DNA of 63,835 bases, taken from positions 1 through 63,835 of IMG/VR virus record IMGVR_UViG_3300007515_000008. One strand, given 5' to 3'. The notes under the pieces are model-generated. The model was not told where the DNA came from, did not search any database, and worked only from the letters and a program-made list of their open reading frames with translations. The position numbers and the translations under genes are program-made. This document shows positions 1 through 63,835 of this stretch, piece by piece. Numbering within the stretch: position 1 is the first letter of the stretch; each line of letters opens with the position of its first letter. This stretch comes from a virus (taxonomy: Duplodnaviria > Caudoviricetes).

Positions 1-271
1 CACAGGATTCAGACCAGCTTATCTATTATTAAAGGCATCTACAAGAACAGGTGCTTGGACTATTTTAGATAATAAAAGAGATGTGGATAATTCAGTCGGT
101 GAATACTTAATAGCATCATCATCCCAAGCAGAAAGTACACATCTACATCTTGATTTTACCTCTAATGGTTTTAAGTTTAGAAATAATGGTGGTGATTATA
201 ATGATGATGGCGATACTTTTGTGTACATCGCATTCGCAGAAACACCTTTTAAATATTCAAACGCACGATAA
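1..271 (+). CDS. C-terminal fragment of large LamG/SPRY-type tail fibre or receptor-binding protein (5'-partial)
   Basis: Frame 2 is open from position 2 (TGFRPAYLLLK...LDFTSNGFKFR...YIAFAETPFKYSNAR*); same repeat family as the ORF running off the 3' end. Confidence 0.75.
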   Translation, partial: TGFRPAYLLLKASTRTGAWTILDNKRDVDNSVGEYLIASSSQAESTHLHLDFTSNGFKFRNNGGDYNDDGDTFVYIAFAETPFKYSNAR

Positions 272-283
272 CAGGAGCAAAAT

Positions 284-895
284 ATGTGGTATTTTAATTC
301 ACAAACAATAAAGACCCCAAAGACAATGGTGATAAGTGATATCACATATTCTCAATCAATTTTTAGAGATAGCAATATGCTTACATCTTTGGGAATCAAG
401 CCTTTAAGAGTAGTAACACCAGATTCCAGATACTATACTTTAGGTGCTTACACAGTAGATGAGTCTGGTGCTGAGGTTGTAGGAACATACGCAGGGGTGG
501 CTAAAGATGTAGCGACACTTAAAGCTGGTATGTTAGATACAATCAATTCTCAAGTAGCCTCTAAGCAAGGAGCTATAGATTGGTATTGGGCGAGAGCAGA
601 TAAAGGTGGTACAGCAGTACCTTCTAATATTGCTACTTATGCTACTACGATCTATACTGAACAAGCAACCAAAGAAGCTGAAGTTGCAGCATTAGATACT
701 TTAGATAAGATTAAAGAATATGAGAATAGACCTCATACTGAAGTAAGAAAGGTTAAACATACTGCTGAGAATGGTGATGTTACTTATGGACCAGATACAG
801 AATCATCTACTAGACATATTAATATGTTACAACATTGGACAGCAAATCCCACAGATGAGGTTGATCCAGCTTTCGTAAGCCTAACTGCAGATTAA
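284..895 (+). CDS. Tail-fibre-associated hypothetical protein
   Basis: 203-aa ORF with AGGAG RBS, directly after the fibre gene. Confidence 0.55.
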   Translation: MWYFNSQTIKTPKTMVISDITYSQSIFRDSNMLTSLGIKPLRVVTPDSRYYTLGAYTVDESGAEVVGTYAGVAKDVATLKAGMLDTINSQVASKQGAIDWYWARADKGGTAVPSNIATYATTIYTEQATKEAEVAALDTLDKIKEYENRPHTEVRKVKHTAENGDVTYGPDTESSTRHINMLQHWTANPTDEVDPAFVSLTAD

Positions 896-906
896 AGGAG
901 CAAACA

Positions 907-2382
907 ATGGCAATAACCAAAATAACAGGTGCTAGTATTGCAGCTGACGCAATTGACGGTACAAAGATCGCTGATGACGCTATTAATAGTGAGCATTTAG
1001 CTGATGGTAGTATCGATAATGTTCATATAGCTGATGATCAGATTAACTCTGAACATTATGCAGCAGGTTCAGTTGACGATGCTCACCTAGCTACAGGAAT
1101 TACTGCTTCTAAATTGACAGGGGCATTACCCGCTATTGATGGTTCAGCCTTAACAGGTGTAGCAACAGATTTAACATCAATCAGAAATGATATAGCAACT
1201 CTAGCACTGCATTCTGCAGTAGCAGATAACAAAGCTGCTTACAATCTTCCTAATTCTTTTATAGACCAATTTGAAGATGATTCAGGACTTGGCACACAAA
1301 CAGATGTAGATAGAAATACTACAAGTGAATATGTATCTTCAATAATTCCTGCTTATGGAGTAAATAGTAATACAAAAATACTACTTCATATGGATGACAC
1401 TTCTTTAACTGACAGTTCTGGAACATCTACATCAACCTCTGTTACTGGTGTTACGAGAAGTTCTGCTCAATCTAAATTTGGTGGTTATTCAGCTTTATTT
1501 GATGCTAATACTGAATATATTAATTTTTCTAATGTACCTGCTTGGACATCTTCCTCAACTTTATTTGGAATAGATTTTTGGTGGAGACCAACAAATATAA
1601 GTGGTTCTGGAAGGCAATCATTTTTTAATGGACAGACTGATGGTCAATGGTTGGGATTTGGTTATGATGAGAGTGTTGGAAAATTAGATATGGAAGTACC
1701 ATCAGCATCAGGTGGTTGGCAGGGAAGTATGGACCATGGATCAAAAAGTAATTATGCTATTAACACTTGGTATCATATAGCATTAGCAAAAACTTCAGCT
1801 ACAAATATTTCATACTATGTTGATGGTGTTTTAGATAAATCACAAACAATAGCAAATGCTAATATTAGTTGTACTGGTCAACCAAGACTAGGTGAATGGG
1901 GTGGAACACCAGGCACACAAAGTTGGTGGATTGATGGATATATAGATGAATATCGTGTGCAAATTGGAGAAAATCCTTTTGCTGTGTCAACTGACCCATT
2001 ATATATTTCTGGTTCTACATTTACACCTCCAACTGCAGCTTATTCAGCAGAATCAGTTAATGCAACTGGAACATTAATCTCAACAGCACAGACTGCTAAT
2101 GCAGCACAGACGAAAGTAAGTGGAGTTATCCTTTATAAGAATAACGCAGGTACAGCCACACTAGGAACAGATTTAAAAGTTTATTTTACTTGTAATGGTG
2201 GAACTAATTGGACTGAGAGTACGCCGACTGCTGCTGGAACTTTCTCTAGTGGAATCTTAATGGCTAAGTGTCCTGAAGTAACTTGCACAAGCGGAAATGA
2301 TGTTAGATATAAAGTTGTGTGGGCGAATCAAGCAGCAGGCTCTAAAGAAACACAGCTTCATGGCATAGCAATGAATTATTAA
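907..2382 (+). CDS. Tail fibre or virion protein with ConA/LamG-like lectin domain
   Basis: N-terminal 10-aa IADDAI-type repeats; LLHMD...SKFGGYSALFD...WYHIAL...YVDG...GYIDEYR pattern typical of LamG-like domains. Confidence 0.75.
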   Translation: MAITKITGASIAADAIDGTKIADDAINSEHLADGSIDNVHIADDQINSEHYAAGSVDDAHLATGITASKLTGALPAIDGSALTGVATDLTSIRNDIATLALHSAVADNKAAYNLPNSFIDQFEDDSGLGTQTDVDRNTTSEYVSSIIPAYGVNSNTKILLHMDDTSLTDSSGTSTSTSVTGVTRSSAQSKFGGYSALFDANTEYINFSNVPAWTSSSTLFGIDFWWRPTNISGSGRQSFFNGQTDGQWLGFGYDESVGKLDMEVPSASGGWQGSMDHGSKSNYAINTWYHIALAKTSATNISYYVDGVLDKSQTIANANISCTGQPRLGEWGGTPGTQSWWIDGYIDEYRVQIGENPFAVSTDPLYISGSTFTPPTAAYSAESVNATGTLISTAQTANAAQTKVSGVILYKNNAGTATLGTDLKVYFTCNGGTNWTESTPTAAGTFSSGILMAKCPEVTCTSGNDVRYKVVWANQAAGSKETQLHGIAMNY

Positions 2383-2391
2383 GGAGCAACT

Positions 2392-2961
2392 ATGAACGAT
2401 AAGATATTTGGCACTATAGTAGGAATAGTAATCGTTGCATGTATCCTTTTCTTACCTATTGGAGTACACGCAGATCCAATAGTAACTCAAGCCACAAGCG
2501 ATTCAACAGTAACTAATACTACAACTACGACAACTCGTATTAAAACAAATCCACCCAGTGCAATCTCGCCTAGTATCAATAGTAGTAACAGTGACTTGTG
2601 TACAGTTGGAGTATCAGGAGCAGTACAAACACAGATACTTGGTATTTCTACAGGACAAGCATATAGAGATGCTAATTGTGAGAGGCTTAAGATATCTAAA
2701 GTTCTCTATGATATGGGTATGAAGGTCGCAGCAGTTTCAGTTATGTGTGCTGATTTCAGGGTATATGATGCCATGATGAAAGCCGGCACGCCCTGTCCTT
2801 ATGACGGTAAGATAGGCGAGGAGGCTAAAGAATTATGGAAAGACAATCCAAGACAAGTACCGAAGCAAGAAAATGTTAAGTCGATGGACAGGGGTGAGTT
2901 CCTTGAAAAGCTCACTAATGGTATTATTAGCGTTGTTCTTATTGGTATGCTCGTCCTCTAA
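2392..2961 (+). CDS. Secreted/membrane Cys-containing protein (gene 1 of a 3-gene envelope module)
   Basis: Signal peptide ending VHA-D, PPSAISPS...DLC...NCERLK motif, C-terminal hydrophobic anchor. Confidence 0.65.
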   Translation: MNDKIFGTIVGIVIVACILFLPIGVHADPIVTQATSDSTVTNTTTTTTRIKTNPPSAISPSINSSNSDLCTVGVSGAVQTQILGISTGQAYRDANCERLKISKVLYDMGMKVAAVSVMCADFRVYDAMMKAGTPCPYDGKIGEEAKELWKDNPRQVPKQENVKSMDRGEFLEKLTNGIISVVLIGMLVL

Positions 2962-4765
2962 AGCGGATCCACCGATAATAGAACACACTATCGCAGACGA
3001 TGGCTGGGTAGAAGTTCCGTTAGATTTTACATTTCCTTTCTGGGGTAACAGTTATACGACCAGCTTTATGTTCAGCAACGGTGTTGTGGGGTTTATCAGC
3101 CCGAATGATATTCCCGGTACAGGAATCGTCAATGACGGTTTGTGCTGTAGTGGAATTGATTTTGAGAATGCTACTTATTCTAGCATGTCTAGTCAAGGTT
3201 ATGGTGGAGTTCGTTTTGACTTTACGATAATGCCTTGGCACACAGATTTAATTGACACTGGTCCCGGTCATTTTTATACACAAGGGGACTCTACATATCA
3301 GAAGTATATGTGGGAGGCGGTTGATGAGTATTACCAAACGACTCGTGAAAATACTTTTGACTTAACAATATACCCTCTTGGTAACATTCATATGACTTAT
3401 CAGGAAGTTGACATAGCTAATCATAGCGTGACTGTTGCTGTGGTCGGTGATTTGTCTGAAGGGGAATATGTACAGTGGTTTTATAACCATCCAACTAGTG
3501 GTGCTATCTATTGGGATACTTCAGAGTCAGCACCAGTAGAGATAGGAGAGGGAGCTAGCATTTGTGATGTAGTTCCTCTTAGTTCTTTAGTCTGTGATTA
3601 TTATCCAGCAGCTTATGCGGAGGCTTATTATGCCGAACAATGCTCTATTAGTAGCTTGTATGATACTGGTTGCACTGGTTATTGGGAAGCTTATACTAAC
3701 CAACAGTGCTCTTTAGATAGTCTATGGTCTACAACTTGTCCTAATTATGAGACAGCTTATCTAGACGATCAATGCGAAACTGATCCTTTATATTCAGTGT
3801 ATTGTCCTGGTTATTCAGCGGCAATTGCTGAAGAAGAAATTGAACAAGAACTTGAAGAAGAATTCGAGGAAGAGTGGGAAGAATATACTTATGAAATAGA
3901 GACAATGTTGTCTTGGGATAACTTTGAATTTATTGAATTCACTGATACGCCTATACTCGAAGATTATAATATTCCTGATGATTATAGTTCAGAACCTGAA
4001 ATGGAATATGAAATGACTTTTGAAGAAGTCTTTCAAGAATTAGAAATAGAACTGATGGAAACATTTGAGGATTTTGAAATGCCCTCAATGGAAGAGTTTG
4101 AGGAATTCGAAGAACCCACCATGGAACCTATGGAAGACATGATGGAAGAATTTGAGGAATTTGAAGAACCTCCTATGGAAGAGTTTGAAGATATACCAAT
4201 GGAAGAAACTATGGAAGAACCTGAAATGGAGGAACCAATAGATGAGCCAGAGTCAGAAGAAGAAACCATATCGGAAGAACAAGAACAAGAGGAGTCAGAA
4301 CAAGAGGAAATAATTGAAGAAGAACCGGAAGAGGAAGAGACTGAAGAAGTTGAGGAAGAAATTGAAGAGGAAGTCGAAGAAGTCATAGAGGAAGAACCTG
4401 AAGATGACGATAGGATTATGTTAGCTGATGCAGAACCTAAAAAACCTACTAAAAAAGAAATACAAGCAGCTAAAGAAAAGAAAATGAAAGAGATTATTGT
4501 TAATAAACTTAAATCATTAGCTAAAGAAGTTGGTGAAGCCTCTACATTACAAGCTCAAAAGGATTTACAAAACTATATTATTGCCCTTCTAGGATATAAT
4601 ACAGGTTTTAATGCTTATGGGTCAGAACTTGTTGATGGTAATTTCTATAAATATGAGGAGATATACCAGAATGTTCGTCTTCCTGAGAACCAAAGGGGCT
4701 TACTAAATGGTTTAGCGAGTCAAATATTACACGAGAAAATGGTGGACATGCAATGGCAGAAGTAG
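2918..4765 (+). CDS. Secreted acidic protein: NIDO-like N-terminus, Cys repeats, Glu-rich linker
   Basis: Signal peptide MVLLALFLLVCSSSKA; DDGWVEVPLDFTFPFWG...SNGVVGF; three Cys-paired repeats (QCSISSLYDTGCTGY, QCSLDSLWSTTCPNY, QCETDPLYSVYCPGY); long E-rich tract. Start uncertain (2873, 2894 or 2918). Confidence 0.65.
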   Translation: MVLLALFLLVCSSSKADPPIIEHTIADDGWVEVPLDFTFPFWGNSYTTSFMFSNGVVGFISPNDIPGTGIVNDGLCCSGIDFENATYSSMSSQGYGGVRFDFTIMPWHTDLIDTGPGHFYTQGDSTYQKYMWEAVDEYYQTTRENTFDLTIYPLGNIHMTYQEVDIANHSVTVAVVGDLSEGEYVQWFYNHPTSGAIYWDTSESAPVEIGEGASICDVVPLSSLVCDYYPAAYAEAYYAEQCSISSLYDTGCTGYWEAYTNQQCSLDSLWSTTCPNYETAYLDDQCETDPLYSVYCPGYSAAIAEEEIEQELEEEFEEEWEEYTYEIETMLSWDNFEFIEFTDTPILEDYNIPDDYSSEPEMEYEMTFEEVFQELEIELMETFEDFEMPSMEEFEEFEEPTMEPMEDMMEEFEEFEEPPMEEFEDIPMEETMEEPEMEEPIDEPESEEETISEEQEQEESEQEEIIEEEPEEEETEEVEEEIEEEVEEVIEEEPEDDDRIMLADAEPKKPTKKEIQAAKEKKMKEIIVNKLKSLAKEVGEASTLQAQKDLQNYIIALLGYNTGFNAYGSELVDGNFYKYEEIYQNVRLPENQRGLLNGLASQILHEKMVDMQWQK

Positions 4766-5319
4766 AATATGGTGGAATAAAAATAGGCGGAAGTAAGGCT
4801 CTTCTCTTAGTACCGTTACTAGGAACAATTATTGGTGGACTCTGGGGTGGTTTTGAGATATGGAATCGGTATTTAGTTATGGAAGAAAAGATAAATGCCT
4901 TTGTATCTCCAGATATGTCAGGATTTGACAAGAGTCTAGCAGTATTAAATGAACAAATGGATCTCATAACCAAAGAAGTAGAACTTTATACACAAGAAAC
5001 AGATGTTATTAGAGAGGCTGCTGCTGAAACAGCTGGTTATGCAAGAGATGTTAAAAATGGATTACGAAATGATATTACAAGAATTGAAAAAATTGTCGAT
5101 CAAGTTGAAGACGACATTAAAGAAGTTGAAGGCGATGTTCGAGAATTAATAGACATAGCTGAAGGACGTTTTGAAAATAAACGAGATGCGTTACAAAATG
5201 ATTATGATCAAAAAGCAGATACTATTAGAGTAGATGTAGATAGAAAATTATCCGAGTTAGAAACTCGACTTAACAAGAAATTACAGAGGGCTTTAGATAA
5301 TCCTCTGGCAAACAACTAG
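4753..5319 (+). CDS. Membrane-anchored coiled-coil protein
   Basis: One N-terminal TM helix, heptad-rich body, C-terminal LDNPLAN. Confidence 0.65.
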   Translation: MAEVEYGGIKIGGSKALLLVPLLGTIIGGLWGGFEIWNRYLVMEEKINAFVSPDMSGFDKSLAVLNEQMDLITKEVELYTQETDVIREAAAETAGYARDVKNGLRNDITRIEKIVDQVEDDIKEVEGDVRELIDIAEGRFENKRDALQNDYDQKADTIRVDVDRKLSELETRLNKKLQRALDNPLANN

Positions 5320-5327
5320 GAGATATT

Positions 5328-5432
5328 ATGAGTAAAGCAATAATATTATTAATTATCTTAGGTGTAGTTGCTTTTATAGCAGCTATGGTAATAGGAGTAG
5401 ATGCCTTAATGTGCACGCCTCCTTGTGTATGA
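5328..5432 (+). CDS. 34-aa membrane micro-protein (not in ORF track)
   Basis: AGGAG RBS; MSKAIILLIILGVVAFIAAMVIGVDALMCTPPCV*; ATGA overlap with next gene. Confidence 0.6.
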   Translation: MSKAIILLIILGVVAFIAAMVIGVDALMCTPPCV

Positions 5433-5719
5433 CAGATGTAGAAAAGGCTACAATGCATTGGCGATGGAGCGCATTGATAATTTATTTATTAGTAGTTTTT
5501 TATGACTTTATATTCTGTCCCATTTGGTGGGGTCTTAACAGACCAGATATTAGTGAATTCATGGCAATAATGTCTACAGTCGAAGACCCATTAATTAGGC
5601 TCGAACTTATGAAGAAACTCACAGGTCAACATCAACCATTTACTCTTCTTGGTGGTGGACTTTTTCACTTAGCTTTCGGTGCTATACTTACAGGATCAGC
5701 AGTCGGACTTAACAAATAA
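5429..5719 (+). CDS. Holin-like membrane protein
   Basis: Two TM segments; WR...YDFIFCPIWW and PFTLLGGGLFHLAFGAIL resemble the GTA 3TM-holin-like family. Confidence 0.5.
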   Translation: MTDVEKATMHWRWSALIIYLLVVFYDFIFCPIWWGLNRPDISEFMAIMSTVEDPLIRLELMKKLTGQHQPFTLLGGGLFHLAFGAILTGSAVGLNK

Positions 5720-5727
5720 GGGATATT

Positions 5728-5937
5728 ATGGAAGATAGAGTAGCAAGGTTAGAAACAACAGTGGATAAACACGGTGTACAGATAGCTAAATTATTCAGTA
5801 AGATTGATGATACAAATAAATGTATAGCAAAGATTAACACCTCTCTCTTGCAGATTAAATGGAGCGTATATGGTGCTTTAGGTTATTATGTTATAACACA
5901 AATTGGAATCATAGATGCATTAAAGGTAGCATTATAA
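5728..5937 (+). CDS. Small coiled-coil plus C-terminal TM protein (XhlA/holin-accessory-like)
   Basis: EDRVARLE coiled coil followed by a hydrophobic helix. Confidence 0.5.
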   Translation: MEDRVARLETTVDKHGVQIAKLFSKIDDTNKCIAKINTSLLQIKWSVYGALGYYVITQIGIIDALKVAL

Positions 5938-6317
5938 TGGCATATAGTGAAAAAGTTTTAGATCACTATGAGAATCCTAGAAATGTAGGAGTATTAGATG
6001 CTGCTTCTAAAACAGTCGGTACGGGAATGGTTGGAGCACCTGCTTGTGGCGATGTAATGAGATTACAAATTAAAATTGATGATGATGGTATTATCGAGGA
6101 TGCACGATTTAAAACTTACGGTTGTGGTTCTGCTATTGCTTCATCTTCATTATTAACGGAGTGGGTCAAAGGAAAGACTCTTGACGAAGCTTCACAAATT
6201 AAAAACACAGAAATAGTTGAAGAGTTGGAATTACCGCCAGTTAAGATTCATTGTTCAGTTTTAGCTGAAGATGCGATTAAGGCTGCAATTGATAATTTAA
6301 GGAGTAAAAGATTATGA
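5937..6317 (+). CDS. iscU: Fe-S cluster scaffold IscU (auxiliary metabolic gene)
   Basis: MAYSEKVLDHYENPRNVG, GAPACGD, KTYGCGSAIASSS and LPPVKIHCS motifs intact; TAATG overlap puts the start at 5937. Confidence 0.97.
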   Translation: MAYSEKVLDHYENPRNVGVLDAASKTVGTGMVGAPACGDVMRLQIKIDDDGIIEDARFKTYGCGSAIASSSLLTEWVKGKTLDEASQIKNTEIVEELELPPVKIHCSVLAEDAIKAAIDNLRSKRL

Positions 6318-6751
6318 TGGCATTTTTTACAAATGTTGCGCCTATTATATTAGGCTTTGTTGGGAAGTTGTTTGCGTTAAAGCAACAAGCTGCTGCTGAA
6401 AATCAAAAACTAATGATGCAGAATTTTGCTGCAAAATCAGGTGCTATAAAAGATGCACGAGATAGAGCAGATAAAGAAAGCCCTATGGCTGCAATGAATA
6501 GAAGAATAATTATTTTAGTAATATTAGCATTAATTATATTTACACAAGTAGCACCAGTTATTTGGGATGTTCCTATGGTAATACCTACCTTAGTAGAAGG
6601 AACTAGTTTCTTTGGTATTACATTTGTTCCTGATGTTATAGAATATGTTACAATACAAGCAGGCTCAGTATTGAAGATGGAGGAAGTCTTCGGGTGGGCT
6701 ACAATGATCATTGAGTTTTATTTCGGAGCCCAATTAGCGAAGGGGAAATAG
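6314..6751 (+). CDS. Multi-TM membrane protein, holin-like
   Basis: Hydrophobic N-terminus, RRIIILVILALIIF helix, C-terminal IIEFYFG. Confidence 0.5.
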   Translation: MMAFFTNVAPIILGFVGKLFALKQQAAAENQKLMMQNFAAKSGAIKDARDRADKESPMAAMNRRIIILVILALIIFTQVAPVIWDVPMVIPTLVEGTSFFGITFVPDVIEYVTIQAGSVLKMEEVFGWATMIIEFYFGAQLAKGK

Positions 6752-6752
6752 T

Positions 6753-8312
6753 ATGCCTTATCAAACAAGTCCAGAGATTGATTTCTCATCCATTGGTTTA
6801 ATGGTCGATGTACCAGCTAATGCGATACCGCAAGGTGGTTGGAGTGATTCTTTAAATGTAAGATGTAAAAATGGATCAGTACAAGGAGTTAATTCTTTTA
6901 CTGATGATATAGCTTTATGGCATACAGCTGGTAGTATTGCTAGTGGAGAAGCTAAAGCAGTATGTCAATTTACTCCTGCTGGTGGATCAGATTTAATCAT
7001 AGCATATATTGTTAAAAGAACAGATGGAAATGGTTCTGTTATATTATATAATACAGGTGGTTCTGGAAACTCTCGTTGGGAAGATGTTACAAATGCAACT
7101 GCAGATCAAGTCTTTACTTTCGATGATAATTATCCTCCACAAATATTTGTATTTAACGAATTGCTTATTGTTAATCCAGGAAAGGATGCTCCGCCTCAAT
7201 TTACTAATGCTAAAGTAACAGCGGGAAGTTTAGTAGAATTACCTAATTGGCTTAATGATAGTACAGGTAATCCTATAATATGTAGAGTTCTTAGACCATA
7301 TAATGATAGATTAATTGCTATGAATATATTCGAAGAACATACTGCTTCAGCAGCAGATGATGTATACCAACCTATTGATTTTTTATGGTCTAGTCATATT
7401 TCCACAATAGCTTCTTTAACAGCTGCAACATGGACTGCTGCTTCTGATAATACTGCAGGAGATGCGTTCTTATCAGATACTCCTGGTAAAATATTAGACG
7501 GTGGGCAATTAGGTGAATTCTTTATTGCTTATAAATCTGATAGTGTAGTAAGAATTAGAGAGACTGGTGATGTTTATGTAATGGGAATAGAGAGTATATT
7601 TGAAGATGATGGTATATATTCTACTAGATGTTTTGCTAATATAGGAAACTCACAACATTTAGTTGTTGGTAATTATGGAGTTTATATACATGATGGTCAA
7701 TCACAGAAACAAGATATAGCTAAAGATCTATTTAAAGATACAATGTATGCTTTAGTTAAAACAACTGAACGTGATAGAGCTTTTGTTTTCTCACAAACAC
7801 GAGATAAAGAAGTATGGTTTTGTTTGAGTTCTACTACTAATAGTGGTGGTGGTTGTGATGTAGCTTTTGTATATGATTATGATTCTGGAAAACTACATAA
7901 AAGAAGTTTACCAGGACTTTCAGATATATTTGAAACAGAACTTAATGGTGAATTAAAAATATACGCAGCCAAACCTGATGATACAAATATTCAAGTATTA
8001 TCTGATTCTGTTTTAGAATCGAATGGATATTTTGAAAGACAAGATGATAATCTTACTGACAATAATTCTATGAAAATGATTAATAGAGTTCTTGTTAATG
8101 CTAAAGGTTCTTGCAATGTAGCTTTATCTGGAACGAAATTTTTAAGTGATAGTAAAACTTATACTAACAAATTATTTAATCCTGCTACAGATTATAAAGT
8201 AGACACAAGAGCGACTGGTAGATATATGAATTTGAAAGTTACTATGAATGGAGCTATAAATCCAGAATTATCAAAACTTCAATTTGATGTCAAAGTAACA
8301 GGCGTTAGATAA
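6753..8312 (+). CDS. Tail nozzle/stabilisation protein (P22 gp10 or SU10 nozzle-like)
   Basis: 519 aa, beta-rich; FLWSS...W and EVWFCL...AFVYDY patterns; lies before the ejection cluster. Confidence 0.65.
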   Translation: MPYQTSPEIDFSSIGLMVDVPANAIPQGGWSDSLNVRCKNGSVQGVNSFTDDIALWHTAGSIASGEAKAVCQFTPAGGSDLIIAYIVKRTDGNGSVILYNTGGSGNSRWEDVTNATADQVFTFDDNYPPQIFVFNELLIVNPGKDAPPQFTNAKVTAGSLVELPNWLNDSTGNPIICRVLRPYNDRLIAMNIFEEHTASAADDVYQPIDFLWSSHISTIASLTAATWTAASDNTAGDAFLSDTPGKILDGGQLGEFFIAYKSDSVVRIRETGDVYVMGIESIFEDDGIYSTRCFANIGNSQHLVVGNYGVYIHDGQSQKQDIAKDLFKDTMYALVKTTERDRAFVFSQTRDKEVWFCLSSTTNSGGGCDVAFVYDYDSGKLHKRSLPGLSDIFETELNGELKIYAAKPDDTNIQVLSDSVLESNGYFERQDDNLTDNNSMKMINRVLVNAKGSCNVALSGTKFLSDSKTYTNKLFNPATDYKVDTRATGRYMNLKVTMNGAINPELSKLQFDVKVTGVR

Positions 8313-8321
8313 AGGAGACTT

Positions 8322-9809
8322 ATGGCTAAGATTTCAGAAACAGAACTTCAAAAAAGATTAAAGAAAATTGAAGCCGATAAAAGTAATAATCAATTAGTAC
8401 ATAAAGTTAATGATCAGTATGAATATATCATGGATTATATCTATGTAGCTTATGCATCTGCGCTTGCTAATTTATCTGCTGGTAAAATAACAAATCAAAG
8501 TGATGCTACTACATTTCAATATAGTCCTTATGACGCAGATGGAGATCTTCTAACATATAGAGGATACTATGTATCTAAATCTGTTTATGCCTCAGGAGAT
8601 CCAACAGATTATACTTGGGAATTAACTTCTGGTGCTATAAACTTTACATCTTCTGAAAGACAATATACTACAACAGGTGGATTAGAATCTGCTTTAGGTA
8701 CACCTACTAAACCTGGAGCTGGAGTAACTTGGACGGCAGTTACTGCTGGTACTGCTATACCTAATACTGCTGTTTGGATAGCAACAAGACATACAATAAA
8801 TAATATAACATCTAACTGGGTTCTTTCACCTAATGGTGCTTATGTTAATAATACATTAATACAAGATAATGCAGTAACAGGAGTTAAACTTGCTGCTGAT
8901 GCTGTTACTGCTGATAAAATTACAGCTAATGCTGTTACTGCTGATAAAATTGCAGCTAATGCTATTACTGCTGATAAAATTGCAGTTGGAAGTATTACTT
9001 CTGACAGATTGAATATTGATGAAAGAGTAACTATCTCTGCAAGTGGAGCATTTGCCTGGGCAAAAACAGGTCCAAGTGATACTACTGCAGGAGTATATAT
9101 GGGTAGAGAATCAGGCACACCACAAGTTGAAATAGGAAATTCATCCTATTATCTAAGATGGAATGGCACTTATCTTTATGGTGTAGGAATGATAACAACT
9201 GCTCCCGCTGAAGTAGGGCAATCCCAAAATATAACTAACCCGGGTGACACAAGATACGACATACCGCTAGGAGCTCAGACATTAGATATAGAGGTTTCTG
9301 GTGGTGGTGGGGGAGGCTCTGGCTTTGATGCAGTTGGTCTCACTGGGTCAGATGGAAGTTCTGGAGGTAGTTCAACAGTTAAAGTGTATACTGCTGGTGG
9401 AAGTCTAAGAACAACTCTCTTAACTGCAAGCGGTGGAACAGGATCTGGACAAAGTGGGCGGACTGGGCAAAGCTTTGATCCTAGTAGTGCACATAGTTTG
9501 TTTACTGGAACTGGAGGAACTGGTGGTAGTGGAACATTCAATAACTCTAGCGCTGCAGGTGGTGATGCTTCTGGAGTATCGGCAGGTGGTGGTGGCTCTA
9601 TAGACTCTGGTGGTTCATCTTCAGGATCGACAACAGGTGGTAACGCCGGTAGTTATGCTACAAACGCATCATACTCGGTAGTAGCAGATGGGGATTACTT
9701 AATATTTAGTATTGGTACTGGTGGAAGTGGAGCAGATGGTTATCAATATGCAGATGGTGGTGACGGTACTAAAGGTGCTGGTAGGGTTGAAATTACAGCA
9801 GTTAGTTAG
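8322..9809 (+). CDS. Tail needle/fibre protein with Gly-rich C-terminus
   Basis: AVTADKI repeats; GGGGGGSG glycine-rich domain. Confidence 0.6.
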   Translation: MAKISETELQKRLKKIEADKSNNQLVHKVNDQYEYIMDYIYVAYASALANLSAGKITNQSDATTFQYSPYDADGDLLTYRGYYVSKSVYASGDPTDYTWELTSGAINFTSSERQYTTTGGLESALGTPTKPGAGVTWTAVTAGTAIPNTAVWIATRHTINNITSNWVLSPNGAYVNNTLIQDNAVTGVKLAADAVTADKITANAVTADKIAANAITADKIAVGSITSDRLNIDERVTISASGAFAWAKTGPSDTTAGVYMGRESGTPQVEIGNSSYYLRWNGTYLYGVGMITTAPAEVGQSQNITNPGDTRYDIPLGAQTLDIEVSGGGGGGSGFDAVGLTGSDGSSGGSSTVKVYTAGGSLRTTLLTASGGTGSGQSGRTGQSFDPSSAHSLFTGTGGTGGSGTFNNSSAAGGDASGVSAGGGGSIDSGGSSSGSTTGGNAGSYATNASYSVVADGDYLIFSIGTGGSGADGYQYADGGDGTKGAGRVEITAVS

Positions 9810-9833
9810 GGATAATAATTAAGAGGTAATGAT

Positions 9834-10181
9834 ATGTACACGTTAATGACACTAGAAACTAATTCGGTTATTGATATAGGATTAACTAGAGACCAAATGT
9901 TAGAGAAGATAGATAATACAATGAGACACCTTTTTACCTCGGACTGGTCAGAAGAACCCCAGTTAGGTATGACAACAGACCCTAAAACTATGTCATTCGT
10001 ATATCCACTTAAAAATCATAGAAAGAATGAGTTAATAAGATTACTAACTAAATCGGATTGGAGAATGGGGGTAGATTATCCTCATGATAATCAACAAGAA
10101 TGGATTGACTATAGAGCTAAAATCAGGACTATGTTAGGTAATGATAGTAAAGTATTTCCAGTTCCCCCAGTTCCATACTAG
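9834..10181 (+). CDS. Tail fibre assembly chaperone-like protein
   Basis: LTKSDW...EWIDYRAKIR...FPVPP motif. Confidence 0.55.
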   Translation: MYTLMTLETNSVIDIGLTRDQMLEKIDNTMRHLFTSDWSEEPQLGMTTDPKTMSFVYPLKNHRKNELIRLLTKSDWRMGVDYPHDNQQEWIDYRAKIRTMLGNDSKVFPVPPVPY

Positions 10182-10232
10182 AAAATATAAATATTTAAGA
10201 GATGTTTGAAAAATTAAAAGGTGGAATGAGTA

Positions 10233-10673
10233 ATGTATGAGATAAAGCGAGTTGAAGGAGAAGATGTTCTCAAAAGATATAATGTAATTAAGATAGAAAT
10301 AGATAAAGCTATGGTACATTCTAGTCGTGAATGGACTGCAGCTGAAATAATTAAACATGTTATAGCTGAACCAAATCTGTTTCAGGTATGGGAAGTATTA
10401 GAAGATAATACTACTATAGCATTTGCTACGACACGTGTATTGCAATATAATAATTTTATTGCTTTACATATTATTAGTTTAGGTGGTTCGGATATTTATA
10501 ATAAAATTCCTGCCCTGATAACTATATTTGAAGATATGGTTAAAAAACATGAGAACATAGATGTACTCGAATATACAGGCCGTAGAGGCTTTGTAAAGCA
10601 ATTAACTACGGTAGGGTGGACTGAAAAATACACCACAATGCGTAAAAGTCTAAAGGAGAATTTTAATGTCTAA
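10233..10673 (+). CDS. GNAT-fold-like virion assembly protein (P22 gp14-like position)
   Basis: Size, position before ejection genes, EYTGRRGF...VGW motif. Confidence 0.5.
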   Translation: MYEIKRVEGEDVLKRYNVIKIEIDKAMVHSSREWTAAEIIKHVIAEPNLFQVWEVLEDNTTIAFATTRVLQYNNFIALHIISLGGSDIYNKIPALITIFEDMVKKHENIDVLEYTGRRGFVKQLTTVGWTEKYTTMRKSLKENFNV

Positions 10674-11376
10674 AATTAAAATTTATGATGGTGTTGTCAT
10701 AGACATGGCGACAAGCAACATAATAAAAGAAGGCAAAGTTAGTTATGCAAACTCTGATCAAGTCGCATATACTAAAGGTGGTGATAAAACTCAGGTAACT
10801 AATACAGGTGTTGCCTCAGAATTTAAACCCCAAATATCAAGCATGCTTGGTACTGCTGAAAGTTTATATGGATCTGGAAAATTAGGTGCAGTAGCAGGAT
10901 TTACTCCTGAACAAATGGCTGCGCAACAACAATCGCAAGTATTAGCTCAAAACCAATTAGGTTTAGAAAGTGGTATAGCAGGACTTGCTCAACAACCTCT
11001 AAATTTACAAGGTATGAGAACTGCAGCCGCAACACAAGCACAACAAGCTTTAGGTTTAAATGCTTATGGTGCTGGTCGTGCTGGTGGTTTAGGTGGATCT
11101 AGACAGTATTTAAATCAAGCGAATATACAGAATGATCTTGCTGCTAAGTTTGCTGGTATTGATTTACAAGCTCAGCAAGGACAATTTGATCGAATGCAAC
11201 AAGCACTTGGTGCTCAAGGAGCAGGAGCTAAAACTCTTTCAGCTCTTGGTGCAGCGACTCAACAACAAGCACAGAATGAAGCTGATGCAGCTTATAAAGG
11301 TTTACAACAATATGCTAGTGTTTTTGGTACTGCAGCTCCTAAGGAGACTGTAACAACTTCAACTGGAGGTAAGTAA
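10666..11376 (+). CDS. Small ejection (internal virion) protein
   Basis: A/Q/G-rich helical sequence with GGLGGSRQ motif, typical of podovirus pilot proteins. Confidence 0.6.
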   Translation: MSKIKIYDGVVIDMATSNIIKEGKVSYANSDQVAYTKGGDKTQVTNTGVASEFKPQISSMLGTAESLYGSGKLGAVAGFTPEQMAAQQQSQVLAQNQLGLESGIAGLAQQPLNLQGMRTAAATQAQQALGLNAYGAGRAGGLGGSRQYLNQANIQNDLAAKFAGIDLQAQQGQFDRMQQALGAQGAGAKTLSALGAATQQQAQNEADAAYKGLQQYASVFGTAAPKETVTTSTGGK

Positions 11377-11933
11377 TGGCTGTTGACAGACCTAAAAAAA
11401 TTAATGAGATGACTTACCAAGAATGGTTAAATCTTAGTCCCAAAAGACAGAGAGATCAAAAAGAACACATGAGAAGAATAGATACTGGAATAGGTACTTT
11501 ATATCCATATGAAGCTGCAAAACGATATTATAATAAGAATTCCCCTGGTGCTGGAATTGGTGCTTGGTCACCTTATGATTTAAATTTAGGAGTAGCTACT
11601 CAAAGTAAATTTGAACCTATAGTAGGTAGTAATGTTGGTATTAAAGCTCCAACACATCAAGACACTAGTCAAATAGGTGCTGAAGAAAGAGCAACTGGTA
11701 AAGCTGTTGGTGGTACTGTAGGTGGTATTGTTGCGGCTATGATGGGTTTACCTCCGCAAGTAGGTGTTGCAGCTGGTAGTGCTTTAGGTGGAGGTGGTAG
11801 TGTAGGAGAAACTGCTACATCTGCTTTAGGAGGATATGCTGACGAGATAAAACCTGGTGATGAAGGTAAAATAAAAGATTTCATAAAACAAGATACTAGT
11901 GTTCCAGATGTTTGGGGTCATCCAGCAAGATGA
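11376..11933 (+). CDS. Ejection protein with glycine-zipper segment
   Basis: GKAVGGTVGGIVAAMMG...AAGSALGG; position in cluster. Confidence 0.5.
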   Translation: MAVDRPKKINEMTYQEWLNLSPKRQRDQKEHMRRIDTGIGTLYPYEAAKRYYNKNSPGAGIGAWSPYDLNLGVATQSKFEPIVGSNVGIKAPTHQDTSQIGAEERATGKAVGGTVGGIVAAMMGLPPQVGVAAGSALGGGGSVGETATSALGGYADEIKPGDEGKIKDFIKQDTSVPDVWGHPAR

Positions 11934-11959
11934 TTACGATTTAATTAAAGGAGAAATAT

Positions 11960-14119
11960 ATGGCTGTTCGTGATTTTACGGCATTACAAGAAAAAATTGA
12001 AGCAGAGAAACTTGCTGCTATTGCCGCTGCTGAAGCTGCCGCTGCTGCTACAGAAACTCAGACCTTGTCAGAATTTGATCAAAATAATAATATAGATCTT
12101 TTACGTAGTCAAAGTGATAGACTTCTTAATCAAGCTACTATACCTTTCGAAGATTTACCAGCTGATAGTTTATTAAGAGCACAACCTGCAGATCAATTTT
12201 CAGAATTTGATATTACAATGCCTGGTGAAAGTGAATTTGGTAGTGGTTACTTTCATTTTGAAAGACCTAAGGATGCAGCAGATAGAGTACATGCAGAAGT
12301 ATTAGCTCAAGGTGGAACTGGTACTCAAGCTAGAGCTTATGGTATAGAAGCACTTAATTTAGCTAAACAAAATCAACAACAAGAAGTTGTATATCCTCAA
12401 ACTGAAGAGGATTTTATTGCTCAAAATATATCTAAATTATATCGACAAAATCCTGAACGTTATAGAAATTTACATGGTGATGCTGCTGCTGATGAACAAG
12501 AAAAACTTTGGGCTTTAACTAATAAAGGTCAATTCGAAAAAGAACGAGAAGAATTATTTGCGAAAGCTGCAATTCAAAAAGAAGAACGAGAAGCTAAAGA
12601 AAATGCCGCTATTGAAAAATATGGTCTTGAAGATCGAGAAGGTTTTCAATTATATCTAAGGAATCCTGATAGATATGAAGTAATATATGGTACAGAAGCT
12701 AGAGACGAATTAGATAATCTAATAGGTAGAGAAAGAACAATTGCACATGCTGGTAGTACTATTGGAGAACATGGTAGTGCTATGGCTCTTGCTAAAGCTG
12801 CAGATGATAAATCAAATTCTGAAACAATATTAACTGAAACTGAGTTAGCTGCTAGTCAAAATGATGGTACAGAAACTGATACTTCTGAATCTGTTGCTAA
12901 AAGTATTGCAACAGAATTAAATTTAGATGTTCATGATACTACAAAAATAACAGAAGATTTAGAAGAAGGCGCTAATATTAAAAATCCTAAGGATAAAGCT
13001 ACTTGGATAAAAAGTATTAGAAGTTTTTACAAAGAAAATCCAGAGCTTGCTACTGCTATTATCAGAGCTGCATCTACTTATCTACAAACAGGTAAGTGGT
13101 ATATGGCTGCTGCAGCAGGATTAGAAGGTGCGTTAGAAGGAGCAGGTGTTAAGATCGCTGCTGATGAAAGACATTTAACAAGACAAGAAGGTCTTAGAAA
13201 ATTATATACTCCTGAGTCTGTTAATGCATATAATATATCAGGTGATGTTAGAGATCTTAAATGGGATATGACTAAGATTGAAAAGAACCATGAGATATAT
13301 CTTGCAGAATTAGCTGCTCGTACATCAGAAGCAAAAGCAGAAGAACTAAGGAAATTACTTGTTTCTTTAAATCATGATAATGTTAAGTATCTTGAAGCTC
13401 GTCAAGCTAGTATAGTAGGTGGATTAGATGCAATGTTTGGTGAGTCAGAAAAAGGTGATGGCTTTAAAAGATCTGGGTTCGGTATTGAACCAGGAGATGT
13501 TGGAAGTTTAATATTACTTCATGCTAGAAATAATGGTCTTGTAGATGAAGCAGGAAATTTATATTTAGAACAAATAACAGAAACTGGTATGAATGATATA
13601 CGTAATATTGTTGAAGAATATGGACGTATTCAATATAAACATTACGAAAAGAACGGATATGTTGATAGAAATATGAGTCTTCTGAAGTTCGCAGATCAAC
13701 AAATTATTCGTAAAGAGTTGGAACAAGGTCCAGGTATTAGTGGTGCTTTACTTGAAGAGTGGACCACTGATCCTGAAGAAGGTGTATATGCTGCTGAGTC
13801 TACTGATGCTGTTAAAAATACTATCAATGAATTAATAAGAGTAAATCCTAGTTGGGATACAGATCCTGATACAGGTGGTGTACAAAAACCTACTGAGAAT
13901 CAGATATGGAAACAACTTGGAGCTCATTGGACTGATATGGGTGAAGACAATCAAAAATTCTGGATAGATGCGGCTACAAAACAAAAGAACCCACCAACAA
14001 GTGGATTCCTTTTCTTTGCTAATCAATGGGTAACTGCAGGTGATGAGTATGAATGGTTTAAAACAAGAGGTATGCAGTTATTTCAAACACCGAAGATTTC
14101 AATACAAGCAGTAAAATAG
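11960..14119 (+). CDS. Internal virion/ejection protein
   Basis: 719 aa, helical and acidic, between ejection genes. Confidence 0.55.
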   Translation: MAVRDFTALQEKIEAEKLAAIAAAEAAAAATETQTLSEFDQNNNIDLLRSQSDRLLNQATIPFEDLPADSLLRAQPADQFSEFDITMPGESEFGSGYFHFERPKDAADRVHAEVLAQGGTGTQARAYGIEALNLAKQNQQQEVVYPQTEEDFIAQNISKLYRQNPERYRNLHGDAAADEQEKLWALTNKGQFEKEREELFAKAAIQKEEREAKENAAIEKYGLEDREGFQLYLRNPDRYEVIYGTEARDELDNLIGRERTIAHAGSTIGEHGSAMALAKAADDKSNSETILTETELAASQNDGTETDTSESVAKSIATELNLDVHDTTKITEDLEEGANIKNPKDKATWIKSIRSFYKENPELATAIIRAASTYLQTGKWYMAAAAGLEGALEGAGVKIAADERHLTRQEGLRKLYTPESVNAYNISGDVRDLKWDMTKIEKNHEIYLAELAARTSEAKAEELRKLLVSLNHDNVKYLEARQASIVGGLDAMFGESEKGDGFKRSGFGIEPGDVGSLILLHARNNGLVDEAGNLYLEQITETGMNDIRNIVEEYGRIQYKHYEKNGYVDRNMSLLKFADQQIIRKELEQGPGISGALLEEWTTDPEEGVYAAESTDAVKNTINELIRVNPSWDTDPDTGGVQKPTENQIWKQLGAHWTDMGEDNQKFWIDAATKQKNPPTSGFLFFANQWVTAGDEYEWFKTRGMQLFQTPKISIQAVK

Positions 14120-14128
14120 GAGTGGTTT

Positions 14129-17100
14129 ATGACTTTAGAAGTCAATATTATTAAAGGTAATACACCAGTTCCAAAGTTTAATATGAGTGGTTTTACTGGT
14201 GCAGCTATGTACCAAGATATGGATATCGATGGAGAGAATCGTAACTTCCGTTGGGAAGATGGTGATACAGTATACGATGATATAACAGATCAAGGTTATA
14301 GACTCCGTGGTTTTGATGCTCTTGAAACAGAGCATATAGGTTTAGATAAACAAATATATAAGTCTGGTGAAGTTGGTGGTGAGACTCAGAAGAGAAAGTT
14401 TTATGAACTTGCTAAGAAATTAGGTTATAACAAACTTGTTAAGACAGGTGAGAAAGATGAGTACGGTAGACATATAGCTGATTTACAAAATGCTCAAGGT
14501 CAATCATTTGCTACCTCATTATATTCAAATGGGTTAATGCATACTAATCATTTTACTTCCGAAAAAGATAAACAAGCTTATGAGAGTAGACATTTTAATA
14601 GTCTTATGGGTATTGATACTACTACTAGTGAGTGGGGTAAAGCTAAAGCTGAAATAGATGATTACATGAATAAATCAACATTAGTTGATAAAAATGGTAA
14701 TCCTTTAATGAAAGTAAAAGCCATGAATGAATGGGAGTTAAATAATGCTCAAATAGCTTCTGAACTTTATGGTGTTATAAATCCTTATATGGATCATACA
14801 GTAGAATATCGACATGAAGGTATGGATATATATGGTAAAGCTTACAATCCTTTTAGAGCTGGTTTAAAACAAGGCTGGATGAGTATATTAGAAGGCGCAA
14901 GCGGAGCTAAATCTGTATTAGGTTCTTTAGTTGGTAATCAACGTTGGTACGAACAAGGTATGTTGAATGCTGAATCTCGTGCTGAAGATATGAAAAGACT
15001 TCCTAGTTTTGTTCAAGATATCCATGATGTAGATTTTGGAGAGAATGCTGCAGAATATATTATGGGTTTAGGTGGTGTCGCTATACCTTATATGTTAGGA
15101 ATTATTGGTGCTGGTGTTGCTGGAACTCTAGCTGTAGGTGCAGGAGCTACTGGATTAATGGCCGCACTTGGAACTGGAATAGCTATAACGCCTATTGCAG
15201 CAGTTTATGCTGGTGAAGTATTTAATAATATGGAAGGAGATATTAATACCAAGGATCCAAAAGTTGCTATAACAGCTGGAATAGCTATGTCTGTTTTAGA
15301 TAGGTTAGGTTTAAAAGGTATTCTAAAACCTTCTCAAGTATTAAAAAAAGATGGTTATAAACAAGTAGAAGAACAACTTGTTAAACGAGAAATAGATGGT
15401 ATAAAAAATAGATTTATTAATGAAGAAATAAATATATTAAAAAAATCAGATAAATATGCTAAAATGAATTCTTCACAGAAGAAAACAGCAGAAGCAGGAG
15501 CTAGAACAAGAGGCTCAAATAGATATGATAATATGAATGCCTCACAAAGAGCTGTAGCAGAACAAGGTGCTAAAACAAGAGCTGCTCATCAACTAGCAGA
15601 AGCTAAAGTACAAGGTGTTTTAGGTTTAGTTAAATCAATGGCTGGACATGCAGATATTCAGATTAAGAAACAATTATTATTAAAAGAGTTTGGTATTGGT
15701 ATGATGAAAGGTACTGCTATTGAATCAGCTACTGAGACTATGCAAGAAGGTATTGGTAATATAGCATCTGCTTATGGATCTGAAAAAGATTTTAATTGGG
15801 CTGAGTTTCAAAACATTGTAGAGAATGCTGCTGTTGGTGGTGCTTTAATGGGTGGTACTATTGGTGGTGTTTCAAGTGGCGTTTCAGGTTATGGTTCTAT
15901 TAAGAAGATGCAATCAGATTATGGCACTGCTAAAGAAAATGCCGGTGATGGATTCTTTAATTATGCTGAAGATTCAGATGGTAATACTTTAGGACATGTA
16001 TTAGGTGAAGATGGTAGTGCTTTAGGATATGTTACAACTCCTAATGGACATACATATTCTAAACCTATGACTCAACTTGAGTTTGATAACGATCCAGATA
16101 TGAGAGGAAACAAGTGGAGTGTTATCAATAAGATGACAGAAGATCAAAAGAATAATAATAGTAATTTTAAAAATAATACGTGGGAACCTGCATTTGTTGA
16201 TGTTGAAGATATTAACGATGAGATAGTAAATGCTTTTGATTCAGATACAGATATGAATGACTCTGAAATACAACGTCAAATAGATGAAGAAATAAAAATA
16301 GGTGAGGGTAAAGGTCAGACTGAAGCTGGAGAAGTTATTATACCTAAGATGACTTTATGGGAGAGAGCTAAAAAACTTCCTAAACAAATGTTTATGAAAT
16401 ATGGAGCTATTGAAGCTGGTAAATTAAATGATCCTGATCTTAATCCTACTGCTAAAAGATATCTTAGTGCTTTACTACAAACATTCGCGCAGTCTAATAT
16501 AGGTTTAGCTGTTGGTGTTGGTTTTATGAAAGTCAAAGGTAGACTAACACAAGGTTTTACTCAAGAATCTACTAATTTAAAAACCGCTTTACTTAATACT
16601 GTTAATAAACCCAATACATCTAAAGGTGTTGAAGAAGCTACTCAAACATTTAGAGAGTTTGTAGAAAGTAAAAGAGCAATGGAACGTGGAGATAAAACTC
16701 TTCAAGAACATAAAACCCAATGGGGTGCGATGGAAAAAAGACTTGATGTTATTCATAATAGAATGACTCAGTTGACTGATACATTACGTAAAGTAGTTAA
16801 TGCTAATGCCTTTGAAGAAGGTGAAGCGAAGATGGGTTATGTAGAAGATTGGTTCTTTAATTCTGCTAAACTAGATACTTCAAAACTTGTTAAAGGTAAA
16901 GGAGCTTTTGTTAATGCACTCCAACAAGATTGGACGCATCCTAAAACTGGTCAAGTACATAAAGGTATTAGTAAAGAAGCAGCTGAAGATTTATATGAAA
17001 AATTAGTATTTGATTTTAAAGGTCAAAGAGAAGTTTTAACAGATAGTATTTATCATACTACAACTGATGCTGATGCTACTAAGAAAGTTACATTAAATAT

Positions 17101-18760
17101 TAATGACAATCCTTTAATGCAAGATTTCCTGCATACAGATCATTTCGGAAAGTTAGATAATAATATACATGATATGGTTAATTTTGCTATAGATATGAAA
17201 TATTTAGGTAGAAATGATATCAAACTTAACAAAATGATTATGAAAGTTAAGGATGTTATGGGAGATAAATGGGATCCTAGTATAGCAGCAACAGTTAGAA
17301 ATTCTGTAGATACACAACGTGGTAAATACAAAGCTATACGTAGTAAAGCTTTAAAGAAAGCTCAAGATCATATTACTTTCTTTAATACATTAACTCAATT
17401 AGATACTTCAATGCTAGCGTCTTTACCTGAGTTAGCACTAGTTATGGTTGGTGCTGCATATCACAAAGGACTTATCAATATAGTACGTCAAGGTGCTAAA
17501 GACGTAGGTAAACACTATGCTGGGACAGCGAGAATGACTAAGGGAAGACTTAAAGGACAAAGCCTTACTGACCCTACATTAGAAGATGTTATGCCTACTC
17601 CACGAATAATTGAAAATTTTGGTGGTAGAGAAGGCGACGGTATGGTAGATAGAGTAGCTAGAGATCGTTTAGATATTTCTATAGAAAATATCAACATGAA
17701 TCGTCTTAGTTTTTATGGTGGTATGTATGGAACAGCTCAACACGGTGTGCTTGGTGCTGTTGATATTGACTCAGCAGCTTATAATTCTCACAAATGGAGA
17801 ACTTGGATTTTAGAATCATTCTTTCGTATGAATGGTCTTAAGTTCTTAACAGATGGAGCAAGAGTAGCTAGACTTGCAATAGCTAATGATGCTATTTTTA
17901 CTGATTTAGAAATTATTAATGGTTTCTATGAAGTTGGTAAAACAAATAGTAATTATGCTAATGATGCTTATGAAAGATTAAGAGAGTTAAATATTGATCC
18001 AGTTAAGACTGCTAAATTATATGCGAATGCTACTAACGAAGTTGGAAAATTAGCAGCATACGGTACTGAAGGTTTCCAACCAAAGAAAGATGGAAAACTT
18101 GATACACAGGTATTACATGAATATATATTTAAAAATCATGCTGAGCTTTATAATATATTAGAAGATGGTAGAATATCTTTTGTTGATAACGCATTAGCAA
18201 GACCAACATCTGTTGATAGGCCTTTATGGTATTCTAATCCTCACTTCAGGTTACTTACTCAGTATCAAGGTTTCTTATCAACATTTACTTCTCATATAAT
18301 ACCGAAGTTATATAAGAGAGCTAAGAAAGCAGATCCAACTCTGAGATATCAAGCATTTGCAGTTGCTGCTACTATGTTAGCTCTTGCTATACTTGGTCAG
18401 GAATTAAAAGATGAATGGAAATTTGGAAGACATAGTCCTTATGTTGATACAAATTTAAAGACTGCTCAAAGAGCTTTAAGTGCTTCTGGTTTATTAGGTA
18501 CTGGTCATAGATTATTAGACTTTGTACATCCAATATATACTAGTAAACCAAGATATAATCAGACTACTTTAGATCAATTAGGTAGATTTGCTGGACATAC
18601 TATTGAAGAATTTGGTGGTCCTACTGGTGGTACAGTTAAAAATGCTAGTAGAATAGCTACTAATTTAATTAGTGGTAAGAATGCTACTGCTTTATATTAT
18701 GCAAGAAATTGGATACCACTAATTGGTAGACATCAGAAAGGTGAAAGACCTTATGAATAA
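14129..18760 (+). CDS. Large ejection protein with N-terminal thermonuclease (SNase)-like domain
   Basis: 1543 aa; EDGDT...RLRGFDALE...DEYGR at the N-terminus; hydrophobic Gly/Ala membrane-inserting segments. Confidence 0.7.
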   Translation: MTLEVNIIKGNTPVPKFNMSGFTGAAMYQDMDIDGENRNFRWEDGDTVYDDITDQGYRLRGFDALETEHIGLDKQIYKSGEVGGETQKRKFYELAKKLGYNKLVKTGEKDEYGRHIADLQNAQGQSFATSLYSNGLMHTNHFTSEKDKQAYESRHFNSLMGIDTTTSEWGKAKAEIDDYMNKSTLVDKNGNPLMKVKAMNEWELNNAQIASELYGVINPYMDHTVEYRHEGMDIYGKAYNPFRAGLKQGWMSILEGASGAKSVLGSLVGNQRWYEQGMLNAESRAEDMKRLPSFVQDIHDVDFGENAAEYIMGLGGVAIPYMLGIIGAGVAGTLAVGAGATGLMAALGTGIAITPIAAVYAGEVFNNMEGDINTKDPKVAITAGIAMSVLDRLGLKGILKPSQVLKKDGYKQVEEQLVKREIDGIKNRFINEEINILKKSDKYAKMNSSQKKTAEAGARTRGSNRYDNMNASQRAVAEQGAKTRAAHQLAEAKVQGVLGLVKSMAGHADIQIKKQLLLKEFGIGMMKGTAIESATETMQEGIGNIASAYGSEKDFNWAEFQNIVENAAVGGALMGGTIGGVSSGVSGYGSIKKMQSDYGTAKENAGDGFFNYAEDSDGNTLGHVLGEDGSALGYVTTPNGHTYSKPMTQLEFDNDPDMRGNKWSVINKMTEDQKNNNSNFKNNTWEPAFVDVEDINDEIVNAFDSDTDMNDSEIQRQIDEEIKIGEGKGQTEAGEVIIPKMTLWERAKKLPKQMFMKYGAIEAGKLNDPDLNPTAKRYLSALLQTFAQSNIGLAVGVGFMKVKGRLTQGFTQESTNLKTALLNTVNKPNTSKGVEEATQTFREFVESKRAMERGDKTLQEHKTQWGAMEKRLDVIHNRMTQLTDTLRKVVNANAFEEGEAKMGYVEDWFFNSAKLDTSKLVKGKGAFVNALQQDWTHPKTGQVHKGISKEAAEDLYEKLVFDFKGQREVLTDSIYHTTTDADATKKVTLNINDNPLMQDFLHTDHFGKLDNNIHDMVNFAIDMKYLGRNDIKLNKMIMKVKDVMGDKWDPSIAATVRNSVDTQRGKYKAIRSKALKKAQDHITFFNTLTQLDTSMLASLPELALVMVGAAYHKGLINIVRQGAKDVGKHYAGTARMTKGRLKGQSLTDPTLEDVMPTPRIIENFGGREGDGMVDRVARDRLDISIENINMNRLSFYGGMYGTAQHGVLGAVDIDSAAYNSHKWRTWILESFFRMNGLKFLTDGARVARLAIANDAIFTDLEIINGFYEVGKTNSNYANDAYERLRELNIDPVKTAKLYANATNEVGKLAAYGTEGFQPKKDGKLDTQVLHEYIFKNHAELYNILEDGRISFVDNALARPTSVDRPLWYSNPHFRLLTQYQGFLSTFTSHIIPKLYKRAKKADPTLRYQAFAVAATMLALAILGQELKDEWKFGRHSPYVDTNLKTAQRALSASGLLGTGHRLLDFVHPIYTSKPRYNQTTLDQLGRFAGHTIEEFGGPTGGTVKNASRIATNLISGKNATALYYARNWIPLIGRHQKGERPYE

Positions 18761-18773
18761 ATAGGAGATATAT

Positions 18774-21700
18774 ATGGGTAAGTATACTGGTGGTAAAAGT
18801 TCTGCTAATCAAAAAACAGATCTTAAAAAACCTAAGTTTAATATGGAAGGTTTCAAACCTTCTGAAGAAGACGCTGGTAATATTGAAAGAAAACGATTAG
18901 CTTTATCACAAGCAGCTAAAAAAGCCTCGCAAATTGAAAGAGATCAAAGAGGTAAAGAAATACCTGAATATTCTAAAGAATGGTCTGAAGCTCGTAGAGC
19001 TAGACTTGAAAGGCAATTAGCTCAACAAGAATATGAAAAAGTTTTAATGAACTTAGATCAACAATCAAGTCTTAATAATGATTTAATTGATGATGTTTAT
19101 GGAGGTACTCAAGATACTACTGGTCAAATAGGTACACCTATAGTAGAAGAAGCAACAGCTCCTGAACAAACAATATATTCTACTCCAGAAGAAGCTCCTG
19201 ATACAGGCACGGGTTTTCCTGGAAATGAACCTGAATCATTAGGTGTGGGTCCTGGAGGAATAGCTGTTACCGATCCTATTGGAACTATGTCTAAAGCTCC
19301 TTTAATAGAGGCTATATTATCTATACCTCAGGAACAAAGAACTACATGGATGTGGAATCAACTTGATGAGCATGGTCCTGAACATTATGATAGGATGCAA
19401 GCTGTAGATCGTGAGATGGTAGATCAAGATGAAGATACTGGAGATCGTCCAAGTCCTATAAGTAAGGTTCAAATACCATACCAAGAAAAAATGCAGATGA
19501 TGCATGATAGTCATGAGATGGGTAGGCAAATACAAAGAGAGATGGATAGACTCTGGGAATCAGGTCAACTTTATGCAAATCAACCAGGACAACCGGGTTG
19601 GGATCGTGCAGATAATGCGGCTATGCTTCAACGTATTAAAGATGGTGAGTTTACAGTAGAATCTGTTCGTGATTTTATGGAAGGTATAGTTACTACTCAT
19701 GAAGAATTAGCGAGAAGAGGTGTTCCTAATGCTCTTTCTGATGTTATGTTACATTCAGTATTACATCAGATAAGAGAGGCTTATAGAAGAAAAGGAGATC
19801 CTGATGATATTAGAGGGCGTGAAGAAGCTATAAGAGATTCTGGTGCTGCACCAACTACTCAAGAAGAAAATGACCAGAGAATAGTTATGAGAGCTCACGA
19901 CCATCGTGAGATAGGTAACTTAATTCTTGGAGCTATGGGTATAGCGCCTGATAGTCGTAATGTTAATAATACTACAGCAGGTACTATTGCTAATAATATG
20001 GTAGCAAAAGTATTTCCAGATTTATTTTATAAAGATTCAAAAGGTAATACTGTAGTTTCTCAAGAAGGTTTTAATACAGCAGAACGTATGCTTCCTATGA
20101 CACAAACTATATTACCACAAGTTAAAATAGGTGTTAGATTTAAAAAGAAAACTACTCAAAGTAATATACAACGACCTCGTTCAGGAGATAAAGATGTTTA
20201 TTATGGAGATTATGATTTAGTTAATGACACTATAGATGTTCTTGATAATCAAGCATGGACAATTGATCAAGATTTTGTTAGAGTTGTAGATGCTCTTGTT
20301 CAATCTGTTGAAACAGATGTTAATGGTAATGTTGTTCTTACAAATATAGATAAATTAATTGGTATAGGTCCAGAAGATACCGGTCAATTAAATAATAGAA
20401 CAGGTGAGCGTAGAAAGAAAGATCCTAGAACAGGACGAGATGTTCTTGATGAAAATGGTCAACCAGTAATGGAATGGTACGCAGGAGATAGAATTAAAGA
20501 TGTTATCTTCAATGATAATATGGATTGGGCTATAGCATTAGGTAATGATAGATTTTATTATGATCACTTTTTAGGTGGAAATAATAGATTTTATATTTCA
20601 CAGTTTGTTGGTAATTATCATAGTCATAAATTAGCTAGAGCTATGTTAATGGCTGATTTTATAGAAATGTATGATACTTCAAATCCTGTTACATTAATGG
20701 AATTAAAAGCAGGAATTGCTAAAAAGTTTGGAAAAAATAAAATGGGTGTTCAAGCAGCTGCAGATTATTTTGATGCTAACATTCAAAGATGGTCTAATAT
20801 GATGGACAATATTAGAGAAGATGGTAAAGCTATTATTGATTTAGCTTATGATAATGATGGATGGGCTTCTGTTAGCGCTTTAACCGAAGCTAAAAAACTA
20901 TTTGATCATTTACGAGATGTTGAAGCAGGTAAATCTAATACAGTATATACATCTAAATTTCTTACTGAGATTGATGGAACAGGAAATGGATTAGCTCATA
21001 ATGCTTTACAAGCTGGTGATTTTAATACAGCATTATTAACTAATATTAATCCTTATTTTAATGCTCCAAAAGGCACTGCTAGAGTAGATAAAGATGGTAA
21101 TTTATTAGAGCATGATGTATATCATGTTACTGGTTCTGGGTTAAAAGCTCAATTAGAATCATTAGCTGATGAAGCAGATGCTGATTATCTTAATCAAGCT
21201 TTTGTAGCATTAGGTCTTATAAATGATAAAACAAGAAGAGATTTTTCAAAAGCACCTTTAATGATATTTCAATATGGAGCAGGTAGAAATTTAATAAAAA
21301 GAATTGTTCGTGAAAATGTATTGTTAATGTTAGAAGATGAAGGTACTTTAAATGCTTTTAATCAGGTAGCTATAGCAATGGGTAAAGATCCTAAAACTAA
21401 AGCACAGATACAAGAAGCTATAGAAGCTGGTGATTTTGAAGGTAGTTCTAATTATAGAGATGCTGATTGGATCATTGATCGTATGGGTGATATGATGGTT
21501 AAGTCTGTAGAAAGTAATTTTCCCATGCTTAAAGACTTAAGTAATATATTATCATCAATGGCTAATGCTGCTTCACTTCATCAACCACCTATTGATTTAT
21601 CAGTTATTACTATAGGTGGGCATCGTATTAATTTTGGCCATACTATGTGGGAGAAAGATGAGGTTAGATCTTTTGTAGATACTGTAAATAAAGGAGATTA

Positions 21701-22421
21701 CAAACAATCTACAAAGTTTGATGTAGCTGAGAAGAATTTATATCCACAAGGTAGAACTATCTTTACTAAAACTAAAGAAGGTAGAGATATTCAAATGAAA
21801 AGAAAGGCTACAGGAACTGAGCCTAATCCTTTTTATAGAAATGATTGGAAAGAACATCCTATTTTTAATCCTCCAGAAGTTCCAATAGGAACTTTAAAAG
21901 CTGCAACTCAAGCAGCGGTATTAATGACTCACTCACTTGATGGTATAAATGTGGCATTATCATTAACACAATTTAAGAAAGATCATACTCAAGCAGGTGT
22001 AGCCCAAATATTTGATGGCTTTTTAGTAACACCAAAAATGGCTAGACAATTAGCTACACAACTTAATAAAGATTTTCTTGATATAAATTTTGGGAAAGGT
22101 GGGCGTTCAAGAACATCAGGTCATGGTATTCTTGGTCCAGAAGATACTGTAGCTGATGCTCGTAAAGATGCTAAAAACTTAAATCTATACAATCCAGATA
22201 CACGATATGATTTCTTAATGAATAATCCTAATAATAGTAATGTATTATTATTATATAGAGCTATGGCTAGATTAGGATTTAGATGGGACGACTATAAAGG
22301 TGGTGGTCTTGTTGAAAGAATTAAAAAGTTTGAACAACAAAGAAAAGCTTATCGTAAGAAATTCTTAAAGAAAGATGGTACTTTAAACTATGATTCTACT
22401 AAGCAATACTTTTGGGATTAA
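18774..22421 (+). CDS. Putative virion-encapsidated single-subunit RNA polymerase (N4 vRNAP-like)
   Basis: FLGGNNRFY (DxxGR-equivalent), motif A EIDGTGNG, motif B RDFSKAPLMIFQYG, THSLDG, motif C QIFDGF; last gene of the ejection cluster. Confidence 0.85.
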   Translation: MGKYTGGKSSANQKTDLKKPKFNMEGFKPSEEDAGNIERKRLALSQAAKKASQIERDQRGKEIPEYSKEWSEARRARLERQLAQQEYEKVLMNLDQQSSLNNDLIDDVYGGTQDTTGQIGTPIVEEATAPEQTIYSTPEEAPDTGTGFPGNEPESLGVGPGGIAVTDPIGTMSKAPLIEAILSIPQEQRTTWMWNQLDEHGPEHYDRMQAVDREMVDQDEDTGDRPSPISKVQIPYQEKMQMMHDSHEMGRQIQREMDRLWESGQLYANQPGQPGWDRADNAAMLQRIKDGEFTVESVRDFMEGIVTTHEELARRGVPNALSDVMLHSVLHQIREAYRRKGDPDDIRGREEAIRDSGAAPTTQEENDQRIVMRAHDHREIGNLILGAMGIAPDSRNVNNTTAGTIANNMVAKVFPDLFYKDSKGNTVVSQEGFNTAERMLPMTQTILPQVKIGVRFKKKTTQSNIQRPRSGDKDVYYGDYDLVNDTIDVLDNQAWTIDQDFVRVVDALVQSVETDVNGNVVLTNIDKLIGIGPEDTGQLNNRTGERRKKDPRTGRDVLDENGQPVMEWYAGDRIKDVIFNDNMDWAIALGNDRFYYDHFLGGNNRFYISQFVGNYHSHKLARAMLMADFIEMYDTSNPVTLMELKAGIAKKFGKNKMGVQAAADYFDANIQRWSNMMDNIREDGKAIIDLAYDNDGWASVSALTEAKKLFDHLRDVEAGKSNTVYTSKFLTEIDGTGNGLAHNALQAGDFNTALLTNINPYFNAPKGTARVDKDGNLLEHDVYHVTGSGLKAQLESLADEADADYLNQAFVALGLINDKTRRDFSKAPLMIFQYGAGRNLIKRIVRENVLLMLEDEGTLNAFNQVAIAMGKDPKTKAQIQEAIEAGDFEGSSNYRDADWIIDRMGDMMVKSVESNFPMLKDLSNILSSMANAASLHQPPIDLSVITIGGHRINFGHTMWEKDEVRSFVDTVNKGDYKQSTKFDVAEKNLYPQGRTIFTKTKEGRDIQMKRKATGTEPNPFYRNDWKEHPIFNPPEVPIGTLKAATQAAVLMTHSLDGINVALSLTQFKKDHTQAGVAQIFDGFLVTPKMARQLATQLNKDFLDINFGKGGRSRTSGHGILGPEDTVADARKDAKNLNLYNPDTRYDFLMNNPNNSNVLLLYRAMARLGFRWDDYKGGGLVERIKKFEQQRKAYRKKFLKKDGTLNYDSTKQYFWD

Positions 22422-22423
22422 AT

Positions 22424-22470
22424 AAAAAAAACCTACACAGGTCATTACGACTCGTGTAGGTATTTTTTTT
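22424..22470. terminator. Bidirectional intrinsic terminator between the convergent arms
   Basis: A-run, ACCTACAC...GTGTAGGT stem, T-run, between stops at 22421 (+) and 22470 (-). Confidence 0.9.
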
Positions 22471-22787
22471 TACTTGTTAGCTGTGTAACTCTTAATAGCT
22501 TTGTCAACAACCTTTCGTCTTCGCGCTGCTTCCATAGTTGCTTTCTTTACTGCATCTTCTTGGTTCATTCCTTGACGTGTTAATACATTAGCATCCTCGA
22601 TCATGTTTAATTTTTCAATCTCACCTGCTACGTATGCATGAACATCATTACCTTTAAGATTAGGTGGTCGATCTGCATCTGTTCCACCTTTCAATATTGC
22701 TACAGCATCTAACAACTCAGCATCAGTAACACCTGTTCTAGCTAAGATGTTACTATTTTCTTCGAAGTCGTATTTTCCTTCTGCCAT
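22470..22787 (-). CDS. Hypothetical protein
   Basis: 105-aa ORF with RBS, last gene of the - arm. Confidence 0.6.
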   Translation of the reverse strand: MAEGKYDFEENSNILARTGVTDAELLDAVAILKGGTDADRPPNLKGNDVHAYVAGEIEKLNMIEDANVLTRQGMNQEDAVKKATMEAARRRKVVDKAIKSYTANK

Positions 22788-22945
22788 TCTTCTTTCTCCT
22801 TTTCATTTGCATCCATATAGGTTATTAAACCTTGTACAGGATGTACATTATCATCTATCACAAACGGACCATATTCTATAACCCATGTGGATTTCTCTCT
22901 TTCTGTGTCATCAACTACAGTAAACATAGCTTTGCATGTAGCCAT
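22742..22945 (-). CDS. Hypothetical protein
   Basis: 67-aa ORF, TAATG-coupled to the upstream gene. Confidence 0.5.
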   Translation of the reverse strand: MATCKAMFTVVDDTEREKSTWVIEYGPFVIDDNVHPVQGLITYMDANEKEKEEWQKENTTSKKIVTS

Positions 22946-23232
22946 TACTTATCTCCATCTACTAAGTTGTACCCATATATTGCCATACTTTTAAGTAAAC
23001 TTTGCAAAGCAGTTTCAGCAGCAACAGCTAAATCTTCTGATACATTGCCGTCTGAAGCTATACTGTGAGCAGCATTGGTCATTTGCCATAACTGGACACC
23101 AATGTTGCCACCAGAACACAAGTTTTCTGTATGTTGTTTATCATCTATTTTTTTTACTGTCATATCATCTCCATATTTTTTAAGTCTTTCATTATAATTA
23201 TTTAACATCTGACTTCTTGTTTCGTCAACCAT
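22945..23232 (-). CDS. Hypothetical protein
   Basis: TAAGGAGG RBS before MVDETRS. Confidence 0.55.
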   Translation of the reverse strand: MVDETRSQMLNNYNERLKKYGDDMTVKKIDDKQHTENLCSGGNIGVQLWQMTNAAHSIASDGNVSEDLAVAAETALQSLLKSMAIYGYNLVDGDK

Positions 23233-23367
23233 AATGGTATCCTCCTTATTACTTTTTCCAGTCACTTCTCCAGAGTCTGGGGTTTTTTTTAGTTAAATCT
23301 CTCTGTAGTTCTGAGGTCTTATCCTTTTGAACAAGACCCCAGTTTTCTTTCTTTTTCTTCGAGTCTT

Positions 23368-23469
23368 TTAAAGCCACGATACTAATAACAATACTACTAC
23401 AATTGCTACAAATATCATAAGGCTTTTATTACCCGTTAGTTTCATAAGGCTTTTAGTCTTAAGATCCAT
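23368..23469 (-). CDS. 33-aa membrane micro-protein (not in ORF track)
   Basis: GGAG RBS; MDLKTKSLMKLTGNKSLMIFVAIVVVLLLVSWL*. Confidence 0.5.
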   Translation of the reverse strand: MDLKTKSLMKLTGNKSLMIFVAIVVVLLLVSWL

Positions 23470-23480
23470 TTTACTCTCCG

Positions 23481-23723
23481 TTAATCAGATAATTCTTTCG
23501 TGATGTCTTTATCTAATAATTTCCAGATAATGGCTGCGGCTATAAGGCCCGCCAGTCCAGCATTACCGAGCGTCCACACTATATCTAGTATACTACCGAT
23601 AACGTTCCCAGTTAGGAATGCTACTTGACTACCAAATATAATTTGAAGCACAATTGATAAGCTGATTAACTTAATGCCTACATCGATCGCGGCATCAGCT
23701 CCGTTCTTTATTTTATCTAACAT
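23481..23723 (-). CDS. Small two-TM membrane protein
   Basis: 80 aa, two hydrophobic helices (IVLQIIFG; LGNAGLAGLIAAAIIW), AGGAG RBS. Confidence 0.7.
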   Translation of the reverse strand: MLDKIKNGADAAIDVGIKLISLSIVLQIIFGSQVAFLTGNVIGSILDIVWTLGNAGLAGLIAAAIIWKLLDKDITKELSD

Positions 23724-23745
23724 GCTATCTCCTATAAAATTAAAA

Positions 23746-24711
23746 TCACCAACCCCACTCTCCTACCATACCAACCGTAGAATAGTCTGTTACAGTTTTC
23801 TCAAAGAAATTACTAAGAGAATCACCTGAGGTTAAATCTTCAACCCAAGGTAAAGGATTAGTCTTTACTTTAAAGTTTCCTTTAAAGCCTAGTTGGATTA
23901 ATCTTCTATCAGCTAAGTATTTTATATAATCTTTAACCTCTTTCTTATCTAAGCCTTCAATATCTCCGGCTGCATAAGCAAGATCAATCACTTTTTCTTC
24001 TAACTTAACTACTTTTCTAGCCATTTCATATATATCTGACTTGAATTCATCAGTTAGAATTCTACTATGCTCTCCACAAAACTCTCTAAACAACTTACTC
24101 ATTCCTTCAACATGTAGAGTTTCGTCACGTATACTCCATTCTATAACTGTTCCCATGCCCTTCATTTTACCACGTCTCTGATAATTCAGTAGCATAGCGA
24201 AAGCTGAGAATAAAGTTACTCCTTCATTAAATACAGATAGAGCTATAGATTTAGCTATTCCTTGGTGGGAATTAACATCTGCACCTCTCATGAAGTTTGC
24301 TTTGTTTACCATTTGTTTATATTCTAAGAATGTACTGTATTCTTTTTCATGTAAACCTAGTGTATCATTCAGTAAGGCATAAGCCCTCTGGTGTATACCT
24401 TCCCTTGCTGCGATCGATAATAACATTGATCTAATTTCATTATTAGGGAATTTAGGTATATAAAAGTCGCAGTAATTCTGAGCCACAATAACATCAGCTG
24501 AGGTAAACAACCTAAGTATAGATGTTATATGTTCTTTCTCAACATCAAGTAACTCTCCGTTTTTCCATTGAGTTACGTCTTCAGCTAGGTTTATTTCTTT
24601 TTCTGTCCAATGTATATCCTCATGTTGCTCAGCTAATTCTATAGCCCAAGGAAATTGGAACGGTTTAAATACTATATTTTCTTCCATTAATCCCATAATA
24701 TCACCCCTCAC
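23746..24711 (-). CDS. nrdB: Ribonucleotide reductase class Ia beta subunit
   Basis: HWTEKE, EGIHQRAY, EGVTLFSAF, WSIRDETLH, NFFE...DY ferritin-like motifs; start may be 24696. Confidence 0.95.
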   Translation of the reverse strand: MRGDIMGLMEENIVFKPFQFPWAIELAEQHEDIHWTEKEINLAEDVTQWKNGELLDVEKEHITSILRLFTSADVIVAQNYCDFYIPKFPNNEIRSMLLSIAAREGIHQRAYALLNDTLGLHEKEYSTFLEYKQMVNKANFMRGADVNSHQGIAKSIALSVFNEGVTLFSAFAMLLNYQRRGKMKGMGTVIEWSIRDETLHVEGMSKLFREFCGEHSRILTDEFKSDIYEMARKVVKLEEKVIDLAYAAGDIEGLDKKEVKDYIKYLADRRLIQLGFKGNFKVKTNPLPWVEDLTSGDSLSNFFEKTVTDYSTVGMVGEWGW

Positions 24712-26476
24712 ACGCTAAACATTCATCAGTAGCATCACCAAGAGCTACTCTTTCAACTCTTTGACCCATGTTTTCAGCCACTTGAGTGCTTGACGTTCGT
24801 AGATAATATAATGTTTTTAATTTCTTATTGAATGCGCTAAGATGTACGCTGTTAACATATGATTTATCTGATCCAGCTGGAAAGAATAAGTTAACACTTT
24901 GTGATTGACATATATATTTTTGTCTATCACTTGCGTGTTGTACAATCCAATGCTGATCTAATTCAAATGCTGTTTTAAATACATCGCGCTCCCAATCAGT
25001 TAAGTAGTCTAGTTGTTGAACAGATCCTTGATGGTGACCTATATTCCGCCACTCTCTTTCTAGCCATTCTTTATCCTTACCTAGTCTTAACCTGTGCTCT
25101 TCCATCACCTCTTTCAGGTGTTTGTTTTTTATTAAGTGTGAACCAACCCTGGTTTTATGTATAAAACTATTAGATTTAATAGGTTCTATAGACGGGGATG
25201 TTCCTATGATCATTCCGCTGTTAGCATTCGGCGCTATAGCTAAGAGATGACTATTTCTATCACCACTTCCTTTACCAAAAGGATATTCATACTTACGTTT
25301 AGCTAAGTTTTTAGTAGCTTTTTTAGCTCTGCTTTTAATATGTGAAAATATTCTTTTGTTCTGACCTACTGCTAAAGCAGATTCCCATGGAATGCTTTTA
25401 GATTGTAAGTAAGAATGAAAACCCATAGCTCCTAATCCTAAAGATCTCTCTGTCTTAGCACTGTTCACCGCTCTAAATAAAGGCTCTGGTGCTTGAGCTA
25501 TAAATTTAGTTAATACGTTATCTAACATTTCAATTAAATCTTCTACTATAGTAGAGTCTTTCCACTCATCAAACTTTTCTAAGTTCAAACTACTTAAACA
25601 GCAAACAGCTGTTCTCTTTGAATCAGTAGGTAGTATAATCTCAGCACAAAGATTACTACCTTTTACTTCTAATCCTTTCTTTTTAAGAAATTCAGGTAGT
25701 TTTCTATTGCTTTCATCGATGAAGTGAATATAAGGTTCACCTGTTCTAAAGCGAGTTTCCAGTATTCTTTCCCATAGTTCTCTCGCACGGATCGTATCAC
25801 GTATTGTATCATCGTGAGGATCAATAAGATCCCAATCACTGTCATTAGTAACACATTCCATAAAAGCATCAGTAATATTAACAGCATTGTTAATGTTAAA
25901 GCACTTGCGATTTGAATCACCACCAGAGGGAATCCTGATATTGAGGAACTCGATAATATCTGGGTGTCTGACGTCCAAGTATGCTGCATAACTCCCCTTC
26001 CTTGTTTGTCCTTGTTTATAAGCAGTCATCGCTGAGTCTGCTACCTTAATAAAAGGTATAGGACTCGGAGCTTTATCACTCACAGCTCTTACATCTGACC
26101 AATGACCTCCAACACCTCCACCTTTAACACTTAACCAAGCTAATTCTGATTGATGATCTATCAAACCTTCTAATGTATCAGGTATATAATTCAGAAAACA
26201 ACTTATAGGTAAGCCTAATGGTTTCTCTCCTGGAGCTGGTGCGTTACTTAATATAGGACTACTAAACATAAACCAACCATTACTGACTCCGTCATATAAT
26301 CGTTGAGCTAATTTCATATCTTTTTCGCAATATGCTAAACATGCTCTAGCATAAGCCTCTTGTGGAGATCTTTCTTTTCCTCTAAGATAGTGAGCTTTTA
26401 ATAAATCAATAGCTTGATCGCTTATTTCTCTATCTTTAGATCTGTTTATTTCTATTCCTAAATATTTACTTTTCAT
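24701..26476 (-). CDS. nrdA: Ribonucleotide reductase class Ia alpha subunit (short, no ATP cone)
   Basis: PISCF, KGGGVG, SNLCAE, AVCCLSSLNL, AIAPNANS, TLYY, C-terminal CLACEG. Confidence 0.96.
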   Translation of the reverse strand: MKSKYLGIEINRSKDREISDQAIDLLKAHYLRGKERSPQEAYARACLAYCEKDMKLAQRLYDGVSNGWFMFSSPILSNAPAPGEKPLGLPISCFLNYIPDTLEGLIDHQSELAWLSVKGGGVGGHWSDVRAVSDKAPSPIPFIKVADSAMTAYKQGQTRKGSYAAYLDVRHPDIIEFLNIRIPSGGDSNRKCFNINNAVNITDAFMECVTNDSDWDLIDPHDDTIRDTIRARELWERILETRFRTGEPYIHFIDESNRKLPEFLKKKGLEVKGSNLCAEIILPTDSKRTAVCCLSSLNLEKFDEWKDSTIVEDLIEMLDNVLTKFIAQAPEPLFRAVNSAKTERSLGLGAMGFHSYLQSKSIPWESALAVGQNKRIFSHIKSRAKKATKNLAKRKYEYPFGKGSGDRNSHLLAIAPNANSGMIIGTSPSIEPIKSNSFIHKTRVGSHLIKNKHLKEVMEEHRLRLGKDKEWLEREWRNIGHHQGSVQQLDYLTDWERDVFKTAFELDQHWIVQHASDRQKYICQSQSVNLFFPAGSDKSYVNSVHLSAFNKKLKTLYYLRTSSTQVAENMGQRVERVALGDATDECLACEG

Positions 26477-26478
26477 TT

Positions 26479-26682
26479 TTAATCCTCTTTAATAACTTTA
26501 ACTTCTATTATTTCATCTCCGTCGTTATCACGGCTGATGTTGTACTTTATTCTTGATCTTGCATGTTCCTTTAAAGCATAACATATACCGTCTTCAAATG
26601 ATGTTTGTTTTTCTCTACGCATCCAAAGGTAGATAAACAAACAAGTTCCTATTGTGCTAATTATTATTTGATAAGTTTCCAT
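26479..26682 (-). CDS. Small membrane-anchored protein
   Basis: 67 aa, N-terminal TM helix, AAGGAG RBS. Confidence 0.55.
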   Translation of the reverse strand: METYQIIISTIGTCLFIYLWMRREKQTSFEDGICYALKEHARSRIKYNISRDNDGDEIIEVKVIKED

Positions 26683-26692
26683 ATCTTTCTCC

Positions 26693-26872
26693 TTAATGAT
26701 ATTTATTAATTTCGTCTAACTCTAAAGTTAGATATTCAAAGCCAAGTTTCTTAAGCTCTTCGCAAGTTTGCAGCCAAGCTATACATTCTGTTAAAACTCT
26801 TTCGTCTTTCGAGTGTGTTATTACTGTTTTTATTTTACTTTTTACATCATTCACGTGTATCTGTTGACTCAC
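26693..26872 (-). CDS. 59-aa hypothetical protein (not in ORF track)
   Basis: GTG start after AAGGAG; fills the gap between neighbours. Confidence 0.5.
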   Translation of the reverse strand: MSQQIHVNDVKSKIKTVITHSKDERVLTECIAWLQTCEELKKLGFEYLTLELDEINKYH

Positions 26873-27284
26873 ATTCTTCTCCTTCTATTTCTAATATAAC
26901 ATAATCTTCCTTATTATCGTCATACCCTCCGAAATGTGATGAGAATCCAGTTACTATTTCATTGTGATCATCTTTAATAGCTTCATATTCTACCATTGCA
27001 TCCATTAAAAACTTGTGCAATGCCCACGTAAAGTTATCTATATCTCGTTTTCTTTTGTTTCCGAAATATAAAGTATAATGTATTGTTAATTTATTGTATT
27101 TTGGTAAAGACTCCACGAAGTTTTTTACTTCCTCGTGGTAGTCTTTTTTAGCTTTAGCTAGTGTTGCCCAATGTAAATTTCTATATAAATTACCAGTAAG
27201 TATTCCAGCTTTACCTTTCTTTATATATAATGGGAAGTTCAACCTAGCTATCAACCTTTTGCTCCTGTCATTGTAATAGTCCAA
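26847..27284 (-). CDS. RusA-like Holliday junction resolvase
   Basis: RDIDNF...KFLMDAMV...IKDD motif. Confidence 0.8.
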   Translation of the reverse strand: MDYYNDRSKRLIARLNFPLYIKKGKAGILTGNLYRNLHWATLAKAKKDYHEEVKNFVESLPKYNKLTIHYTLYFGNKRKRDIDNFTWALHKFLMDAMVEYEAIKDDHNEIVTGFSSHFGGYDDNKEDYVILEIEGEECESTDTRE

Positions 27285-28087
27285 CGATCTTTATCAGGAT
27301 TATGTCGTACTCTTACTCCAGCTCCTTGATGAGACTGACCGTCGCATAGTTCTATTAACTTTTTCTTCATAGTTTCCATGCGTCCTTCTTGTAGTTGCTT
27401 TTCTTCACGTGCCATTTTCCAGAAGAATGCTAACTCTTTCCATTCTTGATCTTCACGTTTAATAATATCATTAACTCCAGGCTCAGGTTTCCCCTTAAAA
27501 TATTCTTTCCATGAACTTAAGATATCATCACGGAGTTCTGGTTGGGTTTTATGAATCCTATGTAGACCTTCTTTATTATGTCTGTCATAAACCCAAAAGT
27601 TACAATGATCTTCACCTGAAAGTAACATTTGTTGTTCCATTTGAATTTGATATTGAAATGGAAGTTCTTCATTATTTAACATTGTCTTCCATAATGGAGA
27701 CTCTGATCCATTTAATGGTACTTTGATTTCTACAATCTCAGATCCACTCCATTTCTGACGACCATCTAATGAAGCCATTAACGGTAATCCTTCTATTTCG
27801 TCAACTATACAGCATGGTTCGAAAACAGTTCCATGATAATGTTGCCAAGATTCTCTAGCTTCATCTTCAAATTCACTACCTATTGTCATCGCGAAGTTTT
27901 GTTTAACTTCTAACTCTCCGTTCTTTAACTCCCATAGTTGTAATGGTGTTTTAGGAATCCACGGACTAACGCCCATAGCTGAAGCAGCTTCAGAAGCTGT
28001 ACCATATTTCCTTCTAAACTTTAACCAAAGTTCACTACCTTGTGGCATTGAATTTTCGTCATACAACCTTGTTGTTTCACTATACAT
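27251..28087 (-). CDS. YqaJ/lambda-exonuclease-like nuclease
   Basis: QGSELWLKFR...TASE, ASLDG...EIK, YQIQMEQQM. Confidence 0.9.
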   Translation of the reverse strand: MYSETTRLYDENSMPQGSELWLKFRRKYGTASEAASAMGVSPWIPKTPLQLWELKNGELEVKQNFAMTIGSEFEDEARESWQHYHGTVFEPCCIVDEIEGLPLMASLDGRQKWSGSEIVEIKVPLNGSESPLWKTMLNNEELPFQYQIQMEQQMLLSGEDHCNFWVYDRHNKEGLHRIHKTQPELRDDILSSWKEYFKGKPEPGVNDIIKREDQEWKELAFFWKMAREEKQLQEGRMETMKKKLIELCDGQSHQGAGVRVRHNPDKDRWTITMTGAKG

Positions 28088-28101
28088 ATTATTACTCCTT
28101 A

Positions 28102-29595
28102 TTATTTTCTACGTTTAGCCCATTTTATTTGAAGATGTTTAATATAACTCATCGTCTCTTTGTTAGGCTTTTCTGCAACGGCATCTTTAAAATTAGGATA
28201 ATTATCAAACCGTTCTTTATACTTATGATTAGCCCAGTTTTCTTTATAACCTTTGATCACAGTATATCCGAGTAGTTGTTGATAAAACTCTTTCCTAAAA
28301 TTCTCACCGTATTTCTCTTTTCTTTCTACTTTCTTTGTCTTTTTATTTACTAAACCTAATTCAGCATCTATAAACTCGACATAAGAACTTTTTATTACAT
28401 GAACCTTTCCGCAACTTGGACAAACGTTATGACCGCTGAATGTTCTAAAACATCCTTCGCAAATTATTAAACGTTCTTCTCGTTCTTTAGGTTCAACTCT
28501 TTCATTTTCTTTTACTTTTCCAACAGATAATATCCAGTTGTGATCGTCTGTTGCTAATCCATTTGTATATACAGCACCAGAATGATCTATAACTATTGCT
28601 TTATCTTTTGACGGATGTGGACGCAGCACTCTTCCTACCATTTGAATATATAATCCTAAAGATCTTGTTGGTCTTGCTAATACACAAACTTGAGCTTTTG
28701 GTGCATCAAATCCTTCAGTAAGTACCATGCAATTACATATTACTGTTATTTTACCAGAATCAAAATCTTCAAGTATTTTTACTCTTTCTTTTGTTGGTGT
28801 TTGTCCATCTAAATGAGCAGCTTTAATTCCATTATCTACAAAAGCTTCAGTAAGATTTCTACTGTGTTTCACACCTGAAGCAAATACCAAAGTTCTTTTA
28901 TCTTCCGCTAAATGCTTCCAAGTTCTTATAACGTCTCCAACTAGTTTCGGTAAATCCATACGTCTACTTAATTCTTTAGCATTATAATCACCTGCTACTA
29001 ATCCTATACCTTTAAGATCTGGAATACTTGGTGAATAATATATAGCTTCTATTAAACTTCCCATTTTTGTAAGAGTTTTAATTCCTGGTGCTTTAACCAT
29101 TTTAGAATACATAGAGCCTAATCCCATTCCATCAGATCTAACTGGTGTAGCTGTTAATCCTACAATTAAACTTTTACTATATAAATTTATTAATTTTCGA
29201 TATGTATTACTCATTGATCTATGAGCTTCATCAATAACTATTAAATCTGCTTTAGGTAATTCCATTTTCTTTTTTGTTATTGCTCTAGCACGTAGAGTAT
29301 CTATTGAAGCTATTTGTACTGAAGCAAATTCATTTTCTTTTTTATGATTAGCCATAATAACTCCATGTCTTACTCCGAAGTCATTTAACTTATCTGATGT
29401 TTGTATAATTAATTCACGTCTATGAGCTAAGAATAATACTTTTTTATCTTTATCTACAAATGCTTTTACTAATGCTGAAGCCATAACAGTTTTACCTGAA
29501 CCTGTAGCAGCTTGTAATATTATTCTTCTATGTCCTGCTCTTTCAACTTTAATTAATTTGTTTAAAACATCTTTTTGATATTGTCTAAGTTTCAT
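28102..29595 (-). CDS. SF2 (DEAH) DNA helicase with C-terminal Zn finger
   Basis: LRQYQ, ATGSGKT, DEAH, TAT, QMVGRVLR, CEGC...CPSC. Confidence 0.93.
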   Translation of the reverse strand: MKLRQYQKDVLNKLIKVERAGHRRIILQAATGSGKTVMASALVKAFVDKDKKVLFLAHRRELIIQTSDKLNDFGVRHGVIMANHKKENEFASVQIASIDTLRARAITKKKMELPKADLIVIDEAHRSMSNTYRKLINLYSKSLIVGLTATPVRSDGMGLGSMYSKMVKAPGIKTLTKMGSLIEAIYYSPSIPDLKGIGLVAGDYNAKELSRRMDLPKLVGDVIRTWKHLAEDKRTLVFASGVKHSRNLTEAFVDNGIKAAHLDGQTPTKERVKILEDFDSGKITVICNCMVLTEGFDAPKAQVCVLARPTRSLGLYIQMVGRVLRPHPSKDKAIVIDHSGAVYTNGLATDDHNWILSVGKVKENERVEPKEREERLIICEGCFRTFSGHNVCPSCGKVHVIKSSYVEFIDAELGLVNKKTKKVERKEKYGENFRKEFYQQLLGYTVIKGYKENWANHKYKERFDNYPNFKDAVAEKPNKETMSYIKHLQIKWAKRRK

Positions 29596-29660
29596 TCTGT
29601 ATACCATTGAAATAATATACATAATAAAAACCCTGTCATTAATATTATTTTTATTATCAT
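29592..29660 (-). CDS. 22-aa hydrophobic micro-protein coupled to the helicase start
   Basis: TAAGGAG RBS; MIIKIILMTGFLLCILFQWYTE*; ATGA overlap. Confidence 0.45.
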   Translation of the reverse strand: MIIKIILMTGFLLCILFQWYTE

Positions 29661-29684
29661 CTTATACTCCTTATTATTTATAAC

Positions 29685-29725
29685 ATCTATCGAGGACACT
29701 GGATGGGCCAATGTCCTCTGTAGAT
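29685..29725 (-). promoter_or_regulatory. Long intergenic hairpin (processing site or terminator)
   Basis: GAGGACATTGG-CCCAT-CCAGTGTCCTC with flanking ATCTA/TAGAT pairing. Confidence 0.55.
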
Positions 29726-29735
29726 ATTACTGTTT

Positions 29736-30227
29736 TTAGAACATTATATCTTCGTCATCATCACTAACTGCTTCAAGTGGTTTTTCTGATTTTTCAGAGA
29801 AAGTAAATTCAACACTGTCGCTTTGTGCTCCAGAGTATTCATTTAAATCTACAACTTGAACAGCAATTAATTCAGCTGACTTTCCTTTTTGACCTTGAAA
29901 CTCCCATTCGCGGACTGAATATTGTACATTACATACAGAATCATTACCAATAATAAGTGGATCCATTGAGTCACCAAACTTATCAACTACCATAGGTGGT
30001 TTCTTTGGGTCTCCAGAATTGCGCCATACACAGTCTTTCTTAAGTTTAATGAACGTAAGTCCATCTTTATCTTTAACTGCTGGTTTAACTCCAGAATCTT
30101 CCCAGGATTTAGCTTGTTCAGGTGAAAGCAAACAGTCAATAGACCATTCTTTTTCATCTGACATATACTTAGTTCCTGCGTTGTCGCCTAGTTTAGGCCA
30201 TAGTACTTTAGTGTTTTCTAATATCAC
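29736..30227 (-). CDS. T7 gp2.5-like ssDNA-binding protein
   Basis: PPMVVD...IIGNDSVCNV...LIAVQVVDL.EY; acidic tail ending DDDEDIMF. Confidence 0.8.
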   Translation of the reverse strand: MILENTKVLWPKLGDNAGTKYMSDEKEWSIDCLLSPEQAKSWEDSGVKPAVKDKDGLTFIKLKKDCVWRNSGDPKKPPMVVDKFGDSMDPLIIGNDSVCNVQYSVREWEFQGQKGKSAELIAVQVVDLNEYSGAQSDSVEFTFSEKSEKPLEAVSDDDEDIMF

Positions 30228-30239
30228 TTTTATTACTCC

Positions 30240-30551
30240 TTAATTGTTAAACATATTTTTATCACTATTTTGACCTGGAACATCACCGTCCATATAAGCT
30301 ATAAAGAAAGTGGTGTAGTTTATCAGGTCCACACAAGAGTCCTGAACGGACTCAAAGTTCGTACTGTCACGAGTTTCCATTTGCTCCATAACAGATTTAA
30401 TTCTTAACATTTTTGCCCACATAATATCATATATAGACTGTACACCTCTAGGATAATAATCAGCTTGAGTCACTGATGATTTTCCAGTATAGTCTTGGGC
30501 TTTCTTTTCCATTACTTCTTGACAATGTGTCAAGGCTTCTATTGATGTCAT
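30240..30551 (-). CDS. Nucleotide-modification-associated domain 1 (Nmad1)-like all-alpha protein
   Basis: KKAQDY...KMLRI...ESVQDSCVDLINY; adjacent to the TS-family gene. Confidence 0.7.
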   Translation of the reverse strand: MTSIEALTHCQEVMEKKAQDYTGKSSVTQADYYPRGVQSIYDIMWAKMLRIKSVMEQMETRDSTNFESVQDSCVDLINYTTFFIAYMDGDVPGQNSDKNMFNN

Positions 30552-30568
30552 ATTATTACTCCTTATTA

Positions 30569-31303
30569 TTAAATTAAAGTTTGATTAATTTCATCTAGTT
30601 TAATCATTTTCAAGATACTATCTGTATCTTTTTCATATATATGTAAACTGTCCGCACTAAATGTTAATGTACCTATTCTTAATTTCGGATAAGTACGACC
30701 TAGGTCCCATTGCATCTTTTCCATTAAATACGAAAACCAAGGTAAGTCATATACAGGACCAGTGAATAAATCTGCTGATCTCATCCTTACTGTTGAATGT
30801 AATTTATCTTCTCGTATATGGAAGTTTTGATACATAGTACATACAAAATCCTTTGGATTTAGTTTTGCGTGTTTTGCTTTATTATATCTACATATAGCTT
30901 GTCTACTATCTTTATCTTCTTTTATTGTTCTTAAAGCAAAGTAATACGGTGTAGTATTAAATTCACTATGATCTTTCAATGTTATATGTCCATAGTTAGA
31001 ATTTATTTTACCATCATCATTAGCTATAGTTTTCCAAAACTTACTTGGTGCACCATCTGCTTTTGTATCACCGTTTAAATACCAATCCAATTCTTTTCTA
31101 GTATAGTGTTTTATAATTCTATTCCTATCTATATCATTAGTTATAATAGGATCACTGTTTGGATTGTCTATTGTTATTTGTACATTTAGTTTTTCTCTTA
31201 CTGGCATACCTCTTGGTTTTACTTTATAATCATAATGGTTATAAACAAGCCATAATAATTGAGAGTATGCATCAGATATATTTTTTGCATTATTAACGAA
31301 CAT
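30569..31303 (-). CDS. Thymidylate-synthase-family enzyme, probably dCMP-specific (dCMP hydroxymethylase-like)
   Basis: ELDWY, NSNYG, SRQA, DFVCT, MRSADLFTGPVYDLPW (Asp at the specificity position), SLHIYE. Confidence 0.8.
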   Translation of the reverse strand: MFVNNAKNISDAYSQLLWLVYNHYDYKVKPRGMPVREKLNVQITIDNPNSDPIITNDIDRNRIIKHYTRKELDWYLNGDTKADGAPSKFWKTIANDDGKINSNYGHITLKDHSEFNTTPYYFALRTIKEDKDSRQAICRYNKAKHAKLNPKDFVCTMYQNFHIREDKLHSTVRMRSADLFTGPVYDLPWFSYLMEKMQWDLGRTYPKLRIGTLTFSADSLHIYEKDTDSILKMIKLDEINQTLI

Positions 31304-31315
31304 ATCGCCTCCTTA

Positions 31316-31846
31316 TTATTTATCTCTTATATAATCACCTACTTCATTTAAGTGTCCTGTACGGTCCTTTATCTCATCATAAGCGGATAAAATACAATCG
31401 TATAATCTTATCTTTTGTAGGGCACATTGCATAGTTAATGTTACTATTATATCACCTATAGCATCTATAATTTCTTCTTTATCATTTCTATTAACTGCTT
31501 CTAATAATTCATGGCATTCCTCAAGAGTTTTAATAGCTTGAGTTATAGGTTTACCATTTTTAGTTATCTTTCTTTCATCACCCCATTTAGTTATTAGATC
31601 AATTATCTCATCTATCCAATAATCATTATTAGTATAAGTATTATATTTAGTATACGTTACACCATCAAATGGTACAAAAGTATCTTGTTTACTATCGTAT
31701 CTAGAACTAACAGCTTTATTTAAACTATGTCCACAAAATGGACAATGAGTTGCTGGTTGATCTAATTCAATAGATTCAGTAGCGAAACCCATTTCATCTT
31801 TAACCATAACTTCAAATGGTTCACTTTCACATTTTTGACATCTCAT
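31316..31846 (-). CDS. Zn-ribbon plus MazG-like NTP pyrophosphohydrolase
   Basis: CQKC...CPFC; KTLEECHEL...DAIGDIIVTL...AYDEIKDRTG. Confidence 0.85.
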   Translation of the reverse strand: MRCQKCESEPFEVMVKDEMGFATESIELDQPATHCPFCGHSLNKAVSSRYDSKQDTFVPFDGVTYTKYNTYTNNDYWIDEIIDLITKWGDERKITKNGKPITQAIKTLEECHELLEAVNRNDKEEIIDAIGDIIVTLTMQCALQKIRLYDCILSAYDEIKDRTGHLNEVGDYIRDK

Positions 31847-31848
31847 TT

Positions 31849-32340
31849 TTACTCCTTATTATTCCATATCTTTTTCGGATCCATGTAGTATCCGCCAAAG
31901 TTGGATTCTTTTAATTGTTTAATTATATTTTCAGCAGGCCATAAAGCATATTTTTCAATATTAACACTATCACCAACTTCTAATAATTTACTTTGATCGC
32001 GGTCTGTTTTAATAAATAGAAAATGAGTTAATTCACCTTCTTTTATATTACGAGTCCACCATTTCTTTTTATTTCCACTCTTACCACCAACATTAAACCA
32101 TTTGTTATTAACTTCTTTAATGTCAACAAACATATCTTGAAACCTAAAGTCATTCTTTATACTTTCTGTTTCATCTACAAGTCTTAATGATGATAAATAC
32201 CATTCTAATAATTGAGCATCTAATTGAATTTCAGCTTTAGAATAACCTAAATCCCATTGTTCTTTTCTATGTTTAATAAAACTTTCTCTAACAGGTATTT
32301 CTTTAAAATTATCCATTATATTACAGAGTTCAGCACTCAT
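31849..32340 (-). CDS. Hypothetical protein, possible PD-(D/E)xK nuclease
   Basis: LLEWYL...NDF...VDIKEV spacing. Confidence 0.45.
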   Translation of the reverse strand: MSAELCNIMDNFKEIPVRESFIKHRKEQWDLGYSKAEIQLDAQLLEWYLSSLRLVDETESIKNDFRFQDMFVDIKEVNNKWFNVGGKSGNKKKWWTRNIKEGELTHFLFIKTDRDQSKLLEVGDSVNIEKYALWPAENIIKQLKESNFGGYYMDPKKIWNNKE

Positions 32341-32378
32341 AATAACTCCTTATTTTTAGTTAAAATTATCTCAACCGG

Positions 32379-32400
32379 CTCTATAAGGGAGTGGTCGAAT
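32379..32400 (-). promoter_or_regulatory. Candidate phage RNAP promoter for middle genes, ATTCGACCACTCCCTTATAGAG
   Basis: Identical 22-mer at 43843 in opposite orientation; T7-promoter-like; overlaps the RNAP stop codon. Confidence 0.75.
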
Positions 32401-34841
32401 TAGCAGAAGAAATAATCTGAATCTATTAATTCTAGTAAGTTGAGTTTCCCTTTCTTCGGTTCAGGTTCTACAAATAGAGGATCATTATTTATAATTTGTC
32501 CTCTCATATCTTTAAATATATTCTTATCATATATATCTATAAATGTTTCTTTTGTTATATGTAATAACTCAGGTACGTTTTCAGCGTGTACACTAAAACT
32601 ATCGTGTATTGCACCAAATGATAAGATACCTGCTTTTTGTAATTCAATTATGACTAACGACATGTGAGCTGCATCCATTGAATGTACATAATTCGGACTG
32701 ATTCCTGAAATCATTTCATGCATTGCAGGACGTTCAGTTTGTTCGTGTACTACTACTTGTATTCTTCCTTGTGTAAATGGTAGTTCTATCTTCTTTTTGT
32801 TCATAATCCACTTCTCAGACACACATGGGAACCCGCTAGGACTTACCCAGCATACTGTATCTTCATTTTGTACACCTACCCTATGCTTGACTAAGGCTTG
32901 TAAGTAATTTTTAATAGAAACAGGACCAGAACAAATTGCATTATAAGTGTGCACAAGATCTTTTGATAGCTTTTTCGCTATTGTTTTTGTGATTCCGTAT
33001 TTTGTTGTCATACCAGCGTCATAGCAATCCATGTAAATAATATCAGCTATACATTTCACTCCAGCATCATAAGCTTTAGTCATAGTTCCTCTTTTACTAA
33101 TACCTTTTCGTATTAATTTCATAGGTATTTCTGCTAATATTTTACCTAAATCAGTACCAATATTTCTATTAAGAATTCCTTTAGCTACTACTATATAAAA
33201 GTCTATTGGTTTTTCTTGTGGAATTAATCCAACCATTCTACCAGCTATTTCATCTTTTGACATCGCAGCTAGATGTTGAGTTCCATTAGAAGATCCATCA
33301 ATAGCAATTGGTAGATTTGAATAATGCTCTTCACCTGATAATACTGAACCATGATAAGCACATATTTCAAAACATATTGATAAGAAAACCCAAGGTTTTT
33401 CAGCTGCCATCCAAATATCTTTAGTACCTATAGGATCTTCTGCTATATTCCAAAATAATTCAGTGTTTTGTTCTGACCATTCTTGTCGATCTTCTAATGA
33501 CATTTTATCTACTGAAAGATCTGGTATTCCATCAGTAACAAGGTCCGTTATATAGTTCGTTTTAGTCCATTCTAATTCAGTTAATTCTGCTACTGTATAG
33601 GACTGATTATAACTATTTGCAGCATGTATTAATAAATATTTAAATCCTTTTTCAGTTACTAGTTGTTTCTCAGCAAATTGTAAATGTCCTCTTGCTAGGT
33701 CATTAGATTGATAAGAAAAGTATGGATCTCTAGCATATACTCTTCCTCTAAAGTCAAGAAACATAGATAAGTAAAATGTGTAAGATGCCCAACCGTTTAT
33801 TCCATGTATGCTATTTAATATTGCATGGTTTCTTGCAGCTTTTGATTGTGTCGCTAAGCATAGTTGTTTTGCTGTCCACATTAAATTGTGTTTGTCAAAT
33901 AATTTACTAAGTTTAGCTATGCTTTTCTTACACTTTTGCATTGCTTTTCCATCTATTTTCAGGTTATTCTTGCGCTTCTCTTCTTTACTTAATTGAGCTT
34001 CAATTGTTTTAACTGTTGTAGCATTTCCTTTGTGAGGTTCGAATAGTGATCCATCTTTATAAAGATTAACGTCTTTATATATTTCATTTATATTTTCTCT
34101 TCTAATATCTTTTGTATCAAATTCAATTTCATCACCATTTTCTGTTTTTAGTTTTATTATTGTTTCAGTTAATTTGTTTGTTAATTGTTCACTCACTTTC
34201 GCAACACTAGCATTTACGCACCACTTAACTTTCTCTAATGTATTAACTGCTTTCACATATTCATCGTATCTATCAATTTCTTTTATCGAGCTTTTAATTA
34301 GTCGATCTTTAATTCCGTCTACCATTCTTACGTTTTGTTTCCAAGCAGGATATTGGTGTCTCGATATTCCTATTCTTTCTTTGTCATCTAATATTATGTT
34401 TCCATATCTATGTCCCATTTCTAAATGATATGGCTGCAGACGCACAGTTCTTTTTTGTCCTCGTTCCATAATTTCTTCTATTGTAAAGAAAGGTTCTCTT
34501 GTTAGTATTAAATATTCGTTATCGATAAGTGTGTTCAGTACTAAACAACCAAGTTTCATTTTAATAACTATATTATCGTTTTCTATATTTAAGTGCCTCA
34601 CGATTATTTCACCAACATTCATATTAGTGTTGGTCAACATAATTTTCCCTTCGTGTCTTTGAAATGTTGATGTAAGATAATTAAACGTTTCTTTAATTAT
34701 ATTCACCATTCGGAAATCATCTCTAAGACAGTTTGCATTTCTTACTTCTTTAATTGCAGAATTATTATTATTTGCACTTCCACTCTGCATGATCTTTTCT
34801 TCTATCGACCAAACTATTTCTTGTACATTACTGTTTTCCAT
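32400..34841 (-). CDS. T7/T3-like single-subunit DNA-directed RNA polymerase
   Basis: LDFRGRVY, SNDLARGHL, AEKPWVFL, PIAIDGSSNGTQH, KRGTMTKAY, PNYVHSMDAAHM, IHDSF, C-terminal YFFC; GGAGG RBS before 34841. Confidence 0.96.
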   Translation of the reverse strand: MENSNVQEIVWSIEEKIMQSGSANNNNSAIKEVRNANCLRDDFRMVNIIKETFNYLTSTFQRHEGKIMLTNTNMNVGEIIVRHLNIENDNIVIKMKLGCLVLNTLIDNEYLILTREPFFTIEEIMERGQKRTVRLQPYHLEMGHRYGNIILDDKERIGISRHQYPAWKQNVRMVDGIKDRLIKSSIKEIDRYDEYVKAVNTLEKVKWCVNASVAKVSEQLTNKLTETIIKLKTENGDEIEFDTKDIRRENINEIYKDVNLYKDGSLFEPHKGNATTVKTIEAQLSKEEKRKNNLKIDGKAMQKCKKSIAKLSKLFDKHNLMWTAKQLCLATQSKAARNHAILNSIHGINGWASYTFYLSMFLDFRGRVYARDPYFSYQSNDLARGHLQFAEKQLVTEKGFKYLLIHAANSYNQSYTVAELTELEWTKTNYITDLVTDGIPDLSVDKMSLEDRQEWSEQNTELFWNIAEDPIGTKDIWMAAEKPWVFLSICFEICAYHGSVLSGEEHYSNLPIAIDGSSNGTQHLAAMSKDEIAGRMVGLIPQEKPIDFYIVVAKGILNRNIGTDLGKILAEIPMKLIRKGISKRGTMTKAYDAGVKCIADIIYMDCYDAGMTTKYGITKTIAKKLSKDLVHTYNAICSGPVSIKNYLQALVKHRVGVQNEDTVCWVSPSGFPCVSEKWIMNKKKIELPFTQGRIQVVVHEQTERPAMHEMISGISPNYVHSMDAAHMSLVIIELQKAGILSFGAIHDSFSVHAENVPELLHITKETFIDIYDKNIFKDMRGQIINNDPLFVEPEPKKGKLNLLELIDSDYFFC

Positions 34842-35061
34842 AATTTCCTCCATAATCATTATCAACTAAATATTTATTATCATCAATTTCTATTACATAT
34901 CCTACTTCTAATGCTTTCTTTAGAAGTTGATCTTCATCTAATTCAAAGTTAAAATTAGGTGCTTGATTCATAAATAGCTCATGTTTAGTAAAAATTACTT
35001 CTTCAACAATTTGAATTGTTTTAACTTTTCCTGGAATTGTCCAGTTATTATTGCTTTTCAT
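34828..35061 (-). CDS. Hypothetical protein
   Basis: 77-aa ORF with AGGAG RBS. Confidence 0.55.
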   Translation of the reverse strand: MKSNNNWTIPGKVKTIQIVEEVIFTKHELFMNQAPNFNFELDEDQLLKKALEVGYVIEIDDNKYLVDNDYGGNYGKQ

Positions 35062-35169
35062 GATACTCTCCTGTCTTTTTAGCTTGTTTTTTCTTATCTG
35101 GTATTATTTTTGTATGCCATATTTTACTATGTCTTAAAGCATATTTTAGTTTATTTTTAATCCTGTGTT

Positions 35170-36141
35170 TCATTCTTTCTCCTTATATCTATTCCAGTCT
35201 AATTTATCATTCCAATCTTCACCAGTTTCTTCAGGAATAAATACATAAGCTTTTATTCCTTTCATTTTCATTTTCTTAGCTAGAACGTATGCTGCGGCTT
35301 GTCCTGTGAATGATGCGTCATTATCACCATATATCATTACACATTCCACACCATTTGGTGGAATAAAGTTTTCTAAACAATGTGCATTAGTAGACGCGAA
35401 TGCTGGGTATCCACAATCTAAACTACCCGCGTATGCTGATTCAATTCCTTCTGCTACGCAAATTGTGCTTATACCATTTCCAGAATCACAGTAAGAAGCA
35501 AGTACAGATTTTTCTATCCAATCAGTATCTAAACGTATTGATGCTCCAGTTATTGTACCTTTTGGTGGCATAACTTTTCTAGCACTCTTTAGATCTGCTT
35601 TCTTACCATCTTTTGTGTATGTGATATGGAATGACACTCCATCTCCTTTAAAGTCTTGTATTAAACTAACCATGCAATCAAATTTACCTTTAGATTTTCC
35701 ATCTTCAAAGTAATCTAACCTTGCTTGTTTTAATCCATCTGGAATATCTTTAAATCCTCTTGATCTTAAGTAAAGACCAACAGATCCGTTCCATTCTATT
35801 GGTTTCAATTGTTTTGCTACATAATTTAGTGCTGGTCGTGGATCTTTCTTTGGTACAACTTCAACTTTTTCAAGTTTACCAAGTCCCACTAGCGGCTCTA
35901 TATGTTCTACAGCAGTACGGAAATCCCACTTGTATAACTTTTGTACTAGTGTCCAACCATTTCCGTTACCACATCCTCTACATAAATATACTCCATCACC
36001 ATTTAGATCTGTGAAAGTATATCTATCTTTACCTCCACATAATGGGCAAGGACCATTTTTATTTTGCAGGTATTTATCATCAACACCAAGTGTTTTGAGA
36101 ATACCGTGCCATCTGCCTTTTACGGCTTCGGTTACATCCAT
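35170..36141 (-). CDS. DNA primase (P4-alpha-type Zn-binding domain plus Toprim)
   Basis: GPCPLCGGKDRY...CRGC; YLRSRG; VAEGIES; YGDND...GQ; DWND. Confidence 0.9.
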   Translation of the reverse strand: MDVTEAVKGRWHGILKTLGVDDKYLQNKNGPCPLCGGKDRYTFTDLNGDGVYLCRGCGNGNGWTLVQKLYKWDFRTAVEHIEPLVGLGKLEKVEVVPKKDPRPALNYVAKQLKPIEWNGSVGLYLRSRGFKDIPDGLKQARLDYFEDGKSKGKFDCMVSLIQDFKGDGVSFHITYTKDGKKADLKSARKVMPPKGTITGASIRLDTDWIEKSVLASYCDSGNGISTICVAEGIESAYAGSLDCGYPAFASTNAHCLENFIPPNGVECVMIYGDNDASFTGQAAAYVLAKKMKMKGIKAYVFIPEETGEDWNDKLDWNRYKEKE

Positions 36142-36155
36142 ATTATTACTCCTTA

Positions 36156-36413
36156 TTATTTACTATCGTTTGCTGCGCATTTAGTGTCCCAGTGTTTTGC
36201 CCAGAAATTTAGGATTTTAGACGATGTTATTCTATCAAGTTCATCATTAACATCAATGTCAATTTCTATTTCTCTTTTTACTGGTTCATTTGGTTTTACT
36301 TCGCTTGCATTATTTATTAATTTATAGCTTCCTGTTGGAATACTAGAAATATCTAATAAGTCAAACAACATTAACTGTTCATTCAAACCATCGCAAGTCA
36401 TTGTTATTTTCAT
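36156..36413 (-). CDS. Hypothetical early protein
   Basis: ORF with TAAGGAG RBS. Confidence 0.55.
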   Translation of the reverse strand: MKITMTCDGLNEQLMLFDLLDISSIPTGSYKLINNASEVKPNEPVKREIEIDIDVNDELDRITSSKILNFWAKHWDTKCAANDSK

Positions 36414-36426
36414 TTGTTACTCCTTA

Positions 36427-36816
36427 TTATAATGTTATATTTCTATACCAAGGCGTTTCTCTCTTTTCCCTAGCATAAGCTTCTTTTTCATTTGATTCAA
36501 TATCTTCAAAATCAAAACGATCTTCAGTATATTGTTCCAAATGTATTAGCTCATGTCTTAATACTTGATTAAATTCGTCAAGTATATCTTGAGCTTCGAT
36601 CCAACTGATATTAACACCTTTTTCGTGTGTATGAATATCAATTTCGATTGGTGTACTGATACTCTCTACTTCAAAATAAGGATTAAAAGCTCCACATATA
36701 ACTATATCGTATTGTTTTATATCATCATTTTGAATTAAATTTACAGTAACTTTATCTGTATCGATTTTGTTTTGAATTATTTTTAAGAGATCTTCATTTG
36801 TCATGTTGTTCTCCAA
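36427..36816 (-). CDS. HExxH zinc-metalloprotease-like protein
   Basis: VLRHELIHLEQY...NEKEAY. Confidence 0.6.
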   Translation of the reverse strand: MENNMTNEDLLKIIQNKIDTDKVTVNLIQNDDIKQYDIVICGAFNPYFEVESISTPIEIDIHTHEKGVNISWIEAQDILDEFNQVLRHELIHLEQYTEDRFDFEDIESNEKEAYAREKRETPWYRNITL

Positions 36817-37060
36817 ATAATTCCTTTATTACTTCGTTATAGACTTCCTCTTTTGACAATTCTGTATGGTGCCATCTTTTTCGACGACCATATATTGCCT
36901 GCACATTGTCTTTTATATATTTCTTAATATCTTTATCAGAGTGTGTTCTTGTTCCTTCGAACATGATCGCAACATCTTCATAAATACTATCAACTATATG
37001 AAATACAAAATTCCAATCTTCGCGAGTCAATCCATTAATCGTCCCGCTTTTGTTTTCCAT
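36794..37060 (-). CDS. Hypothetical early protein
   Basis: ORF with AGGAG RBS. Confidence 0.55.
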   Translation of the reverse strand: MENKSGTINGLTREDWNFVFHIVDSIYEDVAIMFEGTRTHSDKDIKKYIKDNVQAIYGRRKRWHHTELSKEEVYNEVIKELFGEQHDK

Positions 37061-37442
37061 ACATTTCTCCTAAAAGATTATGTGTTATTAAGGCTTTGTT
37101 ACTAACTTCATCGCCTAGTAGAACTGGATATAAGTTTTCATTTAAATATTCATCGACTTCTTCATCGAATTCATATTCTACCGTGTCAAATGGTTCTTCT
37201 TCTGGTAGATTAAAAATGTAATAACCTAATGTCCAAGCTTGTTTTAGGAATTCAAGAGCTAAACCTTTCTTTTTAACATCTATGAATCCTGTCTTTTCAT
37301 CGACTAAGTTTAAATATATTTTTTCTATAGTTTTTAATTCGTCGATCATTTCATCTTTGGCTATACTTCTATAGGTTTCCCATATTCTCTCATAGTCTTC
37401 TTCTTTTTTCCAATCACTTGAGTTCATCCAATGTGTACTCAT
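37035..37442 (-). CDS. Hypothetical acidic early protein
   Basis: ORF with AAGGAGG RBS. Confidence 0.6.
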   Translation of the reverse strand: MSTHWMNSSDWKKEEDYERIWETYRSIAKDEMIDELKTIEKIYLNLVDEKTGFIDVKKKGLALEFLKQAWTLGYYIFNLPEEEPFDTVEYEFDEEVDEYLNENLYPVLLGDEVSNKALITHNLLGEMYGKQKRDD

Positions 37443-37457
37443 ATTACCTCCTTCGTT

Positions 37458-37727
37458 TTATCCTGGTAAATCTTCTTCTTTATGACCTTGAAAAGCTTTA
37501 TCAGAATTTTTATAATTAACAATATTACTTAATATTTCTAAAACATCCTCATCTGAACATTTACCTCTTCCTAATTGGTCGACTAAATCTTCTAATGATT
37601 CTAATAAGTTAAAATGCTCATATTCTATATCACATTCTAAACATATAGGTGGGATAAGTATTTTACCGTCAGGATCTTCATAAGTTAAAGCATCAGAAGA
37701 ACCACATTTATTACAAATTACACTCAT
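37458..37727 (-). CDS. Small Zn-finger protein
   Basis: CNKC...CLEC; AAGGAGG RBS before MSVIC. Confidence 0.55.
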   Translation of the reverse strand: MSVICNKCGSSDALTYEDPDGKILIPPICLECDIEYEHFNLLESLEDLVDQLGRGKCSDEDVLEILSNIVNYKNSDKAFQGHKEEDLPG

Positions 37728-37738
37728 ATTACCTCCTT

Positions 37739-38035
37739 TTATAGTAGTTTTTCCCATTGATATTCATCTGTAGAAGTTTGGTATACTTTTTCAGGTCTTT
37801 TGTATTGCTCGTCATTACCCATTTCATACCGTTCGGCTTCACGGTTTGTTTTATATTCTAAAGCAGAGTCTTCGTCTTCTCTTATTCTTTTGTAATGTTC
37901 TTCATCTGTTATTACATATAGAATTTGCCATTTTATCCACCAACTATATACTTCATTTAAATTATATGGTAGTTTATAATAGTCTTGAGTCGAATGCCAA
38001 GCTTCAACTAAAAAACTTGTTTTTTCTTTACTCAT
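37739..38035 (-). CDS. Hypothetical early protein
   Basis: ORF with GGAGGT RBS, ATGA overlap. Confidence 0.55.
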   Translation of the reverse strand: MSKEKTSFLVEAWHSTQDYYKLPYNLNEVYSWWIKWQILYVITDEEHYKRIREDEDSALEYKTNREAERYEMGNDEQYKRPEKVYQTSTDEYQWEKLL

Positions 38036-38334
38036 TTTATTTTCACCTCCCTTATTATTATTTTAGATATATCATGTACTTCATTCCATCCAATATTTAA
38101 AGTTGGATGTCTATGCATTCTTACATGATCCATAGACAGAATATCAGCTATGATTTCTCTATTTAATGGTTTTAATTCCAGTGAATATAATTCAGCTTTA
38201 CTATCTGGTGTCGCATATTTTATTATTTCTAAAGCTTTTACAGCTTTGTCTTTGCGTCCATAATATTTGCTGAATATTAATTCATCTGTAATTTCATGCC
38301 AATAATGTTTATTTGTTATTTCATATACTATCAT
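38032..38334 (-). CDS. Hypothetical early protein
   Basis: ORF with TAAGGAG RBS. Confidence 0.55.
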   Translation of the reverse strand: MIVYEITNKHYWHEITDELIFSKYYGRKDKAVKALEIIKYATPDSKAELYSLELKPLNREIIADILSMDHVRMHRHPTLNIGWNEVHDISKIIIREVKIK

Positions 38335-38463
38335 TATTACTCCTTATATATACATGTGCCATAAGTATGGTAAATATCCAATACATAATCCTACCACAAA
38401 ACCTTTGAATTGTTCTGCGTATTTCGGATTTTTATAATGTTCATATTTAATCATATTATCCTC

Positions 38464-39030
38464 CTATGCTCTAAAGTAATAACCATCTTCTTCAAAATAG
38501 TCATACATAAGTTCATGAGCAGCAGATTCCCAATCTATGCAATTCATCGGCCAATCCTCTCCACCTTCATCAAATCCAAGTGTTTCAGATGCCATTTCTC
38601 TTGCAAAGTCTTCATCATCATCATAATAACCTATATAACTTTCTTCTATATCACATAATTCCATATAGTTTTCTAAGGCAGCATTAACAGCTGCAATAGG
38701 TATGTGCTCATTATCTCTTAAGAATTCGATATATTCAAATATCTCATCCATTTCCATTGCTTCATCACTTTCTACACCATCAGGCCAATCTTGAAAATCT
38801 TGAAACATAAATTCAGGATCGTCTTCATCTTCGTGTATTTGCATACAACGTTCTAAGAAATCTTGTTCATTACCATAGTCAGCTATCGTTACCCACTCAC
38901 CATGTAGATCACCTTCGGCATATTTCTTATAAGTTCCAACATATACTTTTATTTCTTCTATTGCTTTTTCACGTTCTGTTTGTTCAGTATATTTTTGAAA
39001 CGCTCTTAGTTCTTCTGTTGTCATTGCCAT
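38464..39030 (-). CDS. ardA: Antirestriction protein ArdA (DNA mimic)
   Basis: VYVGTYKKY..G.L.GEW, PEFMFQD, YIGYYDDDEDFA, IDWESAAHEL..DY, GYYFR; highly acidic. Confidence 0.88.
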   Translation of the reverse strand: MAMTTEELRAFQKYTEQTEREKAIEEIKVYVGTYKKYAEGDLHGEWVTIADYGNEQDFLERCMQIHEDEDDPEFMFQDFQDWPDGVESDEAMEMDEIFEYIEFLRDNEHIPIAAVNAALENYMELCDIEESYIGYYDDDEDFAREMASETLGFDEGGEDWPMNCIDWESAAHELMYDYFEEDGYYFRA

Positions 39031-39173
39031 TTTTCACCTTCCTTATTTTTATTTGTTGATTTTAATTTGCTAAGCTTTCTTTGGAGCTTCAAGTTCTTAG
39101 CATATTGCTTCACGGCAATATCGTGCGCCGCTTTTTGTACTTTTTCTGATTTATTCATATTATTTCCTTATGA

Positions 39174-39347
39174 TTATATTTCTTTTATCCAACCTACGCA
39201 TAGTTGCGCGTCTTCTGGTTCACATACCAGAGGATCTGCACTATTTTGTAGGACCCTTTGCTCGTTAAACTTTTCTTCTAACGAGCTGCATCCAGTTATT
39301 AATGTGACTAATAACTGTAATACTATTATTAAAGCTATAGTTTTCAT
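39174..39347 (-). CDS. 57-aa lipoprotein (not in ORF track), possible superinfection exclusion
   Basis: TAAGGAG RBS; MKTIALIIVLQLLVTLITG-C lipobox. Confidence 0.6.
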   Translation of the reverse strand: MKTIALIIVLQLLVTLITGCSSLEEKFNEQRVLQNSADPLVCEPEDAQLCVGWIKEI

Positions 39348-39865
39348 CTAGTGTAACTCCTTATTGTATCTGAATCAAGTTCTATTTGATCTAACAAATC
39401 TTGTATTTCATCTTGATTCATTTCTTGTAGTTCTTTGATCTTATCCATGTGTTTCTTGATTCTTACCTTAGCATTAAATAACCATGTGTTATGACTATCT
39501 TCTGCATAATACACATCGAAATATTCAGCGTGTTTATGTGGTAAGTATTGATCATAGTATCTACGATTATGTCCATCAGCTAGAGCGTGTTTAACTCTTG
39601 GACCACGTGGCATGAGACGAACTCTCATAAGTGAATTCCAATTACCTAATTCCCAGTTACGTTTTAAAGCGAATTTTCTGGCATGAGCATTATGCTTAGC
39701 AGCTTTCTTCTTTAAATCCAAAACTAATGGATGTTTCTTGTGACTAACGGTAAAACGATACATTAGAGAACCTCTTTTTTCGTGGTTCATTTTGATTTCG
39801 TTATCACCTAGATAATTAGTGTCGTTTGATAATCTCAAGACACTAGTGTGTTTTGCTTTTTTCAC
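39344..39865 (-). CDS. Hypothetical basic early protein
   Basis: 173 aa, GTG start with TAAGGAG RBS. Confidence 0.6.
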   Translation of the reverse strand: MKKAKHTSVLRLSNDTNYLGDNEIKMNHEKRGSLMYRFTVSHKKHPLVLDLKKKAAKHNAHARKFALKRNWELGNWNSLMRVRLMPRGPRVKHALADGHNRRYYDQYLPHKHAEYFDVYYAEDSHNTWLFNAKVRIKKHMDKIKELQEMNQDEIQDLLDQIELDSDTIRSYTR

Positions 39866-39893
39866 GTTATACTCCTTATATTATTATTATATT

Positions 39894-40268
39894 TTACCAC
39901 GGATAGACTCTTGCAGAGCCAGCATCGTGCCATTCAATAATGCAATTATTATTATCTGCAATATTTTCAAGTTCTGAATGAATCCAAGGACAGCCATTAC
40001 AACTGCCATAACCCTCGTATTCTCCGTAGTAGTTTAACCACTTGTAGCTGTGTGGTTCTTCAGCACTTATACCAAATGAAGTCGCACGACCTTTTTCGTC
40101 TTCTTCATATGATCCGTCAGAGTAGGTTTCAAATATAGGTACATTACCTATACTTTTGCCTTCAATATCTTCAACATATAATTTCTTCATTTGATTTAGT
40201 GCAGTTCTTAAATTTCTTTTCATTTTCATTTTATTACTCCTTTGTTTTATGTAATGGATCTTTTTCAA
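39894..40268 (-). CDS. Hypothetical early protein
   Basis: ORF; likely start about 40229 after AAGGAG. Confidence 0.55.
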   Translation of the reverse strand: MKKIHYIKQRSNKMKMKRNLRTALNQMKKLYVEDIEGKSIGNVPIFETYSDGSYEEDEKGRATSFGISAEEPHSYKWLNYYGEYEGYGSCNGCPWIHSELENIADNNNCIIEWHDAGSARVYPW

Positions 40269-40755
40269 GTTCGATTTTTATTCTTTCTAATCGATCTTTT
40301 AATAATGGATTTACATACTTTAAATCGACTTCTGGCATCCAATATTCCCATAATGCTAACATGATATCGCCAAATGGTCCATTTTCCCAACGATCAAACA
40401 TGTTTATGTTGTTTAAACGGTCTATCGGACTACATCTGCGGAAACATTGTTTTGCTATTCTTTCGATTTCAGTATATATTTCCTTATTCGTACATTCACC
40501 AGATTCAATCATAGCAACAATAATCTCAGCAGTTGAATCTTTTGCAAGATTAATAACTACTTGAGTTTTTTGATACGTATTATTGTTGTATAAGTGTATT
40601 AGTTGCTCAATATCATCGTTATCCAATTCATATAAATGATCTGGATTAGATCTATTTAGCAGTTTTTGTACGCTTTCTCTTAGCTTTATATCGCCGTGCG
40701 ACATTGCTCTTTTTAACTTTGACATAGCTTTTACCTCCAAAGTATTGTTGAACAT
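40234..40755 (-). CDS. Hypothetical early protein
   Basis: ORF; likely start MSKLK at about 40725 after GGAGGT. Confidence 0.55.
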   Translation of the reverse strand: MFNNTLEVKAMSKLKRAMSHGDIKLRESVQKLLNRSNPDHLYELDNDDIEQLIHLYNNNTYQKTQVVINLAKDSTAEIIVAMIESGECTNKEIYTEIERIAKQCFRRCSPIDRLNNINMFDRWENGPFGDIMLALWEYWMPEVDLKYVNPLLKDRLERIKIELEKDPLHKTKE

Positions 40756-40915
40756 CTACCCATAATGGGTAGTTCCCATCTTTATCTTTATCAAACTTGG
40801 TATATGTTACACCATTTTTAGTTTGATATGTGATAAAAATTCCTTTTTCTTTGAGTTTACTAGCAACCCAACTTAGTCGTCTTAAGGTCGACCATTTCTT
40901 TTTAGTCTTTTTCAT
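40652..40915 (-). CDS. Hypothetical basic protein
   Basis: 87-aa Lys-rich ORF with GGAG RBS. Confidence 0.5.
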   Translation of the reverse strand: MKKTKKKWSTLRRLSWVASKLKEKGIFITYQTKNGVTYTKFDKDKDGNYPLWVDVQQYFGGKSYVKVKKSNVARRYKAKRKRTKTAK

Positions 40916-40916
40916 A

Positions 40917-41219
40917 TTATCTCCATCCTAGTTTCTTTTCAAGATATTGCACGTTGTTTTTTAATTGGAAGTTATCTTCATTCATCATATGATTTTCATT
41001 TTGTAATCGAAATATTGTCGCTTCCATTTCTAAACTGTCTTGCATTAATTTATCATATCGCTCTGCCCATGCTTCTAGTGATTCATTGTCTTCTATATCT
41101 TTTTCAATTTCAGTTTTTTGTTTTTGAACTTTATCTTTTATATATTGTTCTTTAACTTTTTCTAATATTTCAGAATTATCTACTATATCACATGCTTTTG
41201 TATATTCATTTATACTCAT
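40917..41219 (-). CDS. Coiled-coil early protein
   Basis: ORF with TAAGGAG RBS. Confidence 0.55.
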   Translation of the reverse strand: MSINEYTKACDIVDNSEILEKVKEQYIKDKVQKQKTEIEKDIEDNESLEAWAERYDKLMQDSLEMEATIFRLQNENHMMNEDNFQLKNNVQYLEKKLGWR

Positions 41220-41229
41220 ATTATACTCC

Positions 41230-41445
41230 TTATTCTAAGTTTTTCTTGACTTGTTCGTCAAATTGTTGGAATGAATGACAGTTACAGTATCTTTCTTGGT
41301 GTATTGCAGCTACCAATTCAAGATTTGGATGTATTAAACTGTCACATTTTTTACAGCGCTCACCTTCAGCCGCTATAATGTTTTTAATGTATGTTTGGTA
41401 CATTAATTTTTTTGTTGCTAATAACATTTTGTTTCTCCTTTTCAA
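41230..41445 (-). CDS. Small Cys-containing protein
   Basis: CKKC...CNCH; likely start MLLAT after AAGGAG. Confidence 0.5.
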   Translation of the reverse strand: MKRRNKMLLATKKLMYQTYIKNIIAAEGERCKKCDSLIHPNLELVAAIHQERYCNCHSFQQFDEQVKKNLE

Positions 41446-41451
41446 AAATTA

Positions 41452-41507
41452 AAATTACATTTGTAAAACTACATTTGCGAAGCTACATTTGCGAAACTAC
41501 ATTTGTC
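41452..41507. repeat. 4 x 14-bp tandem repeat (AAACTACATTTGCG consensus)
   Basis: aaattacatttgta, aaactacatttgcg, aagctacatttgcg, aaactacatttgtc; intergenic. Confidence 0.9.
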
Positions 41508-41731
41508 GCACTGACCTTAACGAACTCTATCGTCTACAGTGGCTTGGCTTATCTACCTACCATGCCCTGATTTCGGTTTTAAGTCCTGTTTAAAATAACC
41601 TCTCTTACATTTCAATCTATATATTTTCTTGAAGATAGTACTCCTTATATAGATGGTTAAGATCTCTTTCTTTTATGTCTCGAAATCTTTAAGACTTTTC
41701 ATTTCATAGGCATCTCCTTATATTTATGAAA

Positions 41732-42007
41732 TTATTGTGTTACTTCTTTAAGTGATACAGCAAGCTTTTCAATACAATCAAGTTCATGAATACCTTCTTG
41801 AATTACATTGAGCAAAATATGGTGTTTCAATTCTGCTGTTGTTGTAACATCAGGTGGTATTCTAACACAAAACATTTGATCTTTATTTGTTTCAGCTATT
41901 TCTATCGCTTTTTCTGGAATTATCTTATTGTGACCAACTAACCAAGCTACCTGGTCTTTTTCAGTTAATTCCGCAGTCCAGTCTTTTGGACTATCTCTTA
42001 TAATCAT
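41732..42007 (-). CDS. Hypothetical early protein
   Basis: ORF with AGGAG RBS. Confidence 0.55.
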   Translation of the reverse strand: MIIRDSPKDWTAELTEKDQVAWLVGHNKIIPEKAIEIAETNKDQMFCVRIPPDVTTTAELKHHILLNVIQEGIHELDCIEKLAVSLKEVTQ

Positions 42008-42131
42008 GATCTTTCTCCTATCATGAGTGATTCTTACTAATCAGTGTTAATAATTCTTAACTGATCGTAAGCTAGAAAAGCAATGAGAGCAACTGACGCT
42101 GCTCCCATCACTATAAGCAATATCACCAGCA

Positions 42132-42470
42132 TTAAGCTTGTGTTTCTTCTGGTAATATTTCGACGACTTTGTAAGCGTTCACAAAGACATCTGTTTTCCA
42201 AGAACCGTCGACATTTTTCTCTGTCTTCTCGATTCTTGCTTCTACAGATACTTTCGTACCCTTCTTAAGTCCTTCGATCGCTTTGCGAGCGGTATTCGCG
42301 AACACAGTCACGAACCACCATGTGGGTTCTCTTTTAACCCAAGACTTTGTAGTCTCATCATAGTAGTCGTTTGATTCAGCGATACGGAGCTTTCCAAACT
42401 CCTTACCGTTTTTCGCTTTACCCATTTCTGAGTCTTGGCCTAAATGACCAACAAACGTTAACTTTGCCAT
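42132..42470 (-). CDS. ssb: Bacterial-type single-stranded DNA-binding protein (OB fold, no acidic tail)
   Basis: LTFVGHLGQDSE...LRIA...PTWWFVTVF...LKKGTKVSVEARI. Confidence 0.85.
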   Translation of the reverse strand: MAKLTFVGHLGQDSEMGKAKNGKEFGKLRIAESNDYYDETTKSWVKREPTWWFVTVFANTARKAIEGLKKGTKVSVEARIEKTEKNVDGSWKTDVFVNAYKVVEILPEETQA

Positions 42471-42487
42471 AATAATTCTCCTTATAA

Positions 42488-42647
42488 TGACAGTTTATGC
42501 CCGAATAGCCCATCTATTCGGATCGGTTTAAGGATCGACGATCCTTATGTGAGCACACTCACACTAAACTGGAATGTACTCAGATAAAGAAAGTGAGCAG
42601 TTTTAACACATGTGACCACGCTCAGGATAACGTGTCTGCTCAGGTGC
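42488..42647 (-). promoter_or_regulatory. Structured RNA leader upstream of ssb
   Basis: Several stems with G-U pairs in - sense; loop CAGTTTA is complementary to TAAACTG near the RBS. Confidence 0.6.
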
Positions 42648-42658
42648 GGAGAGTTTAT

Positions 42659-42892
42659 TTAAGTGTATCCTGGATGACCTTTTTCTTTCATTCTTTTAAC
42701 ATGGTCATCATGTAGATCACTTCTATTACTACAGTCTACACTATTGTGATCAGTATATTCTATACATAATGCAGTTAAATGTTTCTTTAATCTCCATTTG
42801 CTTAAAGGTATAAAATCATCTAATCTATCTTCTAAATCATCTATTTTATATTCAAGATGTTGTATTTTCTTCATTAGTTCTTTTGTTGACAT
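42659..42892 (-). CDS. Hypothetical early protein
   Basis: ORF with TAAGGAG RBS. Confidence 0.55.
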   Translation of the reverse strand: MSTKELMKKIQHLEYKIDDLEDRLDDFIPLSKWRLKKHLTALCIEYTDHNSVDCSNRSDLHDDHVKRMKEKGHPGYT

Positions 42893-42954
42893 ATATTACT
42901 CCTTATAATTAAAAAATGCGGCCTTTTTACTTGGATACCGCAGCAAGGTCGACC

Positions 42955-43146
42955 TTAGATCTCGTTGTATCGCTCTTTCCAGCGTACGAATTCTTCATAG
43001 AGTTCTGGATCATCGAATTTTAGCTCTATGATTGGAGCTTCTAATTCGTTGAGCGACATTTGTCGCATCTCAAATGATCCTTCAGCTCCCATGAATTCTT
43101 CATAGAGAACGAGATCGTTTCTGGCTTTCGCCATTTTCTCAACCAT
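42955..43146 (-). CDS. Hypothetical early protein
   Basis: ORF with AAGGAGG RBS. Confidence 0.55.
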   Translation of the reverse strand: MVEKMAKARNDLVLYEEFMGAEGSFEMRQMSLNELEAPIIELKFDDPELYEEFVRWKERYNEI

Positions 43147-43494
43147 GATAACCTCCTTTAGTTATTATAGTTTATTAGAAATATGATTAGAAATATTAAA
43201 GAGACTGCTAAAATCTTCCACAATCTCTTCATTTCTGAATCCCAAGCAAATGTTCTTTCGATCCATTTGTTCTTCATTATATCTCCTTATATTTAATCTC
43301 AGCTTCATTACTAAGATTCGATCAAGTGATCGGCAATAGGACCTCTTTCGAAGCCCTATTAACTGTCACTTATATTTGTCATTGATGCGATCGTTCATGT
43401 CCATGAAGAACGGAACGAATACACAACATAATCCAATGATACCAAATACAAATATCATTAGATGAATCGCGAAATGTTCTAACATAATAGTCTC

Positions 43495-43806
43495 CTATGA
43501 TTTAGAAGGTATAGGCTCGATAAGATCTTTCACTTCTATCAAGTGTCTTACAACATCTCGAGCGTCTAGATACTTTAAAGTATCATCAGTAATATGAGTA
43601 TCGTAAGTAATATCACCTTTCTGATCTAGCACTGCCATCTCGAAATAGCGAACATCTTTACTGATACTGTATTCATCGGGTTTTCTATATACATTGTACA
43701 TAGTGTTCACGACGCTGGCTCCATAACCATTAGGGAATTTATATATCGTCACAAATCCATAAGAATTCTCCCTTTCTTTCACGATATATTGGTCGAAATC
43801 TGACAT
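43495..43806 (-). CDS. Conserved phage early protein
   Basis: YKFPNGYGASVV...EMAVL...ITYDT motif recalled from other phages. Confidence 0.65.
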   Translation of the reverse strand: MSDFDQYIVKERENSYGFVTIYKFPNGYGASVVNTMYNVYRKPDEYSISKDVRYFEMAVLDQKGDITYDTHITDDTLKYLDARDVVRHLIEVKDLIEPIPSKS

Positions 43807-43842
43807 AATAATCTCCTTATAATGTCGTTAAAAAGATCATAG

Positions 43843-43864
43843 ATTCGACCACTCCCTTATAGAG
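43843..43864 (+). promoter_or_regulatory. Candidate phage RNAP promoter for the late arm, ATTCGACCACTCCCTTATAGAG
   Basis: Exact inverted copy of 32379..32400; intergenic; points toward terminase and structural genes. Confidence 0.7.
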
Positions 43865-43951
43865 AAGAAATATAAGGTAAGACTGAATGAATCTGAATCT
43901 ATGATATTCCCTTGGGCAAGGAATTAGATAATCCCTATATGCCCAAAGCAA

Positions 43952-44242
43952 TTATAGACAGCCCCATTTCTTGAGCTGTGATTTACTAAAATCTCCATAC
44001 TGTTGCAGATTTTTAAGATCTTCTGCTTCTTCTTGGAGTCTTTCTTTGTGTTCAGCATTAGCTTTATCACAAAGATCCTTTAGTTCTATCTGACGATCTT
44101 TTTCAGATAATTTAGAGAATTCGTTTCTTGAGAATTCTCCAGGTCTTGAACCAAATACATCTTTAAAAGCATCACTAAAGAATTGTAGATCAGCTTCTAA
44201 AGGTGTGTAATCTTGCCACGGATCTCTACGTTTTACTGACAT
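43952..44242 (-). CDS. Hypothetical early protein
   Basis: FFSDAFKDVFGSRP motif; AAGGAG RBS. Confidence 0.6.
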   Translation of the reverse strand: MSVKRRDPWQDYTPLEADLQFFSDAFKDVFGSRPGEFSRNEFSKLSEKDRQIELKDLCDKANAEHKERLQEEAEDLKNLQQYGDFSKSQLKKWGCL

Positions 44243-44432
44243 AATACTCTCCTTTATAATTAAGGATCACATGGTTTAAAGTCTCGTGATCTAAAAAGAC
44301 TATGTTAATAAACTGTAAGATCACAGTGTATTAAGATAATCTTTGGGTAAGACAAAGCGTGCAATCACAGTGTCACCTTGTGGTCAACATGTGGTATCTA
44401 CAAAGTAATTACACGCATATATCTCTTATCTC

Positions 44433-44765
44433 TTATCTCTTCCAGGCTCCGATCGTGTTGAGGCCTATAGACTCAAGATCGTCCGCAGAGAATACATCCT
44501 CTGGAGAGACCGTAACAGTCTTAATGTAAGAGAAGTGGTTATCCCTAAGATCTACTTGCACTTCGGCTTGTAATGCATCATTAAACCAGATGTGAGTGTG
44601 ATCACCCAGAATAGAGTGAGTCCACTTAGTAGAGTTATGGACGTACGATACTACATTCTTAATGGCTTGCTTGCTAAGGCTAGCGATGTAGTGACTACGA
44701 TCTGTTGGATTTAGATCGTTTAGTTTTTTGATCATTGATTGATCGGGATTTAATTTGTATTTCAT
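44433..44765 (-). CDS. First gene of the early arm, hypothetical
   Basis: 110-aa ORF with AAGGAG RBS. Confidence 0.6.
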   Translation of the reverse strand: MKYKLNPDQSMIKKLNDLNPTDRSHYIASLSKQAIKNVVSYVHNSTKWTHSILGDHTHIWFNDALQAEVQVDLRDNHFSYIKTVTVSPEDVFSADDLESIGLNTIGAWKR

Positions 44766-44820
44766 TTGATATCTCCTTTATTATTATAAAAGTGCATAGT
44801 AAATAATGCACATGAGCTCT

Positions 44821-44876
44821 TGATCTTGATCTCTTATCTCTGATCTCTTGATCTGAAGCTCGGGGGCACTTGATCT
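44821..44876. repeat. Cluster of five TGATCT hexamers and ATCTCTT heptamers at the divergent junction
   Basis: TGATCT at 44821, 44827, 44841, 44849 and 44871; ATCTCTT x3 also at 44421..44441. Confidence 0.8.
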
Positions 44877-44924
44877 TATGCTCGTAGGCTCTTTATATAG
44901 ATTTAACCCACAGGTGATAAACAT

Positions 44925-45185
44925 ATGAAAAATGAGAAAACACCATTGGATGGTGAGGAATTTATGGAATCAGTATATAAAAAAGAATTGGGTCCTGATT
45001 TTGCTACAGTGGAAAGCGGAGTCGCAATTGGGGAAATAGATTGGACGAAGGATTCAGAATATATACGATTATTTGGAGATAATAGGCCGCCTCCACTGCC
45101 GCCTATGTCTCCATTCGAACATTTAAAAAAATTTAAAAATCAATTAAAGAAAGAATTATTTCCCAAAGGAATTTTACCAAAGTAA
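44925..45185 (+). CDS. Hypothetical protein, first gene of the late arm
   Basis: 86-aa ORF with AGGTG RBS. Confidence 0.55.
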   Translation: MKNEKTPLDGEEFMESVYKKELGPDFATVESGVAIGEIDWTKDSEYIRLFGDNRPPPLPPMSPFEHLKKFKNQLKKELFPKGILPK

Positions 45186-45250
45186 AAAATTATTTAGAAA
45201 ACGTACAGAGCTCTCAACAGAGCCCATTCGTATCGACAGGATCGCTACGT

Positions 45251-45306
45251 AAGAACATACAGGGAAAGCAGCAGCCTCGGGGTTGCTACAGTTCTGTATG
45301 TTTTTT
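45251..45306 (+). promoter_or_regulatory. Long hairpin plus U-run before terS (attenuator or processing site)
   Basis: AACATACAGGG...TTCTGTATGTT outer stem, AGCAGCC-TCGG-GGTTGCT inner stem, then a T-run. Confidence 0.55.
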
Positions 45307-45330
45307 AAATCATTTAATATAGGAGGAAGT

Positions 45331-45687
45331 ATGCCATTTAAGAAAGGCGAACCTCAACATCCTAACGCTATGGCTCAACATTGGAAGAAAGGGGAGTCCG
45401 GGAATCCTAATGGAAAACCTGTTGGCTCAAAAAATAAATTAACCCTGACGAAGGAAGCTTTTAGTAGGGGTGAAGGTTTGAGTCCCGCCGATATGCTGGT
45501 GGAGATTGCAAGGAGGAACTTTGCACAACAGACGACTGCAGGTGATAGTTTAGCGATGAAAGCGATTATCGAGGCGAATAAGTTTATTGAGCCTACTGCG
45601 GATATAGAAAGTATTAAAGAGAATGTTAAAGATGTATCTACAGAAGAGTTGCAGGCAAGAGTATTAAAACTTGTGAGCAATAAGTAG
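45331..45687 (+). CDS. terS: Terminase small subunit
   Basis: WKKGESGNPNGKPVGSKNK motif; AGGAGG RBS; precedes TerL. Confidence 0.75.
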   Translation: MPFKKGEPQHPNAMAQHWKKGESGNPNGKPVGSKNKLTLTKEAFSRGEGLSPADMLVEIARRNFAQQTTAGDSLAMKAIIEANKFIEPTADIESIKENVKDVSTEELQARVLKLVSNK

Positions 45688-45695
45688 GAGACGCT

Positions 45696-47336
45696 ATGCC
45701 AAGCGAAGATGAGTTGTTGGAAGCAGTTGAAGAGCTTGAGAAAAGAAAGCAATGGGAGATTTGGAAAAATGATCCTGAAGCTTTTATTAATGAATGTTTA
45801 TATATTTATCCTAAAGATGCAGCGCTGGGTAAAATAAAACTTAAGATCAATTCAGCGCAAAAGATTGTTGTCGATGAGTTTAATCGGCAGATGAATAAAT
45901 ATGGTCGTGTTCGAATGATCATATCTAAATACCGCCAAGCTGGGTTCAGTACGATAAGTTCTGCCTTGATATTTCACAGAGCTTTATTCTACCAATCCAC
46001 GAGGGCGGTTATTATATCTTTAGATAAACCCACGACGGAAAGTATTTTTAGTATGTCTAAAACTTTCTACGAGGATTTGCCAAAGGATATACAACCCGAG
46101 TTAAGTGCATCGAATAAAAGGGAAATGAAATTTGTAGACAACGGGTCGATGTACCGTTGTTTTACTGCAGGCGCAGATAACCCCGGAAGAGGGACAACTA
46201 ACACTGCCTTGCTATGTGACGAAACTGCTTTCTTCCAGAGTGCAGAGAAGGTTATGGCTGGACTATTCCAGTCTATTTCACTCTCTCCTGGAACGATAAT
46301 CATTATCAATTCTACGTCTAACGGGGCGCAGGGGGTGTATTATGATCTATGGCATAAAGCAGAACAAAAATTAGGGAATTTTACATCGTTGTTCGTACCT
46401 TGGTATATCCAGGACGAATACAGAATTGCAGTACCAGATGGTATTGTATTAACATCTGAAGAGGAGAAACTTAAAGAAGAGTGGAACCTAGATGATGAAC
46501 AGATTTATTGGAGACGAATAAAAATAGCAGAAACATCTTCTATTTTATTCAAACAGGAATACCCGTTTACCGCACAGGAAAGCTTTATACAATCAGGATC
46601 TAATGTATTTGATGTTGAAGTAATCAACCAGTATATGCCTTCACCACCTGAATCTATAAGAAGATTTAATAAGGAATATGCTAGCTTTGACGAGAATGTC
46701 GAAGGAGAGTTGCAAGTATGGGAACCGCCGAAAAGAGAAAGTAAATATCTCATCGGCGCGGACGTCGCCGGTGGGGTCGGCGGGGATTATTCTGCGGCAG
46801 TTGTGATGGATAGCAATAGAAATATTGTCGCGTTGTACAGAAATAACAGGATTGATCCTGTATTTTTTGGACATGTATTATTTTATTTAGGCAGATGGTA
46901 TAACAATTGTTTACTAGCTCCTGAATCTAATTCTATTGGATTGGCTACGATACAACAGTTACATTCAATGAATTATCCGAATCTATATCAACAGAGAAAA
47001 ACAGCTAATGTTAATTTAGGCCATGATATAAATTCATATGGATTTAAAACTACGGTAAGTACTAAGGTACCTATCATATCTAATTTACAGGCTATGATTA
47101 AGGATTATGATATAAGTATTCCTTCAAGTCTTATTTTAAGTGAATTAAAGAATTATATATTAGTAGGTGAAAACAATAGGATGCAAGCCGCTGCAGGTCA
47201 TCATGATGATACTGTTATGGCTACTGCTATTACTTGTGAAGCTTATAGAACACATGGTAATTCTTTAACAAATAGAAAGTTCTCCTTTGGAGAAATGAAT
47301 CAACATACATATACAGATGATACTAATTGGCTGTAA
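45696..47336 (+). CDS. terL: Terminase large subunit
   Basis: KYRQAGFST Walker A, LLCDE Walker B, STSNG, IGADVAGG...DYS and HDDTVMA nuclease motifs. Confidence 0.95.
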   Translation: MPSEDELLEAVEELEKRKQWEIWKNDPEAFINECLYIYPKDAALGKIKLKINSAQKIVVDEFNRQMNKYGRVRMIISKYRQAGFSTISSALIFHRALFYQSTRAVIISLDKPTTESIFSMSKTFYEDLPKDIQPELSASNKREMKFVDNGSMYRCFTAGADNPGRGTTNTALLCDETAFFQSAEKVMAGLFQSISLSPGTIIIINSTSNGAQGVYYDLWHKAEQKLGNFTSLFVPWYIQDEYRIAVPDGIVLTSEEEKLKEEWNLDDEQIYWRRIKIAETSSILFKQEYPFTAQESFIQSGSNVFDVEVINQYMPSPPESIRRFNKEYASFDENVEGELQVWEPPKRESKYLIGADVAGGVGGDYSAAVVMDSNRNIVALYRNNRIDPVFFGHVLFYLGRWYNNCLLAPESNSIGLATIQQLHSMNYPNLYQQRKTANVNLGHDINSYGFKTTVSTKVPIISNLQAMIKDYDISIPSSLILSELKNYILVGENNRMQAAAGHHDDTVMATAITCEAYRTHGNSLTNRKFSFGEMNQHTYTDDTNWL

Positions 47337-47350
47337 CTGAGAGAGGGAGT

Positions 47351-49522
47351 ATGGAAATAAAAAAAGTAACTGATGAAGAACTGATTGCTCAGATTGATTC
47401 AAAAGTTCGTAATAGTATTGGAGGTCTGACGGGCGCTGGTGATTTGTCCGCTAGAAGAGAGAATGCTACGTATGAATTTAATATGTCGCCGTTGGGTGAT
47501 TTAAAACCTCAAGGAGTCAGTAAGATAGTATCTTCTGACACGACTGAAATCATTGAGAGTTATACCGCTCTTACTACTAAGTTATTACTTGACAACAATA
47601 AACTAGCAAACTTCGTACCTAGAAGTACTAAACCACGTGATATTCATCAAGCTAAAGTAGCTTCGGATGTAGTTAATTATTGTATCTTTAATAAGAATGA
47701 TGGTTGGAAGACAATAAACACTTGGGTTAAATCTGCTTATTTATACGGCAATGGAACACTAAGTTGGTCTTGGGTAGAAGACTCTGAATATGAAATGGAA
47801 GAGTACGATCAAATTCCTGAAACAGTATTAGATGAATTACTTGCTGATCCGTTAGTAGAGATTGTAGGTGATTTAGAAGTTGCAGAGAATTATGATCCTA
47901 ACCAACAAGAGCAAGTATATCAGAACGTAAGGCTTCGTAGGACAATTGATAAATCAAAAGTAGTTATTGAAGCTATTCCACCTGAGGCATTTCTAATTAA
48001 TAAAGATGCTAAGGGAATTCAAGACGCCACGTTTGTAGCTAAAGTTGTAGAACTTAGTTATTCAGAGATTCGTCAAATGTTCCCTGACTTCCATAAAGAT
48101 TTGTCAGAGATAGGTGAGAATTCTGAAGTTGGTCGAGGTATGTCTTGGTCGCAAGAAATATCATCTAGGAAGTCTTCTGCCGGAATAGACAATTGGTTAG
48201 CTAACGAGACTTTAGATGATTCTGACGAAGCTAATACTATAATAGAAGTCATAGAATGTTGGATTAGATCTGACAGAGATGGTGATGGTGTAGCAGAATT
48301 AAAACATGTAATTAAAGCTGGTGAAGATATTCTACAAGAAGATGATGTATCTTATATTCCTGTAGCTGATTTAAATCCAGTAGAGATTCCTCATGAGTAT
48401 CATGGTTTATCTTTAGCTGATATGGTTCGTCCTCAAATGCAGGCAACTACAGCTATATTAAGAGGTTTTGTAGAAAATGTATACTTTGGAAATTATGGCA
48501 GAACACTTGCTGATCCAAATGTAGTAGACTTTTCAGCATTACAAAATCCAGTACCTAAACAAGTTATTGCTACTAATGGTCCTGCTGTTAATTCAGTTCA
48601 ACAAATAGGACCTGAGCCTATATCTTCTGGAACACAAGGCATGTTAGAATATCTACAGTTGCAGAAAGAACAATCAACAGGTTTAACTAAAGCCGCTATG
48701 GGATTAAATGATGCTTTATATGTATCAGGAAACTCAGAAGCAAAATTAGCACAAACACAAAATGCTGCTCAAATACGTATTGAGCATATAGCAAGAAGAT
48801 TTATGGAAACTGGATTTAAAGATCTATGCCGTGGATTATTAAAAGAAATGAAGCAGAATATTAAAGAAGATATGATGTATAAGACTGATAAAGGTTATGC
48901 CTCAATATCTCCTGCAGATCTGCAAATGATTCCTTCTAATTTAGACTTAGATATTCAAGCTAATTTAGGGGAGAACTCCAATCTTAATATGCAGCATAAG
49001 TTACAGCAAATAGGTGAATTGATTCCTTTAATGGCTCAAGATCCTACTGCTAGAAAGTATATATCTAAAGATGCTGCTTTTAATTTAGGTGTTAAGATGG
49101 TTAATTCTATGGGATTAGATCCACTTGATTACTTCGTAGATCCAGATGATCCACAAGTAATGAAGGAAATAGAAGCAAGAGAACAAGAAAGAAAACAGCA
49201 AGAACAGCAACAAGCCCAAGCTGTGCAAGATCAAAATGCTGCTAATACTAGTCTTATTAAAGCTGAAATAGATAATAAGAAGATAGATAATAAACGTCAA
49301 TTACTTGAAGCGGAAGATGAAAGTAATAGAAACTGGGCTGAGATTAAAATTAAAGCTGAGGGAACTGAAGGTGCTTCATTGCCTACAAAAATCCCTGTAA
49401 ATTTCCAAGGTCTATATCAAGACACAGAGGAGAGTGAGAAACAAGCTGCACTGCAGCAACAACAGCAACAACAACAAATGCAGCAAATGCAGCAAATGCA
49501 AGGAGGAATGCAAAATGGGTGA
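47351..49522 (+). CDS. Portal protein
   Basis: Follows TerL; IPPEAFLI, DRDGDGVAE, PHEYHGLSLAD; Q-rich C-terminal barrel. Confidence 0.9.
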   Translation: MEIKKVTDEELIAQIDSKVRNSIGGLTGAGDLSARRENATYEFNMSPLGDLKPQGVSKIVSSDTTEIIESYTALTTKLLLDNNKLANFVPRSTKPRDIHQAKVASDVVNYCIFNKNDGWKTINTWVKSAYLYGNGTLSWSWVEDSEYEMEEYDQIPETVLDELLADPLVEIVGDLEVAENYDPNQQEQVYQNVRLRRTIDKSKVVIEAIPPEAFLINKDAKGIQDATFVAKVVELSYSEIRQMFPDFHKDLSEIGENSEVGRGMSWSQEISSRKSSAGIDNWLANETLDDSDEANTIIEVIECWIRSDRDGDGVAELKHVIKAGEDILQEDDVSYIPVADLNPVEIPHEYHGLSLADMVRPQMQATTAILRGFVENVYFGNYGRTLADPNVVDFSALQNPVPKQVIATNGPAVNSVQQIGPEPISSGTQGMLEYLQLQKEQSTGLTKAAMGLNDALYVSGNSEAKLAQTQNAAQIRIEHIARRFMETGFKDLCRGLLKEMKQNIKEDMMYKTDKGYASISPADLQMIPSNLDLDIQANLGENSNLNMQHKLQQIGELIPLMAQDPTARKYISKDAAFNLGVKMVNSMGLDPLDYFVDPDDPQVMKEIEAREQERKQQEQQQAQAVQDQNAANTSLIKAEIDNKKIDNKRQLLEAEDESNRNWAEIKIKAEGTEGASLPTKIPVNFQGLYQDTEESEKQAALQQQQQQQQMQQMQQMQGGMQNG

Positions 49523-49748
49523 GATATGGTTTTATGATCATTCTGCTTTAACTTATATTAAACCATCAGCTTTTACAGTTGATGCTAATAATAGGTTAAC
49601 TGGCAATGTTACTAAAATGGATGGAACAACAAATGTTGCGGTAGCAGCAGGAGATTTATTAGTTTCTTTTGATAACATGGATGGAGTGACTGGTACTACT
49701 ACAGTAGCAGGTGCATTAGTTCACACTACATTAGTTTCAAAAGCATAA
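49515..49748 (+). CDS. Small virion-associated hypothetical protein
   Basis: AGGAGG RBS before MGEIWFY. Confidence 0.5.
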   Translation: MGEIWFYDHSALTYIKPSAFTVDANNRLTGNVTKMDGTTNVAVAAGDLLVSFDNMDGVTGTTTVAGALVHTTLVSKA

Positions 49749-49768
49749 TCATGGGAGATTGATGAGAG

Positions 49769-50089
49769 ATGAGTGATTATAAAAGACATAAAGAACACGT
49801 GTCTGTAGGTGGTAAACCTAAAAAGGTCACACCTTATGATGATAGTCAACGTGTTCTACAAAAAGGATGGCAATGTGAAGAACTAAAAGACACAATGACA
49901 TTTGTATATGAAGACTTAATGAATGATTTATTTAAAGCTTGGATTACAACTAAACATCATGAAACTCAAGCTCGTGAATTTATTTATCATCAAGTAGTTT
50001 CATTAGGAGCTGTTCAATCTAATATTGAAAGAGCAGTTACTGCTAAAAACAACAAAACCAAAGAGATGGAAGGAGATGTAGATGGTTAG
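49769..50089 (+). CDS. Conserved head-cluster protein
   Basis: W..T...ETQAREFIY motif; between portal and scaffold. Confidence 0.6.
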   Translation: MSDYKRHKEHVSVGGKPKKVTPYDDSQRVLQKGWQCEELKDTMTFVYEDLMNDLFKAWITTKHHETQAREFIYHQVVSLGAVQSNIERAVTAKNNKTKEMEGDVDG

Positions 50090-50285
50090 TTTAGAACAGA
50101 TAGAAAAAGCTATTGATCAAATAGAACATATGATTGGAGTTATGATTAGTGATATTGCGCTTGGCGCGTCATACACTAGAGTTAATGCAACAGCTTGTTT
50201 AGATTTAATAAATTTAAAAAAAGAGTTGTTAATACGAAAGACCGCACTAGAGCCTAAAGTGGTAAAATCAAAGGCAAAGAAATAG
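50082..50285 (+). CDS. Hypothetical protein
   Basis: ORF with AAGGAG RBS. Confidence 0.5.
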   Translation: MVSLEQIEKAIDQIEHMIGVMISDIALGASYTRVNATACLDLINLKKELLIRKTALEPKVVKSKAKK

Positions 50286-50360
50286 AGGTTCTTGAAGAAC
50301 CCTGATGAGAGATGATATGAGAGTTGTTCAAGACTCTCTTAAACTATAGGAGACTTATTT

Positions 50361-51497
50361 ATGAGTGAAAATTCTACCCAAACGGATGATGCAAACACGA
50401 ATGAATCTGACTTTGACAACGCGATGGATGATGCGATTGATACTTTATTAGATAGAGCAGTAGAAAGAGGTACTTTATCTGCTATTCCTGAAAATGAAGA
50501 GGAAGTTGAATCTACCCAAAACGAAGACGAAGTCACAGAAGAACTTGAAAGCGAAGAGGAAGACCACGCTGAAGAGGACGCTGACGATGTTGATGATGAT
50601 GAAACTGAGACCGCTACCGATGAAGAGGAATCTGAGGACGATGAAGAATCTACCCAAGATGATGAATCTGAAGAAATAGAGGAAGGTGAACTTGATATGG
50701 AGTTTCTTGTACCGGTTAAAATAGACGGACAGGAATCTGAAGTAACTATTGAAGAGTTGATCAAAGGTTATCAGACTAATCAGAGCCAGACTAAAAAAGG
50801 TCAAGAACTGGCGGAACAAGCTAAACAGTTAGAGGTTGAGAAAGAGAAATCACAAATTTATCAAAAGATAAGTGATGATTTACTTAAACAACAAGATGAT
50901 CGCGACTTAACTTTATTGAAAAATAAAAAAGCTGTTATGGACAAAATGGCTAAAGATGGTTTTGTTGAGGGTGTTGATGATGATTTAGCAACACTACAAT
51001 ACAAATATAGATCTTTAGAAGATGAATATAACAAACGTAAAGAAGAGCGCAGTAAAATTACGGATCAAATGATTGAGACTCAAGAAGAAGAGTTTCGTGA
51101 AACAATGAAGAAGAATGTTGAAATTTTCCAGAAGGAAATTAAAACATTAATTCCTGATTGGTCTGAAAATATAGCGAAAGATAACTATGCATTTGCAGTT
51201 GGAGAAGGGATTCCTGAGGAATTTGTTTCTACAATTACATCTCCTGTTATTGCTAAATTTATAGATGATTATCGTAGATTAAAAACATCTGCTTCTAAAG
51301 GTGCTAAGAAAAGAAAGAAGGCACCGATTAAGACAGTATCAGCTAAAAAGCCTGTTTCAAAACAAAATAAATTAAAGAGTAAGAGTGTTGATGCTCGTAA
51401 GAGACTTCAGAAAGGTAAAGGAACTGATAAAGATCTAAAAATCCTTAATGATGATATTTATGAAAGTATATTTGACAATTCAGAACTCTTTAATTAG
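50361..51497 (+). CDS. Capsid scaffolding protein
   Basis: Acidic N-terminus, VKIDGQESEVTIEELIKGYQ...TKKGQELAE, coiled coil; precedes MCP. Confidence 0.88.
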   Translation: MSENSTQTDDANTNESDFDNAMDDAIDTLLDRAVERGTLSAIPENEEEVESTQNEDEVTEELESEEEDHAEEDADDVDDDETETATDEEESEDDEESTQDDESEEIEEGELDMEFLVPVKIDGQESEVTIEELIKGYQTNQSQTKKGQELAEQAKQLEVEKEKSQIYQKISDDLLKQQDDRDLTLLKNKKAVMDKMAKDGFVEGVDDDLATLQYKYRSLEDEYNKRKEERSKITDQMIETQEEEFRETMKKNVEIFQKEIKTLIPDWSENIAKDNYAFAVGEGIPEEFVSTITSPVIAKFIDDYRRLKTSASKGAKKRKKAPIKTVSAKKPVSKQNKLKSKSVDARKRLQKGKGTDKDLKILNDDIYESIFDNSELFN

Positions 51498-51514
51498 TCA
51501 AATAGGAGAATATT

Positions 51515-52513
51515 TTGGCAACAACGTTTACAACAGCAACGAACGCGGCTAGTAACCGCGAGGATCTTGCGAACTTTATTTCTAATATTGTTCGTGATGA
51601 TACGCCGTTTATGTCGTCTTGTGGTAGAACAAAAGCTACAGCAATTTTACATGAATGGTCAACCGACGAGTTGCAACCACCAGGCGCTAATAATAACGCT
51701 GAAGGTGCGGCCTTCCCAGGCACACCATCTGCTGGTCCGGTTGTAGTCCGTCTAAATAACAAGACGCAAATCTTTACCAAGTCAATCGAAGTTTCAGGTA
51801 CTATGGAAAATGTATCTAAAGCAGGTCGTAAGTCTGAATTTAAATATCAGTCTGAAAAACGTGGTAAAGAATTAATGCGTGATATCGAGTATGCTTTAAC
51901 GACCAGTAAGGGAATTAAATCATCTTCTGGTAACCGTATCATGGGTGGATACCAATCTTGGGTGCCGGCAGGTAATACTGTTAATGCCTCAGGTGGTGCA
52001 ATCACTGATGGTGCTGGTGACGGTTCTAACGTTCCTGCATCTGCAGGTTCTGCAGCCGCTTTTACACTTTCACAAGTAGATGCTACAATGCAAGCTTGTT
52101 GGGAGAATGGTGGAAGACCAACTACTCTTATGATGTCACCACGCATTAAGCGTAGTTTCTCAACAGCAGCTCAAGGCCAAGTCCAATATGGAAACGTCCG
52201 TCGTAATATCGACGACGATGGTAAGCTTCGTCAATCAGTAGAAATTTATGAAACTGATTTTGGCGCTGTTAAAGTAGTTCCTAATTATATTATGGGACAT
52301 ACTGGTTCAGGTGCCGGCGCAGCAAATGCTGCAGCTGATGATAATATCTTAGTATATGATTCAGCTATGTTTAAGATGGCTACACTTCGTCCGTTACATC
52401 ACAGAGATATCTCTGAAGATGGTGATAGATTACGTGCGTTAATGGTACATGAAACTACTCTTGAGTGCTTGAATCCAAGTGCTTCAGGTTTAGTTGATAA
52501 CCTTAGTGGCTAG
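51515..52513 (+). CDS. Major capsid protein (phiEco32/SU10 DUF5309-type), TTG start
   Basis: NREDLANFISNI...TPF...HEWSTDEL, NKTQIFTK...VSGT, KELMRDIE, YETDFG. Confidence 0.92.
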   Translation: MATTFTTATNAASNREDLANFISNIVRDDTPFMSSCGRTKATAILHEWSTDELQPPGANNNAEGAAFPGTPSAGPVVVRLNNKTQIFTKSIEVSGTMENVSKAGRKSEFKYQSEKRGKELMRDIEYALTTSKGIKSSSGNRIMGGYQSWVPAGNTVNASGGAITDGAGDGSNVPASAGSAAAFTLSQVDATMQACWENGGRPTTLMMSPRIKRSFSTAAQGQVQYGNVRRNIDDDGKLRQSVEIYETDFGAVKVVPNYIMGHTGSGAGAANAAADDNILVYDSAMFKMATLRPLHHRDISEDGDRLRALMVHETTLECLNPSASGLVDNLSG

Positions 52514-52524
52514 TAATTAGTCCG

Positions 52525-52554
52525 TAACCCCGGGTTCAAACTCGGGGTTATTTT
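52525..52554 (+). terminator. Intrinsic terminator after the major capsid gene (position analogous to T7 Tphi)
   Basis: TAACCCCGGGTT-CA-AACTCGGGGTTA followed by TTTT. Confidence 0.75.
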
Positions 52555-52572
52555 AACATAAGGAATATTAAT

Positions 52573-52875
52573 ATGAGTGCGATAAAAGCTGGAGTTAAAG
52601 AAGGTAGAGGAGTGGCAACTCAAGAGATTTCTGATTATTTAGATTATGCTAAAGATATGAGAAATGTAACACAGAATTTTGATAAAACTACTATGAGAAG
52701 TTTTGCTATAATACCAGATATTGTAGCTATTGATATATATACAAAATATGGTATAGATGTACATGCAGATGATTTTATAAAACATCCTGCTACTGTTAAT
52801 AAACTCAAGCGAATAATAAAACAAGAATATCCGAAGCTACTAACAGGTGGCATTTCAAACAGATTTAAAATTTAG
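52573..52875 (+). CDS. Conserved hypothetical protein after MCP
   Basis: MRSFAIIPDIVAIDI..KYGID. Confidence 0.6.
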   Translation: MSAIKAGVKEGRGVATQEISDYLDYAKDMRNVTQNFDKTTMRSFAIIPDIVAIDIYTKYGIDVHADDFIKHPATVNKLKRIIKQEYPKLLTGGISNRFKI

Positions 52876-52884
52876 GAGATTTAG

Positions 52885-53679
52885 ATGGCTACTATTAAAG
52901 ACCAAGTTACTTTACGAACAGGAGTAGCTGACTGGCTAAACAGGTCAGATCTAACTGATTCTCAAATAGATGATTTTATTACTATAGGCGAAGCAAGACT
53001 TTATGAAGATCTTAGAGTCCCGCCTTTAGAAGTTGTTCAATCATTTTCAGTAACATCTTCAAATTCTAGTATTATAATTCCTGCTGGACTTATTGAAATT
53101 ATAGAATTAAAATTAGATGAAACTGATAAAGATGATGATATTGTATTAAGTAGAATTGATTCAAAAACATTTAGTAATCAAAAGGTAGCTCATGCTTATA
53201 CAAGACAAGCAGGTAATTTTCTCTTAACTGATAAAAATGGAGAACAAGAAGCTGCGGGAACTTTTGTAATGACTTATTACAAAGCTGAAGATCCAATAGG
53301 AACTTATGCTACAGCAACTACAGCATCAACTGCGATTGTAGCTGGTAAATATTATAAGATTGCTAGTGCAGGAAATACAAGTTTTACAGGAATCGGAGCT
53401 GCTAATAATAATGTAGGCACTATTTTTCTAGCAACAGGTGCTGGTTCAGGTACTGGTACAGCTTACATAGAAGTTATACCTTGGATTTTAGGAACAGAAT
53501 TTGAAACTATACTTTATGCTTCATGTACAGTAGGTGCAACATTCCTAGGTGATGTGGAGATGGAACAAAAGTTTAATGATTTAACACAAAGAAAAGTTTT
53601 AGCATTGAATCAAAAAGAAGTTAGGGCTAGTATGAAAGGCTCTTCTTTTGCTGCTAGATTTGATTCACCATTATTGTAG
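52885..53679 (+). CDS. Head-tail adaptor
   Basis: VADWLNRSDLT..IDDFI..GEARL...LR; LYAS...A..FL.D. Confidence 0.8.
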   Translation: MATIKDQVTLRTGVADWLNRSDLTDSQIDDFITIGEARLYEDLRVPPLEVVQSFSVTSSNSSIIIPAGLIEIIELKLDETDKDDDIVLSRIDSKTFSNQKVAHAYTRQAGNFLLTDKNGEQEAAGTFVMTYYKAEDPIGTYATATTASTAIVAGKYYKIASAGNTSFTGIGAANNNVGTIFLATGAGSGTGTAYIEVIPWILGTEFETILYASCTVGATFLGDVEMEQKFNDLTQRKVLALNQKEVRASMKGSSFAARFDSPLL

Positions 53680-53687
53680 GAGATATT

Positions 53688-56033
53688 ATGGCAAGAAATT
53701 CCTTTTATGAAGGTGATGTAGGTACTGAAGTTGCTATTGATACTTCTGCTAGTGAAGCTGCTGCTTCCGCAACTGCTGCTGCTAGTAGTGCTTCTACAGC
53801 ATCAACTCAAGCTACTAATGCAGCGTCTAGTGCAACAAGTGCTGCAGCATCTTATGATTCCTTTGACGATAGATATTTAGGAACCAAGAGTTCGGATCCT
53901 TCTGTAGACAATGACGGAGACGCTTTAGTAGATGGAGCTTTATACTTCAATACTACTAATAATGTAATGATGGTATACGATTTAGGTAATACCACATGGA
54001 ATAGAACTACCCCTACATCATCAGATCAAACAAAAATTAATACAGTTTCAGGTATTCAAGCTAATGTTACTACAGTAGCAGGGATATCTAGTAATGTAAC
54101 TACTGTTGCTGGTATAAGTTCAGATGTTACAGCAGTAGCAGGAGATGCTACAGATATTGGTACAGTTGCAGCTAAAGCTACTGAAATAGGTAGATTGGGT
54201 ACTGCAGATGCTGTAGCTGATATGGCGATTCTTGGTACTACTGATGTAGTAGCAGACATGAATACTTTGGCTACTGCTGATGTAGTAGCTGACATGAATA
54301 CATTAGGTACAGCTGATGTAGTTGCAGATATGAATACATTAGGTACTGCTGATGTGGTAGCTGATATGAATACATTAGCAACTTCTGATATTGTAGCTGA
54401 TATGAATTTATTAGCTACAAGTGCAAACGTAACTGCTATGGGTTTACTAGGTAACGCCGATACTGTTGCAGATATGGGAATACTAGGCACAGCCGATGTT
54501 GTAGCAGATTTAAATACTTTAGCAACTGCAGATGTAGTTGCAGATTTAAATACTCTTGGCACAGCTGACGTTGTATCTGATTTAAATACACTCGGTACAG
54601 CTGATGTAGTATCTGATATGAATACTCTTGGTACTTCTAGTAATGTAACTAATATGAATACCTTAGCAGGTATATCAAGTAATGTTACTACAGTGGCAGG
54701 TATATCAGGCAATGTAACAACAGTTGCTGGTATTGCTAGTAATGTAACTAGCGTAGCAGGAAATGCTACTAATATTAATGCAGTTGCAGCAGATGCTTCA
54801 GATATTGGAGCAGTAGCTGGTAAAGCAACAGAAATAGGTAGACTTGGAACAGCTGATGCTGTTGCTGATTTAGCTGTTTTAGGTACAGCAGATGTTGTAT
54901 CTGATTTAAATACATTAGGAACTGCAGATGTAGTCGCAGATATGAATACATTAGGTACAGCAGATAATGTAACTAATATGAATACTGTTGCTGATAATAT
55001 CGCAGGAGTTAATAGCTTCGCTGAAAGATATAGAGTAGCAAGTTCAGCCCCTAATAGTTCTTTAGATGAAGGCGATTTATACTTTAACACTACAGATAAT
55101 AAACTATACCATTACAACGGTTCAGCTTGGGTTGAAATAAAAAGTTATTCTGTTCAAGATGGTGAGTTATCACAAGTTAGCTTTACTACTGCAGATAATA
55201 CTAAATTAGATGGCATAGAAGCAAACGCTACTGCGGATCAAACTAATGCAGAGATTAAAACTGCTTATGAAGCTAATTCAAATACTAACGAATTTAGTGA
55301 TGCTGAACAAACAAAGGTATCAAATCTTTCAGGAACTAATACTGGTGACCAAACAATAACCTTAACAGGTGATGTAACAGGTTCAGGCACAGGTTCTTTT
55401 GCAGCTACTATTGCAACTGATGCGGTTGATATTGCAATGTTATCTGCTACAGGTACAGCAAGTAGTTCAACGTTTTTGCGTGGAGATAATTCTTGGGTAA
55501 CACCTACTGATACAAATACAACTTATACTGCAGGCACAGGTTTAACATTAGCTGGAACAGAATTTTCAGCAGCTTCATTAGCTCTAACTACAGTTCAAAC
55601 TGCAGCTAACCAAACAGCACATTTAGCTTTAACTGCTCAAGAAGGAGATGTAGTAGTACGCTCTGATGAAAACAAGAGTTATGTTCATAATGGTGGTACT
55701 GCCGGAACTATGGCAGACTATACTTTACTATTAACACCTACTGATGCAGTACTAAGTGTAGACGGAAATACTGGTGCAGTTACTTTGAATCACGATACAT
55801 TAACTGGTTTTGTTGCCAATGAACATATAGATTGGACAGCAGACCAAGGTGGAACTAATATACATGCTGGTAATTATACTGATACAGTATATACTCACCC
55901 AACATCTGCAGGAAATAAACACATACCTTCCGGAGGTACTGCAGGACAGATATTAAGATATTCTGCTTCAGGAACAGCAGTATGGGGAGAAGACGAAAAC
56001 GATGCGGTTGCTATGGCAATTGCCCTTGGATAA
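53688..56033 (+). CDS. Long tail fibre with 10-aa and 12-aa repeats
   Basis: DSFDDRYLG.K...DNDGDAL..GALYFNT; NVTTVAGISS and ADMNTLGTADVV arrays; C-terminal AMAIALG. Confidence 0.8.
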   Translation: MARNSFYEGDVGTEVAIDTSASEAAASATAAASSASTASTQATNAASSATSAAASYDSFDDRYLGTKSSDPSVDNDGDALVDGALYFNTTNNVMMVYDLGNTTWNRTTPTSSDQTKINTVSGIQANVTTVAGISSNVTTVAGISSDVTAVAGDATDIGTVAAKATEIGRLGTADAVADMAILGTTDVVADMNTLATADVVADMNTLGTADVVADMNTLGTADVVADMNTLATSDIVADMNLLATSANVTAMGLLGNADTVADMGILGTADVVADLNTLATADVVADLNTLGTADVVSDLNTLGTADVVSDMNTLGTSSNVTNMNTLAGISSNVTTVAGISGNVTTVAGIASNVTSVAGNATNINAVAADASDIGAVAGKATEIGRLGTADAVADLAVLGTADVVSDLNTLGTADVVADMNTLGTADNVTNMNTVADNIAGVNSFAERYRVASSAPNSSLDEGDLYFNTTDNKLYHYNGSAWVEIKSYSVQDGELSQVSFTTADNTKLDGIEANATADQTNAEIKTAYEANSNTNEFSDAEQTKVSNLSGTNTGDQTITLTGDVTGSGTGSFAATIATDAVDIAMLSATGTASSSTFLRGDNSWVTPTDTNTTYTAGTGLTLAGTEFSAASLALTTVQTAANQTAHLALTAQEGDVVVRSDENKSYVHNGGTAGTMADYTLLLTPTDAVLSVDGNTGAVTLNHDTLTGFVANEHIDWTADQGGTNIHAGNYTDTVYTHPTSAGNKHIPSGGTAGQILRYSASGTAVWGEDENDAVAMAIALG

Positions 56034-56047
56034 TATAGGAAATAGAA

Positions 56048-56389
56048 ATGGCAAATACATTTAAATTAAAAACTAAAGCTGGTATAGACGCATCATTGGT
56101 TACGATATACACTGTACCAAGTTCTACTACTACTGTAGTGATAGGACTTACTATTGCAAATATAAATGCAGGTTCAGTAACAGCTGATGCACAGATAGTA
56201 ACGGCTTCTTCTTCGGGAGAAAATGCAGATGATGTATATGTCGTTAAAGCTATACCATTACCAGCAGGTTCTTCGGTAGAAGTTATGTCGGGTAATAAAA
56301 TTGTTCTCGAAACAGGAGACGTAATTAAAGTCAAAGGTTCTGTAACTGATTCAGTAGATGCTATACTTAGCATTATGGAAATAACATAG
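56048..56389 (+). CDS. Small tail connector/structural protein
   Basis: MANTFK...YTVP...VIGLTIAN...KIVLETGD...LSIMEIT family. Confidence 0.65.
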   Translation: MANTFKLKTKAGIDASLVTIYTVPSSTTTVVIGLTIANINAGSVTADAQIVTASSSGENADDVYVVKAIPLPAGSSVEVMSGNKIVLETGDVIKVKGSVTDSVDAILSIMEIT

Positions 56390-56399
56390 GAGATATAGT

Positions 56400-58019
56400 A
56401 TGCCTTATATAGGAAAGGAACCCGCTAAGGTTCCAGTAACAGCTGCTGATATTCCTGACAATAGTATTACAGCAGCTAAGATCGTAGACGGTGCTATTAC
56501 TATAGCTGATATAGCAGATGATGCAGTTACAGAAGATAAGTTAGCTAATGCAATTAATACTGCTATTGCTGCTAATACAGCTAAGGTAACTAATGCTACA
56601 CATACTGGTGAAGTAACAGGTGCTACAGCTCTTACTATTGCTGCTGACGCTGTTGACGGAACAAATATTGCTGATAATGCTATTGGTAATGAGCATATAG
56701 AAGATGATGCTGTAGGAATTGCAGAACTAAGTGCAACAGGTACAGCGAGTAGTACAACTTTCTTAAGAGGTGATAATTCATGGGTTACTCCAACAGATAC
56801 AAATACAGTTTATACTCATCCTAATCACTCTGGAGAAGTAACTTCAAGTGCTGATGGTGCAACGGTTATTGCTGATAACGTTGTAGACGAGGCTAATCTT
56901 AAAGTATCAAATAGTCCTACTAACGGACAATTCCTTTCCGCTCAATCTGGAAACACAGGTGGTCTAACATGGGCTGCTGCAGCTGGAACTTTAGATGGTT
57001 TAACAGACTGTACAGTATCTTCATCTTCTCCAACAGTTACAACTAATCCATCAGCAGTTGGGCATATCTGGATAAAAGAAAATTCAGGTGATGTTTATGT
57101 TTGTACTGATGCAACTACTAATGAAAATACATGGGTTAATACTGGAGGTCGTTCTGGTGATATTGTCCCCAATATTCAGATAGATTATCTTGTAATTGCT
57201 GGTGGTGGTTCAGGAGGTAGTGATAATGCTGGAGGAGGAGGAGCAGGAGGTTATCGTAATTCATACAATAGTGAAACATCTGGTGGTGGGGGTTCATCCG
57301 AAACAGCAATAAGTATAGGGGACGGCGTTTCTCTCGTAGTAACAGTTGGTGCTGGAGGTTCAGGTACATCTGGTGGTGCTAGAGGAAATAATGGTACTAA
57401 TTCATCAATAATTGGTACAGGTGTATCTATTACTTCTACTGCTGGAGGAGCTGGAGGTGGTGATACTTCTGGTCAACGTACAGGTAATAACGGTGGCTCA
57501 GGTGGTGGTGGAACAGGTAATTCTAGTTCAGCAGCTGGAAGTGGTACAGCTAATCAAGGTTATGCTGGTGGTAATGGTCACTATGGTAGTGGTGCAGCTT
57601 CCTCTGGAGGTGGAGGTGGAGGCTCTGGTGGTGGTGCTCATGATGCAATTCATACTTATGCTGGGCAAGGTGGTGCTGGTACATCTTCTTCTATTACAGG
57701 TTCATCTGTAACAAGAGCAGGTGGAGGCGGTGGCGGTGCTCAAAATGGTACTCCGGGTGCAGGTGGTTCAGGCGGCGCTGGTAATGGTGGTGATAATAGC
57801 CCTTCAACTGATCCAACAGTTCCAACTGCTAATACTGGTTCTGGAGGAGGCGGTGGAAAAAGTAGTGGTGGTGCTGGTTCAGCTGGTGCTTCAGGTGTTG
57901 TGATACTTCGTGTGCCAACATCTAGTTATTCGGGTACAACATCAGGTTCCCCTACGGTAACAACAAGTGGTTCAGATAAAGTTCTAGTATTTAATGGTTC
58001 AGGTTCGTATACAACATAA
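56400..58019 (+). CDS. Tail fibre with glycine-rich domain
   Basis: MPYIGK start; YLVIAGGGSGG...GGGGAGG...ANTGSGGGG...SGVVILR. Confidence 0.75.
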   Translation: MPYIGKEPAKVPVTAADIPDNSITAAKIVDGAITIADIADDAVTEDKLANAINTAIAANTAKVTNATHTGEVTGATALTIAADAVDGTNIADNAIGNEHIEDDAVGIAELSATGTASSTTFLRGDNSWVTPTDTNTVYTHPNHSGEVTSSADGATVIADNVVDEANLKVSNSPTNGQFLSAQSGNTGGLTWAAAAGTLDGLTDCTVSSSSPTVTTNPSAVGHIWIKENSGDVYVCTDATTNENTWVNTGGRSGDIVPNIQIDYLVIAGGGSGGSDNAGGGGAGGYRNSYNSETSGGGGSSETAISIGDGVSLVVTVGAGGSGTSGGARGNNGTNSSIIGTGVSITSTAGGAGGGDTSGQRTGNNGGSGGGGTGNSSSAAGSGTANQGYAGGNGHYGSGAASSGGGGGGSGGGAHDAIHTYAGQGGAGTSSSITGSSVTRAGGGGGGAQNGTPGAGGSGGAGNGGDNSPSTDPTVPTANTGSGGGGGKSSGGAGSAGASGVVILRVPTSSYSGTTSGSPTVTTSGSDKVLVFNGSGSYTT

Positions 58020-58028
58020 GGAGTAGTT

Positions 58029-58394
58029 ATGGCATATTTTGCAAAGTTAAATGGAAATAATATAGTAACTAAAGTTGAAGCAGTTGTTAATGAAGTAATT
58101 ACTGATGGTGATGGAGTTGAACAAGAACAATTAGGTATTGATTTTTTATACTCTTTACATGGTAATTCTGGTTGGTATAAACAAACATCATATAATAGCA
58201 GTATGCGTAAAAATTTTGCTGGAGTAGGATTTACATATGATGCAACAAGAGATGCTTTTATTCCTCCACAAGAGTATGCCTCTTGGACACTAAACGAAAC
58301 TACTTGTCAATGGGAAGCTCCAGTAGCTAGACCAGATGATGGTAAGCAATATAAATGGGATGAAGCAACAACTAGTTGGAAGGAGATTGAATAA
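58029..58394 (+). CDS. Conserved partner/chaperone of the Gly-rich fibre
   Basis: MAYFAKL...KQTSYN...RKNFAGVGFTYD..RDAFIPP...WEAP. Confidence 0.65.
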   Translation: MAYFAKLNGNNIVTKVEAVVNEVITDGDGVEQEQLGIDFLYSLHGNSGWYKQTSYNSSMRKNFAGVGFTYDATRDAFIPPQEYASWTLNETTCQWEAPVARPDDGKQYKWDEATTSWKEIE

Positions 58395-58999
58395 TGGCTT
58401 ATATAGGTAACAGTCCTGCTAACGTAGGCAACTATCAGATAGTAGATGACATATCTAGTAGCTTCAATGGATCGTTAACGTCCTTTGCGTTAACATCAGG
58501 TAGTATTGCAGTAACTCCAGCTAAATCAGGACAACTCTTGGTTGCTATTAATGGAGTTATGCAACAGCCAGATGATACTGGCACAAACGGATTTAAGGCA
58601 TCTAGCTCAAATATAGTATTCAGTTCGCCCCCGGCTAACGGAGATACTTTTTGGGCAGTATACCAAGGACAGAATGTAGATATTGGAACGCCTTCTGATG
58701 GTACAGTAAGTGAAGCACAGTTAAATATATCTAATAATCCTACTAACGGACATTTCTTATCTGCTCAATCGGGTAATACTGGGGGATTAACATGGGCGGA
58801 AGTAGATGCTCTACCTTCTCAATCAGGTAATGCAGGTAAATTTTTAACAACAAATGCCTCAACAGCTAGTTGGGCAACGATTTCTACGGTATTTCCATTT
58901 TTCAAAGCCGATGGAAGTGCAGACAATATAACAATAACCAATGGAGAATTTCCATTCTACAAAGCCAATGGTTCACAAGATAATATAGGAGTTTCATAA
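58394..58999 (+). CDS. Tail fibre/structural protein
   Basis: MAYIGNSP; DDISSSFNG; LLVAINGVMQQP. Confidence 0.65.
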   Translation: MAYIGNSPANVGNYQIVDDISSSFNGSLTSFALTSGSIAVTPAKSGQLLVAINGVMQQPDDTGTNGFKASSSNIVFSSPPANGDTFWAVYQGQNVDIGTPSDGTVSEAQLNISNNPTNGHFLSAQSGNTGGLTWAEVDALPSQSGNAGKFLTTNASTASWATISTVFPFFKADGSADNITITNGEFPFYKANGSQDNIGVS

Positions 59000-59634
59000 T
59001 GGCAGATAAAATACCAGTCAAGGCGATATATTCAGGTTCTGATGTAACATCACTTGGCGAATATGCGAGCGGTGATACAATTGCAGCAAGTTATATCAAT
59101 GGTCTTGCAGGCGAGGTAACTGGTACAGGTGGTGCCACAGTTGTTGCAGACAACATTATTGATGAAGCTAACCTCAAAGTATCTAACTCGCCTACTAATG
59201 GATATGTTCTTACAGCACAATCTGGAAATACGGGTGGTCTAACGTGGGCAGCAGATTCCACGACAGATTCAACTAAGTTACCTTTGGCTGGAGGCACATT
59301 AACAGGAGCAGTTATGACTGCTACTGATACTGACGCAACTAATACAGGTTCAATAACTTTAAATTTCTCTACTAATCAGAATTTCGTATTGACCTTAACA
59401 GGTAATGTAACTTTAGCTAATCCTAGTACAGAAGCAGTAGGACAATCTGGATTCATTGCTTTCATTCAAGATGGCACAGGATCGAGAACAGTTTCTCTAG
59501 GAACAGATTATGAAACTGCAGGTGCAGCAGGATTAACATTAACATCAACAGCAAGTGCTACGGATTTAGTTCCATACTTAGTTGTTGCTTCAAACAGAAT
59601 TTTATTAGGAACACCGCAACTTGCGTTTGCTTAA
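58999..59634 (+). CDS. Tail fibre/structural protein
   Basis: KLPLAGGTLTG; NFVLTLTGNVTLANP...QDGTGSRT. Confidence 0.65.
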   Translation: MADKIPVKAIYSGSDVTSLGEYASGDTIAASYINGLAGEVTGTGGATVVADNIIDEANLKVSNSPTNGYVLTAQSGNTGGLTWAADSTTDSTKLPLAGGTLTGAVMTATDTDATNTGSITLNFSTNQNFVLTLTGNVTLANPSTEAVGQSGFIAFIQDGTGSRTVSLGTDYETAGAAGLTLTSTASATDLVPYLVVASNRILLGTPQLAFA

Positions 59635-59646
59635 AGGAGAGATAAC

Positions 59647-62600
59647 ATGGCTTTAGGATCACCACAATGGATGTACGCTTCTGGTGAGGCTTTCACTATA
59701 GACCAGAGTCTTAGGTTTAATGATGATGATAGTGCTTATTTAAGTAGAACTTTTGCAACACCTACTAATCCTGATATATTTACTATAAGTTGTTGGGTAA
59801 AAAGAGGTAATCTTAGTGCTAATTCAACAGACTCTCAATCTGGGTTTTTTGGTCAGCAAGGTTCTGATTGGGGATTGATTAACTTTGACTCTAATGATAA
59901 ATTGTTTTGGAGAGATAAGCCAAGTGGAGCAGATAATTGTGTTTTAAAAACAACTAGGGTATTTAGAGATTTAAGTGCGTGGTATCACTTAGTATTTATA
60001 TATGACAGTTCAGATGGTACAGAGGGTGATAGAGCTCAGATTTGGGTTAATGGAGTAAGAGAAACAGTATTTGATTCTGGAGAAGAACATTATCCTTCTT
60101 CAAGTGCAACTAGTGCTTGGAATACAGCTGGTGTTCGTACTATTGGTGGATATAATGCAACTACTATTGAGCAGGAATATGATGGCTGCCTAGCAGAAGT
60201 ACACTTCATAGATGGTACTGCCTTAACCCCAACTTCATTCGGTGAAACAGGTGATTATGGTGAATGGAAACCTATAGAAGTAAGTGGTTTAACTTATGGT
60301 ACTAATGGATTCTATCTACCATTCAAGCAAGACTACACAGTAGAGGGTTTTAGTGCTACTACTTATAAAGGTGAAGGTGGTACTAGATATGTAGGAGGAA
60401 CTGGATTTAGACCAAGCCTTAACTGGATAAAACGAAGAAACGGTAATGGTAGTCATAGAATAACTGACATTGTAAGAGGTGCAGGAAAAACTTTGATGTC
60501 TGATGACACAGGTGCAGAATATGTTGGTAACGATACTTCTGCTTTTAAACCAGATGGTTTTACCAATGGCGGTAATAGTGATGACTCTGGCGATACTTAT
60601 GTAGCTTGGTCTTGGGATATGGGTGCTAATAGCCCTACTGGTTTCGGTTGTGTTACTTATAAAGGTAATGGTGGTACACAATCTATTGGAGATGTTGGAT
60701 TTAGTCCAGATTTAGTTTGGACAAAATCAAGAACTTCAAGTCACGGTTCAGCAGTTTTTGATACGATTAGTGGTGGAAACAATAGATTAGATACAACTTC
60801 TAGTCAAGAAAGTAGGTCAAATGAAGGTAATATAAAATTCGAACCTGATGGTTTTAGTGTAACTTCTTCTCATCCTACAACTAATTATAATAACGCTGAT
60901 ATGGTATCTTATTTTTGGAATATGGGTGGCACAAGTGTTGCTAATACTACTGGAAGTATTAATTCAACTGTACGAGCGAGTACAACTTATGGACAATCAA
61001 TAGTTTCTTATACTGGTACAGGTAGTAATGCTACAGTTGGACACGGACTTAGTTCTGCTCCTGAGATGATTATAGTTAAACGCAGAAGTTCAAGCCAAAG
61101 CTGGATGGTTTATCACGCAGGTATTGCTTCTGATGCTGAAACTGATGCAATTAAATTAAATACTACTGATGCAGCTTTTGATGACAATAGTGCGTGGAAT
61201 GACACAGCACCAACAAGTAGTGTATTTAGTTTAGGTACTGGTGGTACTAACGGCTCTAGTGAAACTCATATAGCCTACTGTTTCCATAGTGTATCAGGCT
61301 ACAGCAAGTTTGGAACTTATAGTGGTTCAGGTGGTTCAGGAAATGCACAGACATTAGGATTTAGACCTGCATTCTTAATGGTTAAAAGAACAGACTCTAC
61401 TAGCAATTGGGCAATAATGGATAGTACGAGGTCACCTCTTAATCCTGTCGATAAAGCTCTAAGAGGTGACGCAAGTAATGCTGAAGATGATTTAAGTTCT
61501 AATTACCAAGTTACTTTTACTGATACAGGATTTAGTTTTAGTAATTATGGCTACAATGAAACAGGTTCAACTTATGTCTATATGGCATTTGCTGGTGGTA
61601 TGGATAGTATCTCAGACTATAACGATACTGGAACAATAGACTCTAGGGTTAAAGCAAATACTACTTATGGACAGAGCATAGTTTCTTACAATGGAAATGC
61701 TACAGCAGGTGCTACTTTAGGACACGGATTATCTTCAGCTCCTAATATGATTATATTAAAACATAGGGATAATAATGGTGAGTCAGCGAGGGTTTATCAT
61801 TCTGGCGTTACTAATGGACATTTAGGATTTTTAAATCTAAATAATACCAATGCGTGGTCAGATAATACACTATCAGCTTGGAACGATACTGCACCTACAT
61901 CAAGTGTGTTTTCAATAGGTAATGACACAGCACTTAATGGTGATGGTAAACCTTATATAGCTTGGTGTTTCCATAATGTAACTGGGTATAGTTCATTTGG
62001 AAGTTATACTGGTAATGGGGGTTCAGGAACTATTACTGTTACAACTGGTTTTAAACCAGCTTGGATAATGGTGAAAAGAACTGACTCAACATCTGATTGG
62101 TCAATATTTGATACAACAAGACAGCCTTCTGGAGATGCTAATAATGTATTAGACGAAAGTTTAGCTGCTAATTTATCTAATGCAGTTGGAACAGATAATG
62201 ATTTTGCAAAGTTAACTGATACAAGTTTTATAGTTCAAGCAAATGATTATGGTTTTTGTAATGCAAGTGGTGGTACTTACATCTACGCAGCTTTCGCTGA
62301 CAAACGAGAGTACGCATACTGGCTAGATCAAAGTGGTAACAACAATGACTGGACTTCTAATAACCTAACAGAGTCAGATATATCTGTTGATAGTCCTACG
62401 AATAACTTTGCTACCTTTAATCCAATAGATGCTTCTGGTAATGATAATACTTATTCTGAGGGTAATCTTAAAGTATATCTACACAATCAAGGACAGGATG
62501 AAACTGTTAAAGCTACAATGGGTGCTAGTTCTGGTAAATGGTATTGGGAGCATTATGCTGAATCTTCAACTGACGATGGTGGTAATTTTTATGTAGGAAT

Positions 62601-63835
62601 AAGGTCGCCAGATGAAAGTAATTATTGGATAGTTCGTGGCTCAAATGGAGAATACGAAACTACTGGTGGTACTCAAGGTACAAATTCAGCAATTTCTTAT
62701 GATGTTGGAGATATTGTAGGTGTTGCTGTTGATTTAGATAACAGTAAATGGTGGGTTTCTATAAATGGTGTTTTTGTTGGCTCACCAACATCAGGAACAA
62801 GTCCAATTCATTCTAATTTATCTGGAACAGTTCTTCCAACTACACAGAACGCAAATAGCGGTGAAAGACATACATTTGTAGTCAACTTCGGTCAAGATTC
62901 CTCATTTGCTGGTAACAAGACAGCACAAGGTAATCAAGATGGTAATGATATAGGTGATTTCTATTACACTCCGCCTACAGGATATTTAGCATTATGTACA
63001 TCTAACCTACCAGCAGTAGATGTTGTACCTAGTGAGCATTTTAATATTGTTACTTATAGTGGTGATGGTGCTACTGACCAAAGTATTACTGGAGTAGGTT
63101 TTCAACCAGACTTTACTTGGTTGAAACGAAGAAATGCCAGTGAGCGACATATGTTAGTAACGCCTCTCCATACTCACACTAGTGGTGCTTATCATTGGAA
63201 TGATTCTGCTTCTAATGAAGGAGATTTTAGTGGTGGAGTTGGTCTTGGTTCTTTTGATTCAGATGGATTTACATTTGATGGTTCGGATGCTACTTGGAAT
63301 GCAAGTGGAAGCACATACGTATCTTGGAATTGGTTAGCAGGCAATACTACTTTAGGAACAGGTGATTTTACACAAGGAGATATTGCATCAACTTGTAGAA
63401 GAAATGTTGATGCTGGATTTAGTATTATTTCTTATACTGGTAATGGAAGCTCTAATCAAGATGTAGGACACGGATTGTCCAAGCGACCAGAGATGGTATT
63501 TTATAAAAACAGAGATGAAAATAGTAGGAATTGGAGTGTCTACCACAAAGATATGAATCCTTCTGATGAAGGTGCATTTCATATGAATTTAAATTTAACT
63601 GATGCCAGAGGAGCTGCTTCTGTTATTTTCAACGACCAAGAAACAACAGCTACAACAATTCCTGTGGGTACAAGTTCTGATAATAATGATTCTGGTAGTA
63701 AACATATAGCTTACGCTTTCCACTCTGTAGATGGCTTCTCGAAAGTGGGTTCATATACTGGTAATGGTAATGCTGATGGTACATTTGTTTACACTGGATT
63801 TAGACCAGCTTGGGTAATGTATAAGAGAACTGATA
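59647..63835 (+). CDS. Giant (at least 1396 aa) LamG/SPRY repeat tail fibre or receptor-binding protein, 3'-partial (not in ORF track)
   Basis: AAGGAG RBS then ATG at 59647; MALGSPQW...IDQSLRFND...WVKRG...WYHLV...EVHFIDG; repeated GFxP and GHGL units; SGKWYWE; still in frame at the window end. Confidence 0.85.
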   Translation, partial: MALGSPQWMYASGEAFTIDQSLRFNDDDSAYLSRTFATPTNPDIFTISCWVKRGNLSANSTDSQSGFFGQQGSDWGLINFDSNDKLFWRDKPSGADNCVLKTTRVFRDLSAWYHLVFIYDSSDGTEGDRAQIWVNGVRETVFDSGEEHYPSSSATSAWNTAGVRTIGGYNATTIEQEYDGCLAEVHFIDGTALTPTSFGETGDYGEWKPIEVSGLTYGTNGFYLPFKQDYTVEGFSATTYKGEGGTRYVGGTGFRPSLNWIKRRNGNGSHRITDIVRGAGKTLMSDDTGAEYVGNDTSAFKPDGFTNGGNSDDSGDTYVAWSWDMGANSPTGFGCVTYKGNGGTQSIGDVGFSPDLVWTKSRTSSHGSAVFDTISGGNNRLDTTSSQESRSNEGNIKFEPDGFSVTSSHPTTNYNNADMVSYFWNMGGTSVANTTGSINSTVRASTTYGQSIVSYTGTGSNATVGHGLSSAPEMIIVKRRSSSQSWMVYHAGIASDAETDAIKLNTTDAAFDDNSAWNDTAPTSSVFSLGTGGTNGSSETHIAYCFHSVSGYSKFGTYSGSGGSGNAQTLGFRPAFLMVKRTDSTSNWAIMDSTRSPLNPVDKALRGDASNAEDDLSSNYQVTFTDTGFSFSNYGYNETGSTYVYMAFAGGMDSISDYNDTGTIDSRVKANTTYGQSIVSYNGNATAGATLGHGLSSAPNMIILKHRDNNGESARVYHSGVTNGHLGFLNLNNTNAWSDNTLSAWNDTAPTSSVFSIGNDTALNGDGKPYIAWCFHNVTGYSSFGSYTGNGGSGTITVTTGFKPAWIMVKRTDSTSDWSIFDTTRQPSGDANNVLDESLAANLSNAVGTDNDFAKLTDTSFIVQANDYGFCNASGGTYIYAAFADKREYAYWLDQSGNNNDWTSNNLTESDISVDSPTNNFATFNPIDASGNDNTYSEGNLKVYLHNQGQDETVKATMGASSGKWYWEHYAESSTDDGGNFYVGIRSPDESNYWIVRGSNGEYETTGGTQGTNSAISYDVGDIVGVAVDLDNSKWWVSINGVFVGSPTSGTSPIHSNLSGTVLPTTQNANSGERHTFVVNFGQDSSFAGNKTAQGNQDGNDIGDFYYTPPTGYLALCTSNLPAVDVVPSEHFNIVTYSGDGATDQSITGVGFQPDFTWLKRRNASERHMLVTPLHTHTSGAYHWNDSASNEGDFSGGVGLGSFDSDGFTFDGSDATWNASGSTYVSWNWLAGNTTLGTGDFTQGDIASTCRRNVDAGFSIISYTGNGSSNQDVGHGLSKRPEMVFYKNRDENSRNWSVYHKDMNPSDEGAFHMNLNLTDARGAASVIFNDQETTATTIPVGTSSDNNDSGSKHIAYAFHSVDGFSKVGSYTGNGNADGTFVYTGFRPAWVMYKRTD

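Follow-up and report, generated by a model that had tools for sequence, protein, structure and literature searches.

Two inverted 22-bp sites as candidate promoters for the T7-type RNA polymerase of an uncultured marine phage

Gene arms and the 22-bp pair

The window, by which we mean the whole stretch of DNA analysed, is a complete marine phage record of 63.8 kb, its genes forming two divergent arms. Its main features are as follows.

1..22421, + strand: second part of the late arm, with fibre-like proteins, virion proteins and giant proteins (ORFs, PHROG)
18774..22421, + strand: last late-arm gene, encoding a second, divergent single-subunit RNA polymerase (RNAP)-like protein of 1215 aa
22423..22468, both strands: bidirectional terminator-like hairpin (A-run, 7-bp GC-containing stem, T-run) where the arms converge, read directly from the sequence
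22470..32340, - strand: presumed middle transcription unit downstream of the - copy of the motif, with a 163-aa ORF, MazG, thymidylate synthase, gp2.5-like SSB, helicase, YqaJ exonuclease, NrdA, NrdB and small ORFs (ORF list, Pfam/PHROG matches)
32379..32400, - strand: RNAP-proximal motif copy, an exact match in the 59-nt gap from the RNAP stop to the next ATG
32400..34841, - strand: T7-type single-subunit RNAP gene, 813 aa from the ATG at 34841 (longest ORF from a TTG at 34865); the early genes, on the - strand, end with it
43843..43864, + strand: distal inverted motif copy, an exact match in the 145-nt gap between two - strand ORFs
44766..44924, between the divergent arms: inter-arm region, with a hairpin immediately before the first early gene and four copies of CTTGATCT at 44819-44876
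45331..63835, + strand: first part of the late arm, with a DUF5681 protein, large terminase, portal, scaffold, major head protein and fibre-like proteins (PHROG and Pfam)

The start of the late arm at 45331 was set after the homologue in a related locus, L003. At the end of the window this arm is broken off inside a repeat-domain gene, and the window starts with the continuation of the same repeat domain, its first 89 aa matching the internal repeats of the last ORF; both window ends fall on the motif TGFRPA. ORFs in the late arm are tightly packed, with few gaps. The motif CTTGATCT occurs 10 times in the window (3.59 expected), and four of the 10 copies lie within 44766..44924, presumably the site of the early promoters. 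A scan for sigma-70-type promoters gave no more matches than expected from shuffles, and none stood out as an early or a late promoter. The window has no Rfam or tRNA match, and a nucleotide search with 30000-46000 against a phage collection also gave none.

The 22-mer ATTCGACCACTCCCTTATAGAG is present exactly twice, at 32400..32379 on the - strand and at 43843..43864 on the + strand, as an inverted pair 11,442 bp apart. With up to 3 mismatches allowed the same two sites alone were found, and none of 100 dinucleotide-preserving shuffles contained any match. A scan of the full window with up to 8 mismatches gave two sites at 0, none at 1-6, three at 7 and 15 at 8, and the 10-nt core CCTTATAGAG with at most one mismatch gave six sites against 5.33 expected, that is, nothing beyond the two exact copies. 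The 22-bp site lacks dyad symmetry. An earlier sequence-only reading had described an exact 22-bp inverted pair, intergenic at both ends, with unrelated flanks and no further copy; each of these points was borne out, by the shuffles, by the 59-nt and 145-nt gaps, by the flanking sequence and by a next-best site that carries 7 mismatches.

The - copy overlaps the RNAP stop codon by 1 nt, its first base being the final base of that codon, and is placed 41 nt upstream of the following ATG; an AAGGAG ribosome-binding site stands in between. It has the same orientation as the next gene and faces the DNA-metabolism genes; by analogy with T7, the G at 32381 is predicted as its +1. The + copy, for which the G at 43862 is the predicted +1, is directed towards the structural arm, with the first + strand ORF 1063 nt away and the first conserved late gene 1469 nt away. 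It is embedded in the early operon, with about 1.06 kb of antisense, through two conserved early genes, before the late arm. There is no copy in front of the early genes or of the RNAP gene, which agrees with a site whose reader has to be synthesised beforehand. The likeness to T7 promoters proposed in the sequence-only reading stands for the TATA-G end, which is real; the alignment of the upstream half with '2 extra nt' carries little weight because only the 3' part (CCTTATAGAG) is conserved in the clade. A 13-nt string, AATCTGAATCTAT, also lies near both copies in the window; it was judged a chance occurrence, since L003 does not keep it.

The polymerases and the site in related phages

The start of the 813-aa RNAP was chosen after P0001, which is 99% identical. 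The protein matches Pfam RNA_pol (E 3.8e-70) and phrog_414 (E 1.6e-109), its best solved match by sequence is T7 RNAP (E 8.2e-42), and its catalytic motifs IDGS and IHDSF and the motif B K/Y are invariant. An AlphaFold model (pLDDT 85.5) has a beta-hairpin at residues 686-713, the position of the T7 specificity loop, and the T7 RNAP-promoter complex (1cez_A) is the top Foldseek match of the model, with E 6.8e-27 and TMq 0.69. The N-terminal third gave no match to Pfam RPOL_N, although in the model the full length of the protein can be superposed on T7 RNAP. RNAP matches in the phage collection are all less than 60% identical, with the best 25 listed at 22-27%.

Among 80 related loci from IMG/VR, 30 have a site of the form [CG]N[CT]T?TATAG[AG][AG] no more than 113 nt after the RNAP stop, where the background rate is 0.010 per 113 nt. 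These 30 all fall among the 51 loci whose RNAP is 44-91% identical, of which the other 21 have no such site directly after the RNAP gene; none of the 29 loci at 39-41% has it. The core CCTTATAGAG, or a close variant, is common to the 30 loci, and the 5' half falls into 10 classes. In L003 and L005 the 21-mer of the - copy stands at the same place, and the + copy is kept in L003 and L004 with one change, at the first base. Exact matches to the 21-mer in IMG/VR number 10, eight of them in the context of the + copy.

The second, inverted copy also recurs. In nine related records the lineage's own version of the motif is repeated in inverted orientation 7.6-14.2 kb upstream of the RNAP gene: at -10.1 kb in L003, -11.2 kb in L008, -7.6 kb in L038 and -7.8 kb in L053, and at 12.8-14.2 kb in all five whole records scanned, with one copy in G001 and two in tandem in each of G002-G005. 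The reversed-pattern control of the whole-record scan gave 0 matches, and its one extra match was to the core only. The distal copies are directed at the DUF5681 and large-terminase genes in G001, G003, G004, G005 and L003, and in the first four of these they are embedded 0.9-3.1 kb deep in the early operon. In L053 the distal copy lies in the divergent gap itself, beside a co-oriented gene, with no antisense stretch.

The residues at the positions of T7 R756/Q758 are R/Q here; across the 10 promoter classes there are nine different pairs, identical within each class. The specificity-loop segment of the RNAP thus changes with promoter class, a co-variation confounded by shared descent.

The 1215-aa protein encoded at the end of the late arm, next to the gene for a 1543-aa virion protein, matches Pfam RNA_pol at 32.1 bits (cutoff 22) and phrog_414 (E 8.8e-14). 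Its residues D734, K826, Y834, G835 and D1081 are invariant in 11 homologues and, in an alignment with the T7-type enzyme, fall in its motifs A and B. All five related records searched have a homologue. A phmmer search with this protein found no solved relative, and the structure model of residues 443-1215 (pLDDT 49.8) was too poor for use. The sequence-only reading had not noticed this second RNAP-like gene, whose place among the virion genes leaves a slight doubt as to which polymerase reads the motif.

Readings of the pair and the path to the late arm

A rightward transcript from the + copy would cross the following features before reaching the late arm.

43865..43951, + strand: conserved non-coding leader with a hairpin, directly downstream of the + copy
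43952..44242, - strand: early ORF of 96 aa, antisense to the + transcript (L003 protein 51% identity, E 8e-31)
44433..44765, - strand: first early ORF, 110 aa, antisense to the + transcript (L003 protein 48% identity, E 3e-21)
44697-44729, on the path of the + transcript: terminator-like hairpin (terminator scan)
45195..45312, + strand: conserved non-coding element with a strong fold, immediately preceding the first conserved late gene
45278-45306, within that element: hairpin followed by a T-run, flagged as terminator-like by the scan

The leader at 43865..43951 has near-identical counterparts in L003 and L004, in contrast to the flanking coding DNA, which has diverged. Proteins encoded on the path share only 48-51% identity between the window and L003, and yet the motif with about 90 nt after it is almost unchanged. 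RNAalifold gave a consensus hairpin for the leader in four close relatives; of its 15 pairs, 2 have changed at both positions with pairing retained. The single-sequence fold is unexceptional (z -1.15), and five sequences that include distant lineages have no consensus structure. The element at 45195..45312 has a near-identical counterpart in L003, despite the lack of the adjoining 86-aa ORF in that locus, and it folds at -38 kcal/mol (z -5.33; 0 of 200 shuffles as good). Public RNA data (six runs, contigs only) gave 29, 6, 0 and 22 pieces on 30500-50400 in X15-X18, at low depth and unstranded, with no transcript start discernible in them.

The sequence-only reading had proposed a promoter for the phage's T7-type RNAP, and this is the best fit to the comparative evidence: the position, the orientation, the conserved initiation core, the lineage-specific upstream half and the recurring inverted second copy. 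We consider it probable that both copies are promoters for the phage's own 813-aa T7-type RNAP, and most likely the pair are the only two promoters that this enzyme reads. The early genes, with the RNAP gene last, would be transcribed first by another polymerase, and the new RNAP would then start at the G after TATA at two sites. From the - copy it would transcribe the DNA-metabolism block from 32340 to 22470; from the + copy it would run rightward, antisense through two early genes and then along the structural arm of about 41 kb. The 3' part of the site (CCTTATA followed by GAG) may be a melting and initiation module common to the whole clade, and the 5' part (TTCGACCACT) a lineage-specific element read by the specificity-loop hairpin. 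RNAP-dependent initiation at both sites, and the early and late timing, are predictions of this scheme. That the + transcript supplies the late mRNAs seems to us somewhat the better supposition, and a single promoter for the whole arm of about 41 kb is plausible by analogy with cyanophage Syn5. Against a one-promoter late arm stand the position of the + copy, 1.06 kb inside the early operon, and the two terminator-like hairpins on the path.

The same features allow both copies to be T7-type RNAP promoters of which the + copy would serve antisense shut-off of the early genes and promoter region, or replication priming, with the late mRNAs coming from a promoter near 44870-45330. This we regard as rather unlikely, although it accounts for the position of the + copy inside the early operon, with two protein-conserved - strand genes on its path, and for the same embedding, 0.9-3.1 kb deep, in G001, G003, G004 and G005. 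It agrees as well with the terminator-like hairpins at 44697-44729 and 45278-45306, with the conserved structured element directly before the first late gene, and with other lineages that have their own repeats immediately upstream of that gene. It is opposed by the late arm itself, which is tightly packed with few gaps and in which no second repeated promoter-like motif was found in the window, by L053, whose distal copy sits in the divergent gap without an antisense stretch, and by the Syn5 precedent, one promoter for more than 37 kb (PMC3950665).

A more elaborate version of the promoter reading, which we put forward as a tentative possibility, is a two-polymerase relay. The 1215-aa putative virion protein or a host enzyme would start the early genes, and the T7-type RNAP would fire from two sites only. 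With the late site buried in the early operon, the late transcript would switch off the first early genes and their promoters head-on, and the leader, through two alternative hairpins, would tune read-through.

That the motif is read by the 1215-aa protein (18774-22421) and not by the 813-aa enzyme is quite improbable. The protein keeps polymerase motifs, is present in five of five related records and, by shared descent with the motifs, would co-vary with them equally with the 813-aa enzyme. However, if injected with the DNA, it should have promoters in front of the early genes and of the 813-aa RNAP gene, and the motif stands before neither; the 813-aa enzyme would be left without any repeated candidate promoter, and a T7-type enzyme agrees with a duplex site of the TATA-G type and with the variable hairpin loop. 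An improbable reading of another kind takes the pair as sites for some other sequence-specific protein (a regulator, a replication or a packaging factor) with no promoter role, since conservation and lineage co-variation imply only a phage-encoded reader and not the role of that reader. The absence of dyad symmetry, the TATA-G start signature at the end of the site, an orientation that matches the downstream genes, in the case of the + copy after 1.06 kb of antisense, and a position equal to that of the first phage promoters after gene 1 in T7 speak for promoters instead. The sequence-only reading had also named inversion of the 11.4-kb segment between the copies as what the pair might do. Exact inverted repeats 11,442 bp apart would suit such a role; we nevertheless consider it extremely improbable and set it aside. 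Pfam scans of the 22 ORFs of the segment (20 between 34828 and 43806, the RNAP and the primase) and of further ORFs (eight in one scan and ten in another) gave no recombinase family, and the window and all nine related records with both copies have one and the same orientation. The tandem distal copies of four relatives fit promoters and not crossover sites, the site is not dyad-symmetric, and a flip would sever the early genes from their upstream region.

Comparison with known phage transcription systems

In T7 the first phage promoters are located after gene 1. Taken as promoters, the two sites resemble those of the T7 group (T7, T3, SP6; the 'T7-like' category of PMC11880802) in being duplex sites of about 21-23 bp that end in TATA and then G, in a conserved initiation end with a variable -12..-8 that tracks the specificity loop, and in a first site right after the RNAP gene; the fold of the RNAP also matches the T7 RNAP-promoter complex. 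They differ in that this phage has two sites per genome, on opposite strands of a two-armed genome, whereas the 'T7-like' category averages about 13 promoters per genome (PMC11880802), in an upstream half that needs a gap to align with the T7 consensus, and in an RNAP without a Pfam RPOL_N match.

The coliphage N4 relay, in which a virion RNAP is followed by the T7-type RNAP II, offers another likeness. N4, too, has a podovirus-like genome and two single-subunit RNAP-family proteins, the large one among the virion genes and the smaller T7-type enzyme among the early genes. The N4 virion RNAP has about 3500 aa, in contrast to 1215 aa for the putative virion protein here, and N4 RNAP II is not known to be a single full-length chain with a specificity loop, unlike the small enzyme of this phage. 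No early promoters of the hairpin type were found in the present phage.

The genes of cyanophage Syn5 run in one direction. Syn5 is a marine phage, too, and its RNAP uses only two promoters, as is predicted for the present phage; one of them serves more than 37 kb, and the Syn5 promoter is given as a unique sequence of 15 bp (PMC3950665). Syn5-like promoters number 18 in nine genomes (PMC11880802). The site described here differs in its 21-22 bp and its TATA-G end, and the two predicted promoters diverge, one lying within the early operon in antisense orientation.

Among cultured phages, the nearest relative found is Roseobacter phage CRP-7 (MK613349), whose portal is 45% identical and whose RNAP is 33% identical over 532 aa. 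It has two convergent arms as well, with a T7-type RNAP in the replication arm, and this RNAP is described as distant from Autographivirinae, at less than 25% identity, in passages of PMC6918029 that contain no promoter analysis. CRP-7 lacks the 22-mer; scanning it for TATAG turned up a single family-like candidate, which lies upstream of gp67, and no motif that is repeated. The only giant protein of CRP-7 compared, gp33, showed no BLASTP similarity to the 1215-aa protein. In the literature, the matches listed for the motif string, 10 of 33 papers, were unrelated primers, and none of these 10 contained the phage-specific 14-mer.

The pair thus offers a concrete RNAP-promoter candidate from a lineage far from the enzymes in use, with all phage-collection matches less than 60% identical. 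The roughly ten natural specificity variants in relatives form a series for examining how the specificity loop reads -12..-8, and for orthogonal expression parts. If about 41 kb is served from one site, the polymerase should be highly processive, like that of Syn5. The data also suggest a transcription plan for an abundant uncultured marine group, with a pair of divergent phage promoters, of which one would run antisense to early genes, and a second polymerase-like protein encoded among the virion genes. Promoter mining that keeps repeat groups of at least three subsequences, as in PMC11880802, may miss two-copy designs such as this pair.

Genome layout and the 22-bp pair

The record (63,835 bp, without end repeats) has a CheckV completeness estimate of 100%, and the runs that contain it are marine or seawater metagenomes. 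It begins (1-271) and stops (59647-63835) at one and the same position of a repeated protein domain (TGFRPA...) and so probably represents a circular map opened within a fibre-like gene rich in repeats; the + arm would then form one stretch of about 41 kb. Tandem repeats of 36 nt (12 aa) also occur at 54063-55063, within a 781-aa fibre-like gene. The features used here are as follows.

44925 to window end plus 1-22421, +: late arm, with a DUF5681 protein, large terminase, portal, scaffold, major head protein, fibre-like proteins and giant virion proteins
44765 to 22470, -: small early genes including ArdA and SSB, then primase and the T7-type RNA polymerase (RNAP), then MazG, thymidylate synthase, gp2.5-like SSB, helicase, exonuclease, NrdA and NrdB
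32400-34841, -: gene of the 813-aa T7-type RNAP
32379-32400, -: 22-bp site (- copy)
43843-43864, +: 22-bp site (+ copy)
43865-43951: conserved leader, about 90 nt after the + copy
44697-44729 and 45278-45306: terminator-like hairpins on the path of the + copy
45195-45312: 118-nt non-coding element, which includes the second hairpin
18774-22421, +: gene of the 1215-aa RNAP-like protein, the last late gene
22423-22468: arm junction, a hairpin with flanking A-run and T-run

The 22-mer ATTCGACCACTCCCTTATAGAG occurs exactly twice in the window, and none of 100 dinucleotide-preserving shuffles contained any match to it. Allowing up to 3 mismatches added no site; the full mismatch-tolerant scan gave two sites at 0 mismatches, none at 1-6, three at 7 and 15 at 8. 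The 10-nt core, with at most one mismatch, was found at six sites (5.33 expected), which is chance level. These counts indicate that the phage carries only the two sites, with no degenerate versions. Both copies lie in gaps between ORFs, and their flanking sequences are unrelated. The sequence-only reading, which had described an exact, inverted, intergenic pair with unrelated flanks and no further copy, was thus borne out on each of these points.

The polymerase and its predicted promoters

The RNAP ORF matches Pfam RNA_pol (E 3.8e-70) and starts at the ATG at 34841, as does a 99%-identical database protein. All 2729 records of the phage collection that match it are less than 60% identical, the best 25 of the 2729 being at 22-27%. 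The closest cultured relative found was Roseobacter phage CRP-7 (portal 45% identical, RNAP 33% over 532 aa); the accessible text of the CRP-7 paper gives no promoters. By sequence, the best solved relative is T7 RNAP, and an AlphaFold model built with 17 sequences (pLDDT 85.5), in which a long beta-hairpin is formed by 686-697/700-713, gave the T7 RNAP-promoter complex 1cez_A as its best Foldseek match (E 6.8e-27, TMq 0.69). In T7 RNAP, N748, R756 and Q758 contact promoter bases; the residues aligned to them are E694, R701 and Q703.

We searched for the site in relatives. The RNAP protein search (E 1e-20 or better) returned 171 homologues with identities from 99% down to 29%, the best 114 of the 171 at 42-99%, and 80 loci were kept from the IMG/VR profile scan. 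The pattern [CG]N[CT]T?TATAG[AG][AG], scored within 113 nt after the RNAP stop, was present in 30 of the 80 (background 0.010 per 113 nt). All 30 belong to the 51 loci with an RNAP 44-91% identical, 21 of which have no site, and none of the 29 loci at 39-41% identity has one. The lineages have the 3' part in common (CCTTATAGAG, or its variants GGTTATAGAG and CCCTATAGGA); the 5' part depends on the lineage, and relatives supply nine natural classes besides that of the window.

The site recurs at longer range in related genomes. Inverted repeats of the lineage's own 23-mer lie upstream of the RNAP gene in four loci (L003, 10.1 kb; L008, 11.2 kb; L038, 7.6 kb; L053, 7.8 kb), and in L040 and L045 the 23-mer is found again on the same strand, 6.6-7.2 kb downstream. 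Five related records (G001-G005) were scanned whole, as the 10-kb flank gave no second copy, and all five had inverted copies 12.8-14.2 kb upstream: one in G001, and two in tandem, 0.4-0.6 kb apart, in G002-G005. Each of these is the lineage's full 24-mer; one further match was core-only, and the reversed-pattern control gave 0 matches in the five records. The distal copies of G001, G003, G004, G005 and L003 are aimed at DUF5681 and terminase genes across 0.9-3.1 kb of intervening - strand ORFs, and that of L053 lies directly inside the divergent gap. On 9 IMG/VR contigs there are 10 exact matches to the window's 21-mer, eight in the distal context and two after the RNAP gene. The identity of the copies within each genome, set against their divergence between genomes, suggests a single genome-encoded reader.

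When 18 RNAPs are aligned, the conserved PSGFP... and SGISPNYVHS blocks enclose a variable stretch, and it is this stretch that corresponds to the specificity loop of T7.

Sites after the RNAP gene and residue pairs (positions opposite T7 R756 and Q758 in the 18-RNAP alignment)
Window: site TTCGACCACTCCC...; residues R/Q
L003: residues R/Q
L006: residues T/M
L008: site TCTCGTCCTACGGG...; residues K/V
L009: residues T/G
L010: residues H/Q
L038: site TCTCGACCATCACCC...; residues Q/G
L045: residues Q/N
Two ATTCCTAT... classes: residues R/D
Six loci of the ATCTCTAAGTA class: residues K/H
L053 group: site ATCTCTAAGTAKCCC...
G001: site AATCCTAAGAGCTCC...
G002, G003: site AATTCCTATTGTGYCC...
G004, G005: site ATTCCTATGTTGCCC...

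This pattern, which is confounded by shared descent, fits a specificity loop that would recognise the site's upstream half. Another motif, the 15-nt TAGGTGGGGYAAAAG, directly follows the RNAP gene in 7 loci belonging to a different sub-clade; the loci cited for it are L019, L022, L024, L027, L032, L035, L049 and L050, and also L101 (8200-8214). In L019 it is also found inverted, 9.6 kb upstream, and G001, which bears its own CCTTATAGAG-type sites, has it 35-49 nt ahead of its first late gene. The window does not contain this motif.

Proposed promoter pair, improbable inversion ends and the late arm

The recurrence of the site, its lineage-specific 5' half and the predicted T7-like fold of the RNAP support the earlier proposal of a phage RNAP promoter pair, and we consider it quite probable that the 813-aa enzyme uses both copies as promoters. 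The - copy begins on the last base of the RNAP stop codon, and the distance from the predicted start to the next ATG, which is preceded by AAGGAG, is 41 nt. The T7 genome likewise has a phage-polymerase promoter directly after the polymerase gene. The - copy would be the first phage-polymerase promoter, driving the DNA-metabolism block; from the + copy, also acting as a promoter, the same enzyme would transcribe toward the late arm. The start is likely the G after TATA, at 32381 in the - copy and 43862 in the + copy. No 22-bp site lies ahead of the early genes or the RNAP gene, which fits a reader that has to be made first.

The two inverted copies might instead be the ends of an invertible 11.4-kb segment, a reading that we regard as very improbable. 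Pfam scans of the segment (20 ORFs in 34828-43806, plus the RNAP and primase genes) found no recombinase family, and the segment has the same orientation in all 9 relatives with both copies. The 22-bp site has no dyad symmetry, four relatives carry tandem distal copies, and inversion would part the early genes from their upstream region.

For the two copies as promoters, a further question is whether the + copy serves the late arm, as had been proposed. Two - strand ORFs, of 103 aa and 96 aa, flank the + copy, which is directed rightward, away from the former and toward the late arm. A precedent is the marine phage Syn5, whose RNAP, according to the accessible text of PMC3950665, works with two promoters, one covering more than 37 kb; the window resembles Syn5 in its number of predicted promoters. 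Against the proposal, the route crosses the 96-aa and 110-aa ORFs antisense, which are real genes, conserved as proteins in L003 (51% and 48% identity), and passes both terminator-like hairpins. From the + copy it is 1063 nt to the first + ORF and 1469 nt to the first late gene (45331) that is conserved in L003. On balance, we lean slightly toward late mRNAs originating from the + copy.

The non-coding element stands just before this conserved late gene and is nearly identical in L003, though the adjacent 86-aa ORF (44925-45185) is missing there. Its fold (-38 kcal/mol, z -5.33) is far better than those of shuffles, and the element could serve as a processing site or an attenuator, or have another role. 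The leader contains a hairpin in which two pairs are kept through two-sided changes. Comparison of the leader covered the related loci L105, L109 and L110; in both L105 and L110, a single G-to-T substitution is accompanied by C-to-A at each of its two possible partners, a hint of two alternative pairings that probably reflects a single evolutionary event. RNA-library contigs of relatives (runs X15 and X18) match up to 43953 and are unlike the window beyond, so that the conserved leader ends where strains differ in gene content. The public RNA runs, unstranded contigs at low depth, showed no transcript start.

A second polymerase-like protein and other elements

The 1215-aa protein matches Pfam RNA_pol (32.1 bits; cutoff 22) and phrog_414, and aligns with the T7-type family across motifs A and B. 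Residues D734, K826, Y834, G835 and D1081, among them the catalytic Asp, Lys and Tyr, do not vary across 11 homologues, and all 5 related records searched encode a homologue. A phmmer search with the protein returned no solved relative. Because it is encoded among giant virion proteins, its position suggests a virion polymerase packaged in the manner of N4. If injected, this protein would more plausibly read early promoters than the 22-bp motif; sigma-70-type promoter scans showed no clear early promoter.

A promoter for a phage single-subunit RNAP is a well-known kind of element. New here are the promoter specificity and the polymerase lineage, the divergent two-site layout with the late site antisense inside the early operon, and the predicted second polymerase-like virion protein in the same genomes. 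In the accessible part of PMC11880802, predicted promoters are grouped as T7-like, KP34-like, phiKMV-like and Syn5-like, and 741 genomes are left without a definite promoter prediction.

Pfam or PHROG scans of about 55 window ORFs revealed no DNA polymerase family, although a primase, helicase, two SSBs and an exonuclease are encoded. Between the divergent arms, CTTGATCT occurs four times within 58 nt (44819-44876, +), and the whole window has 10 copies (3.59 expected). A CAAATGTAR-containing unit is present in four tandem copies with a period of 14 nt at 41455-41505 (-), in a 286-nt early-arm gap; these repeats are iteron-like and could be an origin or a regulator site.
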